NCBI GenBank assembly: GCA_963815195.1
Contig: CAWFGE010000019.1
Coordinates: 96,001-160,000 of the forward strand
Length of the DNA stretch: 64,000 nucleotides
Reading direction: 5' to 3'
DNA from: an uncultured Planctomycetaceae bacterium
Lineage (GTDB): Bacteria; Planctomycetota; Planctomycetia; Planctomycetales; Planctomycetaceae
Made by a program: the position numbers and the translations under genes. Shown piece by piece: positions 1 to 64,000 of this stretch (position 1 is its first letter; the number at the start of each line of letters is the position of its first letter). The notes below the pieces were generated by a model, which saw only the letters and a list, made by a program, of their open reading frames with translations, ran no database searches and had not been told where the DNA came from.

Positions 1-2578
1 AGGCCGTCGGTCCAGGGAGAGCGGATCGTGACCTGGCCCGGCTTGGCTTCTTCGAACTCATACGTCATCAGCAACTCATAGATCGCGCGTCCGCTCGGCA
101 GCCGATCTTTCTGTTGGCTCAAGGGGCGGATTTCCTTGGATTTTGGAGCGAGCAGCGTTTGGCTCGATGTATAGGAGGCGCGGGGGGCGATGCCCTCATC
201 CTGGAGCGGCGCGGAAAGATCGATCCGCGCGACCGGGCGGGACGGCGAGAGCGTCAGATGGTCTTCGGAGGAGTCGATGCCGTGGAAGGTCAAAGACCAT
301 TCGACCTCGGACTCTCCCAAGCTCGACCAGTACTGGGCGAGGCAGACTTCCAACGTCCGCCCGCCGACGATGGGAATGCTTTGGACCGCTTGGTTGCCCG
401 GCGAAAGCGAGAGAAACTTTCGCTGCGAATGTTCCTCGAACGAAGCCCCATCCACGAGTTGGACCGTGTGCAGCAAAAACCGCTGGCTGTCCGGCTGGTC
501 CCCCACGAGCTTGAGCGAAACGTCGGCCCACGTGGCTCCCTGCGGCGCGTGCAAAAATCGGCGTTCGATTTGGCCGGGTTTGAAAGACAGGGTCTCGGAA
601 ACGGACGAAGTCTCCGCCTGCATCGCCCGCAGGACCGTGATGGGCACTTTCGCGATCGGGCCGCGCGACGGATTGGCGGAATCGACGGCCTGGATCTCGG
701 CGTAATGGGCGCCCGGTTCGAGCCCGGTGGGATCGACTTTGACCTCGAACGATTGGCCGCTGCCCGCGAGATACAGGTTCGAGCCGACGCTCGCCCACGG
801 GGCGGTGGACCGCAGGCTCAGCCGCATTTCAAAGTCGATGCGTTTTTTTGCAGGCACCTTTTCGTGGAACACCGGTTCCATGTGAATCTGGTGCATGGAC
901 GGGGCGCTCGTCTCGGTCGGCTCTCTTAAATAAATCCCGCGGTCCTTGCCGCCGACGGCCGTCACTTTGATGCGAACATCCTCGCCGAGATCGCGGGCGT
1001 GTTCGATGAGATACTGAAAGGCTTTATCGACTTGAATCAATCCGCTGCCCTGCGCGAAGCGTTCTTTGGACTCGATCAACTCGGCCGTGTTTTTGAGAGC
1101 CCGCGCGATCCGCGCCGGCGAATAGGCAATCCTTTTGTCTTTGAGCCCGGAGAGCAACAGGGCGATCGCACCGCAGGCGTTGGGGGACGCCATGGACGTG
1201 CCGTTCATCCGCAGGTTGCGGGTGCGGGTGTAGTTGGGCACCGGGGCGACGGCTCCGCCGGGCGCGAAGAGATCGACGCCCAAGTCGCCGTCCGTGGTGG
1301 GGCCGCGCAAACTCCAGGTATAAGGCATCCCCAACAACGGTTCGCGCAGGGTGTAGGCGTTGGCCATCATCGCCGGCGAGATATAGGCCCCGATTCCGAG
1401 AAGCGACGAGGTCGTTCCGCCCGGCGCACCGACGGTGGAAAGAGCCGGGCCTTCGTTCCCGGCGCTCGCGACAAAGATCACGCCATGCCGATCGACGACC
1501 TCGGAAAATTGCTCCACAAGCCGGCCGTGGTTGGGATAGGAAGTGGGTTCGCCGTAGCTCATGTTGATGAGGTCGCATTGGTGATCGAGCACCGCGCGGA
1601 GTCCGCGCATCAGGGCCGGCCCGGTCTCCATGCCGCCCAATCGCGAGTGCCCGATCTTGATGGAGACGATCTGCGCCCGGGAGCAATCCCGTTGAGTTCG
1701 GGCTGCGAAGGAAGATTCGCCGCGACGATGCCCGCGACGTGCGTCCCATGCGAACCGCTGGGGGTCACGAGCGACAAGCGGGCACCGCCATCGGAGATGT
1801 TGATGGAAAAATTCAGCCGTTCTTGAAAGGGAAACGACGCATACTGCCGGTCCACGCGATAGTTTGCGAGCAGCGTTTCCTCGCGGAGGTCGCCGTCTTC
1901 GTCGGTATCGACGACGCCGCGCCACTGCGTCCCATCATGGAACACGACGCAATCGTATATCGGGCCGGGGTCGTCGATGTTCTTGACGGTCTGCAACTGT
2001 TCGAGTCGCGTTTCCAGCTCTTTTTTGGATTTGGTCGTCTTGCTATTCGCGATTTTCCGCCGGAGGTCTTCTTCGATCTTGGCGTTTTGTTTGAGGTACT
2101 CTTTGTTGCGGGCCGACTTGAGTTGGGAGACCAGTTCGGGCGGGAAAAAGTCGTATCCGCGCTTCCAACCGAGCCGATAGGTCGCCTTGGGGTTCTGCCA
2201 CTGGGGGTCGAGTTTCAGCGTGCGGCCGGTGAGCCCGGTGAGCGAATTGTCTTTGGCTTTTAAGGGGGCTTCGAGTTCGACGTCGCCGTCGCCCGTGCCG
2301 TCGATCAGGTCGAGGATTTTCGGCTGGCCGTCTGGTGTGGACTTGAGGCCGACGGCTCCCGGATCGACGCCGGTATCAAAGATGGCCACGACGACGCCCC
2401 GCCCATCATACTCCGGATGCTGTTTGAGAAACTTGAGAGCACCGATTTCTTGTTTGGGCAATAAGCCCGCGTGGGAGAAGGCCGATGCTGCCTCGGGCGG
2501 CGTTTGGGCCCACGCCGATTGCCAGGAAATCCAAGACAGGCCCACGCTCCAAATGAAAAAAACTTGCTTAGTCCACAC
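1..2578 (-). CDS. Tripeptidyl peptidase II-like S8 subtilase; runs off the window start; one frameshift at ~1676
   Basis: ORF 1610-2659 has PKQEIGA..YDGRGVVVAIFDTGVDPGA (Asp) and GSHGTHVAGI (His). After a missing G at GIAPG the next frame reads AQIVSIKIG..SAGNEGP..NGTSMASP (Ser) and continues open to base 1. Probable GTG start at 2578 with a signal-peptide-like N-terminus. Confidence 0.9.
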
Positions 2579-2878
2579 GATGAGGATTCCCGGATGAAAT
2601 ACACAGACTTTGATCGATGAACCGTAACGGCTCCATCGATTGTTAAGGATCACAACCAAAACTGCCAGCGGAAGCTGTCGCGCAAACAGGACAGGAAGTT
2701 TGCAAGCCTACACTCCAAAACACCGTCCTGGCCGGCGAATAGAAAAAAAACGCCCCGCCGAGGATGCCCGGCGAGAGAAATGGGAAAACTCCAATCGCGT
2801 TATTTTGGGTTGCGACGTATAATTGGGTTGGTTGAAAAGTCCCGTTTCTCTGGTTCGGAACCGCAGAAGGGATGAAAC

Positions 2879-3088
2879 ATGGCGATTTGGCATGTTTTGT
2901 TGTACACAGTGGCGACTGGACTCGCCTTGCGTTCGCTGGCGTCGCTGATGGCGCACCACAAGCAAAACTACGAGCGAATGCGGCGAAAGCGGCTTCAAAA
3001 ACCCGCAGGGCCTGGCTCGCCCCTGGAAAAGCCCGCGCAGGACGCCCCCAGTCCAGAGGCCGCCCGCCGCAAACCCACGGCGGCGTGA
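2879..3088 (+). CDS. Small hypothetical membrane protein (69 aa)
   Basis: Hydrophobic N-terminus followed by a basic tail; TATAAT at 2818-2823 upstream. Confidence 0.55.
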   Translation: MAIWHVLLYTVATGLALRSLASLMAHHKQNYERMRRKRLQKPAGPGSPLEKPAQDAPSPEAARRKPTAA

Positions 3089-3215
3089 CGTCGGCCCTCG
3101 GCGATGGATTTCTCCGTCCCGGCGATTTTTTCGCGGGCCGCGTTGAGAGGAACGCACTCGCCTTCTAAAATTGCGGTTTGGCAACGAAGACCTTTTCGTC
3201 CCAGAAACTGGAAAA

Positions 3216-3274
3216 AGAGCCGCGCACGCAGTCAGCGGACTCCGCGCAAATCCGCTGACGGCGTGCGCGGCTCT
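3216..3274. repeat. REP-like palindrome
   Basis: agagccgcgcacgcagtcagcgga ... tccgctgacggcgtgcgcggctct, a 24-bp near-perfect inverted repeat upstream of miaB. Confidence 0.7.
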
Positions 3275-3309
3275 GCAGGCGACACACTTGGCGTTTGGAT
3301 CAGGCCGTT

Positions 3310-4787
3310 ATGACAGACACCGGCAAAGCCCCCCACAATTTTAAGCTCTACATCGAAACCGTCGGCTGCCAGATGAATATGCTGGACAGCGAACTCGTCG
3401 TGGGGGCATCCGCAAACACGGCTACGAGCTGACCCAAGACGTCCGCGAAGCCGACACGGTCCTGTTCAACACCTGCAGCGTCCGCGAACATGCCGAGCAC
3501 AAAATCTACAGCCAACTGGGCCGTTTGAAGCACAGCAAAAAAGGCCGGCCGCAGCAGGTCATCGGCGTCATGGGCTGCATGGCTCAGAAAGATCAAGAGC
3601 TGATATTCGACCGGGCCCCGCATGTCGACATGGTGGTGGGCACCGGCCAGTTGGCGGAGATTCCCGCATTGATCGACCAGGCCCGCGCCCATCGCAACCG
3701 GGAAGTCGCCGTCAGTTTGGGCCGGCGGGACGGCTCGCGGGTGGAAGTCTCGGCGAGCTTTCAAAGCTACGATCCCCTCCGCGAGCCGGAAATGCGGCCT
3801 TCGCCTTTCCAGGCCTTCGTGCGGATTATGATCGGCTGCGACAAGTTCTGCACGTACTGCGTCGTGCCCATGACCCGCGGCCCCGAGCAAAGCCGGGCTC
3901 CCAGCGAAATCGCCCGCGAGGTCGAAGTGCTCGCCGGGCAAGGCGTGAAGGAAGTCACGCTGTTGGGCCAGACGGTCAACAGCTACAAGCACACCGAAAA
4001 CGGCCGGCGGTATCGGCTCTCCGATCTCTTGGAAAAAATCCACGACACGGCGGGCATCTTGCGGCTGAAGTTCGTCACCAACTATCCCAAGGACATGACG
4101 ACCGATCTCTTGGAAGCGATCCGCGATCTGCCCAAGTGCAGCCATTACTTGCACGTGCCGCTGCAGTCGGGCTGCGACCGCGTGCTTGAGGTAATGAAGC
4201 GGGGCTATACGGTCGCGGATTACCGCGAGATGATGCACCGCATCGAAGAGATCACGCCCGGCCATGCGGTGTCCAGCGATTTTATCGTGGGACATCCCGG
4301 CGAGACGGAGGAATCCTACCAGAAAAGCCTGGACGCGATTCGCGAATGGCGGTTCAAGAACAGTTTTATCTTCAAATACAGTCCCCGGCCCGGCACCAAG
4401 GCTTACGAGCTTCTGGCGGACGAGATTCCCGAAGATGTGAAGCGCCGGCGGAACGTGGAGATGCTGGAGCTTCAAAACGAGATCAGCGAGGAAGACAACG
4501 CGGCATTCATCGGCGAGACGGTGGACGTTTTGGTGGAAGGCCCCAGCAAAGCCACGGTGAAAGCCGAGGTTCGCGGCGACACGGCGGAGAATTCCACCGA
4601 CCCGAAAGCGCAATTGGTGGGCCGGACCCGCTGCGATCGGATCGTGGTCTTCGACGGCAACCGCCGGCTCGCGGGCAGCATGGCCCGGATCGCGATCCAC
4701 GATTGCACAGCGACCACGCTCGTCGGGTCGATCGTCACCCGCGAATACCAGCACGGCAGCTCGGAGCTTCTGCCGATTTTGCAGTAA
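3310..4787 (+). CDS. miaB: tRNA-2-methylthio-N6-dimethylallyladenosine synthase MiaB; frameshift at ~3405
   Basis: N-terminal KLYIETVGCQMN, then in another frame FNTCSVRE and GCMAQ; radical SAM motif GCDKFCTYCVVP; C-terminal TRAM-like region. Confidence 0.93.
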
Positions 4788-5240
4788 CTACCCGTTGCGC
4801 TGCAGGTTGATTTCGCTGATCTGGCCGTTCAAGGTCCAAAGGTCATACAGCCAGCCGATGCCGACCAGTCCTCCGGTACAAAGGTAAATCAGGCCGGTGA
4901 CCCATTTCCCCATGTAGAACCGGTGGACGCCGAACATTCCCAGGAACGTCAGCAGAATCCAGGCGACGTTGTAATCGATCGGCCCCGCTGCGTATTCCAC
5001 GTCGGCCTCGCGGTCCATGCCCGGGATCAGGACCAGGTCGATCAGCCAGCCGATGCCCAACAGTCCCGCGGTGAAGAACCAGATCGTTCCGGTGATCTGC
5101 TTCCCGAAGTAGAACCGATGGGCTCCCATGAAACCGAAGATCCACAGGACGTAGCCCATCACCGCCGAGTGCGAATCGTGCGGATGCACGGCGGGGGACG
5201 CTCCGGCCGATCCCTGATGGCTTGTGTTCGCGCGTGTCAT
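4788..5240 (-). CDS. TM2-domain membrane protein (two TM2 repeats)
   Basis: GFMGAHRFYFGK..GLLGIGWLID and GMFGVHRFYMGK..GLVGIGWLYD; ATG at 5240. Confidence 0.88.
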   Translation of the reverse strand: MTRANTSHQGSAGASPAVHPHDSHSAVMGYVLWIFGFMGAHRFYFGKQITGTIWFFTAGLLGIGWLIDLVLIPGMDREADVEYAAGPIDYNVAWILLTFLGMFGVHRFYMGKWVTGLIYLCTGGLVGIGWLYDLWTLNGQISEINLQRNG

Positions 5241-5336
5241 AATGCATTGCCGGCGGGGAACCGGCTCCTCCTTTCCTGTTCTCAGCCCCAGGGGAAAAGG
5301 CTTCCCCGCGTGTTCGAGGAATCCAAGACAAGACGG

Positions 5337-5353
5337 TGCAATGTTCATGCCAA
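5337..5353 (-). promoter_or_regulatory. Sigma54 (-24/-12) promoter for the TM2 gene
   Basis: Minus strand TTGGCATGAACATTGCA fits TGGCAC-N5-TTGCW (one mismatch) with exact GG-N10-GC spacing, about 100 bp upstream of the ATG. Confidence 0.7.
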
Positions 5354-5530
5354 GCCCCGACGGGTGGTTATCCCCAACCGGTATTGGCGGCTGAGCTTTC
5401 AGGCTGGCAGAACAGCGAACAATTACCGGTTCTTCCACCAATTGGGGGGAACGGCGCGAAAGCACCGCGCCAGGCGGTTCGTCACGGAAGATGTTCGCCG
5501 TGCGCCGAGGTCACAAACGACGTCGCCGGC

Positions 5531-6649
5531 TTATGTCTGCGTGAGGTCGTACAGCCAGGCTCCGAGCATGCCGGTGAGAATCGGCGACGCCCAGGCCGCG
5601 AGGTCGGCGGGGATCCAATTCACGCGGCCGCAGTAGAGAAACGCCTGCGTCAATGCGTAAATCCCTCCCAGCACGCCCGCGCAAATGGCCATGTTCGTGA
5701 CCAGGCCCCGGCTCTCCTTGCGGAGAACGATCGGCACCGCGATGAATACGCAGAGCACGTTGGCGATCGGCGTCACCAGCCGCTCGTGCAAGTGCATGAT
5801 CTGCCCCTTCACCGACGCCGTGCCGTAGGCGGGATTGCGAATCCGCCGAATCAACTCCGGCGTGCCCACGTACTGGTAGCTTTTGTTCCGATCGCTCAGT
5901 TGATCGAAGCTGACGTCCGTGACGACGAACACATCACGCGGATCGGGCATCGGCTTCACGATCCGCTGCCCCACGGTCGTGAGCGCCAACTCGGAGAAAT
6001 GCGGCGTCACATTGTGCAAATGCCAGCCCGCCGGCCGGTCTTTTGTCTTCTTGTGGTAGGTGGCTTCCTTCGCGTTGAGCGTCGTCAGATCCACGGCGAC
6101 TTCTGGGACGGGCAGCACGAAATTGGCCCCCTCCAACCGCTGGTCTTCCAAAAACAGCTCCGTGCCGTCGATGCGGATGTGGCTGCGGTAATCGTAGATC
6201 GGCTCGACATCTTTGCCGGCTTCGTTCGGCTCGGTGCGGTCCGCCTGCAAGACATAGGCAATTCGGGGGATGACGTATTCCTGATTGAACACGATCAACC
6301 CGTTGACGAGCATGGTTCCGATCACAAACGGCCGCACGAGCCGGAACGTGGGAATCCCCGCGGCCAGGATCGGGGCGATCTCGCAGTTCTTCTGCAAGAG
6401 GCCGAATACGACAATCACCGACACCACCGAGACAATCGCACCGAGCATCTCGAAGAAGGGGCTGAAATGGTAGGCGTAATAGGTCGCCATCGCCTGCATG
6501 ACGATCAGCGGATCGTCTGAGACCTCCTGGTATTCATCGATGTTGGTGAACCCGTCGATCACCACATACAGGCCGTACAAACTCACCAGCAGGATCAAGA
6601 ACACATGCAGGTAGCGACGCAGCAGGTAGCGGTCGAATGTGCTGAGCAT
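5531..6649 (-). CDS. LptF/LptG family LPS export permease
   Basis: MLSTFDRYLLRRYL start, EIAPILAAGIPTFRLVRP motif, three plus three TM helices, AAWASP near the C-terminus. Confidence 0.85.
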   Translation of the reverse strand: MLSTFDRYLLRRYLHVFLILLVSLYGLYVVIDGFTNIDEYQEVSDDPLIVMQAMATYYAYHFSPFFEMLGAIVSVVSVIVVFGLLQKNCEIAPILAAGIPTFRLVRPFVIGTMLVNGLIVFNQEYVIPRIAYVLQADRTEPNEAGKDVEPIYDYRSHIRIDGTELFLEDQRLEGANFVLPVPEVAVDLTTLNAKEATYHKKTKDRPAGWHLHNVTPHFSELALTTVGQRIVKPMPDPRDVFVVTDVSFDQLSDRNKSYQYVGTPELIRRIRNPAYGTASVKGQIMHLHERLVTPIANVLCVFIAVPIVLRKESRGLVTNMAICAGVLGGIYALTQAFLYCGRVNWIPADLAAWASPILTGMLGAWLYDLTQT

Positions 6650-6851
6650 AAGCCGGCCGTTCCGGGGGAAATCGGAGAAGGGGAGATCGGGAGAAGGGGA
6701 GATCGGGAGACGATCCGAAACCTTCCCGTCTTGCCCTGCAAAATCGCGCGGCGGATTACAAGCCAATTCGCGGCAAGGGTCAAGGCCAGATTGGAAGCTG
6801 CGGAGACTGGGCCAAATTGTGAAACCCGTCGCCAACCGGGGCGGTCGGAGT

Positions 6852-6880
6852 TTGACGCGGTGTGAGGCGTTCTCTATGCT
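6852..6880 (+). promoter_or_regulatory. Sigma70-type promoter
   Basis: TTGACG-17 bp-TATGCT, about 60 bp upstream of the ATG at 6944. Confidence 0.6.
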
Positions 6881-6943
6881 CCAAGGCAGAGACAAATCCC
6901 CCCTTTGGCGTATCGTCCCCCATCACGGAGCGCAGCAACGGTC

Positions 6944-8608
6944 ATGGAACAGGTACAGAAATCTTCGCGCCGGCGTTGGATCGGCTTGCTGGTCATTGTG
7001 GCGGTCTGGGTGATTGGGGGCGTCCTCCAAGCGGTGCTTTGGGACCACTTCGCCGACAACCGCACCACGCAAGTGATGAGCGTGTACATCATCGTCCCCA
7101 CCGCGGTGTTTTGCACGCTCGTGTGGTTTACGTTTTTTTCGGGGCTTCGCGTCGTCACCAAACTCGCGACGTTCGGTTTCCTTGGGCTCTGCGGCCTGGC
7201 CTTTGTCGGAGCGTTTCGCTTTCAGGGGTTTGACGGCGATTTCGTTCCGCGATTCACCCCGCGCTGGAAAATGACGGCGGAGGAAAAATTCCTCGCGGCC
7301 CGCCGGGCCGAAGCGGAATACGAAGGCGATCCCCCGATTCTGGAAAATGCGGACAAACCGCTTGCGATCCAACCGGGCGATTGGCCGCAGTTTCGCGGTC
7401 CCGAAGGCAACGGCGCGGTGACGGGCGTCCCATTGAAAACCGACTGGGAAGACGGGCCGCCAGCTTCGGTGTGGCGAAAGCGCGTGGGGCCGGCCTGGTC
7501 GTCGTTTGCGGTCGTCGACGGCCTGGTGTTTACACAAATGCAGATCGGCGAGAACGAGAGCGTCGTCTGCTGCGACCTGGAAACCGGCAAGGAAGTCTGG
7601 GTGCACAAAGACGAAGGCGTCCGATTTGAAGAAGCGCGGGCCGGCGTCGGTCCGATGGGCACGCCGACGTTTTACCAAGGCCGGCTTTATACATTGGGGG
7701 CCACGGGCATTCTCAATTGTCTCGATCCCAAAACCGGCCAGAAGTTCTGGTCCACGAACATCCTCAAAGATGCCCATGCCGAGAACCTCACCTGGGGGAT
7801 GGCCGGTTCGCCGTTCGCTTATGAGGGGAAGATCATCGTGAACCCCGGCAGCGACGGCGAACACGACAGTTCCGTTGCCGCGTACGATTGGGAGACCGGC
7901 AAAAAACTCTGGTCAGGCGGCCGAAACCCCGCGAGTTATAGCACGCCGGTCGTGGCGACGGTCGACGGCGTCGAGCAGGTTCTGATGTTCGACGGCCTGG
8001 GATTGACCGGGCACAGCCTTCAGGATGGCTCGCCGCTTTGGCACAAGGAGTGGAAGAACATGCACAATATCAACGTGGCGAAACCCATCCTGCGGGACGA
8101 TGGCGCGATCTTCATCAGCACGAGCTACGGCGAGGGCAGCGCGCTTTTGCGCGTCGCCCGCGATGAAGCCGGCAAGTGGAAGAAGCCCGAAGAGACCGAT
8201 TGGAAAACCAATCGCACGTTCAAGCTCAAATTCGGCGACGCCGTCGTCCAGGACGGTTTGATGTACGGGCTGAGCGAAGGCATTCTGACCTGCCTGGATC
8301 TCAAGACCGGCAAAATCGTTTGGCGGGAACGCGGGGACTTTGGGTTCGGGCAGCTCATTCTCGTTGACGGCGTGCTGGTCATCCTTTCGGAGGAAGGCGA
8401 AGTCGTGCTGATCGAAGCCTCCAAGAAACATCCGGAACTGCTTAGATTCCAGGCCATCCAAGGCAAAACCTGGGGACACCCCGCGTATGCCCACGGCCGG
8501 CTTTTGGTGCGGAACGCAGAAGAAATGGCCTGCTACGATTTGCGTCCCGCGAAATCGGCCTCCGCGGAGGACGCCGCCCTGCCCGCCCAAGAAGAGCGGG
8601 CGAATTAG
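6944..8608 (+). CDS. Membrane-anchored PQQ-like beta-propeller protein (BamB-like)
   Basis: Three N-terminal TM segments; DWPQFRGP motif; repeated CLDxxTGKxxW blades; ends TWGHPAYAHGRLLVRN. Confidence 0.88.
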   Translation: MEQVQKSSRRRWIGLLVIVAVWVIGGVLQAVLWDHFADNRTTQVMSVYIIVPTAVFCTLVWFTFFSGLRVVTKLATFGFLGLCGLAFVGAFRFQGFDGDFVPRFTPRWKMTAEEKFLAARRAEAEYEGDPPILENADKPLAIQPGDWPQFRGPEGNGAVTGVPLKTDWEDGPPASVWRKRVGPAWSSFAVVDGLVFTQMQIGENESVVCCDLETGKEVWVHKDEGVRFEEARAGVGPMGTPTFYQGRLYTLGATGILNCLDPKTGQKFWSTNILKDAHAENLTWGMAGSPFAYEGKIIVNPGSDGEHDSSVAAYDWETGKKLWSGGRNPASYSTPVVATVDGVEQVLMFDGLGLTGHSLQDGSPLWHKEWKNMHNINVAKPILRDDGAIFISTSYGEGSALLRVARDEAGKWKKPEETDWKTNRTFKLKFGDAVVQDGLMYGLSEGILTCLDLKTGKIVWRERGDFGFGQLILVDGVLVILSEEGEVVLIEASKKHPELLRFQAIQGKTWGHPAYAHGRLLVRNAEEMACYDLRPAKSASAEDAALPAQEERAN

Positions 8609-8733
8609 GCCTCCGGTTTGCACGATCGTGACGGGAATGGCGGCGGCCTGGAGAGATGTGAAGTCGGTTGCTCTCGGCAAACGATAGTCAGGGATAAAGG
8701 TTTTCTTTATCTGCAAACTTTCGCCAGACGCCG

Positions 8734-10353
8734 ATGGCCGCACCGCTCGCAAAAACCTTCCAAACCCTCACCACCACCGCCAATCCGTTTGCGGGGGAGG
8801 TGCTCGTGGCGGCGCTCGATGTTCCCCTCCCGAGCATTCAACGGGAAGCGGTCAAATCGCTGGTCAGCCGGGGCGCGGTCCGGGAACAGATGGAGGCCAT
8901 TCGCCGGTATCGAGAATTCCCCGCCGCGGTCCGCCGGGAGTTGGAAGAATCCGCCCAATCGCTCGTTCCCGCCCTGCGCCACAGCCTGTTGGTCGGCCGC
9001 GGCGAATTGGAGCGGGCCGCCTTGGAACTCACCCGCGCGGGAGAAGCCTACGGCGTCATCGAGGACTTGCTGGGCGTGCTTCGCGGGGCGAATGCGGAGC
9101 TTCAAACCGAAGCGGTCGAAACGCTCCGCCATCTGGTGAACCGGTTGTATGGGCATCTGCACGGGCACCAGACATCGGAATCGGCCAGTCTGAGGAACGC
9201 GTCCCAGATCCAGCATTTGACATTGACGGCCTTGGTCGAGGCCTGCCAATACTTTCACGAATTGGCATACCCGGAGGGCGTCGTCGAATCCATTCTGGCT
9301 TTGGGAGGGCCGGGCCACGCCGCTTCGCAAAACGTCCTCAGCCAAGGCAGCGTGGAGTGCCGATCGCTCGCGCGGGAACTCCTGCAAACGAGCCGGCATC
9401 CGGGCGTGATGCGGTTTCTGTTGGATTCGTTCTCGCGGACGTTTCTGCCCCCGAAAGTCGTCGATAGCGTCCAGACCCGCACCGATCCGGAGTTTATCCT
9501 GGCGACGCTGCGGTGGATGCCCAAACGCTTATCGGCGACGCAAGAGCGGAACCTCCGGCAAATCGAGCACATTGCCTGGCTGACCGGGCGCGAAGAGGCC
9601 CTCGAACTCATCCCCGAAGAATTGCAGACGGCGTTGCTGCGGTTCATCGCGGCCACCGGCCTGGACCGGGATCTCAAGACGGCGGTGCGGGAATGGATCG
9701 TCCGCCACGGCTGCCCGGAAGCCCGCAACGAAGCCATCGCGGTCTTGGACGAACTGGACAACGAGACGGTGCAAGAGATCGTGCTGGACGGGTTGGATTC
9801 CGATGATCCCAGCGTCCAGGCCTGGGCCACGGGGCAACTCCGCCCGCAGCACGTTCCCGATGCGCTCAACAAACTGATCGCCCGGCTGGACAGCCCCGAG
9901 GCGTCCGTGCAGGCCGTCGCCCGCCAGGAATTGCAGGGCTTCGATCTGGAATGCCTCCTGTCGCGGTTTGAGGAAATGTCGCCGGAAGCCCGCGCGAACG
10001 CCGGGGCTTTGCTCAAGAAAATCAATCCCAATTATCTTTCCGACCTGACCCACGAGCTAGAGCATCCCATCCGCCGGCATCGCCTGCGGGCCGTGCGCGG
10101 CGCGTTGGCCTTTGGCTGGCATTTGCAGATGTTTCCGTCGCTGTTCCCGTTAATCAACGATGAGGACACGGTCATTCGTCGGGCGGCGATCGAGGTGCTC
10201 GGACACATTCCCGCTCCGGAAAGCATCGCGGCCCTCGTTGCCTTAAAAAACGATCCCAGCGTACGCGTCCGCGAATCCGTCAAGCGCGCCCTCGCCAACA
10301 TCCGCACTCAGGAACTGCTCGACGTGCCCTTGGAGTCCCTGCGCTCGTCCTGA
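8734..10353 (+). CDS. HEAT-repeat protein
   Basis: Helical repeats such as LDSDDPSVQAWA, DEDTVIRRAAIEVLG, NDPSVRVRESVKRAL. Confidence 0.85.
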   Translation: MAAPLAKTFQTLTTTANPFAGEVLVAALDVPLPSIQREAVKSLVSRGAVREQMEAIRRYREFPAAVRRELEESAQSLVPALRHSLLVGRGELERAALELTRAGEAYGVIEDLLGVLRGANAELQTEAVETLRHLVNRLYGHLHGHQTSESASLRNASQIQHLTLTALVEACQYFHELAYPEGVVESILALGGPGHAASQNVLSQGSVECRSLARELLQTSRHPGVMRFLLDSFSRTFLPPKVVDSVQTRTDPEFILATLRWMPKRLSATQERNLRQIEHIAWLTGREEALELIPEELQTALLRFIAATGLDRDLKTAVREWIVRHGCPEARNEAIAVLDELDNETVQEIVLDGLDSDDPSVQAWATGQLRPQHVPDALNKLIARLDSPEASVQAVARQELQGFDLECLLSRFEEMSPEARANAGALLKKINPNYLSDLTHELEHPIRRHRLRAVRGALAFGWHLQMFPSLFPLINDEDTVIRRAAIEVLGHIPAPESIAALVALKNDPSVRVRESVKRALANIRTQELLDVPLESLRSS

Positions 10354-10364
10354 AATCCACCGGT

Positions 10365-10516
10365 CGAAAAATCCGAATCTCGAAAGTCGAAACAAAATCC
10401 AATGACTGAGATCTCAACCTCCAAACCCTGCGAACCAGGTGGATTTCATCAATCTGCGATTCGAGGGATTTATTTGAGACATTCGGATCTGGAATTATGG
10501 ATTTGCTTCGGATTTG
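10365..10516. repeat. Degenerate heptamer-based inverted repeat
   Basis: aaatccgaatctcgaaagtcgaaacaaaatcc on the left and ttcggatctggaattatggatttgcttcggatttg on the right; a related left arm occurs at ~31645-31675. Confidence 0.5.
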
Positions 10517-10587
10517 CACCAGAGAACGCGCAGAGTTGCGCACGCTGATTTCACCGCCGACATACGATTCCGTCGTGAGGACTCCCC

Positions 10588-11103
10588 ATGATCCCCGCCG
10601 CCTTCCGCTTCGAGTTTTGCTTCAGCCTCGCCGGTGCCGACCGGCTGGCCGATGCGGCGGCATCCGTTCTTGCGTTCGCGACAACCGTGGATATTTCCAA
10701 TTCCGTCAATCGCTGGTTTCGGCGGTCGGGTTCGCTTTCGGAAAACGGCATCCTCATCGGGATCGTGCTGGCGATTGTGTCGCTTTGGATGGGGCTCTAT
10801 TTTTGGGACCGATCCCGCAAACCAAAACGCGGGGCCGGGCTCGACCGCGAAGGACTGTTCACGCAGCTTTGCCAATTGCACAAACTCTCCCGCGCCGAAC
10901 GGCAACTCCTCAAGACCGCGGCCAAATTCCACAGGCTCGACCAGCCGGCGCTCGCGTTCGTCAATCCGAACATCCTGCTGGACTATGCCGAAGCCTCCCC
11001 CGGCGTCACCTTGGAAGTGCGGGCGCTCGTGGACCGGCTCTACGGCGACGGCCTCATTCAAGAAATCGTCGATCAAACCATCGCCATCCGACACGCTCCG
11101 TAA
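10588..11103 (+). CDS. Hypothetical single-TM membrane protein
   Basis: 171-aa ORF with gagga RBS-like site; TM segment ILIGIVLAIVSLWMGLYFW. Confidence 0.7.
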   Translation: MIPAAFRFEFCFSLAGADRLADAAASVLAFATTVDISNSVNRWFRRSGSLSENGILIGIVLAIVSLWMGLYFWDRSRKPKRGAGLDREGLFTQLCQLHKLSRAERQLLKTAAKFHRLDQPALAFVNPNILLDYAEASPGVTLEVRALVDRLYGDGLIQEIVDQTIAIRHAP

Positions 11104-11109
11104 CGGCGG

Positions 11110-12600
11110 TCATTCATAATTCCACTTCAGCGACCACGGGTCGTTCGTGCGTTTTTGGAAGGCTTGCACCTTCGCTTGCAGCTCTTTCAACTTGTCGGCG
11201 TATTTCGGATCCGTGGCGAGGTTTTGGATCTCCTGCGGATCCTTTTTCAAATCGTAAAGCTCGTGCCGCTGCCGATAGAGGTACTGGTAAACCGCCCGCT
11301 CACCGTAGTTCTCCGCATGGGTGTCTAACACTTCCTGCCAGGTGGGAGAGCGATAAAGGTCGGAAGCAAACGGGTAAGGCAGCGGGTGGGCGATGTTGAA
11401 GATGTATTTGTAATCGCCGCTGACGACCGCCCGCATCGGATAATACATCGTGATCTCGTGGAAGGTGTGGGACGCATAGTTCTCGTTCCAACCCGCGGGA
11501 TGCTCCTCTTCCAAGACCTTAAGAAACGATCGGCCGTGGAACTTGTAAGGCACCCCTTTGCCTCGCCCGGTGGTTTGGCGCTCGCCGGTGTTCTCGCCCG
11601 GGCGAACCGGCGGGCCGGGCTTGGGCTGGGCGCCACAATAATCCAGAACGGTGGGGGTGATGTCGGTCCACATCACCACGGCATCGTTGGTGACGCCCTT
11701 CTTCTTCGCGGAGGGCGCGCGGACGATCAACGGCAAGTTCATGCCCGGCTGATAGAGGTTCGTTTTCGCGCCGGGCCAAGGCGGGCCGTTGTCGCTGAGA
11801 AAAATCACCAGCGTGTCATCTTTGTGGCCGGTGTCGTCGAGGGCGTCCAAAAGCTGGCCCACGCCCTGGTCCGCCCGCGAGATCGCTTGATAGTATTCCG
11901 CCAATTCCTTCCGCGCGGTGAGCGTATCGTTCATCCACGCCGGCACGATGACCTCTTCGGGCTTGTAGGTGATCTTCTTCACGCCGGGATAATAGTCGGG
12001 GTCGTCGTTGTGATTCGCGAAGCCGTCCGGACCGCCGCCGCGGTGCGGGTCGCTGGTGCACCAATACAAAAAGAAGGGGCGCTCGTCCTTTTCTGCAATC
12101 CAGTCCCTGGCGTTCCGAGCCATGCGGACCGAGTTGCGATTCCCCTGAATGCCCTGGTTCCGGTATTCCTCGAAGTGATACACATACTCCGGGGCGAGAT
12201 GATACTTGCCGATGGAGCACGTCCGATAACCCGCTTCGCCCAGAATCACCGGCAGCGATTGCACCGTCTCATAAGTGCTGAAGTGATTGTAACCGTGCGC
12301 GTGCCCGTAATGTCCGGTGGCGTGATTGTAGAGCCCCGACATCAACACCGACCGGCTCGCGCTGCAACTGGCGGTCGTGCAACCGGCCCGCGTGAACCGG
12401 ATGCCTTCAGAAGCCAGGCGGTCGATGCCGGGCGTCTTGGCGACTTTGTTTCCATAACATCCCGCTTGAAAACCCAGGTCGTCCATGACGATCACGACCA
12501 CGTTTTTATGATTCGTCTCCGCCGCGTTCGCGGTTTGGGTCAGGCTTCCGAAGGGAAGCAGGGCCATCGACCAAACCGCCAAACAGAACATCGCGCGCAT
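11110..12600 (-). CDS. Secreted sulfatase (N-sulfoglucosamine sulfohydrolase-like)
   Basis: Signal peptide; [50 protein letters not shown]. Confidence 0.92.
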
Positions 12601-12682
12601 GAATCTCTCCCGGTGTGTCGCATGTGATGAAATACATTCGTGAAGAAGAAGTATAACATCCCCCACGGCCAGAATCATTGCT

Positions 12683-12761
12683 GGGTGGCACGCCCTGAGG
12701 AACGAAGGGCGTGGTCTTAGCGACTCGGCACGCCCTTCGCTGCGCTCAGGGCGTGCCACCC
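12683..12761. repeat. REP-like nested palindrome
   Basis: gggtggcacgccctgag ... ctcagggcgtgccaccc (17-bp perfect arms) with inner cgaagggcgtg/cacgcccttcg arms. Confidence 0.8.
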
Positions 12762-12781
12762 AACATCACTCTTGGTTCGCG

Positions 12782-14530
12782 TTACGCCGGGACGCGGGCG
12801 GCTTCTTCCTGGCGGCGGGTTTCGAGCATCTTGAGCACGGTTTTAACGCCCTCGGCGACGGGGACTTTGTCGGGAGCCTCTGCGGTGCGCCATTGGATTT
12901 CGACCTCGCCGTTTTTGAGGCCCTTGCCGCCGATGACGACCCTGAGCGGAATCCCGATCAAATCCGCATCCTTGAACTTGAAGCCCGGCCGGGCGCTGCG
13001 GTCGTCGAACAGCACATCGACGCCGGCTGCGGTCAATTCCTCGTAATAGCGGTTGGCGACGCTCTGCACCTCGTCATCATCCATGTTGAGCGGAATCACC
13101 AGCACGGAATAAGGGGCGATCGACAGCGGCCAGATCAGGCCGTTGTCGTCGTGCGACGTCTCGGCGGTCGAAGCGATAATGCGGTTGATGCCGATGCCGT
13201 AACAGCCCATGATGATCGCGTGCCGTTTTTCCTTCTCATCGAGAAACCGCGCATCGAGGGCTTCGCTGTATTTCGTGCCCAGCTTGAACACATGCCCGAC
13301 CTCGATGCCGTGGACGAGTTCCAGCGTGCCGGCGCAGTTCGGGCAAGGATCGCCCTCGGCCGCGTTTCGCAGATCGTAGGTCGTCGCGACGTGATAATCC
13401 CGCCCCGCGTTGACGCCGGTGTAATGGGCATCGGCGGCATTCGCCCCCGTGACGGCGTTCACGATTTGTGGCACATCGTGGTCGGCGATGATCGGACAGC
13501 CAATCCCCACCGGCCCCGCAAAACCGACGGGGGCCCCGGTGACTTTCTCGATCGTCTTCTCATCCGCGAATTCCAAAGACTCGGCCCCAAGCGCCCGGCG
13601 GATTTTGCCTTCGTTGGCCTCGCGATCGCCTCGAATCAGCACCGCGACGGGTTTTCCATCCGCCGAGTAGATCAAGGTCTTGATCATCGTTTTGGGATCG
13701 CATTTCAACAGCTTGCTGACCTGCTCGATGCTGGTCGTGCCGGGTGTCTTAACGAGCTTAAGGTCGGTGGACAGGTCAGGCGACATTGGATCGCTAGCCA
13801 AACGGCCGGTTTCGGCGCGTTCGAGGTTGGCCGCGTAGTTGCATTTCGGGCAGCGGACGATGCGGTCTTCGCCGTTGGGCGAAGGCACCATGAACTCGTG
13901 CGACGCATCGCCGCCGATGGGGCCGCTCTCGGCTTCCACCGGCAGATAATCCAGCCCGCAGCGGGCGAAAATCCGGCAGTAGGCCCGGTACATCTTCTGA
14001 TAGATTTCATCGAGCTGCGCGAGATTCGTGCTGAAGCTGTACGCGTCCTTCATCAGAAATTCGCTCGTCCTGAGAACGCCGAACCGCGGGCGTTCCTCGT
14101 TGCGGAATTTTGTTTGAATCTGGTACAAGGTCAACGGCAGTTGGCGGTAGCTTTGGATGTGCTGGGCCACGAGGTCGGTGACGACTTCTTCGTGCGTGGG
14201 GCCGAGCGCCAAATGGACTTTGCGGTCGCCGCGGGGAATTTCAAAGTTGATCAGCACGTTGCCGAAGGCCTCCCGCCGGCCCGTCCGCTCAAACAGATCG
14301 ATCGGCTGGAGAGCCGGCATGAACAGTTCCACAGCGCCCGCGGCGTCCATTTCCTCCCGGACGATCGCTTCCGCCTTGCGGATCGACCGCCAGCCCAAGG
14401 GCAGATAGGTATAGGCCCCGGCCATCAGTTGCCGAATCAGCCCCGCCCGCAGCATGAGTTGATGGCTGGGGACCTCGGCGTCGGCGGGGACCTCTTTCAT
14501 CGTGGGGATAAACGTCTTTGACCAACGCAA
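12782..14530 (-). CDS. proS: Proline--tRNA ligase (bacterial type with insertion editing domain)
   Basis: [51 protein letters not shown], anticodon-binding domain; probable TTG start at 14530. Confidence 0.97.
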
Positions 14531-14611
14531 GGCAGCATCCTTTCCAGGGGGAATCAAACCGAATGCGGATCAAAAACCGCAGCCGGCAAACCTTTATTTA
14601 AATATAAATCG

Positions 14612-14911
14612 ACGGGCCGGCATTTTAGCAGACCCCCCGGCCCCCAAAAAGGTTCGATGGTCTTATTCCTGTTCCTCAAAATCTAAGCGGTTGGGTGGCT
14701 GGGGCGAAGATTTCTCTGTGAATAAAAGTTAGGCAAGCGAATACTGGGGCGATGGACGCGAGAGAAACAACACCCATCGTCCCAGCTTTCGGAACGCATT
14801 TTCGCTTGATCCATTCCTTTGCGCCCGAGCCACCCGCCGGCGCCGCCCGGAAATCCTAAACATACGGGGCGGCATTTTAGCAGACGCCCCGGCTCCCAAA
14901 AAGGTTCGATG
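14612..14911 (-). promoter_or_regulatory. Duplicated ~48-bp segment, each copy with an extended -10 (TGCTAAAAT), upstream of proS
   Basis: Direct repeat at 14612-14659 and 14864-14911 (ggcattttagcagac..cccggc.cccaaaaaggttcgatg). Confidence 0.6.
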
Positions 14912-14949
14912 CGGGCAATTCCCCACGGCCTGATCCGGATGATGCGAGA

Positions 14950-16569
14950 TTACGGCCCCGTGAACGGTGGCGGAGTCGCGCGAAAGCCCTGCTGCAACCA
15001 GGACTCGTTCAATTCCTTCGCCATCCGCACGAGCAGATTCTGGACCTGGCGATGCACGCTCACGCGGTTTTTGACGATGAACAGATTGTCGACGATGCGG
15101 ATTCGGCCGTCGCCTTGGGGTTCCCAGGTTTTGGGTTCCACCAGATCATAGATCAACTGCCGAACTTCTTCGGGTTTGGCTGACCCGTGCAGGAGGTAGA
15201 CTTCGATGACCACATCCTCCGGCTTGGGTATTGCGGGACCTTCGAGCGGCGGCGCACCTTTGGCCTTTCTCTCCTTGATATTTTCCCGGAGTCGATCCAG
15301 AACCGCGGCGACCTCGGCTTGAACTCTTTCCGTTTGCCAGATCAAAACCAGGCCCGGCAGCGGTTCGGAAAAGCGGCCTCCGGTTCCGTCGATCTCCTCC
15401 CAAGGCCCCGAGGTTTCATTCCCCAAGGCCCGCTCCAATTGGCCGCGCTCGATCAATCCCGAACGCATCAAATCCCGCACGTCATAACCCACCGTGTGGA
15501 GCTTTTCGTCCGCGGCAATGATGGTGGTGATCGTGAGCGCCCCATCGGAAACAATCGCTTCCAAGCCCAACGGTTCGAGAATCCACCTGAGCACCGATTT
15601 GAACGTCATATCTTTGAGTTCGATTGTGATCGGCTCGTCCGGCGTGAGGCCTTCTTCGATGAGGGCCTGCTCATTCAGCACGATCGGGATTTTCAGTTCT
15701 TTGGCAAAATGAGCGGCGACTTCTTTAAGCGGGGTCTTTTGAAAATCCACCGACACCCGTTTGGCGAACGCCCGGCGGATTTCGAGCGTCTTGCTGTGGG
15801 GCGAAAGGCTGTCGAGGAACACGCTCTGGTCCTTGCCGAACTTGTCGTGGATAAACAACCGCAAGAGTTCGAGCACGCCCGGAATTTCATCGTGCACGCG
15901 TTCCGTTTGTCGGACCGACAGCACGCCGCCGTAGGCTTCCAACTGGCCGCCCGTGCCGTCCACATCGACCCAGGGTCCGCTGGTGTCGTACTCGATCATT
16001 TCTTCCAACCAGGAACGGCTGCGGTCCGTTCGAATCAATGTGTGGGCGCGAGCCCGCGGTTCGTAGCGGTGCGCCTCTTCCCATTTGAGCAAATCCGCGA
16101 TGTCGTAGTGCCGATTGTGAAGCCTTTCCTCCAGGGCGATCAGCGTCGTAATCTCAATCGCTTCGTTCTCGACGTCATAGCCCAGGCCCAGACGCTCCAG
16201 CATCTGGTCCAGAGCTTGTTTGAGCGGAGTCTCTTTCGCCTGGAATGACACCGGCTCATCGATCGCGACGCCTTCTTCCGTCAGCCCCTGTTCGTCGATC
16301 AGGAAGGAGACTCCGGCGGCTTTTTGGATTCGCTCGACCGCTTCGTCGAGCGGGACACTCTTTAGCTCCAATGTGATCGACTTTTCCAGCGCCTCGCGAA
16401 TCCTCGCTTCGGTTTCTCTCTGGGCGCGGGCCAGATCGACAAACGGGTTTAGCGATTCCCCCGCGGCGGCGGTTTCCTCGGCCATCGCCGATTCCTTCGG
16501 TTTCCCGGCGGACTTCTGCACGCAGCCAGCGAGACAGACAATCACAATCGGCCACAAATAACGCAACAT
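14950..16569 (-). CDS. Lipoprotein made of STN and secretin-N-like repeats, no secretin barrel (paralogue 1)
   Basis: Lipobox LAGC; two copies of PL..IDEQ.L.EEG...DEP plus TSGPW..DGTGG..V.QTERV; a final N-like domain. Confidence 0.75.
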   Translation of the reverse strand: MLRYLWPIVIVCLAGCVQKSAGKPKESAMAEETAAAGESLNPFVDLARAQRETEARIREALEKSITLELKSVPLDEAVERIQKAAGVSFLIDEQGLTEEGVAIDEPVSFQAKETPLKQALDQMLERLGLGYDVENEAIEITTLIALEERLHNRHYDIADLLKWEEAHRYEPRARAHTLIRTDRSRSWLEEMIEYDTSGPWVDVDGTGGQLEAYGGVLSVRQTERVHDEIPGVLELLRLFIHDKFGKDQSVFLDSLSPHSKTLEIRRAFAKRVSVDFQKTPLKEVAAHFAKELKIPIVLNEQALIEEGLTPDEPITIELKDMTFKSVLRWILEPLGLEAIVSDGALTITTIIAADEKLHTVGYDVRDLMRSGLIERGQLERALGNETSGPWEEIDGTGGRFSEPLPGLVLIWQTERVQAEVAAVLDRLRENIKERKAKGAPPLEGPAIPKPEDVVIEVYLLHGSAKPEEVRQLIYDLVEPKTWEPQGDGRIRIVDNLFIVKNRVSVHRQVQNLLVRMAKELNESWLQQGFRATPPPFTGP

Positions 16570-16651
16570 GAATACGGGTCCTTTCTCGCTCAATGAGCGG
16601 GGCAGTTTTTCTTCCTCAAATTGTTAGGGCGGGCATCCGTGTCTCCCGATG

Positions 16652-16753
16652 AACCGGGACTAACGCCCTGCGGCTAATAAATAAATGCTTTCCCATTGGC
16701 CGCCGGGCGCTAGCCCCGGTTCTTTTCCATTAGCCGCCGGGCGCTAGCCCAGG
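16652..16753. repeat. Cluster of REP-like units (consensus ttagccgcngggcgctagccccggtt)
   Basis: Copies at 16652-16677 (inverted), 16696-16721 and 16730-16753; same family at 62831-62856 and 62916-62941. Confidence 0.75.
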
Positions 16754-16839
16754 CCGTTAAAAATCTGGTGTTGACGACGATATGTCTTTGCGCAGCTTTT
16801 CGACCGTTCGTAAATTCAACTGTTTCAAATTTGAGAAAA

Positions 16840-17052
16840 AGGACCGAAGGTCCGGCCCTATGTCAGCCTGGGAACGGGAACGAACAAAATGCCGAAGCCC
16901 CAACGGGGCGGCCCTAAATCGCAATGGGTTGTTCCGTGGCGAGAGTTGCCACATAGGGCCGCCCCCTTGGGGCTTGCGTTTCATTGATCGTCCGTAACCC
17001 AGGGCGGCGCTGCGCTGGCCCTGGGCTGGCATAGAGCCCGGCCTTCGGCCCT
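16840..17052. mobile_element. MITE/REPIN-like nested palindromic element, copy 1
   Basis: Terminal arms aggaccgaaggtccggccctatgtcagcc / ggctggcatagagcccggccttcggccct; inner gccccaacggggcggccct / agggccgcccccttggggc; homologous to 31698-31951. Confidence 0.7.
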
Positions 17053-17160
17053 AATGCTTTCCCAAAAAAAACGAGAACAAAGGTGGCGCAAGCCAGAACC
17101 CGCGTTTTTAGACTTCAATATCAATTTTTTTACAGCCCAGGCTAGCCCCGGTTCGTTGAG

Positions 17161-18966
17161 TCATTCCGGATGCTTCGCCGGAGCCACGCGGAAGAAGCCG
17201 CCGGCTCCGCCGCCACCCATGCCCCCGCCGCCGAATCCGCCGCCACCCATGCCCCCGCCGCCGATGTTGCCGTTGCCGTCGCCGAAGGATCCGCCCTGGT
17301 AGGGCGGCTGGTCGGCTTTGTGCAGCTTTTTGAGGAACTCCTCCACCTCGTCCTGCACGGCGTTTTTGTTTTTGACGATCAGCGTGTGATCGATGATCAC
17401 GATGTTCCCCTCGCCGCCTTGCCCGCTCCAGGATTTGGGTTCCACGAGCGCGAACAGGGCTTTCTGCACGCTCTCCGGATCGGAGATGAAATGCATGCGG
17501 TACATTTTCGTCGTGACTTTCTGCGGATCGGGCGGCGCCGGCTCGGCTTGGGCGGCCGGCGTTTTCTGGATCTCTTTTCGCAGGTCCGCCAGGATGCCCG
17601 CGACCTGATTGCGGACTTTTTGCGTCTGGCGGACCACCAACAGACCGTCGAGCGGGGCTGCGACCGAGCCCCCGGTGCCGTCAATATTAATCCAGGGGCC
17701 GGAGGTCTCGTTCGTCAGCAGGTTCGTGAGCACCTGCCCGCGGTATTTGTTCTGATCCAAATCCCGCACATCATAAACCGCGGTGACGAGGCGTTCCTCG
17801 GCGGCGATATTCGTCGTCACATACAACTGCCCGTCCTCGACCAACGCGGTCAATCCCAGCGGATCGAGCTTGACTTTCAAAAGCGACCCGGCCGGCATGT
17901 CTTTGAGGTCCACGTTGACGGGCTCATCGATGGCAATGCCTTCCTCGGTCCAGGCCGGCTCATCGATGTTGACAGGCACGCCGAGCTTCTCGCCCATCTC
18001 GTCCAGGAACTCGTGAATCGGCATGTCCTTACACTTCGCGCTGACGACTTTCACGAGGGCCTTTTTGACCCTTTGATCTTCATCGGTCGCGTAATACGGC
18101 GGATGGATCTCGACGGACTTGGCGGGGAACTCGCGTTTGGTGAATTGCACGAGGGCTTTGAGGAGTTGATCGATCTCCGTCTGCACTTTATGCGTCTGGC
18201 GAATGACGAGATTGTTATTGACATAGGAAATCGAACCGCCCGTGCCGTCTACGGGTATCCACGGGCCGCTTGTATAATTCTGCAACGTGGAAATCAGCCA
18301 GGTCGGCGCGTCCGGCGAGATTGGCGGCAGGTAGCCCGAAGCTCCGAAGCCGCCGCAACCGCCAACGCCGAACTGCACGGGTTGGAGTTCCGAGAAAGGC
18401 CCCTCTCCCGCGGCCTCGGTGCGGTGTTTCTTGGCGTATTCCAGAAGGTCCCCCACCGGATAGGTGCGGGTCACGAGGATGTCCTCCGCGGCGATGAGCG
18501 TGGTGACTTTGACCAGGTCGTCATCGACGATCCACGTCAAGCCCAAAGGCGGCAGAATGCGGTCCAACAGCCGCGCCCCGGCCACGGGTTGGCCCGCGCG
18601 GTTGATCGGCTCGTCGATCGCCACGCCTTCTTCGGCGAGAGCTTGCTCATCAATCATGATGTTCGTGCCGGTCTTCTGGGCAATAAACCCCACGGCATCC
18701 TGCAAAGGAGTGTCCTCAAACATAACCTCCACCGGTTCCCGCAGCCACGCGTCGATCTCCGCCGGGGTCGCCGCGGCCCGGCGGGAAAACTGCACGGGGG
18801 AGGCCGCTTTCTTGCCCTCGGCGTTCTTGTCTTTGGCCTTGGCTTGGGGAGTTGGTTGTTCCTTCGGTTTGTCCTTCCCGTCCGTCTGGGCGGCAAGCGG
18901 ATTCCGCCCGGCGAGGCCCAGCGCGAGAACGCAAAGAAAACCAAGCAGCCGAGGAGAGCGTGACAT
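17161..18966 (-). CDS. Secreted STN/secretin-N repeat protein with Gly-rich C-terminus (paralogue 2)
   Basis: Signal peptide; same repeat architecture as 14950-16569; ends GGGGMGGGGFGGGGMGGGGAGGFF. Confidence 0.78.
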   Translation of the reverse strand: MSRSPRLLGFLCVLALGLAGRNPLAAQTDGKDKPKEQPTPQAKAKDKNAEGKKAASPVQFSRRAAATPAEIDAWLREPVEVMFEDTPLQDAVGFIAQKTGTNIMIDEQALAEEGVAIDEPINRAGQPVAGARLLDRILPPLGLTWIVDDDLVKVTTLIAAEDILVTRTYPVGDLLEYAKKHRTEAAGEGPFSELQPVQFGVGGCGGFGASGYLPPISPDAPTWLISTLQNYTSGPWIPVDGTGGSISYVNNNLVIRQTHKVQTEIDQLLKALVQFTKREFPAKSVEIHPPYYATDEDQRVKKALVKVVSAKCKDMPIHEFLDEMGEKLGVPVNIDEPAWTEEGIAIDEPVNVDLKDMPAGSLLKVKLDPLGLTALVEDGQLYVTTNIAAEERLVTAVYDVRDLDQNKYRGQVLTNLLTNETSGPWINIDGTGGSVAAPLDGLLVVRQTQKVRNQVAGILADLRKEIQKTPAAQAEPAPPDPQKVTTKMYRMHFISDPESVQKALFALVEPKSWSGQGGEGNIVIIDHTLIVKNKNAVQDEVEEFLKKLHKADQPPYQGGSFGDGNGNIGGGGMGGGGFGGGGMGGGGAGGFFRVAPAKHPE

Positions 18967-19085
18967 GTTTCATCCTTCCAATCAGAAAAGGCCGGAGATG
19001 TTCCTGAGAATTCTTAAAGGGCGACGATTGCCGGTTTCGGGATTTTTTTGATGGGAAATGACCATTCGAGTATACCAGCCACGGC

Positions 19086-20851
19086 TCAATCGGCGCGCTG
19101 GAAAGATCGCGGCTTCGCCGCCGGCGGGACGCGGAATACGCAACAGCCCATGCAAGGCCACCGAAAGCCCTCCTGTGGATTGCCGTTGTCGTCGAGGTTC
19201 GAGTCGTTCGCACGCCTAAGTTGGGGCGAGCCGTCCGCCCGATAAAGTTGAGTGAGGAGCTTCTCGACTTCTTTCTGCACGGCGATCTGGTTTTTGATGA
19301 TCAGCGTATGATCGACGATCACAATGCTCCCCGTGCCGCCTTGACCGGTCCAGGAGGCGGCCTCGATCAATCCGAGAATGGCGGCCCGCACGCTGGGGAG
19401 GTTGGAGACGAAATCGAGGCGGTACAGTCTTGTGATGACTTTGCGGGGATCGGGCGGAGCCGGCTCGGCGACGGCGGGCATGGGTTTCATTTCTTTTCGC
19501 AATTCCGCGAGCAGAGCTGAAATCTCCGTGTGCACTTTTTGCGTCTGGCGGACGACGAGGAGTCCCGCGAAAGGGGCCTCCACTTTTCCCCCTTCGCCGT
19601 CGATGTTCTGCCAAGGGCCGGAGGTCTCGTTCTCGACCGCTTGGGCGACGCGGGGCCGCTGTTTTGGCGGAGGCCCAAATCCCGCACATCATAAAGCGTC
19701 GTGACGAGCCGTTTCTCGGCGGCGGGGATCGTGGTCACAAACAACTGCCCGTCCACCGCCAACACGGTGAGTGAAAACCGCGTTAGCGCCTGATCGAGCA
19801 CGGACCTGGCCGGGACGTTTTGGAGTTGGGCCGTCACCCTTTCGTCGAGCGAAATCCGCTCCTTCGCCAAGGCGGGCTGGTCGAGAACTAACGGCACGTC
19901 GAGAGTCCAGGCCACTTCATCGAGGAACCGGCCCACCGGCATTTTGTCCGCCGAGATGCTGACGGTTTTCGCGAGGGCCTTTCGGACGGCCTCATCTTCC
20001 TGCGTGCCATAGTAGGGCGGATGAATCGCGACCGCTTTGGGTATCAACGGCACCTGGGTGAATTGTCGAAGCGTTTTAAGAATCTGATCGATCTCGGTCT
20101 GCACTTTATGAGTTTGGCGAACGACGAGGTGGTTTTCGAAGTACGAGATCGAACCGCCCATGCCGTCGATGACAGTCCAGGGGCCGCTGGTGAGATCCTG
20201 CAACAGTGACATCAACCACAACGGCGCGTCCCGCGGGATTGGCTCGTAGGCGGGTCCGCCATCACTGACACCCGGGCCGGGATCCGGGCGGTGGGTCTTG
20301 GCGTATTTCAGAATTTCCGCCACCCGATAGGTGCGGGTGACGAGAATTTCCTCCGCCGCCGACTTCGTCGTTACCTGGATCATGTTGTCATGCACGAACC
20401 ACGTCAGGTCCAGTGGTTCCAGAATGCGATCCAGGCAGCGAGCCAACGCGACGGGCGTTTGGTCGCAGGTCACCGCAACGTCCATCGCCACGCCTTTCTT
20501 GGCGAGGGCCTGTTGGTCGATCACGAAGTTCAGGCCGGTGGCATCGCGGAAGAACTCGATGCAAGCGGCCAGCGGCGTGTCGATGAACTCCGCATCAAAT
20601 CCGGGATCGTTCAACGTCCTTTGAACATCTTCCGCCGACGGCGCGGCGGTTTGGGAAAGCTGCACAACGGACGCGGTTTTCTTCTCTCCGGCCGCCGTTC
20701 CTTTGGTCTTGGCAGGATCGGGCGATTGCTGTACCAACCGCGTTTCGGCGGGGTCCGCCTTCGAGAGCGCCTGCGCGCACAGCGGATTCCGCCCCGCAAC
20801 AGCCGATATCAATAAACAAAAGATCCCAAACTGCAACGCACGCCGCGGCAT
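19086..20851 (-). CDS. Secreted STN/secretin-N repeat protein (paralogue 3); frameshift at ~19650
   Basis: ORFs 19487-20851 and 19086-19583 join into a protein collinear with paralogue 2 (shared RQTHKVQTEIDQ, IHPPYY, DHTLI). Confidence 0.75.
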
Positions 20852-21236
20852 GATTCATCCTTCCGGTCAAAAACTCGGGAGTGCTGGCGAGGGCTTTTAA
20901 AATCAGACAGGGATCCCCACCATAAACAAAATGCACCCCGCCCGGCGGATTGTGCAATTTCGCGCGAAAAAACCGAAATCATCGGCCTTTCGAGGCATAT
21001 ATATGTTTAGGTAAAACCAGCAATTCCTGTACGATTCTTCGTGCCTTCGTGGTTTAATCCATTCCAGCACACCACTTAAGTTCATTATTCGCGTCCGACT
21101 CCCCCATTTGAGTTTCCCTCAATTGGCCCGGCAAGACATTCCGATTTTAACAGTAATCCGATTGGGCCTGCGCACTGGATGACGTTGAGCCGTTCCGTGA
21201 CGGGACCACGCCGCATTCCGAACAGGATTCGAGGCC

Positions 21237-22646
21237 ATGCAGGAAACGCAAACACGCGACTCGGCGGGATTGGGAAACAAGACCGAACACTCCGCAGCCG
21301 AGGCGAACTGGGCGGCCGCGGTGGGGATGTCGCCGCTCTTATGGGGCGGAGCGCTCACGGTCGGCTTCTACGAAGCGATCCCCTACCTGCCCGTCAAAAG
21401 CGAATTGGCGAAGCGGTATTTTTGCGGGCACCCGCTGGAATATGCGATCGCGGGATTGTTCTTTCTGGGCATTGCGATCTTGGCGCTCAAGATGTTCCGC
21501 CTGAGCACCGAAAAAGCCGCCCTCGGGGCCGAGGAACTGGGCGAGGCGGATCTCTCCCCCACAGGCGATGCCCTGGAAATGGCCGGCCGGTTGGAAGCCC
21601 ACGCGAAATCTCTGCCCCGCGGCTGGCGGCAGACGGTCTTGCTGCGGCGGATCAGCGATGTGTGCCGGTACGTCAAAGGCCGCCGGTCGGCCGACGGTTT
21701 GGAAGAGCATTTGAAATACCTCGCGGATCAATCCTACGACCGCGCCCACGAGAGTTTCGGGCTGGTCCGCACGATCAATTGGGCGGTGCCGATTATTGGG
21801 TTCTTGGGAACGGTGGTGGGGATCACGCTGGCGATTGCCAACGTCACGCCCGACCAATTGGACACGTCGCTCAACGCCGTCACCGGCGGCCTCGCGGTGG
21901 CGTTTGACACCACGGCCCTGTCCCTGTCGCTGACCTTGGTCCTGGTGTTTTTCTATTTTGTCGTGGAACGCTCCGAGCAGCAGATTCTTTCCCGCGTCGA
22001 AGACTTCGGCAGCCGGCGGTTGGCGTGTTTGTTCCCGATTTCCCGCGGCGGATCGCAGGGAACGCTCGCCGATGTCGAGCACCAGGCGGCCCGGCAGCTT
22101 TTGGAAAAAACGGAAGCCCTGATCACCTGGCAAACGGAGCTTTGGAAAGATTCGCTCGAATCCCTCAGAACGCGGTGGACGGACACGCTGGCCGATCAGC
22201 AGGGGCAGTTGAGCCTGTCGCTTCAGAAAGGCATGTCCTCGACGCTGGCCGATCATTCTCGGCAGCTCGCGGAGCTTCGCGGCGGTTTTATGGACGCATT
22301 TCAAAAGATCACCGAACAAGTGCAACACCAGATCGCCGCGGCCCAGGCCGAGCAGAATCAAAAGATGGATGCGCTGGTGACGGTGCTGTTCGAGAAAACC
22401 ACCGACTGGCAAAAGCAACTGGCGAAGACGACCGCCGTCATGCAGCAGGAGTTGGAGGAACTCAAATCGCACAAAGACGTGCTCCTCAAAGTCGTCGCGG
22501 GCGAAGAGGACCTGGTGCGTCTGCAAAACCGTCTCACCGACAACCTGGAAGCCGTGCGGACGGCCGAAGCCTTCGAGCAGACGCTGCACAGCTTGAGCGC
22601 CGCGGTGCATCTCCTCACCGCCCGCACGCGCCCGAACGCCGCGTGA
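21237..22646 (+). CDS. MotA/TolQ/ExbB proton-channel family protein with long C-terminal coiled-coil tail
   Basis: WAVPIIGFLGTVVGITLAI and GGLAVAFDTTALSL are typical TolQ/ExbB helices; about 220 aa of Q/E/L-rich helical sequence follow. Confidence 0.88.
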   Translation: MQETQTRDSAGLGNKTEHSAAEANWAAAVGMSPLLWGGALTVGFYEAIPYLPVKSELAKRYFCGHPLEYAIAGLFFLGIAILALKMFRLSTEKAALGAEELGEADLSPTGDALEMAGRLEAHAKSLPRGWRQTVLLRRISDVCRYVKGRRSADGLEEHLKYLADQSYDRAHESFGLVRTINWAVPIIGFLGTVVGITLAIANVTPDQLDTSLNAVTGGLAVAFDTTALSLSLTLVLVFFYFVVERSEQQILSRVEDFGSRRLACLFPISRGGSQGTLADVEHQAARQLLEKTEALITWQTELWKDSLESLRTRWTDTLADQQGQLSLSLQKGMSSTLADHSRQLAELRGGFMDAFQKITEQVQHQIAAAQAEQNQKMDALVTVLFEKTTDWQKQLAKTTAVMQQELEELKSHKDVLLKVVAGEEDLVRLQNRLTDNLEAVRTAEAFEQTLHSLSAAVHLLTARTRPNAA

Positions 22647-23024
22647 TGTTATCTATCGAAACAACGCCCGAGCGAATCCCGCAATGCAAATGACCAACGG
22701 GATCAAAAAGAGCAGAATCGGGATCGGATTGGAAATCAGAAAAAGATCGAACCGTTTGCCCGATTTCTTCTTCCATCGCCAAAACGACATAGTGCCCTCA
22801 ATAACTATGAACCGCTACGCGGCTAACCCATGCCAATATTTGCCCTGAGTTTTATTCGTATCATTCGTGGGATTCGTGGTTCCTTGCTTTCCTCTGGGAC
22901 GGCACATTTGCGCTGAACTTAATCTGTGTCCTTCGTGGTTCCTTTTTTCCTCATCTTATCAAAACGTGTGTTGAACGCATCGGATAAATCCTGACGGACA
23001 ATTCTGTCTCAATCGGCGATTGGT

Positions 23025-25707
23025 ATGAGTGGTTCTCGCGCCCGCACCAGCAACTCCGTTTCGCTGTTTCCGTTTCTGGCGGTGCTGGTGTGCGCGATGG
23101 GGGCGCTGATTTTCCTGTTGATCGTGACGACCCGCAGGATTCGCACGGAAGCCCTGGCCAAGGCGGTCGCGGCGCGCGAGGAAAAAGCCCGCGAAGGCAT
23201 CCTTCCTCCCAAAATCGTCCGGCCGGAACTTCCGCTCATGATGCCCGCTCAGATCGAGCCGGAATCAAACGTGGTCGGGCCAATTCCGCCGAAACCGCCC
23301 GAACGCATCGAACCCATTCCGGGACTCGTCGTTTTGGGGCCGAGCCAGTCGGAACCGGTTATGCCTCCGCCGCGGGGCAAAACTCCGTCGGCGGACCCCA
23401 AACCGGTTTGGCCCTCCGCCGTCGCCCAGAAGCCGCCGCGGAACGATCCGAACACGAAGCTTCGCGCAACTCGCAAATCTCAAAGCCGCCCAAGACGCGC
23501 AGCGCAAGCGGATCAAACAAAAAGAACAAGCCGCCGCCAAACTGAAACAGCAAGTCGGCAGCCTCACCGAAGACCTCAAGAAAATCAATTCGGAAATCGA
23601 AACCTTAGCCCGCCAGCGGACCAAAGACCGCGAAACCCAGCTCGAGCTCGAACGCGCCAAGAACCAGATCCTGGGCCAGATCGCGAAGGTCGATCGCGAC
23701 ATCCAGGAAGCGCAAAAACAAAATCTCGGCGCACCGACGAAGTTTCAGGTCGTCCCCTTTGACGGGCACACCGGCACGAATTACCGGCCGATCTTGATCG
23801 AATGCACCGCCGAGGGCATGCGGTTCCAGCCGGAAAACGTGCTGCTCAAGCACGAGGACTTCGACGGCTTCACCGTGGGCAAAAATCCGCTGCTCGCCGG
23901 GGCGCGGGCTTTGTCGGATTATTGGATGAAAATCAGCCTGCGTTCGGGCGGCCGCGAGCCGGAGCCTTACATCCTGTTGATCGTCCGGCCCAGCGGCGCG
24001 AAATATTATGCGGCCCGCCGGCTTCTGGAGCCGCTCGGCCGGCCGTTCGGCTACGAGTTGGTGGAAGAGAGCCTGCCCCTCGAGATCCCCAAAGCCGACC
24101 CCGTGGCCACGGAGCTTTGTAAGCGGGCCGTGGAAGAGGTGCTCAAGGAGCGCGAGGACCTCCAGCGGCTGATCGTCTCGCGCGGACCGGAATCGCTCAG
24201 CCGAAATCCCAACTACCGCGTGATCCGCAAACCCGGCGGCGGGTTTGAGGTGGAATACGATCCGCACGGCCATCCCGCAGAAGGCGACTTCGGCGACGGT
24301 CCCGATCCGTTCGCGAAGAATCCGCTCGGCAGCGAGGGCTTCGATTCGCCCGCCACAGAACCCGGCGAAGGCAGCGGCGGCGGATCTTTCCATCGCCCGG
24401 ACAGCGCGGGAGCCGGCGGTTCGCCGCTCGTGACTCGATTGCCAGAACCCGGCACGGGCGGTGGAACGAATTATGGCTCCGGCACCGGCCGCGCGACGGG
24501 CCCGCAAGGATCCGGAACATCTCGGCGAGGCGAAACGTCCCCAGGAACCCTCGGCACGGGAAGAATTCCGTCCGCGGAGCCGTTCGCCGCGTCGCAACCG
24601 GGCAACGGCTTCGGCACGCGAAACCGCGAACCGCACTTGCTGCCCGATGACCTGATCCGCCGGTCCCGCGGACAACTTCCCTACAACGGACAGGCCGGCC
24701 CGCCCACACCGTCGATGGAGACGCATCACGGAACGCAAGCGGGACCGTTTCCCGGTGCCGAACCGCAACAGACGCCCGAACAATTCGGCAGGGTACAGGA
24801 AGAGCCTGGCCAGGGCGGTTTTCAGAATGATCCCAAAAGCGAAAAACGCGGAAAAGGTTCTCCGTTGCCGGCCGATGAACTGCCCCGGCTCGGAACGCTC
24901 GGCCGCACCGGACCGACAGGCGGTGGAGCGGGCTCTCCCGACCGCAAGGAACTTCTCACGCCCGAGGAACTCATCAACCGCTCGCCGAATTTGATTGCCG
25001 ATCCCCCCGCGAACGGTTCTCCCTCGTCGAACCGCTCGGGTGAACCGGGGCCAACCGGGACGGACGTTGGTTCCGCCGAGCAAGTTCCAGACCAACCGGC
25101 TTCGCCGGGACAAAGGCCGGCTTCGCAGGCGAGTCCCAACCGCGTGAATTCCCCCCATGCCAGCGGGCAAACGCCGCCGGAAATGCCTTTGACTTCTGCC
25201 GATCCCAATAATCATCGGGGAACGCCGTCGAATTTGCGGTCCTTCGGCCGTCCGAGCCAAAGCCAGTCTCCGAGCAGTTCGCCGCCCTCGGAACCGCCGA
25301 GCATGGCCAACCAACCGCCGATGCCGAACTTCTTCAATTTGAACTCCCGCCGGCAGATGGAAAACCGGACGACGCCTTATCAACGCCGGTGGGGGCTGTC
25401 GGATCCCCGCGCGAGCATTGGCTTTGAGCGCGAGGTCACGATTCGGGTCGAACCGAACCGCCTGGTCGTGGGGGATGCGTTCGCCGTCTCGTTCGATGAG
25501 AAAACGACCAAGGACCAGCTCTCCGCAGGCATGCTGGAAGCGGTCGAACGCAAAGTCCGCACCTGGGGCCAACCGCCGCGGAGTTTTTATTGGGTGCCCA
25601 CGATTCACTTCCAATCCCCACCGACGGGCATGCCCATCTACCAGCACATGAACGCCACCGCCAAAACCTGGGGCCTGGAAACCGTGCTCACGGAAACACG
25701 AAATTGA
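23025..25707 (+). CDS. Large ExbD/TolR-like single-TM protein (~890 aa); frameshift at ~23465
   Basis: N-terminal TM SVSLFPFLAVLVCAMGALIFLL, Pro-rich linker, coiled coil (QLANLKAAQD.. read in the frame of ORF 23794-25707), domain PYILLIVRPSG..GYELVEE, long Gly/Pro/Ser low-complexity region, C-terminal domain. Confidence 0.65.
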
Positions 25708-25741
25708 CAGAAAGCCAAGCCACCACGAAACACACGAAACA

Positions 25742-25937
25742 CACGAAAAGATTTAACGCAAAGGCGCAAAGAGAAGGCGCAAAGAACGCAGAGGAACCCA
25801 ACATAGAGTGATGTAGACATTATTCAACAGATGTTAGCTTCCGAGAAGTTCGTGCTCACTTATCGATTTTCATCCCGAGGGAATTCTTTGCGGCCTCTGC
25901 GTCTTCCCTTTGCGCCTTTGCGTTAAATCTTTTCGTG
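25742..25937. mobile_element. MITE-like long inverted repeat
   Basis: 25742-25776 (cacgaaaagatttaacgcaaaggcgcaaagagaag) pairs with 25903-25937 with one mismatch, and pairing continues inward; flanked by cacgaaaca-type 9-mers. Confidence 0.7.
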
Positions 25938-26003
25938 GGATTCGTGTCTTTTATTGGCGGTCTTTGCATTAAATCTCTTATCTGGTAGCCGGGGACATTC
26001 GTC

Positions 26004-27218
26004 ATGAGTCGCCGCCAAAAAGCCGAGATGGATTTTGGGTCCGATTCGTTTCTGGACATCATCGCGAACATCGTGGGGATCCTGATTATCCTCATCGTGA
26101 TTGCCGGCGTGCGGGTCAGTCAGCAGGCGGCCGAGGTGGCGGAATCCGAGACCACCGGCAGCGCGCGAGCCATCGCGGACGCCGAGCCCGCGTTTGTTCC
26201 GCCCTTGCCGCTGCCCCCCGAATTTCCCAAGGCGGAACCCGCCCTCACGGACGCAGCGCCGCTCGATCCCCGAATCACGGCGGCGATTCTTGCCGCTTCG
26301 GAACCCCAGTCTCCATCCAAGCCGAAGCCTCCGCGGTTGATGCCGGGCTATGTTCCCGATCCTCCCCAACCGATCGCGCCCTCGGCCAAGTTGCTCGATT
26401 CGATCGCGGCTCTCCAAACCCAGATCAAAGACCTCGACCGAGCATCAAAACAGATCGACGGAACCGCCGAGCAATGGCGGAATTGGAAATCCGAATTGGA
26501 CAAGCAAGCCGAGACCGCCCGCAAAACGCTCCAGAACGGCTGGGAATATGCCGACGCGGAGAACCGCAGGCTTCAGGATTTGAAGCGGCACCTGGATCGC
26601 ACCAAGCTCGTGTTCATCGGCAAGCAGCAGGAGTTGGCGAAGGCCGCAGAGCAAACGGCGAACATCGAGACGCTCCGGCACAAGCTGACGCCGGTGAGCC
26701 GGGAAGTCAACGACAACGAAATCCACTTCCACGTCAAGGACAACCGCGTGGCCTATGTGCCGTTGATGGATTTGGTGGAACGCATGAAGCCGCAGATCGC
26801 CCGGCAGAAGGATTGGCTGATGAAGTACCGCGAGCACCGCGGCCGCGTGGGACCGTACCGCGGGTTTGCGTTGGATTATGTCGTGGTCCGCGAGCGAATC
26901 TCGGCCCTCGAGCAAGCCCGCTTAGGCCCGGGCGTGGGGCGGGTGATCCCGATGCTCCTCAAGTTTCATCCGCAGCCCGAACTCGTCCGCGAATCGCTGG
27001 ACGAAGCGCTCCGGCCGGGTTCGGTGTTTATCCGCGAACTGCAATTGGCGGATGTCAAAACCACGCTCACGTTTTGGGTGTACCCGGACAGCTTCGGGAC
27101 GTATCGCAAGCTCAAAGAGTTCGCGCATGCGGAAGGTTTCACCGTCGCCGCCCGCCCGCTCCAGGAAGGCGACGTGATCTCCGCCTCGCCCTGGGGCAGC
27201 AAATCCGCCGGTCAATAA
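26004..27218 (+). CDS. ExbD/TolR-like single-TM protein with coiled coil
   Basis: TM GSDSFLDIIANIVGILIILIVIAG containing Asp; Pro-rich linker; coiled coil; C-terminal LTFWVYPDSF..GFTVAARP. Confidence 0.7.
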   Translation: MSRRQKAEMDFGSDSFLDIIANIVGILIILIVIAGVRVSQQAAEVAESETTGSARAIADAEPAFVPPLPLPPEFPKAEPALTDAAPLDPRITAAILAASEPQSPSKPKPPRLMPGYVPDPPQPIAPSAKLLDSIAALQTQIKDLDRASKQIDGTAEQWRNWKSELDKQAETARKTLQNGWEYADAENRRLQDLKRHLDRTKLVFIGKQQELAKAAEQTANIETLRHKLTPVSREVNDNEIHFHVKDNRVAYVPLMDLVERMKPQIARQKDWLMKYREHRGRVGPYRGFALDYVVVRERISALEQARLGPGVGRVIPMLLKFHPQPELVRESLDEALRPGSVFIRELQLADVKTTLTFWVYPDSFGTYRKLKEFAHAEGFTVAARPLQEGDVISASPWGSKSAGQ

Positions 27219-27486
27219 AGTCGGGTTCTTCCGGCGAAACAGGGGAACGACGACCGTGTGAAAGAAATTCCTGTCCGCGCTCTTTCACCTCCCCAATGGC
27301 CCAAAGGGGAGGTGAAATCCGTGGTTGATCATCACACAAAATGATCATCCGCGTCCGCCCCCCGCCGATTCGCCGGATGAGCGGATTTTTTTCGACTTGC
27401 CGCGACCCAACCGCAATGGCGACAATCAATAACCCGGAAAGGGGGGGCGCGCGCCTTTCCGCGGAACTCAAAGCCGGAGAACTCCC

Positions 27487-29524
27487 GTGATGCGAACTCG
27501 GTTCTTGCTGCTCCTTCTGTCTGCCGCGGTCTTGCTGGGAAACGTTTCCACGGGATTGGCCGAGGTGCCGACCTGCGAATGGAATGCAAACCAACTCTTT
27601 GACCTCTGTGAAACCGAGGGGCTGGTGCTGTCGGCGGACAAGTCCGCGCTCCAACTGGCGTTCGGGACGGTGGTCGAAGACGACGGGCCGGCCGCCGGGT
27701 ATTCCTATCTTCCGAACCTCGAAACGCTCGACGGCAAAAAACTTGTGCGGAAGATTCTGGTGGCCGATCGCGTGCCGGCCCGCGCGGCCGCGATTCTTGC
27801 GGCCGGGGGCGGCGATTTGGAGTTTCGCTTGAACGGCAAACCGCTGGCTGTCCTGCGAACCCGGCAACTTGGCCCCTATTGGCAGGCTTATGAATTCGAT
27901 CCCGCCTTATTGCGGAAAGGCGAAAACGAAATCATCGCGGCCGGGAAGGGCAAACTCTGGATCGCCCGGAACGAGGACTTCGCCAACGGCTCGCTGACGA
28001 GAAAACAGCATCCCAACCGGAGCGCCAAGAGCACCGACGGCGGCCGATCCTGGAATGACGAGGCCCTGGGCGACCGCGGGAACGCGGACGGCGAATACTG
28101 CCTCCGCCTGGCTCTCGATCAATTCCAGCCACAGGGCCGATTGACCACGCCCGTGCTCGATACAGGCAACCTGAGTAGCAAATTCGTCGGCCGGCCGCTC
28201 GCAGACTGGGGGTCGGTCGAGCTGAAAGTCGATCGGTCGTCCCAAGCTGCAGGCGAGTGCGGGGTTCGCGTTCGTAGCGGCGAAACCGCTGTGCCCGGTC
28301 GCGATTGGACCGAATGGAAGTCGGTTTCCCTCAGCCCGGACGGAGCCGCGGCGCTTCAAGATCTCAAAGGCCGGTTCTTCCAAGTCTCCTGCACATTGCG
28401 GAGTCTCGATCCCCTCAAGTCGCCGCGTTTGCAAAAGTTGTCGCTGAAATCCTCGCCCAAATTCGCCGGGGATTGGACGGACCGGCTCCAAGTGATTGCG
28501 GCCGACAATCCGCCGATCAAACGCAGCTCGATCGAGTTTCGCTACGAGAACTCCCAGCATCCGCTGCTAAAAAAACTTCGGCGGGATTACGATCTGGATC
28601 AATTGGCGGCCGGGGCGGAGTCGGAGTTTGAGGTCATCACGCGGCTCGCGCGGTGGTCTTCCAGCCGCTGGGCGAAGCGGGGCCATCTGGGCGAAGCGTA
28701 TCCGCCCTGGAACGCGCTCGAGATTCTGAAGGATCACGCCGACGGCACGCCGGTGGGCGGCTTTTGCCAGCAGTACAACCTCGTTTTTCTCCAAGCCTGC
28801 CAGAGCCTGGGGATTCCGGCGCGGATGGTTTCGATCGGGCCGAGCGTGTTCACCGACCGCATCCGCAGCGGTCACGAGACGGTCGAGGTCTGGTCGAACG
28901 ATTATCAAAAGTGGGTCTACGTCGATGGAAACACCGCCTGGTACTTCACCGATCCAAAAACGAACATCCCCTTGTCGCTGTGGGAATTGCGGCAGGCCCA
29001 GTTGGACGCCTTCGACAAAAAGCCGACGCCCGCGCCCCGGCTCGTCAAGCTCGCCGAAACCCGCTCCACTTGGGAGGGCCTGGGGAGTTTTCCGGCGTTT
29101 CTCGAATTGCGGTTGGTGCCCCGGAGCAATTTCCTTTCGCAGGCGGCTCCGTTGCCGGTGAATCAGGGCATGCGGGGCTGGTTCTGGACGGGCTACCGGG
29201 TGTGGAGCGACGAGCGGCTTCCCGCGCGGGACATCTATCCTCACCGGATCTTCAAACGCGGAAACTTCGAGTGGCCGGTGAACTGCGTGCACTTCGTTTT
29301 GGAACCGTTGGAGACAGCCGGGACACATCAAAGTGCATGTGGATGTGGAAATGCCCAATCGGAAAATCGTGTCGGCCCGCATCGGGAAAGAACCTGCGAA
29401 GGCCGTCGCCTCCGGGTTCGATTGGCAGTTGCATCCCGGCCGAAACCGGCTCGAATTGACGCCCATCAACCAATCCGGCCGGAGCGGGCGGACCAATTCA
29501 ATCGAACTCCAATACGATCCCTGA
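27487..29524 (+). CDS. Secreted transglutaminase-like domain protein; frameshift at ~29325
   Basis: Signal peptide; GFCQQYN (Cys) and GHETVEVW..WVYVD (His/Asp); the likely true C-terminus is ORF 29333-29524 (WQLHPGRNRLEL). Confidence 0.75.
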
Positions 29525-29841
29525 ACACGCAGAATGCGGTGCGCGTCTTGGGATGTGGCAGTGAGTTCCTAAAGCGGAACCGCCTCGCGGGAAATTCCCG
29601 CGCGCCGGGTGCCGTAGGCCTTGCGGTTTTCGCGCGAGTTTCCAAGAATGCGTGGGATTTGCGGGCGAAAACGCCCCATTCTTCACGCCGATCTTCTCAA
29701 CTCTGGGAAATCATTTCTAAGGGTTCTCTAGCTTCTGAGAAAAGCGGCAGGAGGCGGCTTTTGTGGTTGTCAGTTTCCTAAGATCCTGACAGAATTCCGT
29801 CGGCGCTAAGGTTCTGACGATATTTTTTCTTTGAGGATGAC

Positions 29842-30795
29842 ATGGCCAAGAAGAAGTCCACCAAAGACATTCTGGCCGCAGCCCGCGCGCAAGCGGCAAG
29901 TTCCGAAGGCGGTTCGGAAGAGTCTCCGGCCGAGGAAACACCGGCCGGCCAGCCAGCCGAAACTCCCCAGCCGAAGGCTCCGCCAAAGACGGGCGGCGGT
30001 TCGCCCGGATCGACCAAAGACATCCTGGCCGCGGCCCGCGCAGCGGCGGCGGGCGGCGGAAGCAAAACCGCATCCTCTGACAGCCCCAAGCCCGCCGCGA
30101 AGAAGCCGGCGGCAAAAAAAACCGCCGCCGTCGTCGTCGGCGAGAAGCCCTCGGTGCAGGAAATGCTCAAAGCCGCGCGGGAAGGCAAACCCGCTGGCGA
30201 AAAACCGGCCGTTCCCCCGCCGAAAAAGCCCGTCGCGGCCGGGGCGATTCGCGCGGCGAAGAACAAAGCGGCCCAGGAAGATCAAGATCGCCGCGTGTTC
30301 TTGCTGTCGTGGCTGTTCGCGCCGTTTATGCTGGCGTGGATTCTGTTCTCCGGGGCGACGGTCGCGTTTTTGTTGGGGATGGCCCGGTTTATGATGCCCA
30401 ACGTCCTTGTCGAGCCGCCCAGTAACTTCAAAGTCGGCGGTCCCGGCGATTTTTCTGCGGGCACCGTGTCCACCAAGTTCAAGGCGGAATACGGCGTGTG
30501 GGTTGTGAACACCGTCTATCAAGGCAAGCAAATCATCTTCGCCCTCCGGTCCGTGTGCACGCACCTGGGCTGCACGCCAAACTGGCTCGAAGGCGAGCAG
30601 AAATTCAAATGCCCCTGCCACGGCTCGGGGTTCTATATCGACGGGATCAACTTTGAAGGCCCCGCGCCCCGGCCGCTGGAGCGGGTGGGCATCGCCTTGG
30701 CTCCCGACGGCCTCTTGCAAGTGGATAAAAGCCTCACATTCCAGCAGGAAATGGGCCAATGGGAAGACCCCGCCTCCTATTACGAGGTGGCGTAA
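29842..30795 (+). CDS. Rieske [2Fe-2S] subunit of a Rieske/cytochrome b complex
   Basis: CTHLGC and CPCHGS boxes, GPAPRPL, Tat-like DRRVFL before the TM helix; long Ala/Pro/Lys N-terminus. Confidence 0.95.
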   Translation: MAKKKSTKDILAAARAQAASSEGGSEESPAEETPAGQPAETPQPKAPPKTGGGSPGSTKDILAAARAAAAGGGSKTASSDSPKPAAKKPAAKKTAAVVVGEKPSVQEMLKAAREGKPAGEKPAVPPPKKPVAAGAIRAAKNKAAQEDQDRRVFLLSWLFAPFMLAWILFSGATVAFLLGMARFMMPNVLVEPPSNFKVGGPGDFSAGTVSTKFKAEYGVWVVNTVYQGKQIIFALRSVCTHLGCTPNWLEGEQKFKCPCHGSGFYIDGINFEGPAPRPLERVGIALAPDGLLQVDKSLTFQQEMGQWEDPASYYEVA

Positions 30796-30866
30796 TCCTT
30801 GGTTGTTTGTGCGTTGTGATTGGCTCAGTCAGGTTCGAGGAAACCTTGGCGGGATAGGAACATTCC

Positions 30867-31640
30867 ATGTCGGTTGGTGACTACATTCGGAATTCGCAGG
30901 TTTGGAAGAGTATCTTTCGGCATCCCGCACCGGTGGATCGGCGAAACCGCTCCATCGTGATGCTGACCAACTTCTTCCTGCATTTGCATCCCGTGTCCGT
31001 CAAGAAGGAAGGCATCGCCTTGTCCTACACCTGGTGTATGGGCGGGATCACCTTCTTTCTGTTCCTGGTGGAAACGCTCACTGGCGTTCTGCTGATGTTC
31101 TACTACCGGCCCACGCTCGAATGGGCCTTCAACGACATCCTGGCCCTCCGCGATGTGCAGACGCTGGGCATCATGCGGGAGATTCACCGCTGGGCGGCCC
31201 ACGCGATGGTGATCACCGTGTGGCTGCACATGTACCGGGTGTTTCTCACGGGAAGCTACAAGCCGCCCCGCGAGTTCAATTGGGTCGTCGGGGTGTTGCT
31301 GTTGGTGCTGACGTTATTGCTGTCGTTCACCGGCTATTTGCTGCCTTGGGATCAGTTGGCGATTTGGGCCATCACCGTGGGCTCCAACATGGCCCGCGCG
31401 ACGCCGTTCCTCGGCAACGAAGGTCCGGGAGCCCAGATATTAAACGTGGGCGGGTTCGACTTGATTACCAGCGGCAGCGATGCCCGGTTTCTGCTCTTGG
31501 GCGGAAGATTCGTCGGCGAGGCGACGCTCAACCGGTTTTACATTCTTCACTGCGTGGCGATCCCCTTGGTTGTCGCGGGGCTGATCGCGATCCACTTCTG
31601 GCGCGTGCGAAAAGACGGCGGCATCAGTCAGCCTTTGTAG
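30867..31640 (+). CDS. Cytochrome b6-like subunit (N-terminal half of a split cytochrome b)
   Basis: WCMGGITF, EIHRW..LHMYRVF..YKPPREFNW, TGYLLPWDQ, ILH-14 aa-HFW. Confidence 0.95.
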   Translation: MSVGDYIRNSQVWKSIFRHPAPVDRRNRSIVMLTNFFLHLHPVSVKKEGIALSYTWCMGGITFFLFLVETLTGVLLMFYYRPTLEWAFNDILALRDVQTLGIMREIHRWAAHAMVITVWLHMYRVFLTGSYKPPREFNWVVGVLLLVLTLLLSFTGYLLPWDQLAIWAITVGSNMARATPFLGNEGPGAQILNVGGFDLITSGSDARFLLLGGRFVGEATLNRFYILHCVAIPLVVAGLIAIHFWRVRKDGGISQPL

Positions 31641-31697
31641 CGGGAAACTCGAAATCCAAAACAAATCCCAATTTCAGTCGTTTCAAATTACGAAAAA

Positions 31698-31951
31698 AGG
31701 ACCGAAGGTCCGGCTCTATGTCAGCCCAGGACGCAGTCCTGGGGAACGGGAACGAACAAATTGCAGAAGCCCCAACGGGGCGGTCCTAAATCGGAGATAG
31801 GCAAGTGCCTCAGTCCGTGGCGAAAGTCGGTATTCCCATTGTGTTTTCCCCCAAGGGCCGCCCCGTTGGGGCTTGCGTTTCATTCATCATCCCGGACCCA
31901 GGGCGGCGCTGCGCTTGCCCTGGGCTGACATAGAGCCGGACCTTCGGCCCT
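31698..31951. mobile_element. MITE/REPIN-like nested palindromic element, copy 2
   Basis: aggaccgaaggtccggctctatgtcagcccagg ... cctgggctgacatagagccggaccttcggccct; homologous to 16840-17052. Confidence 0.72.
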
Positions 31952-32001
31952 CAAATCCTGATTTTAATTCCCCCACAGTCTGGCAAGGACGGGTGAGGCC
32001 C

Positions 32002-33354
32002 ATGTTAGAAGCACATCCAGATCTGACTCGAGAGGTGATTCTCGGCTTGGGTTGGATTTATTTCCTCTTGTTTTTGATGAACGTCTGGTGGGCTTACGGC
32101 AGCTTCAAGCGCCACGAGCATGCTCAGATTCGCCTGGGCGGACTCTTAGGCGACGGGCAGGATGTGCCGGTTGCGGGATTCTGGGCGCTGTATGCGGCCG
32201 TTTTGAGCATGGTCGCGTTGGGGCACTTCACGGGGGCCGGAAGTCCCGACACCTTCATCATTCGCTTGCCGGAATGGCTCAAGTCCGGGGTGGACGGCGT
32301 GGTGGCGAACCCCGTGACCTACTTCATCTTCTCGATCGCGTTGTTCGGGGCGATGATCGTGTTCCGGAATTGGTGGACCCGGCCCACCGTGTCCTGGATT
32401 CTCCTGAACGTGGCGCTGGTGTCGATGGCGCTCGCCATGACGGATTGGGACTTCCGCCAAATCGTCGGCAAGCCGGACAACGTGCCGATCGTGTCGATGC
32501 TGTTCATCGTGTCGTTCTTCACCTGGATTTATTTCACCCGCGCGGGAGACAACGACCGGCGGATTGAGCAGGGACTGCCGCTCCGCGAGAAGGCGAACGG
32601 CGGCGATGAGAAAATTCTCGTCTGGCCCGACCTGGTCTATACCGAATTGATCTGCATGGTGGTGCTCACGGTGATTCTGACGGCATGGGGCATTGCCCTT
32701 CAGGCCCCGCTCGAAGAACCCGCCTCCGCCGTGAAAACGCCCAACCCCTCGAAGGCTCCGTGGTATTTTCTGGGCCTTCAGGAAATGCTCGTGTATTACG
32801 ATCCCTGGCTGGCGGGGGTGGTGTTTCCCAGTGTGATTCTCGTGGGGCTGATGGCGATTCCCTTCATCGACTTCAATAAAAAAGGCAACGGCTACTACAC
32901 GTTCAAGGAGCGGTGGTTCGCCGTCTCCACGTTCCTGTTCGGCTTTTTGCCCTTGTGGGTCGCGATGATCGTTTTGGGCACGTTCCTGCGGGGTCCGAAC
33001 TGGAACATCTTCGGCCCGTTCGAGTTCTGGGACGTGCACAAGCTCGAGGTGTTGAACAACGTCAACCTCTCGGAGGTGGTCTATCTCAACTGGCTGGACA
33101 CATCGCTGCCCGAGGCGATCTGGCTGCGCAAGGCGCCGGGCTTTATTGCGATTTTGGTGTATTTGTTTTTGCTGCCCCCGCTCTTGGCCGCCACCATTTT
33201 CCGGGGCATGTTCCAGCGGATGGGGTTCATCCGGTATCTGGTGTTTATGATGCTGCTGTTATTGATGGCGGCCCTGCCGATTAAGATGGTGCTTCGCTGG
33301 GCGTTCAACCTCAAATACATCGTCGCCATCCCTGAATTTTTCTTCAACATCTGA
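32002..33354 (+). CDS. Cytochrome b C-terminal half (subunit IV-like) with extra N-terminal TM domain
   Basis: VWPDLVY, APLEEPA..TPNPSKAPWYFLGLQE (PEWY-equivalent); about five extra TM helices upstream; ATG at 32002. Confidence 0.88.
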   Translation: MLEAHPDLTREVILGLGWIYFLLFLMNVWWAYGSFKRHEHAQIRLGGLLGDGQDVPVAGFWALYAAVLSMVALGHFTGAGSPDTFIIRLPEWLKSGVDGVVANPVTYFIFSIALFGAMIVFRNWWTRPTVSWILLNVALVSMALAMTDWDFRQIVGKPDNVPIVSMLFIVSFFTWIYFTRAGDNDRRIEQGLPLREKANGGDEKILVWPDLVYTELICMVVLTVILTAWGIALQAPLEEPASAVKTPNPSKAPWYFLGLQEMLVYYDPWLAGVVFPSVILVGLMAIPFIDFNKKGNGYYTFKERWFAVSTFLFGFLPLWVAMIVLGTFLRGPNWNIFGPFEFWDVHKLEVLNNVNLSEVVYLNWLDTSLPEAIWLRKAPGFIAILVYLFLLPPLLAATIFRGMFQRMGFIRYLVFMMLLLLMAALPIKMVLRWAFNLKYIVAIPEFFFNI

Positions 33355-33405
33355 CGTATCAACGTATCGTCGAAATCTCCCCTCCAGGACAGGATTCGAT
33401 AAGCC

Positions 33406-36400
33406 ATGCCGGCCCCCGACACCTACTGGTATAACTTAAAGAAAATGCACGTCGTGTTCGCCGTGAGCGCGATTGGGCTGTTTGCCGTCACCATCGCGAT
33501 GTTGTGGAAAGACCACGCCCGCGAGTGGCCGGAATACCAGCAGACCTTCGACCGCATCGAAGACGCGCGGCTGACTCAGCAAATCGGCGACGAAGAGACC
33601 GCCAAGTACGATCAGCGCGTGAACGACTTGAAAAAGCGCCTCGCCGCCGCCCGCGAAGCGTACGAAAAACGTCAAGAAGAATACAAACAGGCCCACGACG
33701 GCGTCTCGCTCGATGATGAAATCGACAACCTGGCGCTCCAGGCGGACAAGAAAGCCCGCGAGGTGCGGAACCAGCGCGCCGAGCGCGACAAGGCGCGGGC
33801 CGATTACGATCTGGCGATCCGCGATGAGCGGACGAAGGCGGCCGAGCGGCTCAAAGACAAATATGACAACGAACAGTCGCAAGTCGATCGGCTCGAACTC
33901 GAATTGAAGCAGGCCGAGGCGGCACTCGACGCCAAGAAGGCCGAGCGGCAACAGGAAATGGCGCGGGTCACCGCCCTCGAAGCCGAGCTGAAATTGGCCC
34001 AGGCCGACGTCGTCCGCCTGGAAACCACCCGCAACAAAATCGATCCGGACAACTGGTTCTCGGCGGCCAAGCGCGATGTGATGCAGTGGCCGATTATCGA
34101 CGGGTTCAACTCGCCGCGAAAAATCAACCGCATCTGGCTCCCGGATTTGAAGATCACGCTGGGGATGGCCAACACCGCGCGGTTCGATCACTGCAAGACC
34201 TGCCATCAAGGCATCGACCGCGTGGAAGCCGGGAACATTCCCACGTTTCCCCACGGCACCGAGATGGTCTCCACCAGCCATGCCAGCAAAGACCAGGTCG
34301 AAAAGTGGGTGGATGAGAACAAGTACCCGCACCCCTACTCCACCCACCCCAATCCCGATTTGTATCTGTCCTCCACGAGTCCGCATCCGACCCAGAACTT
34401 CGGCTGCACGATTTGCCACGACGGGCAGGGCTTTGCCACATCCTTCGGCGACGCCTCCCATACGCCGAACACGCCCCACGAAGAAGAGCATTGGGCGGAA
34501 AAATACCACTATCACTCGAACCACTTCTGGGAGTACCCGATGCTGCCCGAGCGGTTCCGGGAATCGTCCTGCCTCCGCTGCCATCATGAAGTGACCGAAC
34601 TGGAAACCGGCCCGAGATTCGGCGACAGCGCTCCCAAGCTCGTCAAGGGTTGGCATACCATCCAAACCTACGGCTGCTTCGGCTGCCACGAGATCCACGG
34701 CAGCGAAGGCGAAAAGTCCTTGGGCCCCGATCTGCGGTTGGAGCCCAACTATTACGGCGTGGCCCAGCACATCGCCGCCGCCGCCAAGAATAAACTCAAC
34801 GACTCCGCCGGCACGGAATCCAAGGCCAAGGCCGGCGAGCCGAAGCCCGTTGAAGATCGGCTTCAGGAAATCGTCGATCTCGCCGACCGCGTGGCCGAGG
34901 CCCCGGAGAACGCCGAGCACGAGCGGAAGACGCTTCAGCAAATGATCCTCGCCGACAAAGGCCTCGAGAACCCGCTGTTCTCCGCGCGGATTCACATTCT
35001 GGCCGACGGCCTCAAAGACATCGAAAATCCGGGCCTTTACCGCAAGGTCGGACCGTCGCTGCGGTATGTCAAAGAGAAAACCACGCTGGGCTGGCTGGAA
35101 TACTGGACCGAAATGCCCAAACGCTTCCGCCCCTCGACCCGCATGCCGCAGTTCTTCCATAACACCAACCAGGAAGACAAAACGGCCGAGGCATTCCAGC
35201 CTGTGCAGATCGCGGCGATCGGGCATTATTTGCTCGAAAAATCGCAGCCGATCGATCTCTTGTCTCCGCCCAAGGATTACCAGCCGAACGCCGAGCGCGG
35301 GAAGGATTTCTTCTCGAAGAAGGGCTGCCTGGCGTGCCATTCTCATAAGGACTTCCCGGACATCCACCAGGACTTCGGGCCGAACCTGGACAAAGTCTAT
35401 GCCAAGCTGAAGCCGGGCGAAGAGGGCTTCCGCTGGCTGTATTCGTGGATTCGCGATCCGCACCGCTACCACAAGCGGACGAAGATGCCGCATTTGTTCC
35501 TCGATCCTTACACGCCGGAAGGCCAGAAGGACCTCATCGATCCCGCCGCCGACATCGCGGCCTATCTGCTCCAGGAGCGGGAAAAAGACCAGCCCGAATA
35601 CAAGCCCTACGACGTCGCGAAGGCTTCCCACGAAGGCCAAAGCACGCTCGATGCGTTGGTCGGGATGTCCTTGAGCCAGGCGCTCGGCGAGAGCCAGATG
35701 AAAAAATTCCTCGAGACGCGGATTTATCCCGCCCCCGCGGACGACATCAAAGGCGATGAAATCGAACTCGCCTACCAGGGCCAAGGCCGGCCCAGCGATC
35801 AAGAATGGCGGGCGATGAAGCTCAACTACGTCGGCCGGCGGACGATTTCGCAATACGGCTGCTACGGCTGCCACGACATCCCCGGATTCGAGGCGGCCAA
35901 GCCCATCGGCGTCGCGCTTCAGGATTGGGGCCGCAAGGACACCAGCCGGCTCGCGTTCGAGCACATCACCGAGTTCCTCAGCCACCACAACACGCCCGGC
36001 ACGGACACCACGCTCGTCGAGCAGGTCGATCAGGCGATGAAGCGCTCGAATGCCGGCGAGTTCAAGTCGGAAGAAGAGCAAGAGGAAGAACTGAGCAAGG
36101 CGTTTTATTACGACGCCATCCTGCACCACGGCCGGCCGGGATTTCTCTGGCAAAAACTCCGTCAGCCGCGGAGCTACGACTACAAGAAAATCGAAACCAA
36201 GCGCTACGACGAACGGCTGCGGATGCCCAAGTTCCCGTTCGACGGCGACCAGATCGAAGCCATCGCAACCTTCGTCTTAGGCCTCACGGCGGAGCCGCCC
36301 GCGGAGAAATACGTGTTCAACCCAGAAGGCGCGGTCCAAGCCCGCTATGAAGGCGAGTTTCTGCTCCACAAATACAACTGCACGGGCTGCCATATGGTCG

Positions 36401-37789
36401 AGCCTGCCCGAAATCCGCCAAATGGTCCCGCGGAAAGAGGAAGGCCAAGCCTCCACCTATGCCGATTATGTGGGGATGACCCGCGAGCAGATCGTGGATT
36501 GGTTCGTCCAGAACCGCGAAAAGATTCTCGACGGCTCGCTCTCGTCCTATCCCAGCGACATCCAGCAGATTGAAACCCTAAGTCAGAAATTCGGCCTGGG
36601 CGTGGACATCAAAGGCATCGCCCAACTGGCGAACGTCACCGGCACCGCGGGCGGCAAAAAGCCCGGCTCGGCCGACAAAAAGGTTCTGGATCAAAAGGTC
36701 AAAGACAACGTGCGGGAATGGTTTGTGAACCACCCCGAACTGCTGCTTTCGAGCCTGCCCGCGGCGGACGAACTGCCCTCGGGCATCCTCAAGCTGCTCA
36801 AGCTCAAACCGCCGCATAGCGGGGAGCTGAAAGACACCACCGAAAACGGGGACGCGATTCTTCGCTTCCACGGTTTGCTTTCGGGGCCGCCCGACCTGGA
36901 ATCGCCGGTGGACGAGCAATACCACGGCTACCAGTTGTGGGAAACCTTGGAAGTCGGCGGCCGGGTGTACCTGCCGGGCAAGAACATGTCCTTCACCACG
37001 CCGCAATTGGTGAGCGCGAGCCAAGGCCGCGGCGGAGCGTTCACCGATTGGCTCGTGAATCGCCTGTGGATCGAACGCCGCAAGAACGCCCAGGACATCT
37101 CGGCGATTCCCAAGGCCCGGCAGTCCTCGCCACCGCCGTTGTACTTGGAAGGATTGAAAGTGCAGACGCCGTGGCTGTTCCAATTCTTGAAGAACCCGGA
37201 ACTCATCCGCCACGAAACGGTGCTGCGGATGCCGCGATTCAACATGAGCGATGCAGAAGCCCGGGCCCTCGCGAACTATTTCGCGGCGGTGGACGATTCG
37301 CAGTATCCCTACCAGACCGTTCCCGAACGGGAGCCGGCTTATCTTGCGAAGATGAACGATGTTTACCACCAGGAGTTCGCGAAGGATGCCGACGAGCACG
37401 AAGACTATCTGAACCGGTCGTGGCACATGCTGGGCAAGAACCCGCTGTGTGTCACGTGCCATTCGGTGATGGGGCGGGAATTCAAAGCCCCCGATCCCAC
37501 GCAGGTGACGCACGGGCCGGACCTCGACACCCGCGTGCCCAGCCGATTGCGTCCGGATTGGCTGGAAGTCTGGCTCAACACGCCGCGGTGGATGTTGCCC
37601 TACACGGGCATGCCCGCGCCGCACACGAAGCCGCAGAAAGGCTATTTTGGCGATGACCCCGAACGTCAAACGACGGCGCTACGGGACGCGTTAATCAACT
37701 ACAACCGTTTGATTCAAACGGAAGGCGTAATCAAAGCCCCGCCCCCGGAACCCGCGACTCCCGCGGGCGCTCCGGCGGGGATGGAATAA
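33406..37789 (+). CDS. Membrane-anchored multiheme cytochrome c (8 CXXCH, ~1460 aa); frameshift at ~36403
   Basis: CKTCH, CTICH, CLRCH, CFGCH, CLACH, CYGCH, CTGCH in ORF 33406-36573 and CVTCH in ORF 36347-37789; N-terminal TM and coiled coil. Confidence 0.88.
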
Positions 37790-37806
37790 CTGAGGAGTAT
37801 CTTGAA

Positions 37807-38757
37807 ATGAAAAAGACTTTTTCACTCGCCACCCTGTTCGCCGGCGTTGCCGTCCTCGGCTTGATCGGTTGCGGCGGAGGCGCCAAAGACGGCACGAGCG
37901 TCGCCCTCAAACCCAATAAAGAAGAACCGGCCGCGGGCGGCACGACCACCGGCGGCAACGGCGGGACGACCACAAACGGCAGCACGCCTGCACAAACGAA
38001 AGCCGGTTTTGGCGGAATCAAAGGCCGGGTCGTGCTCGCGAAAGGCGATCCGGTGCCCATGCGGGGGATCAAAATCGCCAAAGGCGCGGCCACGGTGAAT
38101 CCGGAATATTGCGCGGCCAACAATGCCATCCTCGACAACTCGCTTGTGGTCAATCCCGAAAACCGGGGCGTGGCGTCGGTGTTTATCTACCTCAAGAAAA
38201 AGCCCAAGGGCGGAAAAGACAAAACGGCCGAATCCGAAAAACGGCCCACGATTTTCGATCAGGAAAACTGCACCTTCGTCCCGCACGGGATGGTGATGAT
38301 GACCGGCCAGGATATCACCGTCAAAAGCCAGGACCCCGTGCCGCACAACGTCCACACATATCCCTTGGGGGAAGACGGCTTCAACAAGGTCATCGACCCC
38401 ACGAACAAGGACGGGGAGCAGATGAGCTATCACGTCTCGCAGCAGGTGCCCTGCAACGTGAAATGCGACTTTCACAAATGGATGAGCGCCTATCAACTGC
38501 CGTTGGACCACCCCTACGCGGCCGTCACCGACGAAGCCGGCAATTTCAGCATCAGCGATTTGCCCTCGGGCACGCATGAGTTTGTGATCTGGCACGAAAA
38601 CAAAGGCTACCTGGAACGGGGCTACGAGATTACGGTGGATGCCGATAAGACCAACGACGTGGGCGAAATTTCCTTCAGCCTCGGCCGGCTCGCCCAAGGC
38701 GAGTTCCGCGGCCCCAAACCCAAAGTCGTCAACATCTCGTCCCTGGCGAAGAACTAG
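37807..38757 (+). CDS. Lipoprotein with cupredoxin-like and carboxypeptidase-regulatory-like domains
   Basis: Lipobox LIGC; DQENCTFVPH, PHNVH, CDFHKWM; AVTDEAGNFSISDLPSGT. Confidence 0.8.
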   Translation: MKKTFSLATLFAGVAVLGLIGCGGGAKDGTSVALKPNKEEPAAGGTTTGGNGGTTTNGSTPAQTKAGFGGIKGRVVLAKGDPVPMRGIKIAKGAATVNPEYCAANNAILDNSLVVNPENRGVASVFIYLKKKPKGGKDKTAESEKRPTIFDQENCTFVPHGMVMMTGQDITVKSQDPVPHNVHTYPLGEDGFNKVIDPTNKDGEQMSYHVSQQVPCNVKCDFHKWMSAYQLPLDHPYAAVTDEAGNFSISDLPSGTHEFVIWHENKGYLERGYEITVDADKTNDVGEISFSLGRLAQGEFRGPKPKVVNISSLAKN

Positions 38758-38759
38758 AA

Positions 38760-38808
38760 CCCAAGCCGACGCCTTGGCGTCGGTCCGCCGGCAAGCCGGC
38801 GGCTTGGG
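38760..38808. repeat. REP-like double hairpin
   Basis: ccgacgccttggcgtcgg and ccgccggcaagccggcgg enclosed by cccaag/cttggg. Confidence 0.6.
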
Positions 38809-38918
38809 GTGATGCCCTCGTTGAATTGACCGGCGCGACGGATTCACCTAAGAAATAACTAACGACTCGAAAACAGACATCATTGTTTAAGACATTTATT
38901 TTGACCGAGGGACTCTCG

Positions 38919-40667
38919 ATGAGAACCCGATTTTTCGTTGTGGCTTCTACAGTATTGACCGCCGTCTTCGCCGGGTGTGGACCTCCGGAGGCGGAGTTCT
39001 CCTGGAACGAGCGCACAGAAGACCTGTTGCCCAAGGCCCGAAAAGCGGTCCACGACGCGGTGACGGGCCACTTCGGGACGCCGGCGAAGATGGAAGGCTG
39101 GCAGCGGCTGCCGATCGAGTTCGGCGGAGCGGCCGGCACGATGACGAGCGCGAGCCGGGATGACGACAGCGACCTGGTCACAGAATTGACGATCGACTTC
39201 AAGGCCCCTGCGGTGCTCGTGAAATACGACCACAATCTCGACGGAATGTTGACCGTCGATGAACTGCCCACGGATCTCCAAAAGCTTCTGTCCGAAAAAG
39301 TCGGGAGTAAAACGCTCCTCGAACGGGCGGACGCCGATGGCGACAAGATCCTGACCGCGGACGACCTCAAGGGCGTTGCCAGCCGGCTGCCGGACGAGTG
39401 GCAAAAGCTCCTCGGCGAAACCGCGAACCCGGTGAACGACGAGACGGCCGCGGACTACGTCGGCAAAGAACTGGTGTTCGTGACGGGGAATTATGCCAAG
39501 CAAAAAACGGCGGTCCAAAGCTTCGTCAATGCGAAGAAGGGCGTCGTGAAGATTTGGCCGCCCCTCACGAAAGAGCCCGAAAACGGCGGCTCGCCGGTCG
39601 AGGTTGTGCTCGACTTCGGCGGCACGCTGCGTTCGGGGCGGCATCTTTATATGCACCACTGCATGCACTGCCACGGCGTGACGGGCAACGGCGACGGGCC
39701 GACCGCGAAATACTTAAACCCGCTGCCCCGCGACTATCGGCAAGGCATCTTCAAGTTCACCTCGACGGCGCGAAAGCTCCATCCCCAGCGCGAGGATCTC
39801 GCGCGGATCTTGCGGCATGGGATCCCCGGCACGTATATGCCTTCGTTTTCGATGCTGACGGAGACCGAGGCCGCGCACATCATCGAATACGTCCGCTGGC
39901 TGTCCATGCGGGGGCGATATGAGATCGACCTGGATACGCAGTTGGCCTTGCAAGGTGACGTTTCGAACACAGCGGTGGAAAAGCGAATTAATCAGGAAAT
40001 GGCCTCCTATGAAGCCGCGGTGAAAGACAAGCGCGAGGTGGAGAAAGTCACGCCGCAGTCCATACGGTCCGAAGTCGAGAAAGATCTCGCGGACATTCTG
40101 GAATCGTTTCCGGAGATGATGGACACGGCCGGCACCCAAATGGCGGACAAATGGCGCGAGTCGCAGCGGATTGCTGCCGAGGTCTATCCGAAGATCGCCC
40201 GCACGCCGGACGGCGAAGCGTCCCGAGCCCGGGGGCGGGTTTTGTTCCTCGAAAAGTGCGCGGTCTGCCACGGCACGACGGCGGAAGGCAACGGGCCTCA
40301 GACCAAGGACTACGGCGAAGACCCGATCACCAAGGAGAAATACAAAGAGCCGGGCCTGTTCGACGATTGGGGTCATCCCATTCAGCCTCGCAATCTGACT
40401 TTGGGCATATATCGAGGGGGGCGGAGGCCGGTAGACATTTACCGCCGGGTCCACGAAGGCATTCCCGGCACGCCGATGGCGTCCTTTTCGACATTTAAGG
40501 ATGAGCAGATTTGGGACATCGTCAACTATGTCCTGTCGATTCCCTATGGCGGGGCGGTCGATCAGTTTGAAAAGACAAAAGTCGCCCGGAGCCGGCCGGC
40601 CGCCGAAGAGATCGCCGCCTTAAAACCGGCCGTGGCGGGCAAGGCCGATTCCGCAGACGCGAAGTAG
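38919..40667 (+). CDS. Diheme cytochrome c lipoprotein with EF-hand-like insert
   Basis: Lipobox FAGC; CMHCH..PLPRDY..GIPGTYMP and CAVCH..GIPGTPMA; DHNLDGMLTVDEL and DADGDKILTADDL. Confidence 0.88.
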   Translation: MRTRFFVVASTVLTAVFAGCGPPEAEFSWNERTEDLLPKARKAVHDAVTGHFGTPAKMEGWQRLPIEFGGAAGTMTSASRDDDSDLVTELTIDFKAPAVLVKYDHNLDGMLTVDELPTDLQKLLSEKVGSKTLLERADADGDKILTADDLKGVASRLPDEWQKLLGETANPVNDETAADYVGKELVFVTGNYAKQKTAVQSFVNAKKGVVKIWPPLTKEPENGGSPVEVVLDFGGTLRSGRHLYMHHCMHCHGVTGNGDGPTAKYLNPLPRDYRQGIFKFTSTARKLHPQREDLARILRHGIPGTYMPSFSMLTETEAAHIIEYVRWLSMRGRYEIDLDTQLALQGDVSNTAVEKRINQEMASYEAAVKDKREVEKVTPQSIRSEVEKDLADILESFPEMMDTAGTQMADKWRESQRIAAEVYPKIARTPDGEASRARGRVLFLEKCAVCHGTTAEGNGPQTKDYGEDPITKEKYKEPGLFDDWGHPIQPRNLTLGIYRGGRRPVDIYRRVHEGIPGTPMASFSTFKDEQIWDIVNYVLSIPYGGAVDQFEKTKVARSRPAAEEIAALKPAVAGKADSADAK

Positions 40668-40722
40668 ACTCCTTTCCAGCATCATCCGCCGGGTTCGCCG
40701 GCGGAATTTGGGAGAGACCGAC

Positions 40723-41579
40723 GTGAAAAAGTTTTGGGTGCTATTTTTTATGTTCTGGCCGGTTTTGGCCCTGGGCGTGTGCTTTTACGCGCCGGAGGCG
40801 AACTGGTGGTTCCCCAAAGATGAGGCGGGCAGCGATCATGCCTTCACACCGATCGGCGAGCGGATCGACGACTTGTTTTACTTGATTTTGATCATCACCA
40901 CGGTGGTGTTCATCGGCACGCAAATCGCGTTGGGTTATGTGCTCTGGCGCGGAGCCGGCGGCCGGGACGAAAACAACGCCTGGTTCTCCCACGGCAGCCA
41001 TAACCTGGAAGTGATTTGGACGATCGTCCCCGCCGGGATCCTGCTGTTTATCGCGCTGTTCCAGATGGATACCTGGGCGGATTACCGGGTCAAAAGCAAT
41101 TACCCCAAACAGGCCATGCTCGCGCCGGCCGCCGAGGTGACGGCCCGGCAGTTCGAGTGGCGGATTCGCTACCCGGATCCGGGCCGGAAGTTCAAGACCC
41201 AGGCGGACGTCGACAATTGGCTGAAAAACCCCCAGCCCGACGATCTTTACACGGTCAACGACCTGCATGTCATCTCGAACCATCCCACGGTGATCCACCT
41301 GCGGTCCGGGGACGTGCAGCATTCGTTCTTCGCCCCGCACTCCGCGTGAAGCAAGACGCCGTGCCTGGCATGGTGATTCCCATCTTTTTTGAAGTCACCA
41401 AGGCCGACGAATACCATCTGCTCTGTGCGGAGCTCTGCGGATGGGGGCATTACAAGATGGGGGCCCGCATCGTGGCCCAGACCCCGGAAGACTTTCGGGC
41501 CTATTTGAAACAATTGAAGACCGAACAAAACGACGACGGCGTCGCCGAGGAATCCCAACCCGCCGCCGAGGAGAAGTGA
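40723..41579 (+). CDS. coxB: Cytochrome c oxidase subunit II; frameshift at ~41335
   Basis: LEVIWTIVP, ARQFEW, DVQHSF, then in the next frame LRVKQDAVPG and the CuA motif CAELCGWGHYKM. Confidence 0.93.
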
Positions 41580-41586
41580 GAGAACC

Positions 41587-43410
<1,824 letters not shown>

Positions 43411-43424
43411 CTCGATACCGATTG

Positions 43425-44393
43425 ATGAAACCCCTCGAATATCATCCGCTCTTACACCGCTTCGCCGTCCTCACGCTGATCGTGGCGCTGTTGCCGATCG
43501 TCATGGGGGCGCTGGTGACGACGTATAACGCAGGCATGGCCTTTCTGGATTGGCCTTCGTCCGACGGCTACAACATGTTCTTTTATCCCTGGCTCAAATC
43601 CGCGGGCGACAAGTTCATCGAGCACGGCCATCGGCTCGCGGGGGCTTTGATCGGCCTGGTTTCCATCGGCCTCGCCGCCGTCGCCTGGAAAACCGAATCC
43701 CGCAAAAGCGTCCGCTGGGCCGCGGCCGGCGTTTTGCTGGCGGTGATCGTGCAGGGGCTTTTGGGCGGCGGCCGGGTGCGATTGGACGCTCGCACGCTGG
43801 CGATGGTTCACGGGAGTTTCGCGGCGCTCGTGTTCGGATTGGTCGCCGCGGTCGCGGTCGTTACGAGCCGGTCGTGGATCGCAGGCGAGAAAACCAGCGC
43901 CGGGGCAGGCCCGTCGCGGATGTTGTCGGTGCTGACGTGGATCGCTCCGGCCGTGATATTTCTTCAATATCTGGCGGGCGGTTTTGTCCGGCACTTCGGG
44001 CTGGCCCTTCACGAGCATTTGGGCGGAGCGGTCCTCGTCACGGTGTTTGTCATGGCGACGGTGATCGTTTCCCTGCGCTCGAAACTTCCCGCGCTCAAGC
44101 GGACGGGCTGGCTGCTCTTCGGCTTTCTGGTCCTGCAGATCGGGCTGGGCCTGGGGGCGTGGGTGATGAAATTCGGCTTTCCGCCGTGGGGTTATGTCGC
44201 CGTCGCCGACTCGCTGCCGCAAGTCGTGCTGCGGACCGCGCACACGGTGAGCGGGATGCTGCTGTTCGCCGCCGCGGTCACTTTGAAGCTCAAAACGCTC
44301 CACGCCGGCTCGGTCAAATCGATCGGCGGGAAATCGCAGCCGATGCTGACCGCCGTTCCGGAAGCGTCCTTGACGTGGCAAGGAGGGCTCTAA
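43425..44393 (+). CDS. ctaA: Heme A synthase (COX15/CtaA family)
   Basis: GALVT..AGMAFLDWP, IEHGHR, QGLLGGGRV, MVHG; about eight TM helices. Confidence 0.85.
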   Translation: MKPLEYHPLLHRFAVLTLIVALLPIVMGALVTTYNAGMAFLDWPSSDGYNMFFYPWLKSAGDKFIEHGHRLAGALIGLVSIGLAAVAWKTESRKSVRWAAAGVLLAVIVQGLLGGGRVRLDARTLAMVHGSFAALVFGLVAAVAVVTSRSWIAGEKTSAGAGPSRMLSVLTWIAPAVIFLQYLAGGFVRHFGLALHEHLGGAVLVTVFVMATVIVSLRSKLPALKRTGWLLFGFLVLQIGLGLGAWVMKFGFPPWGYVAVADSLPQVVLRTAHTVSGMLLFAAAVTLKLKTLHAGSVKSIGGKSQPMLTAVPEASLTWQGGL

Positions 44394-45364
44394 TGAGCCG
44401 CGTGGAATTGAAGTCGCCTCGGCATGTCTCAAGGACCGAAGCGCCCGGGAACCTGGGAGCCTTGGGCGAAGCGTCGGTCCCGCTGCCCTGGTCGTCGGTC
44501 GTCGCGGGCCGGTTGAGCGATTATCTGGAATTGATCAAACCCCGCATTTCGGTGCTGGTGTTGATCTGCGTGACGGTGGGATTTCTCCTGGGCAGCCGGG
44601 GGACGATCGAGTTCCCGCTCTTAGCACATGCCCTGTTCGGGATTGCGATGGTCGCGGCGGGATCGAGCGCTCTGAACCAGTTTCTCGAGCGGGAGACGGA
44701 CCAGTTGATGCCCCGCACTGCCAACCGCCCTTTGCCTTCCGCCCGGCTGACGCCGTTGGAGGTGTTCGGCTTCGGGATCTCGGCCGGCGTGATGGGCGTG
44801 TTGTATCTGGCGAGCTTTGTCAATCCGCTCACGGCGGTCCTCACCGCGGCCACGCTCTTGACTTATGTTTTCGTTTACACGCCGCTCAAACGCACGTCCG
44901 CGATGTGCACGGCCGTCGGTGCGATTCCGGGGGCGTTGCCTCCGGTCCTCGGCTGGACGGCGGCGGGCGGCGGGTTGAACATGTCCAGCCTGTCGTTGTT
45001 TGGGATCCTGTTTATGTGGCAGTTCCCGCATTTCCTGGCGATCGGCTGGCTGTACCGCGAGCAATACGCGAAAGCGGGCCTCAAGATGTTGCCCAGCTCC
45101 CGCTGGGGGATGACGGGCTTCCTGGCGACGGCGTATGCCGTGGTCTTGCTGCCCGTGAGTTTGCTGCCCAGCCGAAACGGTCTGGCGGGGAACGCCTATT
45201 TTCTGACGGCGGTCGTTTTGGGTCTCGGCTATTTGTTGTGCGCGGTTCGCTTTATGCGGGACGAATCCCACCGCACCGCCCGCGGGCTGCTCTGGTCGTC
45301 TCTGTTCTATTTGCCTTTGCTGTTGTTCGCATTGACCTGGGATCATTTTCAGTTGTTGCAGTAA
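44393..45364 (+). CDS. ctaB: Heme O synthase (protoheme IX farnesyltransferase)
   Basis: LIKPRI, NQFLERETDQLMPRTANRPLPS, YTPLKR, WQFPHF. Confidence 0.95.
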   Translation: MSRVELKSPRHVSRTEAPGNLGALGEASVPLPWSSVVAGRLSDYLELIKPRISVLVLICVTVGFLLGSRGTIEFPLLAHALFGIAMVAAGSSALNQFLERETDQLMPRTANRPLPSARLTPLEVFGFGISAGVMGVLYLASFVNPLTAVLTAATLLTYVFVYTPLKRTSAMCTAVGAIPGALPPVLGWTAAGGGLNMSSLSLFGILFMWQFPHFLAIGWLYREQYAKAGLKMLPSSRWGMTGFLATAYAVVLLPVSLLPSRNGLAGNAYFLTAVVLGLGYLLCAVRFMRDESHRTARGLLWSSLFYLPLLLFALTWDHFQLLQ

Positions 45365-45505
45365 GGTTAGCTGCCCGTGGCACCCAAAACCCGTCAATCG
45401 AAGTCTGACACGGCGCTCGTCCCGGTTTTCGACAAATGAACCGGACGCGAGCGCGTTCCGGCTGATCTGAGTTACATTTTTTCGTTTCATTAAGAATACA
45501 CCGCC

Positions 45506-46930
45506 ATGTCACATTCGACGTTGGACCCGCATTCCCATACCATTCCGCCCCGTCCCATGAAGATGGGCATCCCCATCCCGAATTCGAAGCTGGGCATGTG
45601 GCTGTTTCTGGGCACGGAAATCATGTTCTTCACGGCGTTCATCGGCACGTACATCGTGCTCCGCGTGGGCTCGCAGCCGTGGCCTTCGGTCGAGCAGACC
45701 CACATCAACGTGTGGGCCGGGGGCATCAATACGTTCGTGCTGATTTTTTCGAGCTATCTCGTCGTGGTCGCTTACGAGGCGATGACCAACAAGAACTATA
45801 AGAAAGCCTGGGGGACGTTGGTGGGCGTGTTTGTGTGCGCGTGCTTGTTCCTGGGCATCAAGAGCGTGGAATACTACGGCAAATACGAGCATGACGTTCT
45901 GCCGGGCCACATCGCCGAGAGCCGGGAGCAGGCCTTAAACAAGCTGAAGCTCGAAATGGAAGCGGCAGTCAACGCCCAGGTCGCCGAGCTTCGGCCGGAC
46001 AGCCAGGTGGAGGCGGATTTGGAAGCCGAGGAAAAAACGTCCAAGGAGATTTCCGAAAGCATCGCCTTCCGCCCCGATCAAAAAATCATCAAACTCCAGG
46101 CGGAGCTCGCGGCACTGAACGACGCCGGCAAACTGGACGAGACCCAACAGGAACGCAAAGCGGAACTCGCGGGCTTCGTCTCCTTCTACAACCAGTACAG
46201 GACCCTCCGCGACCACATCGACCAGAACGTCGCCCTGGGATCGAGCTTGACGGACCAGCCGACGGTCGTGGTCACCAACGACGGCAAGGAAGTTTCCGGA
46301 ACGATCCCGCCGGGCGCGCCTCCCACGGGACCGGTCAAGCTCAATACGCCGAAGGGGGAAGTCACGATTCCCCGCGAAGACGTGAAGGAGCTGCGGGCCG
46401 GTTCGCCGCCGCCGGAAGTCACTCTCGCCCAGGTGCAGCACAAAGTGCACGACCTGCGGAATACGGTCGTCGCGGCGACATCGGGCAAGACGTACCGCGG
46501 GGTGGAACTCGTCAAGGATGAGCACGGCCACGCGGAAGCCAAGCACGAGAAAGCCGCGAAGCACGAGGAAAAAGAGGAACCCGTCAGCGACGCCTCCACA
46601 CTCGTGCTCCGCCAGGACAACGGCGAAATCGTGAAGATTCCGCGGGATTCGCTCGCGGAGGAACCCGATTATGTCTACAAGGAAGCGATGGAACCGGTCC
46701 ACGATCCCACGGTGATTGTGTACGGGAACATTTTCGCGTCCCTGTATTTCTTGATGACGGGCTTTCACGCCCTGCACGTGGTTGTGGGCATGATCCTGTT
46801 CGCGATCGTGTTGTCCCAAGGCAGCAAGATCAACGAGGCCTGGACCGACTGGGTCGAGAACAGCGGGTTGTATTGGCACTTCGTGGACCTGGTGTGGATC
46901 TTCCTGTTCCCGCTGATTTACATCATCTAA
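45506..46930 (+). CDS. coxC: Cytochrome c oxidase subunit III with a large soluble insertion
   Basis: [24 protein letters not shown], then a long hydrophilic insert, then [12 protein letters not shown] and [15 protein letters not shown]. Confidence 0.92.
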
Positions 46931-47003
46931 CCAATCATTAGCCGAAAGGGGCACCGCCCGCAGGGTGGTCCGCCCTGGTTCATGGGAATAACTTGAAACG
47001 AAC

Positions 47004-47080
47004 GCCGGCGGCTAGCGCCGTGCCGCTCACGTTTACATAGAAAGCCGGCGGCTAGCGCCGTGCCGCTCACGTTTACATAG
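47004..47080. repeat. Tandem REP-like repeat (2 x 37 bp, period 40)
   Basis: gccggcggctagcgccgtgccgctcacgtttacatag occurs twice; the same family forms an inverted pair at 48464-48545. Confidence 0.8.
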
Positions 47081-47136
47081 CAAGACATTCTAAAACTCTT
47101 CGCGAATTCAAGCGTTTTTCCAACAGAGGAAGACCA

Positions 47137-47502
47137 ATGGCCGGCGGTCATCATACAAATTATTTCTTGATTTTCATCGCCCTGTGCATTTGCACGGCGC
47201 TCTCGGTGGTGGCGGACGTTGTGCATCTCGACAACCGCATCGTGCTCGCGACGATCGTGCTCGCGATCGCCACGGCGAAGGCACTGTTCGTGATGACGTA
47301 TTTCATGCACCTCAAATTCGAGGGGGCCTGGAAGTTCGTCCTGCTCGCGCCCACGATGATCCTGGCGCTGGGCCTGCCGCTCGCGCTGCTCCCGGACATT
47401 GGCGTGCATTACTACCAGACCGATGTCCCCCAAAACCAAGCCCGCGAGACGGCGGCCCAGGAAGACACCTCCCCCAATATCAGTATCGACCTGGCGCAAT
47501 GA
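47137..47502 (+). CDS. coxD: Cytochrome c oxidase subunit IV family protein
   Basis: YFLIFIAL..ATAKALFVMTYFMHLKFE. Confidence 0.88.
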   Translation: MAGGHHTNYFLIFIALCICTALSVVADVVHLDNRIVLATIVLAIATAKALFVMTYFMHLKFEGAWKFVLLAPTMILALGLPLALLPDIGVHYYQTDVPQNQARETAAQEDTSPNISIDLAQ

Positions 47503-48443
47503 GCGAGAACGGCGCGGCCATCAGAGTCCAAGGGTTATCCCACCGCTACGGCGAGCACCTGGCTTTGGACGGCCTGTCGTTCGAGGTGCCCGCCGAGAGC
47601 ATTTTCGGACTGCTCGGTCCCAATGGCGGCGGAAAGACGACGCTGTTTCGCATCTTGAGCACGCTGCTCCCCGTGCAAGCGGGCCGCGTTGAGGTCTGCG
47701 GGTTCGATGTCGCGAACCAGCCGCAGGAAGTCCGGCATCAGATCGGCGTGACGTTCCAATCGCCCAGCCTCGACACGCGCCTCACCGTGCAGGAAAACCT
47801 CCGGCATCATGGGCATCTCTACGGCATCGCCGGGGCGGCGCTTCGCGGGCGGATCGCGGAACTGCTCGAGCATCTGAACCTCGCCGACCGCGCGAACGAC
47901 CTGGTGATGGCGCTCTCCGGAGGCCTCAAACGCCGGGTGGAAATCGCCAAGGGCTTATTACATCGCCCGCGGATGCTTTTATTGGATGAGCCGAGCACGG
48001 GGCTCGATCCCGGGGCGCGGATCGATCTCTGGGAATACCTGACCCGGCTGAAATCGCAGACGGGGATGACGATTCTCGTGACGACCCATTTGATGGACGA
48101 AGCCGAGCGCTGCGATCGGCTGGGCATTTTGGATCGGGGGCAGCTGGTGGCCCTCGATTCCCCGGAACAGCTCCGGGCGTCCGTCGGCGGCGATTGTTTG
48201 ACGATTCGCACCGAAGGTTCGCTTTCGGAACTGGCCGGGAAGATTCAATCGCGGTTTGGGATCGAACCCCAACAGATCGGCGATTCGCTGCGGATCGAAA
48301 AAGAGCGCGGCCACGACCTCCTGCGGGACCTGGTGGAAGCCTTCCCCGCGGAGATCGCCGGCATCACCCTGGGAAAACCCACTTTGGAAGATGTCTTCAT
48401 CAAACGCACCGGCCACCGCTTCTGGGACGCCGAGGCCGCGTAG
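47499..48443 (+). CDS. ABC transporter ATP-binding protein
   Basis: GPNGGGKTT, LSGG, LLLDEP, TTH; ATG at 47499 overlaps the coxD stop. Confidence 0.93.
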   Translation: MSENGAAIRVQGLSHRYGEHLALDGLSFEVPAESIFGLLGPNGGGKTTLFRILSTLLPVQAGRVEVCGFDVANQPQEVRHQIGVTFQSPSLDTRLTVQENLRHHGHLYGIAGAALRGRIAELLEHLNLADRANDLVMALSGGLKRRVEIAKGLLHRPRMLLLDEPSTGLDPGARIDLWEYLTRLKSQTGMTILVTTHLMDEAERCDRLGILDRGQLVALDSPEQLRASVGGDCLTIRTEGSLSELAGKIQSRFGIEPQQIGDSLRIEKERGHDLLRDLVEAFPAEIAGITLGKPTLEDVFIKRTGHRFWDAEAA

Positions 48444-48463
48444 CATAGAAGGTGTTTTAAAAT

Positions 48464-48545
48464 GTGAGCGGTAGGCGCTAGCCTCCGGTTTCGGTGAAAG
48501 GATAACCCCAAATTCAAGACCGGCGGCTAGCGCCGTGCCGCTCAT
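48464..48545. repeat. Inverted REP-like pair
   Basis: gtgagcggtaggcgctagcctccggt ... accggcggctagcgccgtgccgctca. Confidence 0.7.
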
Positions 48546-48649
48546 GTTTGTGGGGGAAGGTCGCGTGATACTGGGTTTTGACGCAAACGTCGTGAAGAGA
48601 AGACGCAGAGGCCGCAACGTTTTCTCTCGAACTGAGAAGAACTTGGATT

Positions 48650-49536
48650 ATGACAGACACATTGGCTGCGACTGAGACGAAAGTTTCCGAGCGGGCGGGG
48701 CCGCGGAACTCGGCGTTCTGGCTGGTCGTGATGACCTTGACCTGGCGGGAACTGATCCGCTTCGTCCGGCAGCGGACCCGCGTCGTCGGGGCTCTGGGGC
48801 AGCCGTTGATTCTGTGGGTGCTGATCGGGGCCGGGTTTCAAGGCTCGTTCAAGGCCCCGGGTTATGTGCCGGACCAAGTGACGATGAGCTTTCAGGAATT
48901 TTTCTTTCCCGGGATTGCGGTGTTGATTTTGATGTTCACCGCGATCTTTTCCACGATCTCGATCATCGAAGACCGCCGGGAAGGCTTCCTGCAAGGGGTT
49001 TTGGTGGCTCCCATCTCCCGGCTGTCGCTCGTGATGGGCAAGCTCACCGGCGGGATGGTGCTCGCGGTCGTGCAGGCGGTCGTGTTTCTGGGCATCGGCC
49101 CCTTGCTGACAGCGGTGGGCCTCGCGCCTACAATACATGTGGAATGGACGGTGCTGACGCCCTGTCCGTGTTCGGGTTTTTGATCCTCCTCGGCTACACG
49201 CTGACGGGGCTGGGCTTTTTGATCGCCTGGCCTCTCGATTCGACGCAGGGGTTTCATGCGATCATGAGCGTGTTCCTCTTGCCGATGTGGCTGCTGTCGG
49301 GGGCGACGTTTCCCGGACAAGATTCGGGCTGGCTCAACATCATCATCAAGGCCAATCCGCTGACCTACGGCGTCGCAGGACTCCGGCGGCTGATGTATCC
49401 CCACGTGGAGTTTCTGCCGGGCCAGGGCCTGCCGCCGATGTGGTTATGCGTGTTGGTGACCTGCCTGTTCTGCGCAGCCTGCGTGATAGGCTCCGTCCTG
49501 TTGACCCGCCGCCGCTCCGCGGCGAATACGACATAG
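48650..49536 (+). CDS. ABC-2 type permease; frameshift at ~49160
   Basis: RELIRFVRQR, FFFPG, DRREGFLQGVLVAPISR; continues as LSGATFP and NPLTY in ORF 48814-49536. Confidence 0.88.
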
Positions 49537-49581
49537 AGGCGATTTCCCGCCGCGAACCCGACTGACAACGGACCACCCACG

Positions 49582-50859
49582 ATGAGCCAAGTCACCGAGC
49601 GAGATAGAACATCCTCATCCCCTCTCATTATCAGCTTCTGGACGTTCTCGTTTCTGATGCTGCTGATGGCCGGGGGTTTTGGGGTTTGGAAATATAACGC
49701 GACGCGGCGCGCCGCGGAGATGGCGGCCGAGCGTGCGGCGGCGGAGCGGGCGAAGCTCTTGGCGGTTCAGAAAGCCCAGGCCAACCCGTGGCCGAAATCC
49801 GGCGTGGAGAATTTTTCCTTGGTCGACCAGACCGGGGCGAAGGTTACGAAAGCCGACCTCTTGGGCAAGCCCTGGGCGGCGTGCTTTGTGTTCACGCGGT
49901 GCGCGGGGCAATGCCTGAACATCATGGCGGGCATGCAGGAGGTTTCGGACGAGTTGCAGGACGCCGACGTCCGGTTGGTGACGATCAGCGTCGATCCCGA
50001 TTACGACACGCCGGAGGTCCTGGCCCCTTACGCCCAGGGCTTCGGAGCCGACCCCGCGCGGTGGCTGTTTCTCACGGGGGACAAGAAGGACATTTACCAT
50101 CTCATCCAGAAGAGTTTCCTGTTGCCGGTGGAGGAATCGACCGGGCCGGACCGCAAACCAGGTTACGAGGTGGTCCACTCGCCGGACATTCTGCACGTCA
50201 ACGCCCAGGGGCAGGTCGTAGGGCGATACAACGGCCTCGAGGAACTCGACCGCAAAAGGCTCATCAAAGCCATGAAACAGGAGGCCGCGGAGATCCGAGC
50301 CCAAAACGGTTTCGAGCTCACCGAACGGAGCGGCCGGAAAGTCACGGATAACGATCTTCTGGGACAGCCGTGGGCGGCGTGTTTTATCTTTACGCGGTGC
50401 GCGGGCCAGTGTTTGCAAATCTCGAACAACATGTATCAGTTGCACCAGGAACTCAAAGACGCCCCGGTGCGGCTGGTGACGATCACGGTCGATCCCGATT
50501 TCGACACGCCGGAGGTGCTCAAGAATTACGCGGACAACTTCGGGGCCGACCCCGACCGCTGGCTGTTTCTGACGGGCGAGAAGGATTACGTTTATCCGCT
50601 GCTGCAGAAGCATTTCAAGCAGATCGTGCACGAGTTCACCGGGGAAGACCGCATCAAAGGGTATGAGGTGCTGCACTCGTCCGACGTGATCCATTTCGAC
50701 GCCCAGGGCCGGATGAAGAAGCGCTACAACGGCTTAAACGACGCCGAGATGGCCGAACTTCGCAAGGCACTCTTGGCGGAAGCAGCGGAACTCGAGGGCC
50801 AAAAAAGTCGACCGGCCGCGGCCGAGAAGCCGATGTCTGGTAGCGAGGAACACAACTAA
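49582..50859 (+). CDS. Tandem two-domain SCO copper chaperone
   Basis: Two copies of FTRCAGQC..I[S/T]VDP..DTPEVL..WLFLTG..HS after an N-terminal TM helix. Confidence 0.92.
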   Translation: MSQVTERDRTSSSPLIISFWTFSFLMLLMAGGFGVWKYNATRRAAEMAAERAAAERAKLLAVQKAQANPWPKSGVENFSLVDQTGAKVTKADLLGKPWAACFVFTRCAGQCLNIMAGMQEVSDELQDADVRLVTISVDPDYDTPEVLAPYAQGFGADPARWLFLTGDKKDIYHLIQKSFLLPVEESTGPDRKPGYEVVHSPDILHVNAQGQVVGRYNGLEELDRKRLIKAMKQEAAEIRAQNGFELTERSGRKVTDNDLLGQPWAACFIFTRCAGQCLQISNNMYQLHQELKDAPVRLVTITVDPDFDTPEVLKNYADNFGADPDRWLFLTGEKDYVYPLLQKHFKQIVHEFTGEDRIKGYEVLHSSDVIHFDAQGRMKKRYNGLNDAEMAELRKALLAEAAELEGQKSRPAAAEKPMSGSEEHN

Positions 50860-50861
50860 TC

Positions 50862-51287
50862 ATGCCGGTTTGGGTTTCCGCGCTTCCGACGGTCAACGCG
50901 AGTCTGAACGCCCTCGCGACGGTGTTGTTGATCACAGGATACGTCTTCATCCGCCGCAAACAGGTCGAAGCGCACAAGCGAACGATGCTCTCCGCGTTCG
51001 GCGTGTCGGTCGTGTTTTTGACGTGCTATTTGATCTATCACAGCTTCCATTTTTCCCAACCGTTCCAGGGAACGGGCTTCATTCGGCCCGTGTATTTCAG
51101 CATTTTGGTGAGCCATATCCTCCTCGCGGCCCTGGTGCCGTTTTTGGCGGCGGTGACGATTTACCGCGGACTCAAAGGCCACTGGGACAAACATCGCCGA
51201 ATCGCCCGGATCACCTACCCGATTTGGCTTTACGTATCCGTCACGGGAGTTATGATTTATTTCATGCTCTACCACTGGGCCGGCTGA
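50862..51287 (+). CDS. DUF420 family membrane protein
   Basis: LPTVNASLN, AHKRTM, HRRIAR..PIWLYVSVTG. Confidence 0.88.
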   Translation: MPVWVSALPTVNASLNALATVLLITGYVFIRRKQVEAHKRTMLSAFGVSVVFLTCYLIYHSFHFSQPFQGTGFIRPVYFSILVSHILLAALVPFLAAVTIYRGLKGHWDKHRRIARITYPIWLYVSVTGVMIYFMLYHWAG

Positions 51288-51565
51288 TGGCCCGAAAGGA
51301 TAAACCGATGCGCCGCCTGCTGTTCGCTGTGAGTCTCTCGCTGTTCGCCGTTCTCGGTCCCGCCTCGACCGCCAGTGCCTGCCCGCTCTGCGCCCAGGCG
51401 AACGAAACCGAGGAAAACCGACCCAAAGCCTACATGTACAGCATTTTGTTTATGATGTCGATGCCCGCGGTGATCTTCACGGGCTTCGGCATTGGCCTCT
51501 ATCGCCTGCACAAAAAACACGCTGGGGAGCCTGGCGATCCTTTGGATCCGCACTCGGCCGAGTGA
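51287..51565 (+). CDS. Small membrane protein with signal peptide followed by CxxC
   Basis: ..ASTASA|CPLC then one TM helix; start at 51287 or 51308; overlaps the DUF420 stop. Confidence 0.7.
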   Translation: MARKDKPMRRLLFAVSLSLFAVLGPASTASACPLCAQANETEENRPKAYMYSILFMMSMPAVIFTGFGIGLYRLHKKHAGEPGDPLDPHSAE

Positions 51566-51655
51566 GCTTCCCGGATTGCGGGAACTTTCCTCCGCGGCGA
51601 ACCGTCAGAAAAACAGGGCCTCGGGCGAGGAACTTTTTTCAAGCGGAGGAAGGCG

Positions 51656-52744
51656 ATGAGGATTTGGACACCGATCCCGCTCGCGGCGGGACTGTTGATC
51701 GCGGCAGGGGCGTTATTTGCCGCTCAGGCGGAAGACCAAGGCAACGGGAAAATAATCAAACCCGCTCCGCCCGTGCCGGCGCAGGCGGCGTTTGAGCTCA
51801 AGGTCGAAGCGAAGCCCCGCTTCCCCAACGCGAACCGCCCTGCCGCTTCGGAGCCGGCGGAAGTCAAATTGCTTTCGGTGACGATCCAGCCGGAAAAGAC
51901 AGAGTTCGCGGGCAACGGGCCGCTCTCGTTTCTGGTGACGCTCGAAAACAAATCGAAGTCGCCGCTGCTCGTTTATGGCTTGGAGCATTTGGGGGCCGCG
52001 CCGAAGCTGGTGGTCTCGAATCTGGACAACGCCAACCAGTGGTCGATCGCGGGCGATTTTACGAAGGCCAAAGACCAGGCCGCCGTTCCGTTGGGGGCGG
52101 GCGAGTCGAAGACCTACACGCTCGTCGTGGAGGCGAACATTGCGTTTCCGCGGCCGATCCCGCTGCCTCGCCCCTTGCCGATGCCGTTGCGTCCCGTGCC
52201 CGCTCCGGTTTTTCGAGCCGGCGAAGCGGAGAAGCAGCCCGCGAATCCCCAGCCGGTCCCGCCGGGGCGTCGGCGGCCGATTTTCGTGGGCCCTGCACTG
52301 CCCTGTGGTGCGGGGAAATGCCGGGCGAAGTTGTTTTTGGAGTTTCAAACCGATCCGCTCCGGCGGTACCGCGTTCCGCAATGGACGGGCAAAATCGCCA
52401 CCGGCACCGTGGACTTTGAAGTCGGGAAACCGCAACCCGGCGTGCAGCTGCCCGGCGTCGGCGGTCCGCTGACGAAACAGCAAGCCATCAGGCTCGCCCA
52501 AGCCGCCGCCGAGCGCGCGCTCCAATCCAATTACCAACCGGCGCCCGGCATCAAACCGGCCCATCAGGGAGTATGGATCAAAGACGCCGAAAAGACCGCC
52601 GCCATCGCCGAAAAGAAACCGGGGGGCTGGACGATTTCCTGGACCGCGTTTCCGAAGACGGGCTTTTCGTACAACGTGAAAGTGGACGTGAGCCCGAGCG
52701 GTGCCGCGACCATCCGCGAAGTCTTCACCGGCTACTCTAAGTGA
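51656..52744 (+). CDS. Secreted Pro-rich hypothetical protein
   Basis: ggaggaa RBS, signal peptide, beta-rich core, PRPIPLPRPLPMP. Confidence 0.75.
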   Translation: MRIWTPIPLAAGLLIAAGALFAAQAEDQGNGKIIKPAPPVPAQAAFELKVEAKPRFPNANRPAASEPAEVKLLSVTIQPEKTEFAGNGPLSFLVTLENKSKSPLLVYGLEHLGAAPKLVVSNLDNANQWSIAGDFTKAKDQAAVPLGAGESKTYTLVVEANIAFPRPIPLPRPLPMPLRPVPAPVFRAGEAEKQPANPQPVPPGRRRPIFVGPALPCGAGKCRAKLFLEFQTDPLRRYRVPQWTGKIATGTVDFEVGKPQPGVQLPGVGGPLTKQQAIRLAQAAAERALQSNYQPAPGIKPAHQGVWIKDAEKTAAIAEKKPGGWTISWTAFPKTGFSYNVKVDVSPSGAATIREVFTGYSK

Positions 52745-52766
52745 CGAAACCCGCGGACAGCTTCGC

Positions 52767-53600
52767 CTATTTCAATTCGAGGTTCACGCGGACGCCGAGC
52801 TTTTTCAGTTCCTCGATCTGTTTGGTCTTGGCTTCATCGCTCAATGGGTTGCCGGCCAGATACAGGTTCCAGTACGGAGCGAAATTCTTCGGTCCGGACG
52901 CGTCTTTCTTGGCCATCTCCACGAGCGGCTTGAGATCGCTGATCTTATTGTTTTGGAGTTGGGTGTACCGCAGATCGGTCATCTCCGACAGCGGGCCGGC
53001 GTCGGTGAGTTCGTTGTCGCGGACATTGAGCGACATCAATCGCGTGATCCCCTTGATCGGCGAGAGGTCCTTGATCTTGTTATAGGACACATCCAGCGAA
53101 GAGAGTTTCACCAGTTCGGACGCCGGGGCCAGCGATTCGATCTCGTTGTGCGCCAAATAAACCGAGGCCAGCCTGGTGAGTTTCTTCAACGGATCGAGAC
53201 TCTTGATCTGGTTGTGCTCGGCTTCGATGTGCTGGAGTTTCTCCCAGCCGGCGATCGGCGTGAGATCGCTGATCTTGTTGTTCGACAGATACAGGCTCTG
53301 GCAGTTCTTGAGATCCGCGAGCGGCTTGAGATCCGAAATCTCATTCCCGGAAAGCTTGAGTTCCGCGAGATTAAAACACTTCTCCAAGCCGGTGAGATCT
53401 TTAATGCCGGCTTTGCCCGCGTGCAGGATGAACACGTTTTTGAGATCGTCTTCCTTGAGTTCCTCCTTGTCGCCTTTCTTGAGCGTCTTTTTGATGGCGG
53501 CTTCGAGGTTCTTGTCAGGAAACAAATCCGCCGCCTGAACGCGCGCGGTCAGAAAACCAAACGTGACGAGAATCAAACTCGCTTTCATCAATCGCGGCAT
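52767..53600 (-). CDS. Secreted leucine-rich repeat protein (internalin-like)
   Basis: FPDKNLEAAI cap; repeated LxLxxNxIxDLxPL. Confidence 0.92.
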   Translation of the reverse strand: MPRLMKASLILVTFGFLTARVQAADLFPDKNLEAAIKKTLKKGDKEELKEDDLKNVFILHAGKAGIKDLTGLEKCFNLAELKLSGNEISDLKPLADLKNCQSLYLSNNKISDLTPIAGWEKLQHIEAEHNQIKSLDPLKKLTRLASVYLAHNEIESLAPASELVKLSSLDVSYNKIKDLSPIKGITRLMSLNVRDNELTDAGPLSEMTDLRYTQLQNNKISDLKPLVEMAKKDASGPKNFAPYWNLYLAGNPLSDEAKTKQIEELKKLGVRVNLELK

Positions 53601-53638
53601 CGTGTCAATCCTCGGTGTTACAGAATTGGGATTCAAAA

Positions 53639-56434
53639 TCATTTCGCATTGTTGGGGAGGTCGATCAAATAGGCCCGGCCGTCGTTGGCGGCGACGGCGA
53701 GCTGGTCGCCTTCGGGGTTATAGGTCGCGGAGTAGAGCACGATCGGCAGATCGCTCGAGTACAGCGGTTTTTCCTGGCCGGGCTTCCAGACATTCAATGT
53801 GCCCGCATACCCCGCCGAGAGCAAGTGATCGCCCTTCGGGCTAAACTGCACGCGGTAGATATCATCTTTGTGGCCGCTGAAAACGCTAATCGGCGCGGGG
53901 TTGTTCACATCCCAGAGGAACACCTTGCGGTCATCGCCCAGGCCCACGCCCGCGGCGGCGAGGCGTTTGCCGTCGGGGCTGAAGGCCACGCTGTAAACGG
54001 CGTATTCCGGACCTTCGAAGCTGCGGACCTCGGCCCCGGTTTCGACGTTGATCAGCCGGACGGTCTTGTCGCCTCCGCCGGTCGCCAGAAGTTTGCCGTC
54101 GGGACTGAAAGCCACGCTATACACCTCGCCGCCTTGGGTGGAGAGGGTTTTGATCTGCTTGGGCTGTTCCATGTCCCACAGCCGGACGGTCTTGTCCGCC
54201 GATGCCGAGGCCAAGAGCTTTCCATCGGGGCTGAAAGCCAGGCCGTAAATCTGCGAGCCATGCCCGGTCAACGTCGCCGTCGCCCCGGCGGCGGCGATGG
54301 CCCAGGTCTTCAGCGTGCCATCGGCGGAGGCGCTGAGCGCGGTGCGGTTGTCCGGCAGGAAGACCAGGGACGAGACGGGTTTCGTGTGTGCGGTCAGGCT
54401 TTGGGCGACGTTCCGCGACGGCGGCTCGGCCGGCTGCGGGTTGGGTGGTTCCGGATCGTAATTGCGGATGATATTGTCCGCACCCGCGGCGATCAGTTTT
54501 TTGCTGTCGGGGCTAAAAGCGATTTCCGTCACCGCCGCGGGCGTGGGGATCTTATATTGCATCTGGGCGTTGTTGACGTTCCAGATGATCAAAGTCTTGT
54601 CTTCGCCGCCGGCCGCGATTTGCTGGTTGTTTGGACTGAAGGCGACGCTCAACACGGCTCCCTGATGGCCGGGGAACTCGCGGAAGGGCGAAAAGTTCCC
54701 GGCGTTCCACATCTTCACACTGCCTTCCGGCCCGGTCGTCGCGCAGTAATCGCTGGCGGAGCGAATCGCCAGATCGACGATGCCTTTTTCCTCGGCGAGC
54801 TGCACGGCTTGCACCGCCAGGGTTTCGGCGAAGAGGTCTTTGTTTTTGCCGCCGGTGACGACGGTGCGGTTGTCGGTGGACATCGCCGCGACCACCCGGC
54901 CTTCCGAACGGACAAATGCTTGCTGCTCGTCGCCTTTATTGACATCCCACAGGCGGGCCGTGCCGTCGCCCGCGGACGAAAGCAGCCGCTGGTTGTCGCG
55001 GGTGAACTCGACCGACACCGGCTTCTCGGAATGCCCTTCGAACGTATTGAGCAGTTTGCCGTCGCCGAGGTTGTAGGTGCGGATTTTCTTGTCGTCCCCG
55101 CCCGCGGCGATCCAGGCGGAGTTGAAGGACACCGCCACAGAGGACACCGGCGTGCCCACGTCAATCTTTCGGACTTCCTTCCCGTCGCCGGCGTTCCACA
55201 CGCGGACGGTCTTGTCCGCCCCGGCCGTGATGATGTTCGCGCTGTTGGGCGAATAGCACACGCCGGTGACCGCTCCCTGATGGCCTTTCAGCTCGCGAAT
55301 CTCCGTGCCGTCGGCGATCTTGTAGATTTTGACGATGCCCGAGGCATCGGCGGCGGCGAGTTCCTGCTGATTGGGATGCACCGCGACCGCGGTAATCGCC
55401 CCGGCTTGCGCGGGGAAGGCTTTGACGAGCTGGCCGTTGTTGATGTCGAACAGCCGGGCGATTTTGTCGTCGCATCCCGTCGCCAGGTGCACGCTGTTGT
55501 TGCTGAAGGCGAGGGCCGTCACCACGCCGCCGTGGCCTTCCAGCATTTGGAGTTGCTTCTGGTTGCCGAAGTCCCAAATCCGCACGGTCTTGTCGTCGGA
55601 CGAAGACGCCACGCGCGCGTTGTTCGGACTGACGGCGATCTGCTGGATCGCCTCTTGATGCCCGGCGAAGGTTTTGACGTCTTGAAACTGATTGGGCCAG
55701 CGTTTGAGGAGCCCATCCCGCCCGGCCGAGAGGAAAAACGAATTGTTCGGTGCCCAAGCGAGGCCGCTGATTGGGCCGGTGTGCGCGCCCAGGACCGCGA
55801 GTTCCTTGCCGTCGGCCGCTTGGAACACCCGCACCACGCCGGTGTCGTCCGCGGAGACGATTTGCTGGTCGTCCTTGCGGAAGGACACGTGCGTGACCGG
55901 GGCTTCGTGGCCTTTGAACTCGCGAATGAGCTTTCCCTCCTCGGCGTTCCAGAGCTTGACGAGTTTGTCCTTCCCGCCGGTGACGTATTGCTTGCCATCT
56001 TTGTTCGCGTCCACGCAGGTCACGCCGCCGGCATGCGCGTCCAATGACGCGGTGGGATCGGTGACCGGCACGTCCCACAAGCGGATCGTGCGGTCGGAAC
56101 TTCCGGAGGCGATCCGCGACCCGTCGGGCGAGATTGCGAGCGAAAGCACGATTTCCGTGTGCCCGTCCATCGTCCGCACGGCTTTGTGAGTTTTGGGGTT
56201 CCAGAGCTTGAGGGTCTTGTCGAAACTGGCCGTCACCAGCCACCGGCCGTTGGGCGTAAACGCCGCCTGATACACGGGATCGGTGTGCCCGGTGAGGACG
56301 TTCGGCTCCTGCCCCATCGCCCCGGAAATTGCTGCCGCCGCCAATACCACCGCTCCGGAATACAGGATGCGACGAGAATGGGAAAATCGCCGGGACCGGC
56401 TCGGGCGTGGGGATGAATGATGTGCGGGCTTCAT
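53639..56434 (-). CDS. Secreted WD40-repeat protein (about 20 repeats)
   Basis: Repeated GH..V.SVAFSPDG..S.D.TVRLWD; hydrophobic N-terminal segment. Confidence 0.93.
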   Translation of the reverse strand: MKPAHHSSPRPSRSRRFSHSRRILYSGAVVLAAAAISGAMGQEPNVLTGHTDPVYQAAFTPNGRWLVTASFDKTLKLWNPKTHKAVRTMDGHTEIVLSLAISPDGSRIASGSSDRTIRLWDVPVTDPTASLDAHAGGVTCVDANKDGKQYVTGGKDKLVKLWNAEEGKLIREFKGHEAPVTHVSFRKDDQQIVSADDTGVVRVFQAADGKELAVLGAHTGPISGLAWAPNNSFFLSAGRDGLLKRWPNQFQDVKTFAGHQEAIQQIAVSPNNARVASSSDDKTVRIWDFGNQKQLQMLEGHGGVVTALAFSNNSVHLATGCDDKIARLFDINNGQLVKAFPAQAGAITAVAVHPNQQELAAADASGIVKIYKIADGTEIRELKGHQGAVTGVCYSPNSANIITAGADKTVRVWNAGDGKEVRKIDVGTPVSSVAVSFNSAWIAAGGDDKKIRTYNLGDGKLLNTFEGHSEKPVSVEFTRDNQRLLSSAGDGTARLWDVNKGDEQQAFVRSEGRVVAAMSTDNRTVVTGGKNKDLFAETLAVQAVQLAEEKGIVDLAIRSASDYCATTGPEGSVKMWNAGNFSPFREFPGHQGAVLSVAFSPNNQQIAAGGEDKTLIIWNVNNAQMQYKIPTPAAVTEIAFSPDSKKLIAAGADNIIRNYDPEPPNPQPAEPPSRNVAQSLTAHTKPVSSLVFLPDNRTALSASADGTLKTWAIAAAGATATLTGHGSQIYGLAFSPDGKLLASASADKTVRLWDMEQPKQIKTLSTQGGEVYSVAFSPDGKLLATGGGDKTVRLINVETGAEVRSFEGPEYAVYSVAFSPDGKRLAAAGVGLGDDRKVFLWDVNNPAPISVFSGHKDDIYRVQFSPKGDHLLSAGYAGTLNVWKPGQEKPLYSSDLPIVLYSATYNPEGDQLAVAANDGRAYLIDLPNNAK

Positions 56435-56536
56435 ATGGCAGTCTCCCTCAGTTCGCGGAATTGCCCAATGTGTTCTTTTTCGCATCCTGTCATACAAGCC
56501 GGCCCGCGTCAACGTAACAGCAAACCGGCGGCGTTG

Positions 56537-56565
56537 TTGAACGCCTCTTCGGATTCCCCTATAAT
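56537..56565 (+). promoter_or_regulatory. Near-consensus sigma70 promoter
   Basis: TTGAAC-17 bp-TATAAT, 50 bp upstream of the ATG at 56616. Confidence 0.75.
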
Positions 56566-56615
56566 GAATCCCTCAACAATCAAAACACTTTTTATCGCAA
56601 AGGACTTTTGACCGC

Positions 56616-56705
56616 ATGGGAACGAAGAAATCGGGAAAAGGGCGGCGCAAACTGGGGCGAAAAAAACGGCGAAACCGCAGCAAGATTCGCCACCGCAAAG
56701 GCTAA
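56616..56705 (+). CDS. 29-aa Lys/Arg-rich peptide, candidate small ribosomal protein
   Basis: MGTKKSGKGRRKLGRKKRRNRSKIRHRKG*; own promoter, aagga upstream, hairpin downstream; too short for the ORF track. Confidence 0.7.
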   Translation: MGTKKSGKGRRKLGRKKRRNRSKIRHRKG

Positions 56706-56710
56706 AAGTC

Positions 56711-56740
56711 GCCCTTCGCTCCGCGAAGGCCGCGTCTTTT
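56711..56740 (+). terminator. Possible intrinsic terminator
   Basis: ccttcgc-tcc-gcgaagg hairpin followed after a few bases by tctttt. Confidence 0.4.
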
Positions 56741-56747
56741 CACCACT

Positions 56748-56913
56748 CTGACACCCTTCGATATTTTCGACGACACCAATGCGAACGTCGCCCCGGCAAG
56801 CGTGGTGCCCGAGCCTGCGGGCATGGCCCTTGTGGGGGTGGGACTCGCGCTGCTACTGTTGGGGGGGAACTTTCTTGCGGAAGCGTCACCCTCTCGTCAA
56901 GGCGGAAAGCTAG
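56748..56913 (+). pseudogene. Orphan PEP-CTERM C-terminal fragment
   Basis: ..NVAPASVVPEPAGMALVGVGLALLLLGG; removing one G from the 7-G run gives TFLRKRHPLVKAES*. No upstream gene body. Confidence 0.5.
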
Positions 56914-57225
56914 GCGAGGGATCGGTCGTGTTCCAAACACGGACCGACACCCTGACCTAGGCTTCGACTGTTTGAGGAAAAAGAAACGTCCTCCCTGGAA
57001 GGCGGGTATCATCAGGCCCCCGACCGTTGGAGGATGGTTTCTTGCGCGGACCGTTGTTCCCTGTGACGTACCTGCAAGGTCTGAAAAAGCCGTTCCGGGT
57101 CATCCGCACTCGCCGGTGCCGGCCCCAATGCCCGGGTCCCAGGTCGAAAATCGGGGACGATTCGAGTAATCTCTAAGTCAAAGATCTCAGGGAGGATTGA
57201 TTGGTTCTTGGCTTGGAGAATCCCC

Positions 57226-60200
57226 ATGAAATGCACGTTGTGGATGTTGCTGACCGGCTGGGCGTGTTTGTGTTGGATGGAACCGATTGTTCGTGGCGAC
57301 GAATTCGCCGCTTCGCTGCCCAGCGGCGTCGGGGCCGTTTGGGACGCGAACAAAGCCTTTCGCGAAACAACGCCCACGCGGGAGCGGATCTGCATCAACG
57401 GCCTGTGGCGCTGGCAGCCCGCCGATGCGGAACCAAAACAGCCGCCCGCCGGGGGTTGGGGGTTCTTCAAAGTCCCCGGCTCCTGGCCGGGAATCGCGAA
57501 CTACATGCAGAAAGATTCCCAGACGGTTTTCTCGCATCCGAATTGGAAAGACCAACGGCTTTCCGAAGTTTCCGCGGCGTGGCACGAGCGCGAGATCACC
57601 ATCCCCGCCGAATGGAAAGACCGCCGTGTTGCGGTTTCGGCCGAGTACCTCAACTCGTTCGCGGTCGCGTATGTCGATGGAAAGCGGGCCGGCGAATTGC
57701 ATTTCCCCGGCGGGGAACTCGATCTCACTTCCTTCTGCCGGCCCGGGAAAACGCAACGCCTGACGTTGCACGTGGCGGCCTTGCCGCTCAAAGGGGTGCT
57801 GCTTTCTTATAGCGACAGCAACTCGGCCCGCGAGGTGCGAGGGCAGGTCGATCGCCGGGGTCTGTGTGGCGATGTGTTCCTCGTCGCTTCGCCGGCGGGC
57901 GAGTCCATCACGGATGTGAAAATCGACACCTCCGTTTCCAAAGGGCAAATCCGCTTTGAAGCGGAGCTATCCGGATTGGCTGCTTCAAAACGATATTCGC
58001 TCCGGGCTTTGATAACGAAAGACGGCAAAACGGTCCGCGAATTTGAAAGTCCGCCATTTCAAACCGGCGATCTCGAACGGGGACGGTCGGCTTTCACGGC
58101 GGACTGGAAACCGGAACAACTTTGGGACATTCATACGCCGCAGAATCAGTACGAGATTTCGCTCACGCTAAACGACGCCGACGGCAAACGCATTGATACG
58201 TTTTTCCGCGAGCGGTTCGGCTTCCGCGAGTTTTGGATCGACGGCAAAGATTTTTATCTCAACGGCAGCCGGATTTTTTTATCCGCCGTGCCTTTGGACA
58301 ATGCCCAGATTGGGGCGGCATTGGCCAATTATTCCGCGGCCCGCGAAAGTCTAAGACGGCTGAAGAGCTTCGGCATTAACTTTGTTTACACGCACAACTA
58401 CGGCTGCCAGCCGGGTTCGCATTTGAGCTTCGCGGAAATCCTGCGGGCGGCGGATGATGAGGGCATGCTCGTCGCCCTCTCGCAGCCGCACTTTTCGCAT
58501 TACGACTGGCAAGCGAAAGACGCCGACCAAAACAACGGCTACGCCCGGCACGCGGAGTTTTACGTCCGCGAGGCGCAGAACCATCCCGCCGTCGTGGCCT
58601 ATGCGATGAGCCACAACGCCTTGGGTTATGGCGAGGACATGAATCCGGACAAGATCGACGGCCGGATCGATCCCCGCAGCGGCCGCTATGAGAAAAACAA
58701 CGCCGACCGCGCGTTGCGGGCCGAGGCGATCGTCAAAGGCTTCGATCGGGCGCGAATCGTCTATCATCACGCCGGCGGCAATATCGGCGCGCTGCACAGC
58801 GTCAACTTCTATCCCAACTTCGTCCCGATTCAGGAGATGTCCGACTGGTTCGGGCATTGGGCGAAGGTCGGCGTGAAGCCGGCGTTTCCTTGCGAGTACG
58901 GAGCACCGTTCCTCTGGGACTGGGGCATGTACCGCGGCTGGTACCAGGGCGAGCGGGAATTTGGGAGTGCCCAGGTGCCCTGGGATTTCTGCCTCGCCGA
59001 GTGGAACTCGCAGTTTCAGGGCGATCAGGCGTTCCAGATCAGTGAAGCGGAAAAAGCCAACCTCCGCTGGGAAGCGGCCCAGTTCCGCGCGGGCCGGCTG
59101 TGGCATCGCTGGGATTATCCGCACCGGTTGAGTTCGAACGACTTCGATGAGCGCTACCCGATCATCGCCCGCTACATCACCGACAACTGGCGGGCGTTTC
59201 GCACATGGGGTCTTTCGGCGTTTTCGCCATGGGAGCACGGGCAATACTGGAAGCTCAAGCCCGGAGTGGACCGCGGCCGGCGCAAGCTGCCCGTCGATTG
59301 GCAGAACCTCCAGCGGCCCGGATTCAGTCCGGATTATCTCGATGAGCGGTACGAGCGGATGGATCTCGCCTATAAGCAAAATGACTGGGAACCCACGCCC
59401 GCCGCGGAAGCGCTCATTCGCAACAATCGCCCATTGCTCGGTGACATTGCCGGCAAACCCGCCGCCTTCACCAGCAAGGATCATCTCTTCGTTCCGGGCG
59501 AAACCTTTGAGAAGCAGGCGATCGTCATCAACAATTCCCGCGGGCCGGTGGACTGCGACTGCGCTTGGTCATTCAATCTTCCCAAGAACGTTATCGGCCG
59601 CCAACACGTTTCCCTGCCGACCGGCGAGCAGGTGCGAATCCCGCTGAGCTTCAAACTCCCGAGTTCCACGCGGCCCGGTGAATACGAACTCAAAGCGGTT
59701 TTCAAATTCGGCGACGGCGAAACGCAAGAGGATTCGTTCAAAGTCCACGTGCTGCCTTCCGCGGAAATGCCGTTGCCCAACGGCAAGATCGCCCTGTTCG
59801 ATCCGCAAGGGGAAACCGCGGCTCAACTGAAATCCGCCGGGGTTCCTTATCAAAGCATTAAAGCCGATGCGGATTTGGCCAACTACGATCTGTTGATTGT
59901 CGGGAAGAATGCCTTGACGGTGGCCGGCCCCGCGCCGGACATCCGTCGCGTGCGGGAGGGTCTCAGGGTGATTGTGTTCGAGCAGACCTCGGCCGTCTTG
60001 GAACGGCGGTTTGGCTTCCGCGTGGCCGAGTATGGATTGCGGTGGGTGTTCCCGCGCGTTCCCGGTCATCCGCTGTTGGCGGGCTTGAAGGAAGAGCACC
60101 TCCGCGATTGGCGAGGCTCGGCCACAATTCTCCCGCCCACGCTCCACTATGAAATGCGGCCCCGGCACGGCCCGACGGTGCGGTGGTGCGGGATCGAAGT

Positions 60201-61122
60201 TTCCAGGCTCTGGCGGTGCGGCAACCGCGGGAACGTGGCTTCGGTGTTGATCGAAAAACCGGCCTGTGGCGATTTTCGCCCGATCGTGGATGGCGGTTTC
60301 AGCCTGCAATACAGCCCGCTCATGGAATACCGCGAGGGCCGGGGGCTGATCCTGTTTTGCCAGTTGGACGTGACGGCTCGCAGCGAAACGGATCCCGCCG
60401 CCGAGACGCTGTGGCGGAATGTCTTGGCGTATGCTTCCTCCTGGAAGCCCGCTCCAAGCCGCGGCATCGTGTACGTGGGTGAAGAGGCCGGCCGAAAGCA
60501 CCTGACCGCGGCGGGATTCCCACCCCAGCCCTACGAAGGCAAACTCTCCGCAGACCAAGTCCTCATCATCGGCCCCGGCGGAGGAACCACCCTGGCCAAG
60601 GACAAAAAAGCCATCGCGGATTGGCTCCAATCCGGCGGCCGCTTGCTCGCCATCGGTTTGGACCAGTCGGAATTGCAATTCCTGCCAATTAAGGTCGCTA
60701 CGAAAAACCGCGAGCACATCGCCGCCTATTTTGAACCGCCCGCCTCCGATTCGCTCTTCAGCGGAATTGGTCCCGCGGATGTTCACAACCGCGATCCCCG
60801 GCGGTTGCCGCTGATCGTTACGGGAGCGAAGATTCTGGGCGACGGCGTGTTGGCTCAAGCGGACGGCGGCGACATCGTTTTCTGTCAAATGGTTCCCTGG
60901 CAGTTCGATTCCGCCAAACCGCAGAACGTAAAAAAGACCTTCCGCCGGTCTGCGTTTCTGGCGACGCGATTGCTCGCCAATCTCGGGGCCGCCGCGAAGA
61001 CGCCGCTTATCGAGCGATTCCAGACTCCGTTCGCCGGCGAAGCGGCCCCGCGCTGGCAAACCGGGTTCTATCTCGACCTGCCGGAAGAATGGGACGACCC
61101 GTACCGCTTCTTCCGCTGGTGA
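57226..61122 (+). CDS. Secreted glycoside hydrolase family 2-like protein
   Basis: ICINGLWRWQP, KVPGSW, LWDIHTPQNQY, FGFREFWIDGKDFYLNG, CEYG; signal peptide. Confidence 0.8.
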   Translation: MKCTLWMLLTGWACLCWMEPIVRGDEFAASLPSGVGAVWDANKAFRETTPTRERICINGLWRWQPADAEPKQPPAGGWGFFKVPGSWPGIANYMQKDSQTVFSHPNWKDQRLSEVSAAWHEREITIPAEWKDRRVAVSAEYLNSFAVAYVDGKRAGELHFPGGELDLTSFCRPGKTQRLTLHVAALPLKGVLLSYSDSNSAREVRGQVDRRGLCGDVFLVASPAGESITDVKIDTSVSKGQIRFEAELSGLAASKRYSLRALITKDGKTVREFESPPFQTGDLERGRSAFTADWKPEQLWDIHTPQNQYEISLTLNDADGKRIDTFFRERFGFREFWIDGKDFYLNGSRIFLSAVPLDNAQIGAALANYSAARESLRRLKSFGINFVYTHNYGCQPGSHLSFAEILRAADDEGMLVALSQPHFSHYDWQAKDADQNNGYARHAEFYVREAQNHPAVVAYAMSHNALGYGEDMNPDKIDGRIDPRSGRYEKNNADRALRAEAIVKGFDRARIVYHHAGGNIGALHSVNFYPNFVPIQEMSDWFGHWAKVGVKPAFPCEYGAPFLWDWGMYRGWYQGEREFGSAQVPWDFCLAEWNSQFQGDQAFQISEAEKANLRWEAAQFRAGRLWHRWDYPHRLSSNDFDERYPIIARYITDNWRAFRTWGLSAFSPWEHGQYWKLKPGVDRGRRKLPVDWQNLQRPGFSPDYLDERYERMDLAYKQNDWEPTPAAEALIRNNRPLLGDIAGKPAAFTSKDHLFVPGETFEKQAIVINNSRGPVDCDCAWSFNLPKNVIGRQHVSLPTGEQVRIPLSFKLPSSTRPGEYELKAVFKFGDGETQEDSFKVHVLPSAEMPLPNGKIALFDPQGETAAQLKSAGVPYQSIKADADLANYDLLIVGKNALTVAGPAPDIRRVREGLRVIVFEQTSAVLERRFGFRVAEYGLRWVFPRVPGHPLLAGLKEEHLRDWRGSATILPPTLHYEMRPRHGPTVRWCGIEVSRLWRCGNRGNVASVLIEKPACGDFRPIVDGGFSLQYSPLMEYREGRGLILFCQLDVTARSETDPAAETLWRNVLAYASSWKPAPSRGIVYVGEEAGRKHLTAAGFPPQPYEGKLSADQVLIIGPGGGTTLAKDKKAIADWLQSGGRLLAIGLDQSELQFLPIKVATKNREHIAAYFEPPASDSLFSGIGPADVHNRDPRRLPLIVTGAKILGDGVLAQADGGDIVFCQMVPWQFDSAKPQNVKKTFRRSAFLATRLLANLGAAAKTPLIERFQTPFAGEAAPRWQTGFYLDLPEEWDDPYRFFRW

Positions 61123-61154
61123 GCGTGCTGGAACAAGGGAACGCTTCGGGGAGT

Positions 61155-61756
61155 TTAGCGGTTGGCGACCGCGGAATCGCCGCGGGCGGCTTGGAGTTGA
61201 GCCATCCGGGTCTTGGCGGCGTCCGAGCCGAACTTGCTCGCAATCCGGTAATGCAGGCGGGCGACCGAGAGTTTGCCTTCCTGCTCCGCGCCTGTCCCAG
61301 CCGCCAGTATTTCTCCGCCTTGGAAAGCGTTTGCGGATCGGGCAAACGTTGCGGGAAAACCGGACCGTGTTCCGCCTGCAACTGGCTCCACGCGTGGCGG
61401 GCGTTTCCGGTCAATTGGGGATTCGCCGCCGGTGCGGCGGGAGCCTGGCCGAGCAGATACCGGTCCATCGCTTCAAAGTCGTGGATATAGACGTTGACGC
61501 TCATTCCCGTGTGCTGACGGTCGAAGCCATAATTGGTCCCCGAAGGAAGCGGCCCAAACGTTTTGCTGCCACTTCTCGCCGAGCTGATGCTTCCCAAATG
61601 CGCTGTGCCGCGATCCGGCACCGAAACCGTCGTCCCCACCGAGTTCACCCCGAACACGGGCTGCTGCACCGTCAACTGAGCCTGCCCCTGTCGCGGAGAA
61701 AAAACGAACCCCGCGAGTACAACGACAACCGCGAGTGCGATTCGGTTTGGGAACAT
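61155..61756 (-). CDS. Secreted hypothetical protein with a secretin-like TTVSVPD motif; frameshift at ~61295
   Basis: Signal peptide then QLTVQQPVFGVNSVGTTVSVPDRGTAHLG; TPR-like helical end (AEQEGKLSVARLHYRIA) in ORF 61155-61391. Confidence 0.65.
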
Positions 61757-61951
61757 GCTTCTACTCCTTAGTGCGGCGAGGGGTGCGTCGGGCCTCAACC
61801 CAATTCTCATGCTAAACCCTCAGCGGCGGGACATCAATTGGAATCCCCAAGTTTTCGCGGAGCGGGTGCAGGAATCTCGATGGTCGCAATTCACAAAATC
61901 ATGATTCAGTGATCATGGCGCCAAGCTGCCCAAAGCGGGAAGGCACCCGTT

Positions 61952-62723
61952 TCACCGCGCGGTCCAGCCGCCGTCCACGGTGACGAGGCTGCCGGTCATG
62001 TAGCTGGAAGCGTCGCTCGCCAGAAAAATCGCGGCCCCCTGAATCTCTTCCATCCGGCCCCACCGCTCCAAGGCGACCGCGCCGATGATGAATCTTTTCG
62101 TGTTCGCATCCTCGGCGATGGGTTCGTTCATCGGCGTCAAAAACGGGCCGGGGCAAATCGCATTGCAGGTGACGTTAAAGGGGGCGAGTTCCAACCCCAA
62201 GGCCCGGGTCATTTGCACGACTGCCCCTTTGCTGGCGGTGTAAGGCGTGCGGTCGGCAAGCCCCACCACGCCCAAAGTGCTCGCGAGGTTGACGATCCGC
62301 CCGGACTTCGCGGCCTTCATGTGAGGGACCACCGCCCGCGCACAGCCAGACGCCACCCACGTTGATGTCCTGCACTTTTTTGAAATCCTCATAACTCACC
62401 TCATCGATCGGCCCGCGAATGTTGACGCCGGCGTTGTTGATGAGGATGTCGATCTTCCCGAACTCGGCGAGCGCGCGGTCCGTCATCGCGGCCACGTCTT
62501 CGGGCGAGGTGACATCCGCACGCACGCCGAGGGATTTGTGTCCGAAGTCCTTGGCGATTTCCTCGGCGGCGGCCGCGGCTTCGCCTTCGGTCCGGCTGGC
62601 GAGCAGAACATCCGCCCCCGCCGACGCCAACCCCGCGGCCATCGCCAACCCCAGCCCCTTCGAGCCTCCCGTGACAATTGCGGACTTTCCGGTCAGGTCA
62701 AATAGCTTAATCCCAGGCAGCAT
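61952..62723 (-). CDS. SDR family oxidoreductase (gluconate 5-dehydrogenase/FabG-like); frameshift at ~62340
   Basis: TGGSKGLG, NNAG, YTASK, ICPG, VDGGW, split between ORFs 62175-62738 and 61952-62392. Confidence 0.92.
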
Positions 62724-62830
62724 GATGTGATTCCTCAAGTTGAAAACAAGGCAAAGCGAACGATGAAACCGTCAACACACGAATTACACGAAATTCCACC
62801 CGCATTCACAACACAGCGCGGGTGATTTCA

Positions 62831-62941
62831 TTCGCCGCAGGGCGCTAGCCCCGGTTCGCTTCTTGATGGTCGCCTGTGCCGACGATACACTCGATGCAAG
62901 CTTGGATCACATAGATTAGCCGTAGGGCGCTAGCCCCGGTT
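62831..62941. repeat. Two REP-like units
   Basis: gccg[c/t]agggcgctagccccggtt at 62831-62856 and 62916-62941. Confidence 0.72.
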
Positions 62942-62973
62942 CACTCGGATACTCCTGTTGGAGGAAACTGGCC

Positions 62974-63570
62974 ATGCCGTCCAAAGGATCCGTGTCGCAG
63001 TGGATGGATTTGGTGAAGGAAGGGGACGAGGACGCCGCCCAGAAACTTTGGGAGCGCTATTTCGAGCAACTGGTCCGGCTCGCCCGCAACCAGCTTCGCG
63101 GGCTGCCCAAAGGACCGGCGGACGAGGAAGACGTGGTCGTCAACACCTTCGACAGTTTTTGCCGGGGCGCGCGGGCGGGGCGGTACCCGGAACTCAAGGA
63201 CCGCAACAATCTCTGGCGGCTGCTCATCACGATGACGGCGAACAAAGCCAAGGACCTGGCCCGGCACGAACGCCGGCAAAAGCGAGGCGGGGGCAAAGTG
63301 CTCAACGAAGGCGCGCTGTTGGGCAGCGACGACGCCCGGTCATCGCCGCTTTTGGACGTCATCAGCCGCGATCCGACGCCCGAGTTCGCCTCGGAGTTGG
63401 CCGAGGATCTGGAACGCCGGCTGGATGCGCTCGACAACGAAACGCTCCGGCAAATCGCGTTGTGGAAAATGGAAGGCTATCAAAACGAAGAGATCGCTGA
63501 GAAGCTGGGCTGCGTCTCCCGCACCGTGGAACGCAAACTCCAACTGATCCGCCGGCTATGGGCGGAGTAG
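62974..63570 (+). CDS. ECF-type RNA polymerase sigma factor
   Basis: GSVSQW..GDEDAAQKLWERYF, DEEDVV, LWRLL, EGYQNEEIAEKLGCVSRTVERKL. Confidence 0.92.
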   Translation: MPSKGSVSQWMDLVKEGDEDAAQKLWERYFEQLVRLARNQLRGLPKGPADEEDVVVNTFDSFCRGARAGRYPELKDRNNLWRLLITMTANKAKDLARHERRQKRGGGKVLNEGALLGSDDARSSPLLDVISRDPTPEFASELAEDLERRLDALDNETLRQIALWKMEGYQNEEIAEKLGCVSRTVERKLQLIRRLWAE

Positions 63571-63922
63571 CTTCGTGTTTGAAAAGCGAGCGTCCGATGG
63601 GGCGGGTCCTCCGCCGGCTCTCTCGTCCGACTCCGCGACGGAGAACACCGAGTCCCATACGGTTCGGACGTGAATTTGATTTTTATCGAATGCTTGATCT
63701 AGAACGCGGAACTCACATCGCACGCGCAAAAAAACGGCTCGCCCTCAAGGCGGAGATCAAGAAGCTGAGAATCCTGGCATACGACCGCAGCCTGGCCGAG
63801 GACCTCCGCTGGATGATCGAGCAAACTCAAAAGAACAAAACGCAGGTGCAGAGAGACGCCTTTGAGCAACTCAAGAAGCTAAACCTGCTGGACGGACGGG
63901 AAACCGCCGCGGTGTTTGCACC

Positions 63923-64000
63923 TCAACGATCGGCTGCCGGTTTCGCTTTCAGGAGTTTGCGGACGGCGGTCATCAGCACCTCTTCGACGGCCGGGGCGAC
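63923..64000 (-). CDS. Possible 3' end of a gene entering from the right edge
   Basis: Minus frame reads VAPAVEEVLMTAVRKLLKAKPAADR*; too short to identify. Confidence 0.35.
   Translation of the reverse strand, partial: VAPAVEEVLMTAVRKLLKAKPAADR

Follow-up and report, generated by a model that had tools for sequence, protein, structure and literature searches.

A planctomycete gene trio, A-B1-B2, that likely encodes a 5:1:1 ion-driven motor with a single axle aspartate

Models of the ion-driven motors MotAB, ExbBD, TolQR and ZorAB depend on alternation between two equivalent aspartates of the axle (reviewed in PMC9389320). Two different B partners on one wheel are not new in themselves, since published predictions of this kind exist for AglQS and TPH-vWA pairs. 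In AglR-AglQ-AglS, which powers Myxococcus gliding, a single wheel has two short TolR-like partners that differ from each other, and an AglR5-AglQ-AglS complex is predicted; published descriptions give the conserved Asp to both AglQ and AglS, which serve the Glt machinery (PMC11761067 and PMC9389320). The second case is a TolQ-like gene without an ordinary ExbD/TolR, located beside a heterologous TPH-vWA pair, for which rotation inside the pentamer and force transmission without TonB/TolA are predicted; the partners carry vWA domains and one Asp each (Williams-Jones et al. 2025, PMC12204202). In PomA, of the Na+ stator PomA-PomB, residues T158/T185/T186 have been tied to Na+ selectivity (PMC10374538).

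The window analyzed here, a 64,000-nucleotide stretch from an uncultured Planctomycetaceae bacterium, contains three co-oriented genes on the + strand, A, B1 and B2, that likely constitute a variant of the 5:2 motors; no published description of the trio was found in the literature searched, which lay largely outside subscription journals. The preliminary description, a channel subunit followed by two single-TM partners, was accurate in gene order, orientation and position. We propose that A and the paralogous, single-pass B1 and B2 likely form an ion-driven motor of 5:1:1 composition: the sole axle Asp would belong to B2, and B1 would supply an ion-blind second helix.

A (21237..22646, + strand, 469 aa) is the wheel subunit of the MotA/TolQ/ExbB family, scoring 52.5 bits against Pfam MotA_ExbB (PF01618; cut-off 22.9). 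It has three hydrophobic segments (res. 69–87, 183–201 and 225–243), followed by a 224-aa C-terminal tail with a conserved end that is likely helical and cytoplasmic, in keeping with the helical tail of ~220 aa described earlier. A aligns to the pore helices of TolQ/ExbB and retains both pore threonines. The pore-helix residues are Thr192, preserved in 120/120 A homologs, and Asp224, Thr225 and Thr226 (codons 21906..21914, +), which lie within an AFDTTA motif present in 114/120. PF01618 above cut-off, the pore Thr and a mid-membrane Asp conserved in B2 agree with membership of the trio in the MotA/TolQ/ExbB superfamily. A falls below the equivalog cut-offs for TolQ (39.6 of 221 bits) and ExbB (27.9 of 206 bits) and carries AF-DTT where ExbB/TolQ have EAL-AT. 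Weak ZorA matches cover the channel and tail (NF033915, 33.7 of 100 bits; PADLOC, E 1.2e-10), and NF033914 yielded nothing over cut-off in the genome. A variant wheel, A', has Asn224 in place of Asp224 and differs from A also at G195H, G218E, W182G/A and other positions; a single origin of A' is seen in 80% of bootstrap trees and is absent from the best tree.

B2 (26004..27218, + strand, 404 aa) consists of a TM helix (res. 13–46) containing Asp18 (codon 26055-26057), a Pro-rich linker, an 89-residue helix (res. 128–216) and an α/β domain (res. 239–394) with a β insertion and a conserved C-terminal tail. Its membrane Asp is invariant, both in the 93/93 parsed sequences from 100 loci and in the 148/148 parsed from 150 representatives. 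B1 (23025-25707, + strand) is ~900 aa long and split by a frameshift. The portion before the break (23025..23462) encodes a basic N-terminus, a TM with FPFL-Ala19 (Ala19 codon 23079-23081) and a Pro-rich linker. The portion after it (23464..25707) encodes, in order, a likely coiled coil, as judged from the sequence, and two related α/β domains with an unstructured, Pro/Gly/Ser-rich linker of ~355 aa between them; the coiled coil is absent from the folded model. The two partners do not simply have the common layout first attributed to them. Domain 1 (23734..24102, β-β-β-α-β-α-β) shares homology with domain 2 (25411..25698) and with the domain found in a family of short paralogs (P 87.5, E 3.6e-6; P 96.9).

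The TM and stalk of B1 are paralogous to those of B2. The profile match between their TMs (E 3e-5) and natural B1 variants with Asp at the same position set the TM register. The contrast noted earlier between DSFLDI, which keeps the Asp, and FPFLAV, which has Ala, is borne out by the sequence (DSFL-D18 in B2, FPFL-A19 in B1), but the likeness of these TMs to the ExbD pattern (TPMID) is statistically undetectable. The models predict stalks that are long and helical and periplasmic domains that are ExbD-like. B1 domain 2 is predicted to have an ExbD-like fold, its model reaching Z 7.4 against ExbD in a tie with Pelota (8.2), YqgF (7.7) and uS11 (7.3); support for an ExbD fold in the B2 domain and B1 domain 1 is indirect. 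A 50-sequence ExbD profile aligned by HH-align to the three domains and both TMs gave no significant score (12.7–14.8, block-shuffle maxima 13.6–15.1), with no improvement from global mode or a deeper B2 profile. Pfam ExbD (PF02472) at E 0.1 was found in none of 61 B1 periplasmic sequences and, for 72 B2 periplasmic sequences, was not among the 25 commonest of 171 families. Foldseek returned nothing at E 0.001 or better for the B1 and B2 models against the PDB or for B1 against viral models. In a wide VIA search, B1 matched RNase H-like folds and B2 matched coiled coils; ExbD was not among the listed matches, also in a second look at B2. B1 domain 1 was barely probed, as domain 2 filled the lists, and the absence of ExbD from the Foldseek and VIA lists is no evidence of differing folds. 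A PDB sequence search with the B2 profile found coiled coils only, and the ESM Atlas hypothetical proteins only.

None of the usual companions was found in the neighborhood. The earlier remark that no TonB/TolA, OmpA-like domain or ZorC/D/E was recognized nearby is borne out: TonB_C has no match in the 94.6% complete genome, a search that divergent transducers would escape; no OmpA-family Pfam occurs on B1 or B2; and PADLOC gave 0 matches to defense genes among 12 proteins (window 11.1–36.6 kb). No conserved target, outer-membrane partner, transducer or signaling gene adjoins the trio among recurring neighbor families. A divergent ~1,340-aa gene of no assigned family lies upstream in 32/98 loci and is absent from the present window; we do not claim it as part of the system. 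No sigma-70-like promoter was found for the trio, and none of the RNA sequencing runs listed contained the locus. Between B1 and B2 lies a 66-nt inverted repeat (25728..25951, no strand assigned), which is dispersed through the genome at 29 loci and stands outside the A-B1-B2 system; in relatives, B1 and B2 mostly overlap (39/63 loci). The 11 ExbD matches of the genome are all away from the trio, and the genome has four ordinary ExbD-ExbD pairs.

As previously suggested, the trio fits no textbook system. Like ExbB-ExbD and TolQ-TolR, it combines a PF01618 wheel that keeps both pore threonines with single-pass partners whose N-terminus is basic and which have an Asp in mid-membrane (B2) and a predicted ExbD-like domain (B1 domain 2). 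Unlike them, its partners are unequal (about 900 and 400 aa), with long helical stalks and one usually without Asp, and A, with its long tail and AF-DTT, scores far under the equivalog cut-offs in a genome without a TonB_C match. The trio resembles TPH-vWA in that a wheel gene adjoins the genes of two large, dissimilar partners, yet B1 and B2 have coiled stalks, predicted ExbD-like domains and only one Asp, and vWA is not among the Pfam families listed for them (for B2, the 25 commonest of 171). With AglRQS it shares one wheel and two different partners, but the size of the partners and the single Asp differ, and no linked Glt genes were recognized among recurring neighbor families. The long helical tail of A and the weak profile matches recall ZorA-ZorB; Zorya membership was rejected, with NF033915 at a third of its cut-off, no ZorB-type PADLOC match, OmpA Pfam or OmpA/MotB peptidoglycan-binding domain on B1/B2, no defense gene among the neighbors and a single-copy, class-wide spread. 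The three-Thr pattern Thr192/Thr225/Thr226 resembles, and would correspond to, that of PomA, whereas the trio differs from PomA-PomB in being non-flagellar, with an unequal axle and no OmpA-like peptidoglycan-binding domain.

The A-B1-B2 module is single-copy: among 151 genomes of the class Planctomycetia, 122 contain a single B1 match each. Such a spread is unlike that of a defense island. The trio is also syntenic elsewhere, with the order A-B1(Ala/Ser)-B2(Asp) in 10/10 comparison loci outside family f4. In f4, B1 and B2 are adjacent in 8/8 loci, with no A within 12–13 kb and the FL[A/D] motif lost in both TMs. All 18 f4 genomes examined have distant A matches only (E 2e-39 or weaker), whereas 12 B1-carrying comparison genomes of other families have an A match at E 8e-94 or better.

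The residue at the B1 pore position varies with the type of wheel. Among 48 cases with wheel A (Asp224), B1 is non-Asp in 47 and Asp in 1; among 45 with wheel A' (Asn224), it is Asp in 33 and Ala in 12. Nine independent pairs, drawn from well-supported branches on a tree of B1 periplasmic domains, gave about 6 changes in the same direction and 0 in the opposite one (median p 0.031, range 0.016–0.063), a marginal result. In 4/29 A' genomes B1 bears a B2-type TM, so the B1 and B2 helices appear interchangeable. Because many positions distinguish A' from A, the association is with the paralog as a whole and need not lie in residue 224. Strict charge compensation between wheel and axle was rejected, 12/45 A' rows keeping Ala; a requirement of Ala-B1 for wheel Asp224 failed in 3/3 genomes with a wheel found, and in genome L046 all three proteins, A, B1 and B2, carry the Asp. 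The Asp/Ala asymmetry noted in the window is conserved in part: the B2 Asp is invariant and Ala is kept across families, but Asp occurs on both partners in 34/93 scored rows. The covariation and family f4 amount to two natural experiments that support a mixed axle in the pore of A, and the asymmetric 5:1:1 composition proposed at the outset gains support from synteny, the B2 Asp, the covariation, the TM decay in f4 and the predicted ExbD-like fold of B1 domain 2, with an asymmetry that is common and not universal.

The same data bear on a conventional 5:2 motor, with a B2 homodimer as axle and B1 as an accessory transducer, analogous to TonB/TolA, beside the wheel or on the B2 stalk. Since the B2 Asp is invariant, such a homodimer would restore the two-site mechanism; the long unstructured linker and terminal domain of B1 resemble the TonB/TolA plan, and a genome without a TonB_C match needs other transducers. 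We consider this arrangement rather unlikely, however, in view of a B1 TM that is paralogous to and in register with that of B2 and has no His/SHLS-type motif, that repeatedly gains the pore-position Asp upon wheel change or is swapped for a B2-type TM, and that decays together with the B2 TM where A is missing.

Signal relay through a long cytoplasmic tail has been proposed for ZorAB. By analogy, A5-B1-B2 could be a gated ion leak or mechanosensor whose stalk is a structural tether to the outer envelope, strain opening the pore and the A tail relaying the signal. A single Asp breaks the alternating mechanism, and the tail of A, with its conserved end, weakly matches ZorA profiles. Family f4 keeps B1-B2 without a close wheel, so the pair can be useful without it, which weakens the need for force. 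Against these points stand the pore Thr and B2 Asp, retained as in working motors, the class-wide single copy, the lack of Zorya or other defense genes among the 12 neighbors and the lack of a conserved signaling gene among recurring neighbor families, and we judge a leak or sensor distinctly unlikely.

The break in B1, an indel flagged near 23465, is very likely a 2-base sequencing or assembly error at 23462..23464. A 173-nt contig (depth 2.3) from another run of the same study as the best DNA run has two extra bases after 23462, restores the frame and is otherwise identical to the window; the best run has no coverage at this point. Against a same-genus genome (G001), the window likewise lacks 2 nt at the break, dN/dS is low across it (0.035 over the 42 codons of the TM, the most constrained segment measured, and 0.16 and 0.11 over the two domains), and B1 is a single ORF of 590–921 codons where a contig holds the whole gene (loci L021-L100, except L021, L022 and L090); on this evidence we read the break as an error. 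A reading of B1 as a pseudogene decaying in this genus, and of the trio as an ordinary ExbB plus two ExbDs that have drifted, is very improbable and was rejected. B1 does carry a frameshift in the window and in each of the three same-genus genomes compared, and repeats have invaded an intergenic space, but the break positions differ between genomes, other genes in these assemblies are also split, the contig restores the frame, dN/dS is 0.04–0.16 on the B1 TM and domains, Ala is conserved across families, and the proteins lie outside Pfam ExbD and score under the ExbB/TolQ cut-offs.

In the mixed-axle motor that we favor, we infer that five copies of A form the wheel, with the B1 and B2 TM helices together in its pore. 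Ions would pass B2 Asp18 and the Thr192/Thr225/Thr226 ring; the coupling ion may be Na+, by analogy with PomA. Asp224 of the wheel would render a second axle Asp unnecessary or unfavorable. With one ion site, each ion would drive a single step through a longer arc, or the motor would rock, with no alternation between two sites. Extending deep into the periplasm as a pair, the stalks would serve as their own force transducer without TonB/TolA, and the ExbD-like domains would catch an envelope target, the tethered second domain of B1 being the likely catcher. The role is most likely housekeeping tethering or remodeling of the planctomycete envelope. More tentatively, the trio could be a natural single-site 5:1:1 rotary motor with a housekeeping function in most Planctomycetia, perhaps driven by Na+, in which wheel Asp224 has in effect taken over the acidic group of the second axle helix, and the axle regains it with the variant wheel; its two axle proteins might act as a periplasm-spanning transducer that shapes the envelope and as a passive tether in the wheel-less family.

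Planctomycete cell biology combines many unassigned genes with a tractable model organism (PMC10632474). Five supplements to the Planctopirus essentiality data contain no MotA/ExbB/TolQ term. A conserved one-Asp motor, if true, would directly test the need for alternation, and nature provides controls in the one- and two-Asp versions of sister genomes, the two wheel types and the wheel-less family. For planctomycetes, the single-copy trio is a candidate envelope machine linked to energy.

Three co-oriented genes on the forward strand probably encode a new form of the 5:2 ion motors, predicted to work like ExbBD and TolQR. As the preliminary description had proposed, an ExbB/TolQ-type wheel subunit (A, 21237–22646, 469 amino acids) is followed by two partners with a single membrane helix (TM), B1 (23025–25707, with a frame change near 23462) and B2 (26004–27218, 404 amino acids). 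Residues 147–255 of A match Pfam MotA_ExbB at 52.5 bits (cut-off 22.9), and its three hydrophobic segments precede a tail of 224 residues. A falls far below the equivalog cut-offs for TolQ (39.6 versus 221), ExbB (27.9 versus 206) and ZorA (33.7 versus 100), and family searches with B1 and B2 gave coiled-coil noise and no family otherwise. The trio is real and conserved and, as first suspected, falls outside all the named systems. Its genome has one copy of each gene, also encodes four ordinary ExbD–ExbD pairs and retains the Asp in 9/9 ExbD TMs seen; across loci, the B1 and B2 genes overlap in 39 of 63. Dispersed intergenic repeats lie at 25728–25951 (29 matching loci in the genome) and 27280–27400 (34 loci).

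The B1 break near 23462, previously suspected as an indel at ~23465, reads as an assembly error. A 173-nt contig of another run has two extra bases at ~23462 and is otherwise identical to the window; it is weak evidence by itself because its depth is 2.3 and it comes from the same study as the best-matching run. Alignment with a same-genus relative, G001, reveals the same 2-nt gap in the window's B1, and a 1-nt gap of G001's own ~70 nt beyond. Between these two genomes, dN/dS is 0.12 for A and 0.16 for B2; within B1 it is 0.30 for the N-terminal fragment, 0.035 for the TM, 0.39 for the linker, and 0.16 and 0.11 for the two domains. Among homologous loci L021–L100, every B1 contained in full is a single ORF, L021, L022 and L090 excepted. 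These assemblies contain further split genes.

The idea that only one partner carries the membrane Asp stands for B2 and in part for B1. B2 (Asp18 in the window) has Asp in all 93 parsed sequences from 100 loci, a set including two duplicates and two short paralogs, and in 148/148 parsed from 150 representatives. At the pore position of B1 (Ala19 in the window), Ala is commonest (54 of 100 loci), yet Asp occurs in 23, with Thr in 3, Ser in 3 and 17 unparsed. A short B1 paralog has Ser in 118/118 parsed sequences out of 120. Other planctomycete genomes contain paralogs of the trio that are shorter, having either a long wheel and a Ser/Asp axle (L114, L115) or a short wheel and Asp on the first partner (L116, L117). 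A B2 homodimer serving as the axle, with B1 as a transducer at its side, would use the residue present in every parsed B2, and we regard it as unlikely; the B1 and B2 TM profiles align in the Ala/Asp register (E = 3e-5).

The B1 residue covaries with the wheel. At linked loci, Ala- or Thr-bearing B1 accompanies Asp224 on A in 52/52 cases, and Asp-bearing B1 accompanies Asn in 16/17. The Asn form, A', is a distinct paralog whose pore helices differ from those of A at many positions; at ≥45% identity it is found in 34/201 genomes of the order, mostly replacing A. Both occur together in G394 and G409, and G325 retains a stop-laden A' remnant directly downstream of an A-type trio. Among 93 loci, A pairs with non-Asp B1 in 47 and with Asp in 1, and A' with Asp in 33 and with Ala in 12; thus Asp on B1 is nearly always found with A', and A' may occur without it. 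This count omits three rows without a parsed domain, four duplicates, four frameshifted loci, the paralog loci and those whose wheel type is not known; it enters G394 and G409 under their linked A, and four motifs were read by eye. A tree of B1 periplasmic domains, built with the TM left out, shows 10 changes of state in B1. It yields nine independent pairs whose branches are well supported; on average 6.2 of these differ in the same direction, 0 in the opposite direction and 2.8 not at all (median p = 0.031, range 0.016–0.063). Some sister loci differ in the B1 TM scarcely beyond Ala/Asp (L096 versus L080), and B1 carries a B2-type TM in 4/29 A' genomes. With unlinked wheels, Asp-B1 genomes contained only A' in 4/4, as predicted. 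A rule that Ala-B1 needs an Asp224 wheel was rejected: all three Ala-B1 genomes with a detectable wheel had only A', and two others gave no wheel match.

A second natural experiment is provided by family f4 of the class. In 8/8 loci examined B1 and B2 adjoin, neither TM has FL[A/D], each being a simple anchor, and A is absent within 12–13 kb; loci of other families show A–B1(Ala or Ser)–B2(Asp) in 10/10. Matches to the A profile in f4 are all distant (E = 2e-39 or weaker, 18/18 genomes), versus 8e-94 or better in 12 B1-bearing genomes of other families. The pattern suggests that both TM motifs, even the one lacking Asp, are constrained by A, and that B1 and B2 form a pair by themselves. The wheel loss may be a single event. 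A distant long-tailed f4 wheel (AFDST) adjoins a different partner gene in 6/9 loci (L119, L297–L304); the TM of this partner reads EDSFVAVVVTK, with a Lys within the membrane, and the two genes represent a further, unassigned type of motor.

We consider it fairly probable that the trio forms a 5:1:1 motor with B2 providing the sole axle Asp. A wheel of five A subunits would enclose one B1 and one B2 helix, and ion passage at B2-Asp18 and a Thr ring would move the axle; with Asp224 on the wheel, a second Asp on the axle may be unneeded or disfavoured. That the trio is a gated sensor is less likely still than the B2 homodimer. A carries Thr192, Thr225 and Thr226, and in PomA T158, T185 and T186 serve Na+, with Ala at two of these in H+ stators (PMC10374538, in part). 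Because the equivalence of the A and PomA threonines is itself inferred, Na+ is only a possible coupling ion of the 5:1:1 motor. The B2 helix of 89 residues would reach ~13 nm at 1.5 Å per residue, past a Pro-rich linker. Paired B1–B2 stalks could work without TonB/TolA, and the tethered second domain of B1 could catch a target; dimers of ExbD domains bind strands of their partners (PMC10907165).

The literature searched contained no account of the trio or of a one-Asp axle. One paper predicts TolQ-like wheels that serve heterologous TPH-vWA pairs, each monomer having one Asp, as well as PVC bacteria in which a TolQ-like gene is accompanied by two TolR-like ones (PMC12204202). An AglQ–AglS heterodimer in AglR5 is predicted in another (PMC11761067); both proteins are described as having the conserved Asp in PMC9389320, which calls the stoichiometry unknown. 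The portion available of PMC12505986 mentions generic ion transporters whose periplasmic domains are very large and does not describe the trio. A second orphan motor in the same genome, outside the window (G000:C16:16246–18321, reverse strand), comprises a short MotA-like gene, a partner that has TPLLD in its TM, a coiled coil and an alpha/beta domain, and, as its third member, a protein with one TM; it possibly links ExbD to the B1/B2 plan.

The trio has no constant neighbour. The commonest, a divergent upstream gene for a ~1,340-residue protein matching no known family, occurs at 32/98 loci (e.g., L040:903–5003, reverse strand) and lies on another contig in the window's genome (G000:C21:71327–75443). 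In line with the initial impression that TonB/TolA and ZorC/D/E were missing nearby, TonB_C has no match in the genome, and none of 12 neighbouring proteins is a defence gene. Downstream of B2 are a Transglutaminase-like protein that probably has a signal peptide (27487–29781, forward) and an atypical bc-type complex encoded in one run (29842–36573, forward), consisting of a Rieske protein, a cytochrome b split into an N-terminal and a C-terminal part, and a large cytochrome c with multiple haems. A tandem of three related proteins (14950–20851, reverse) carries repeated segments resembling STN (secretin/TonB N-terminus); it is divergent from the trio and absent among its recurring neighbours, and its nearest member is split by a frameshift (19086–19583/19487–20851).

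The trio recurs across the class. Scanning genome contigs with B2 confirmed 214 relatives, 79 of the 80 retained being titled planctomycetes; the Candidatus Kuenenia labels of L081, L083 and L096 look wrong, because their B2 genes nest among Planctomyces-like MAGs. Over the phylum, the B2 profile (E = 1e-8, seven candidates scored per genome) matched at least 12/251 genomes, all in f1 or f3. For the B1 stalk-plus-domain profile, 122/151 near-complete class genomes each gave a single match (f1 35/36, f3 19/19, f4 36/36, f5 6/31). This single copy and class-wide spread point to a housekeeping role in the envelope.
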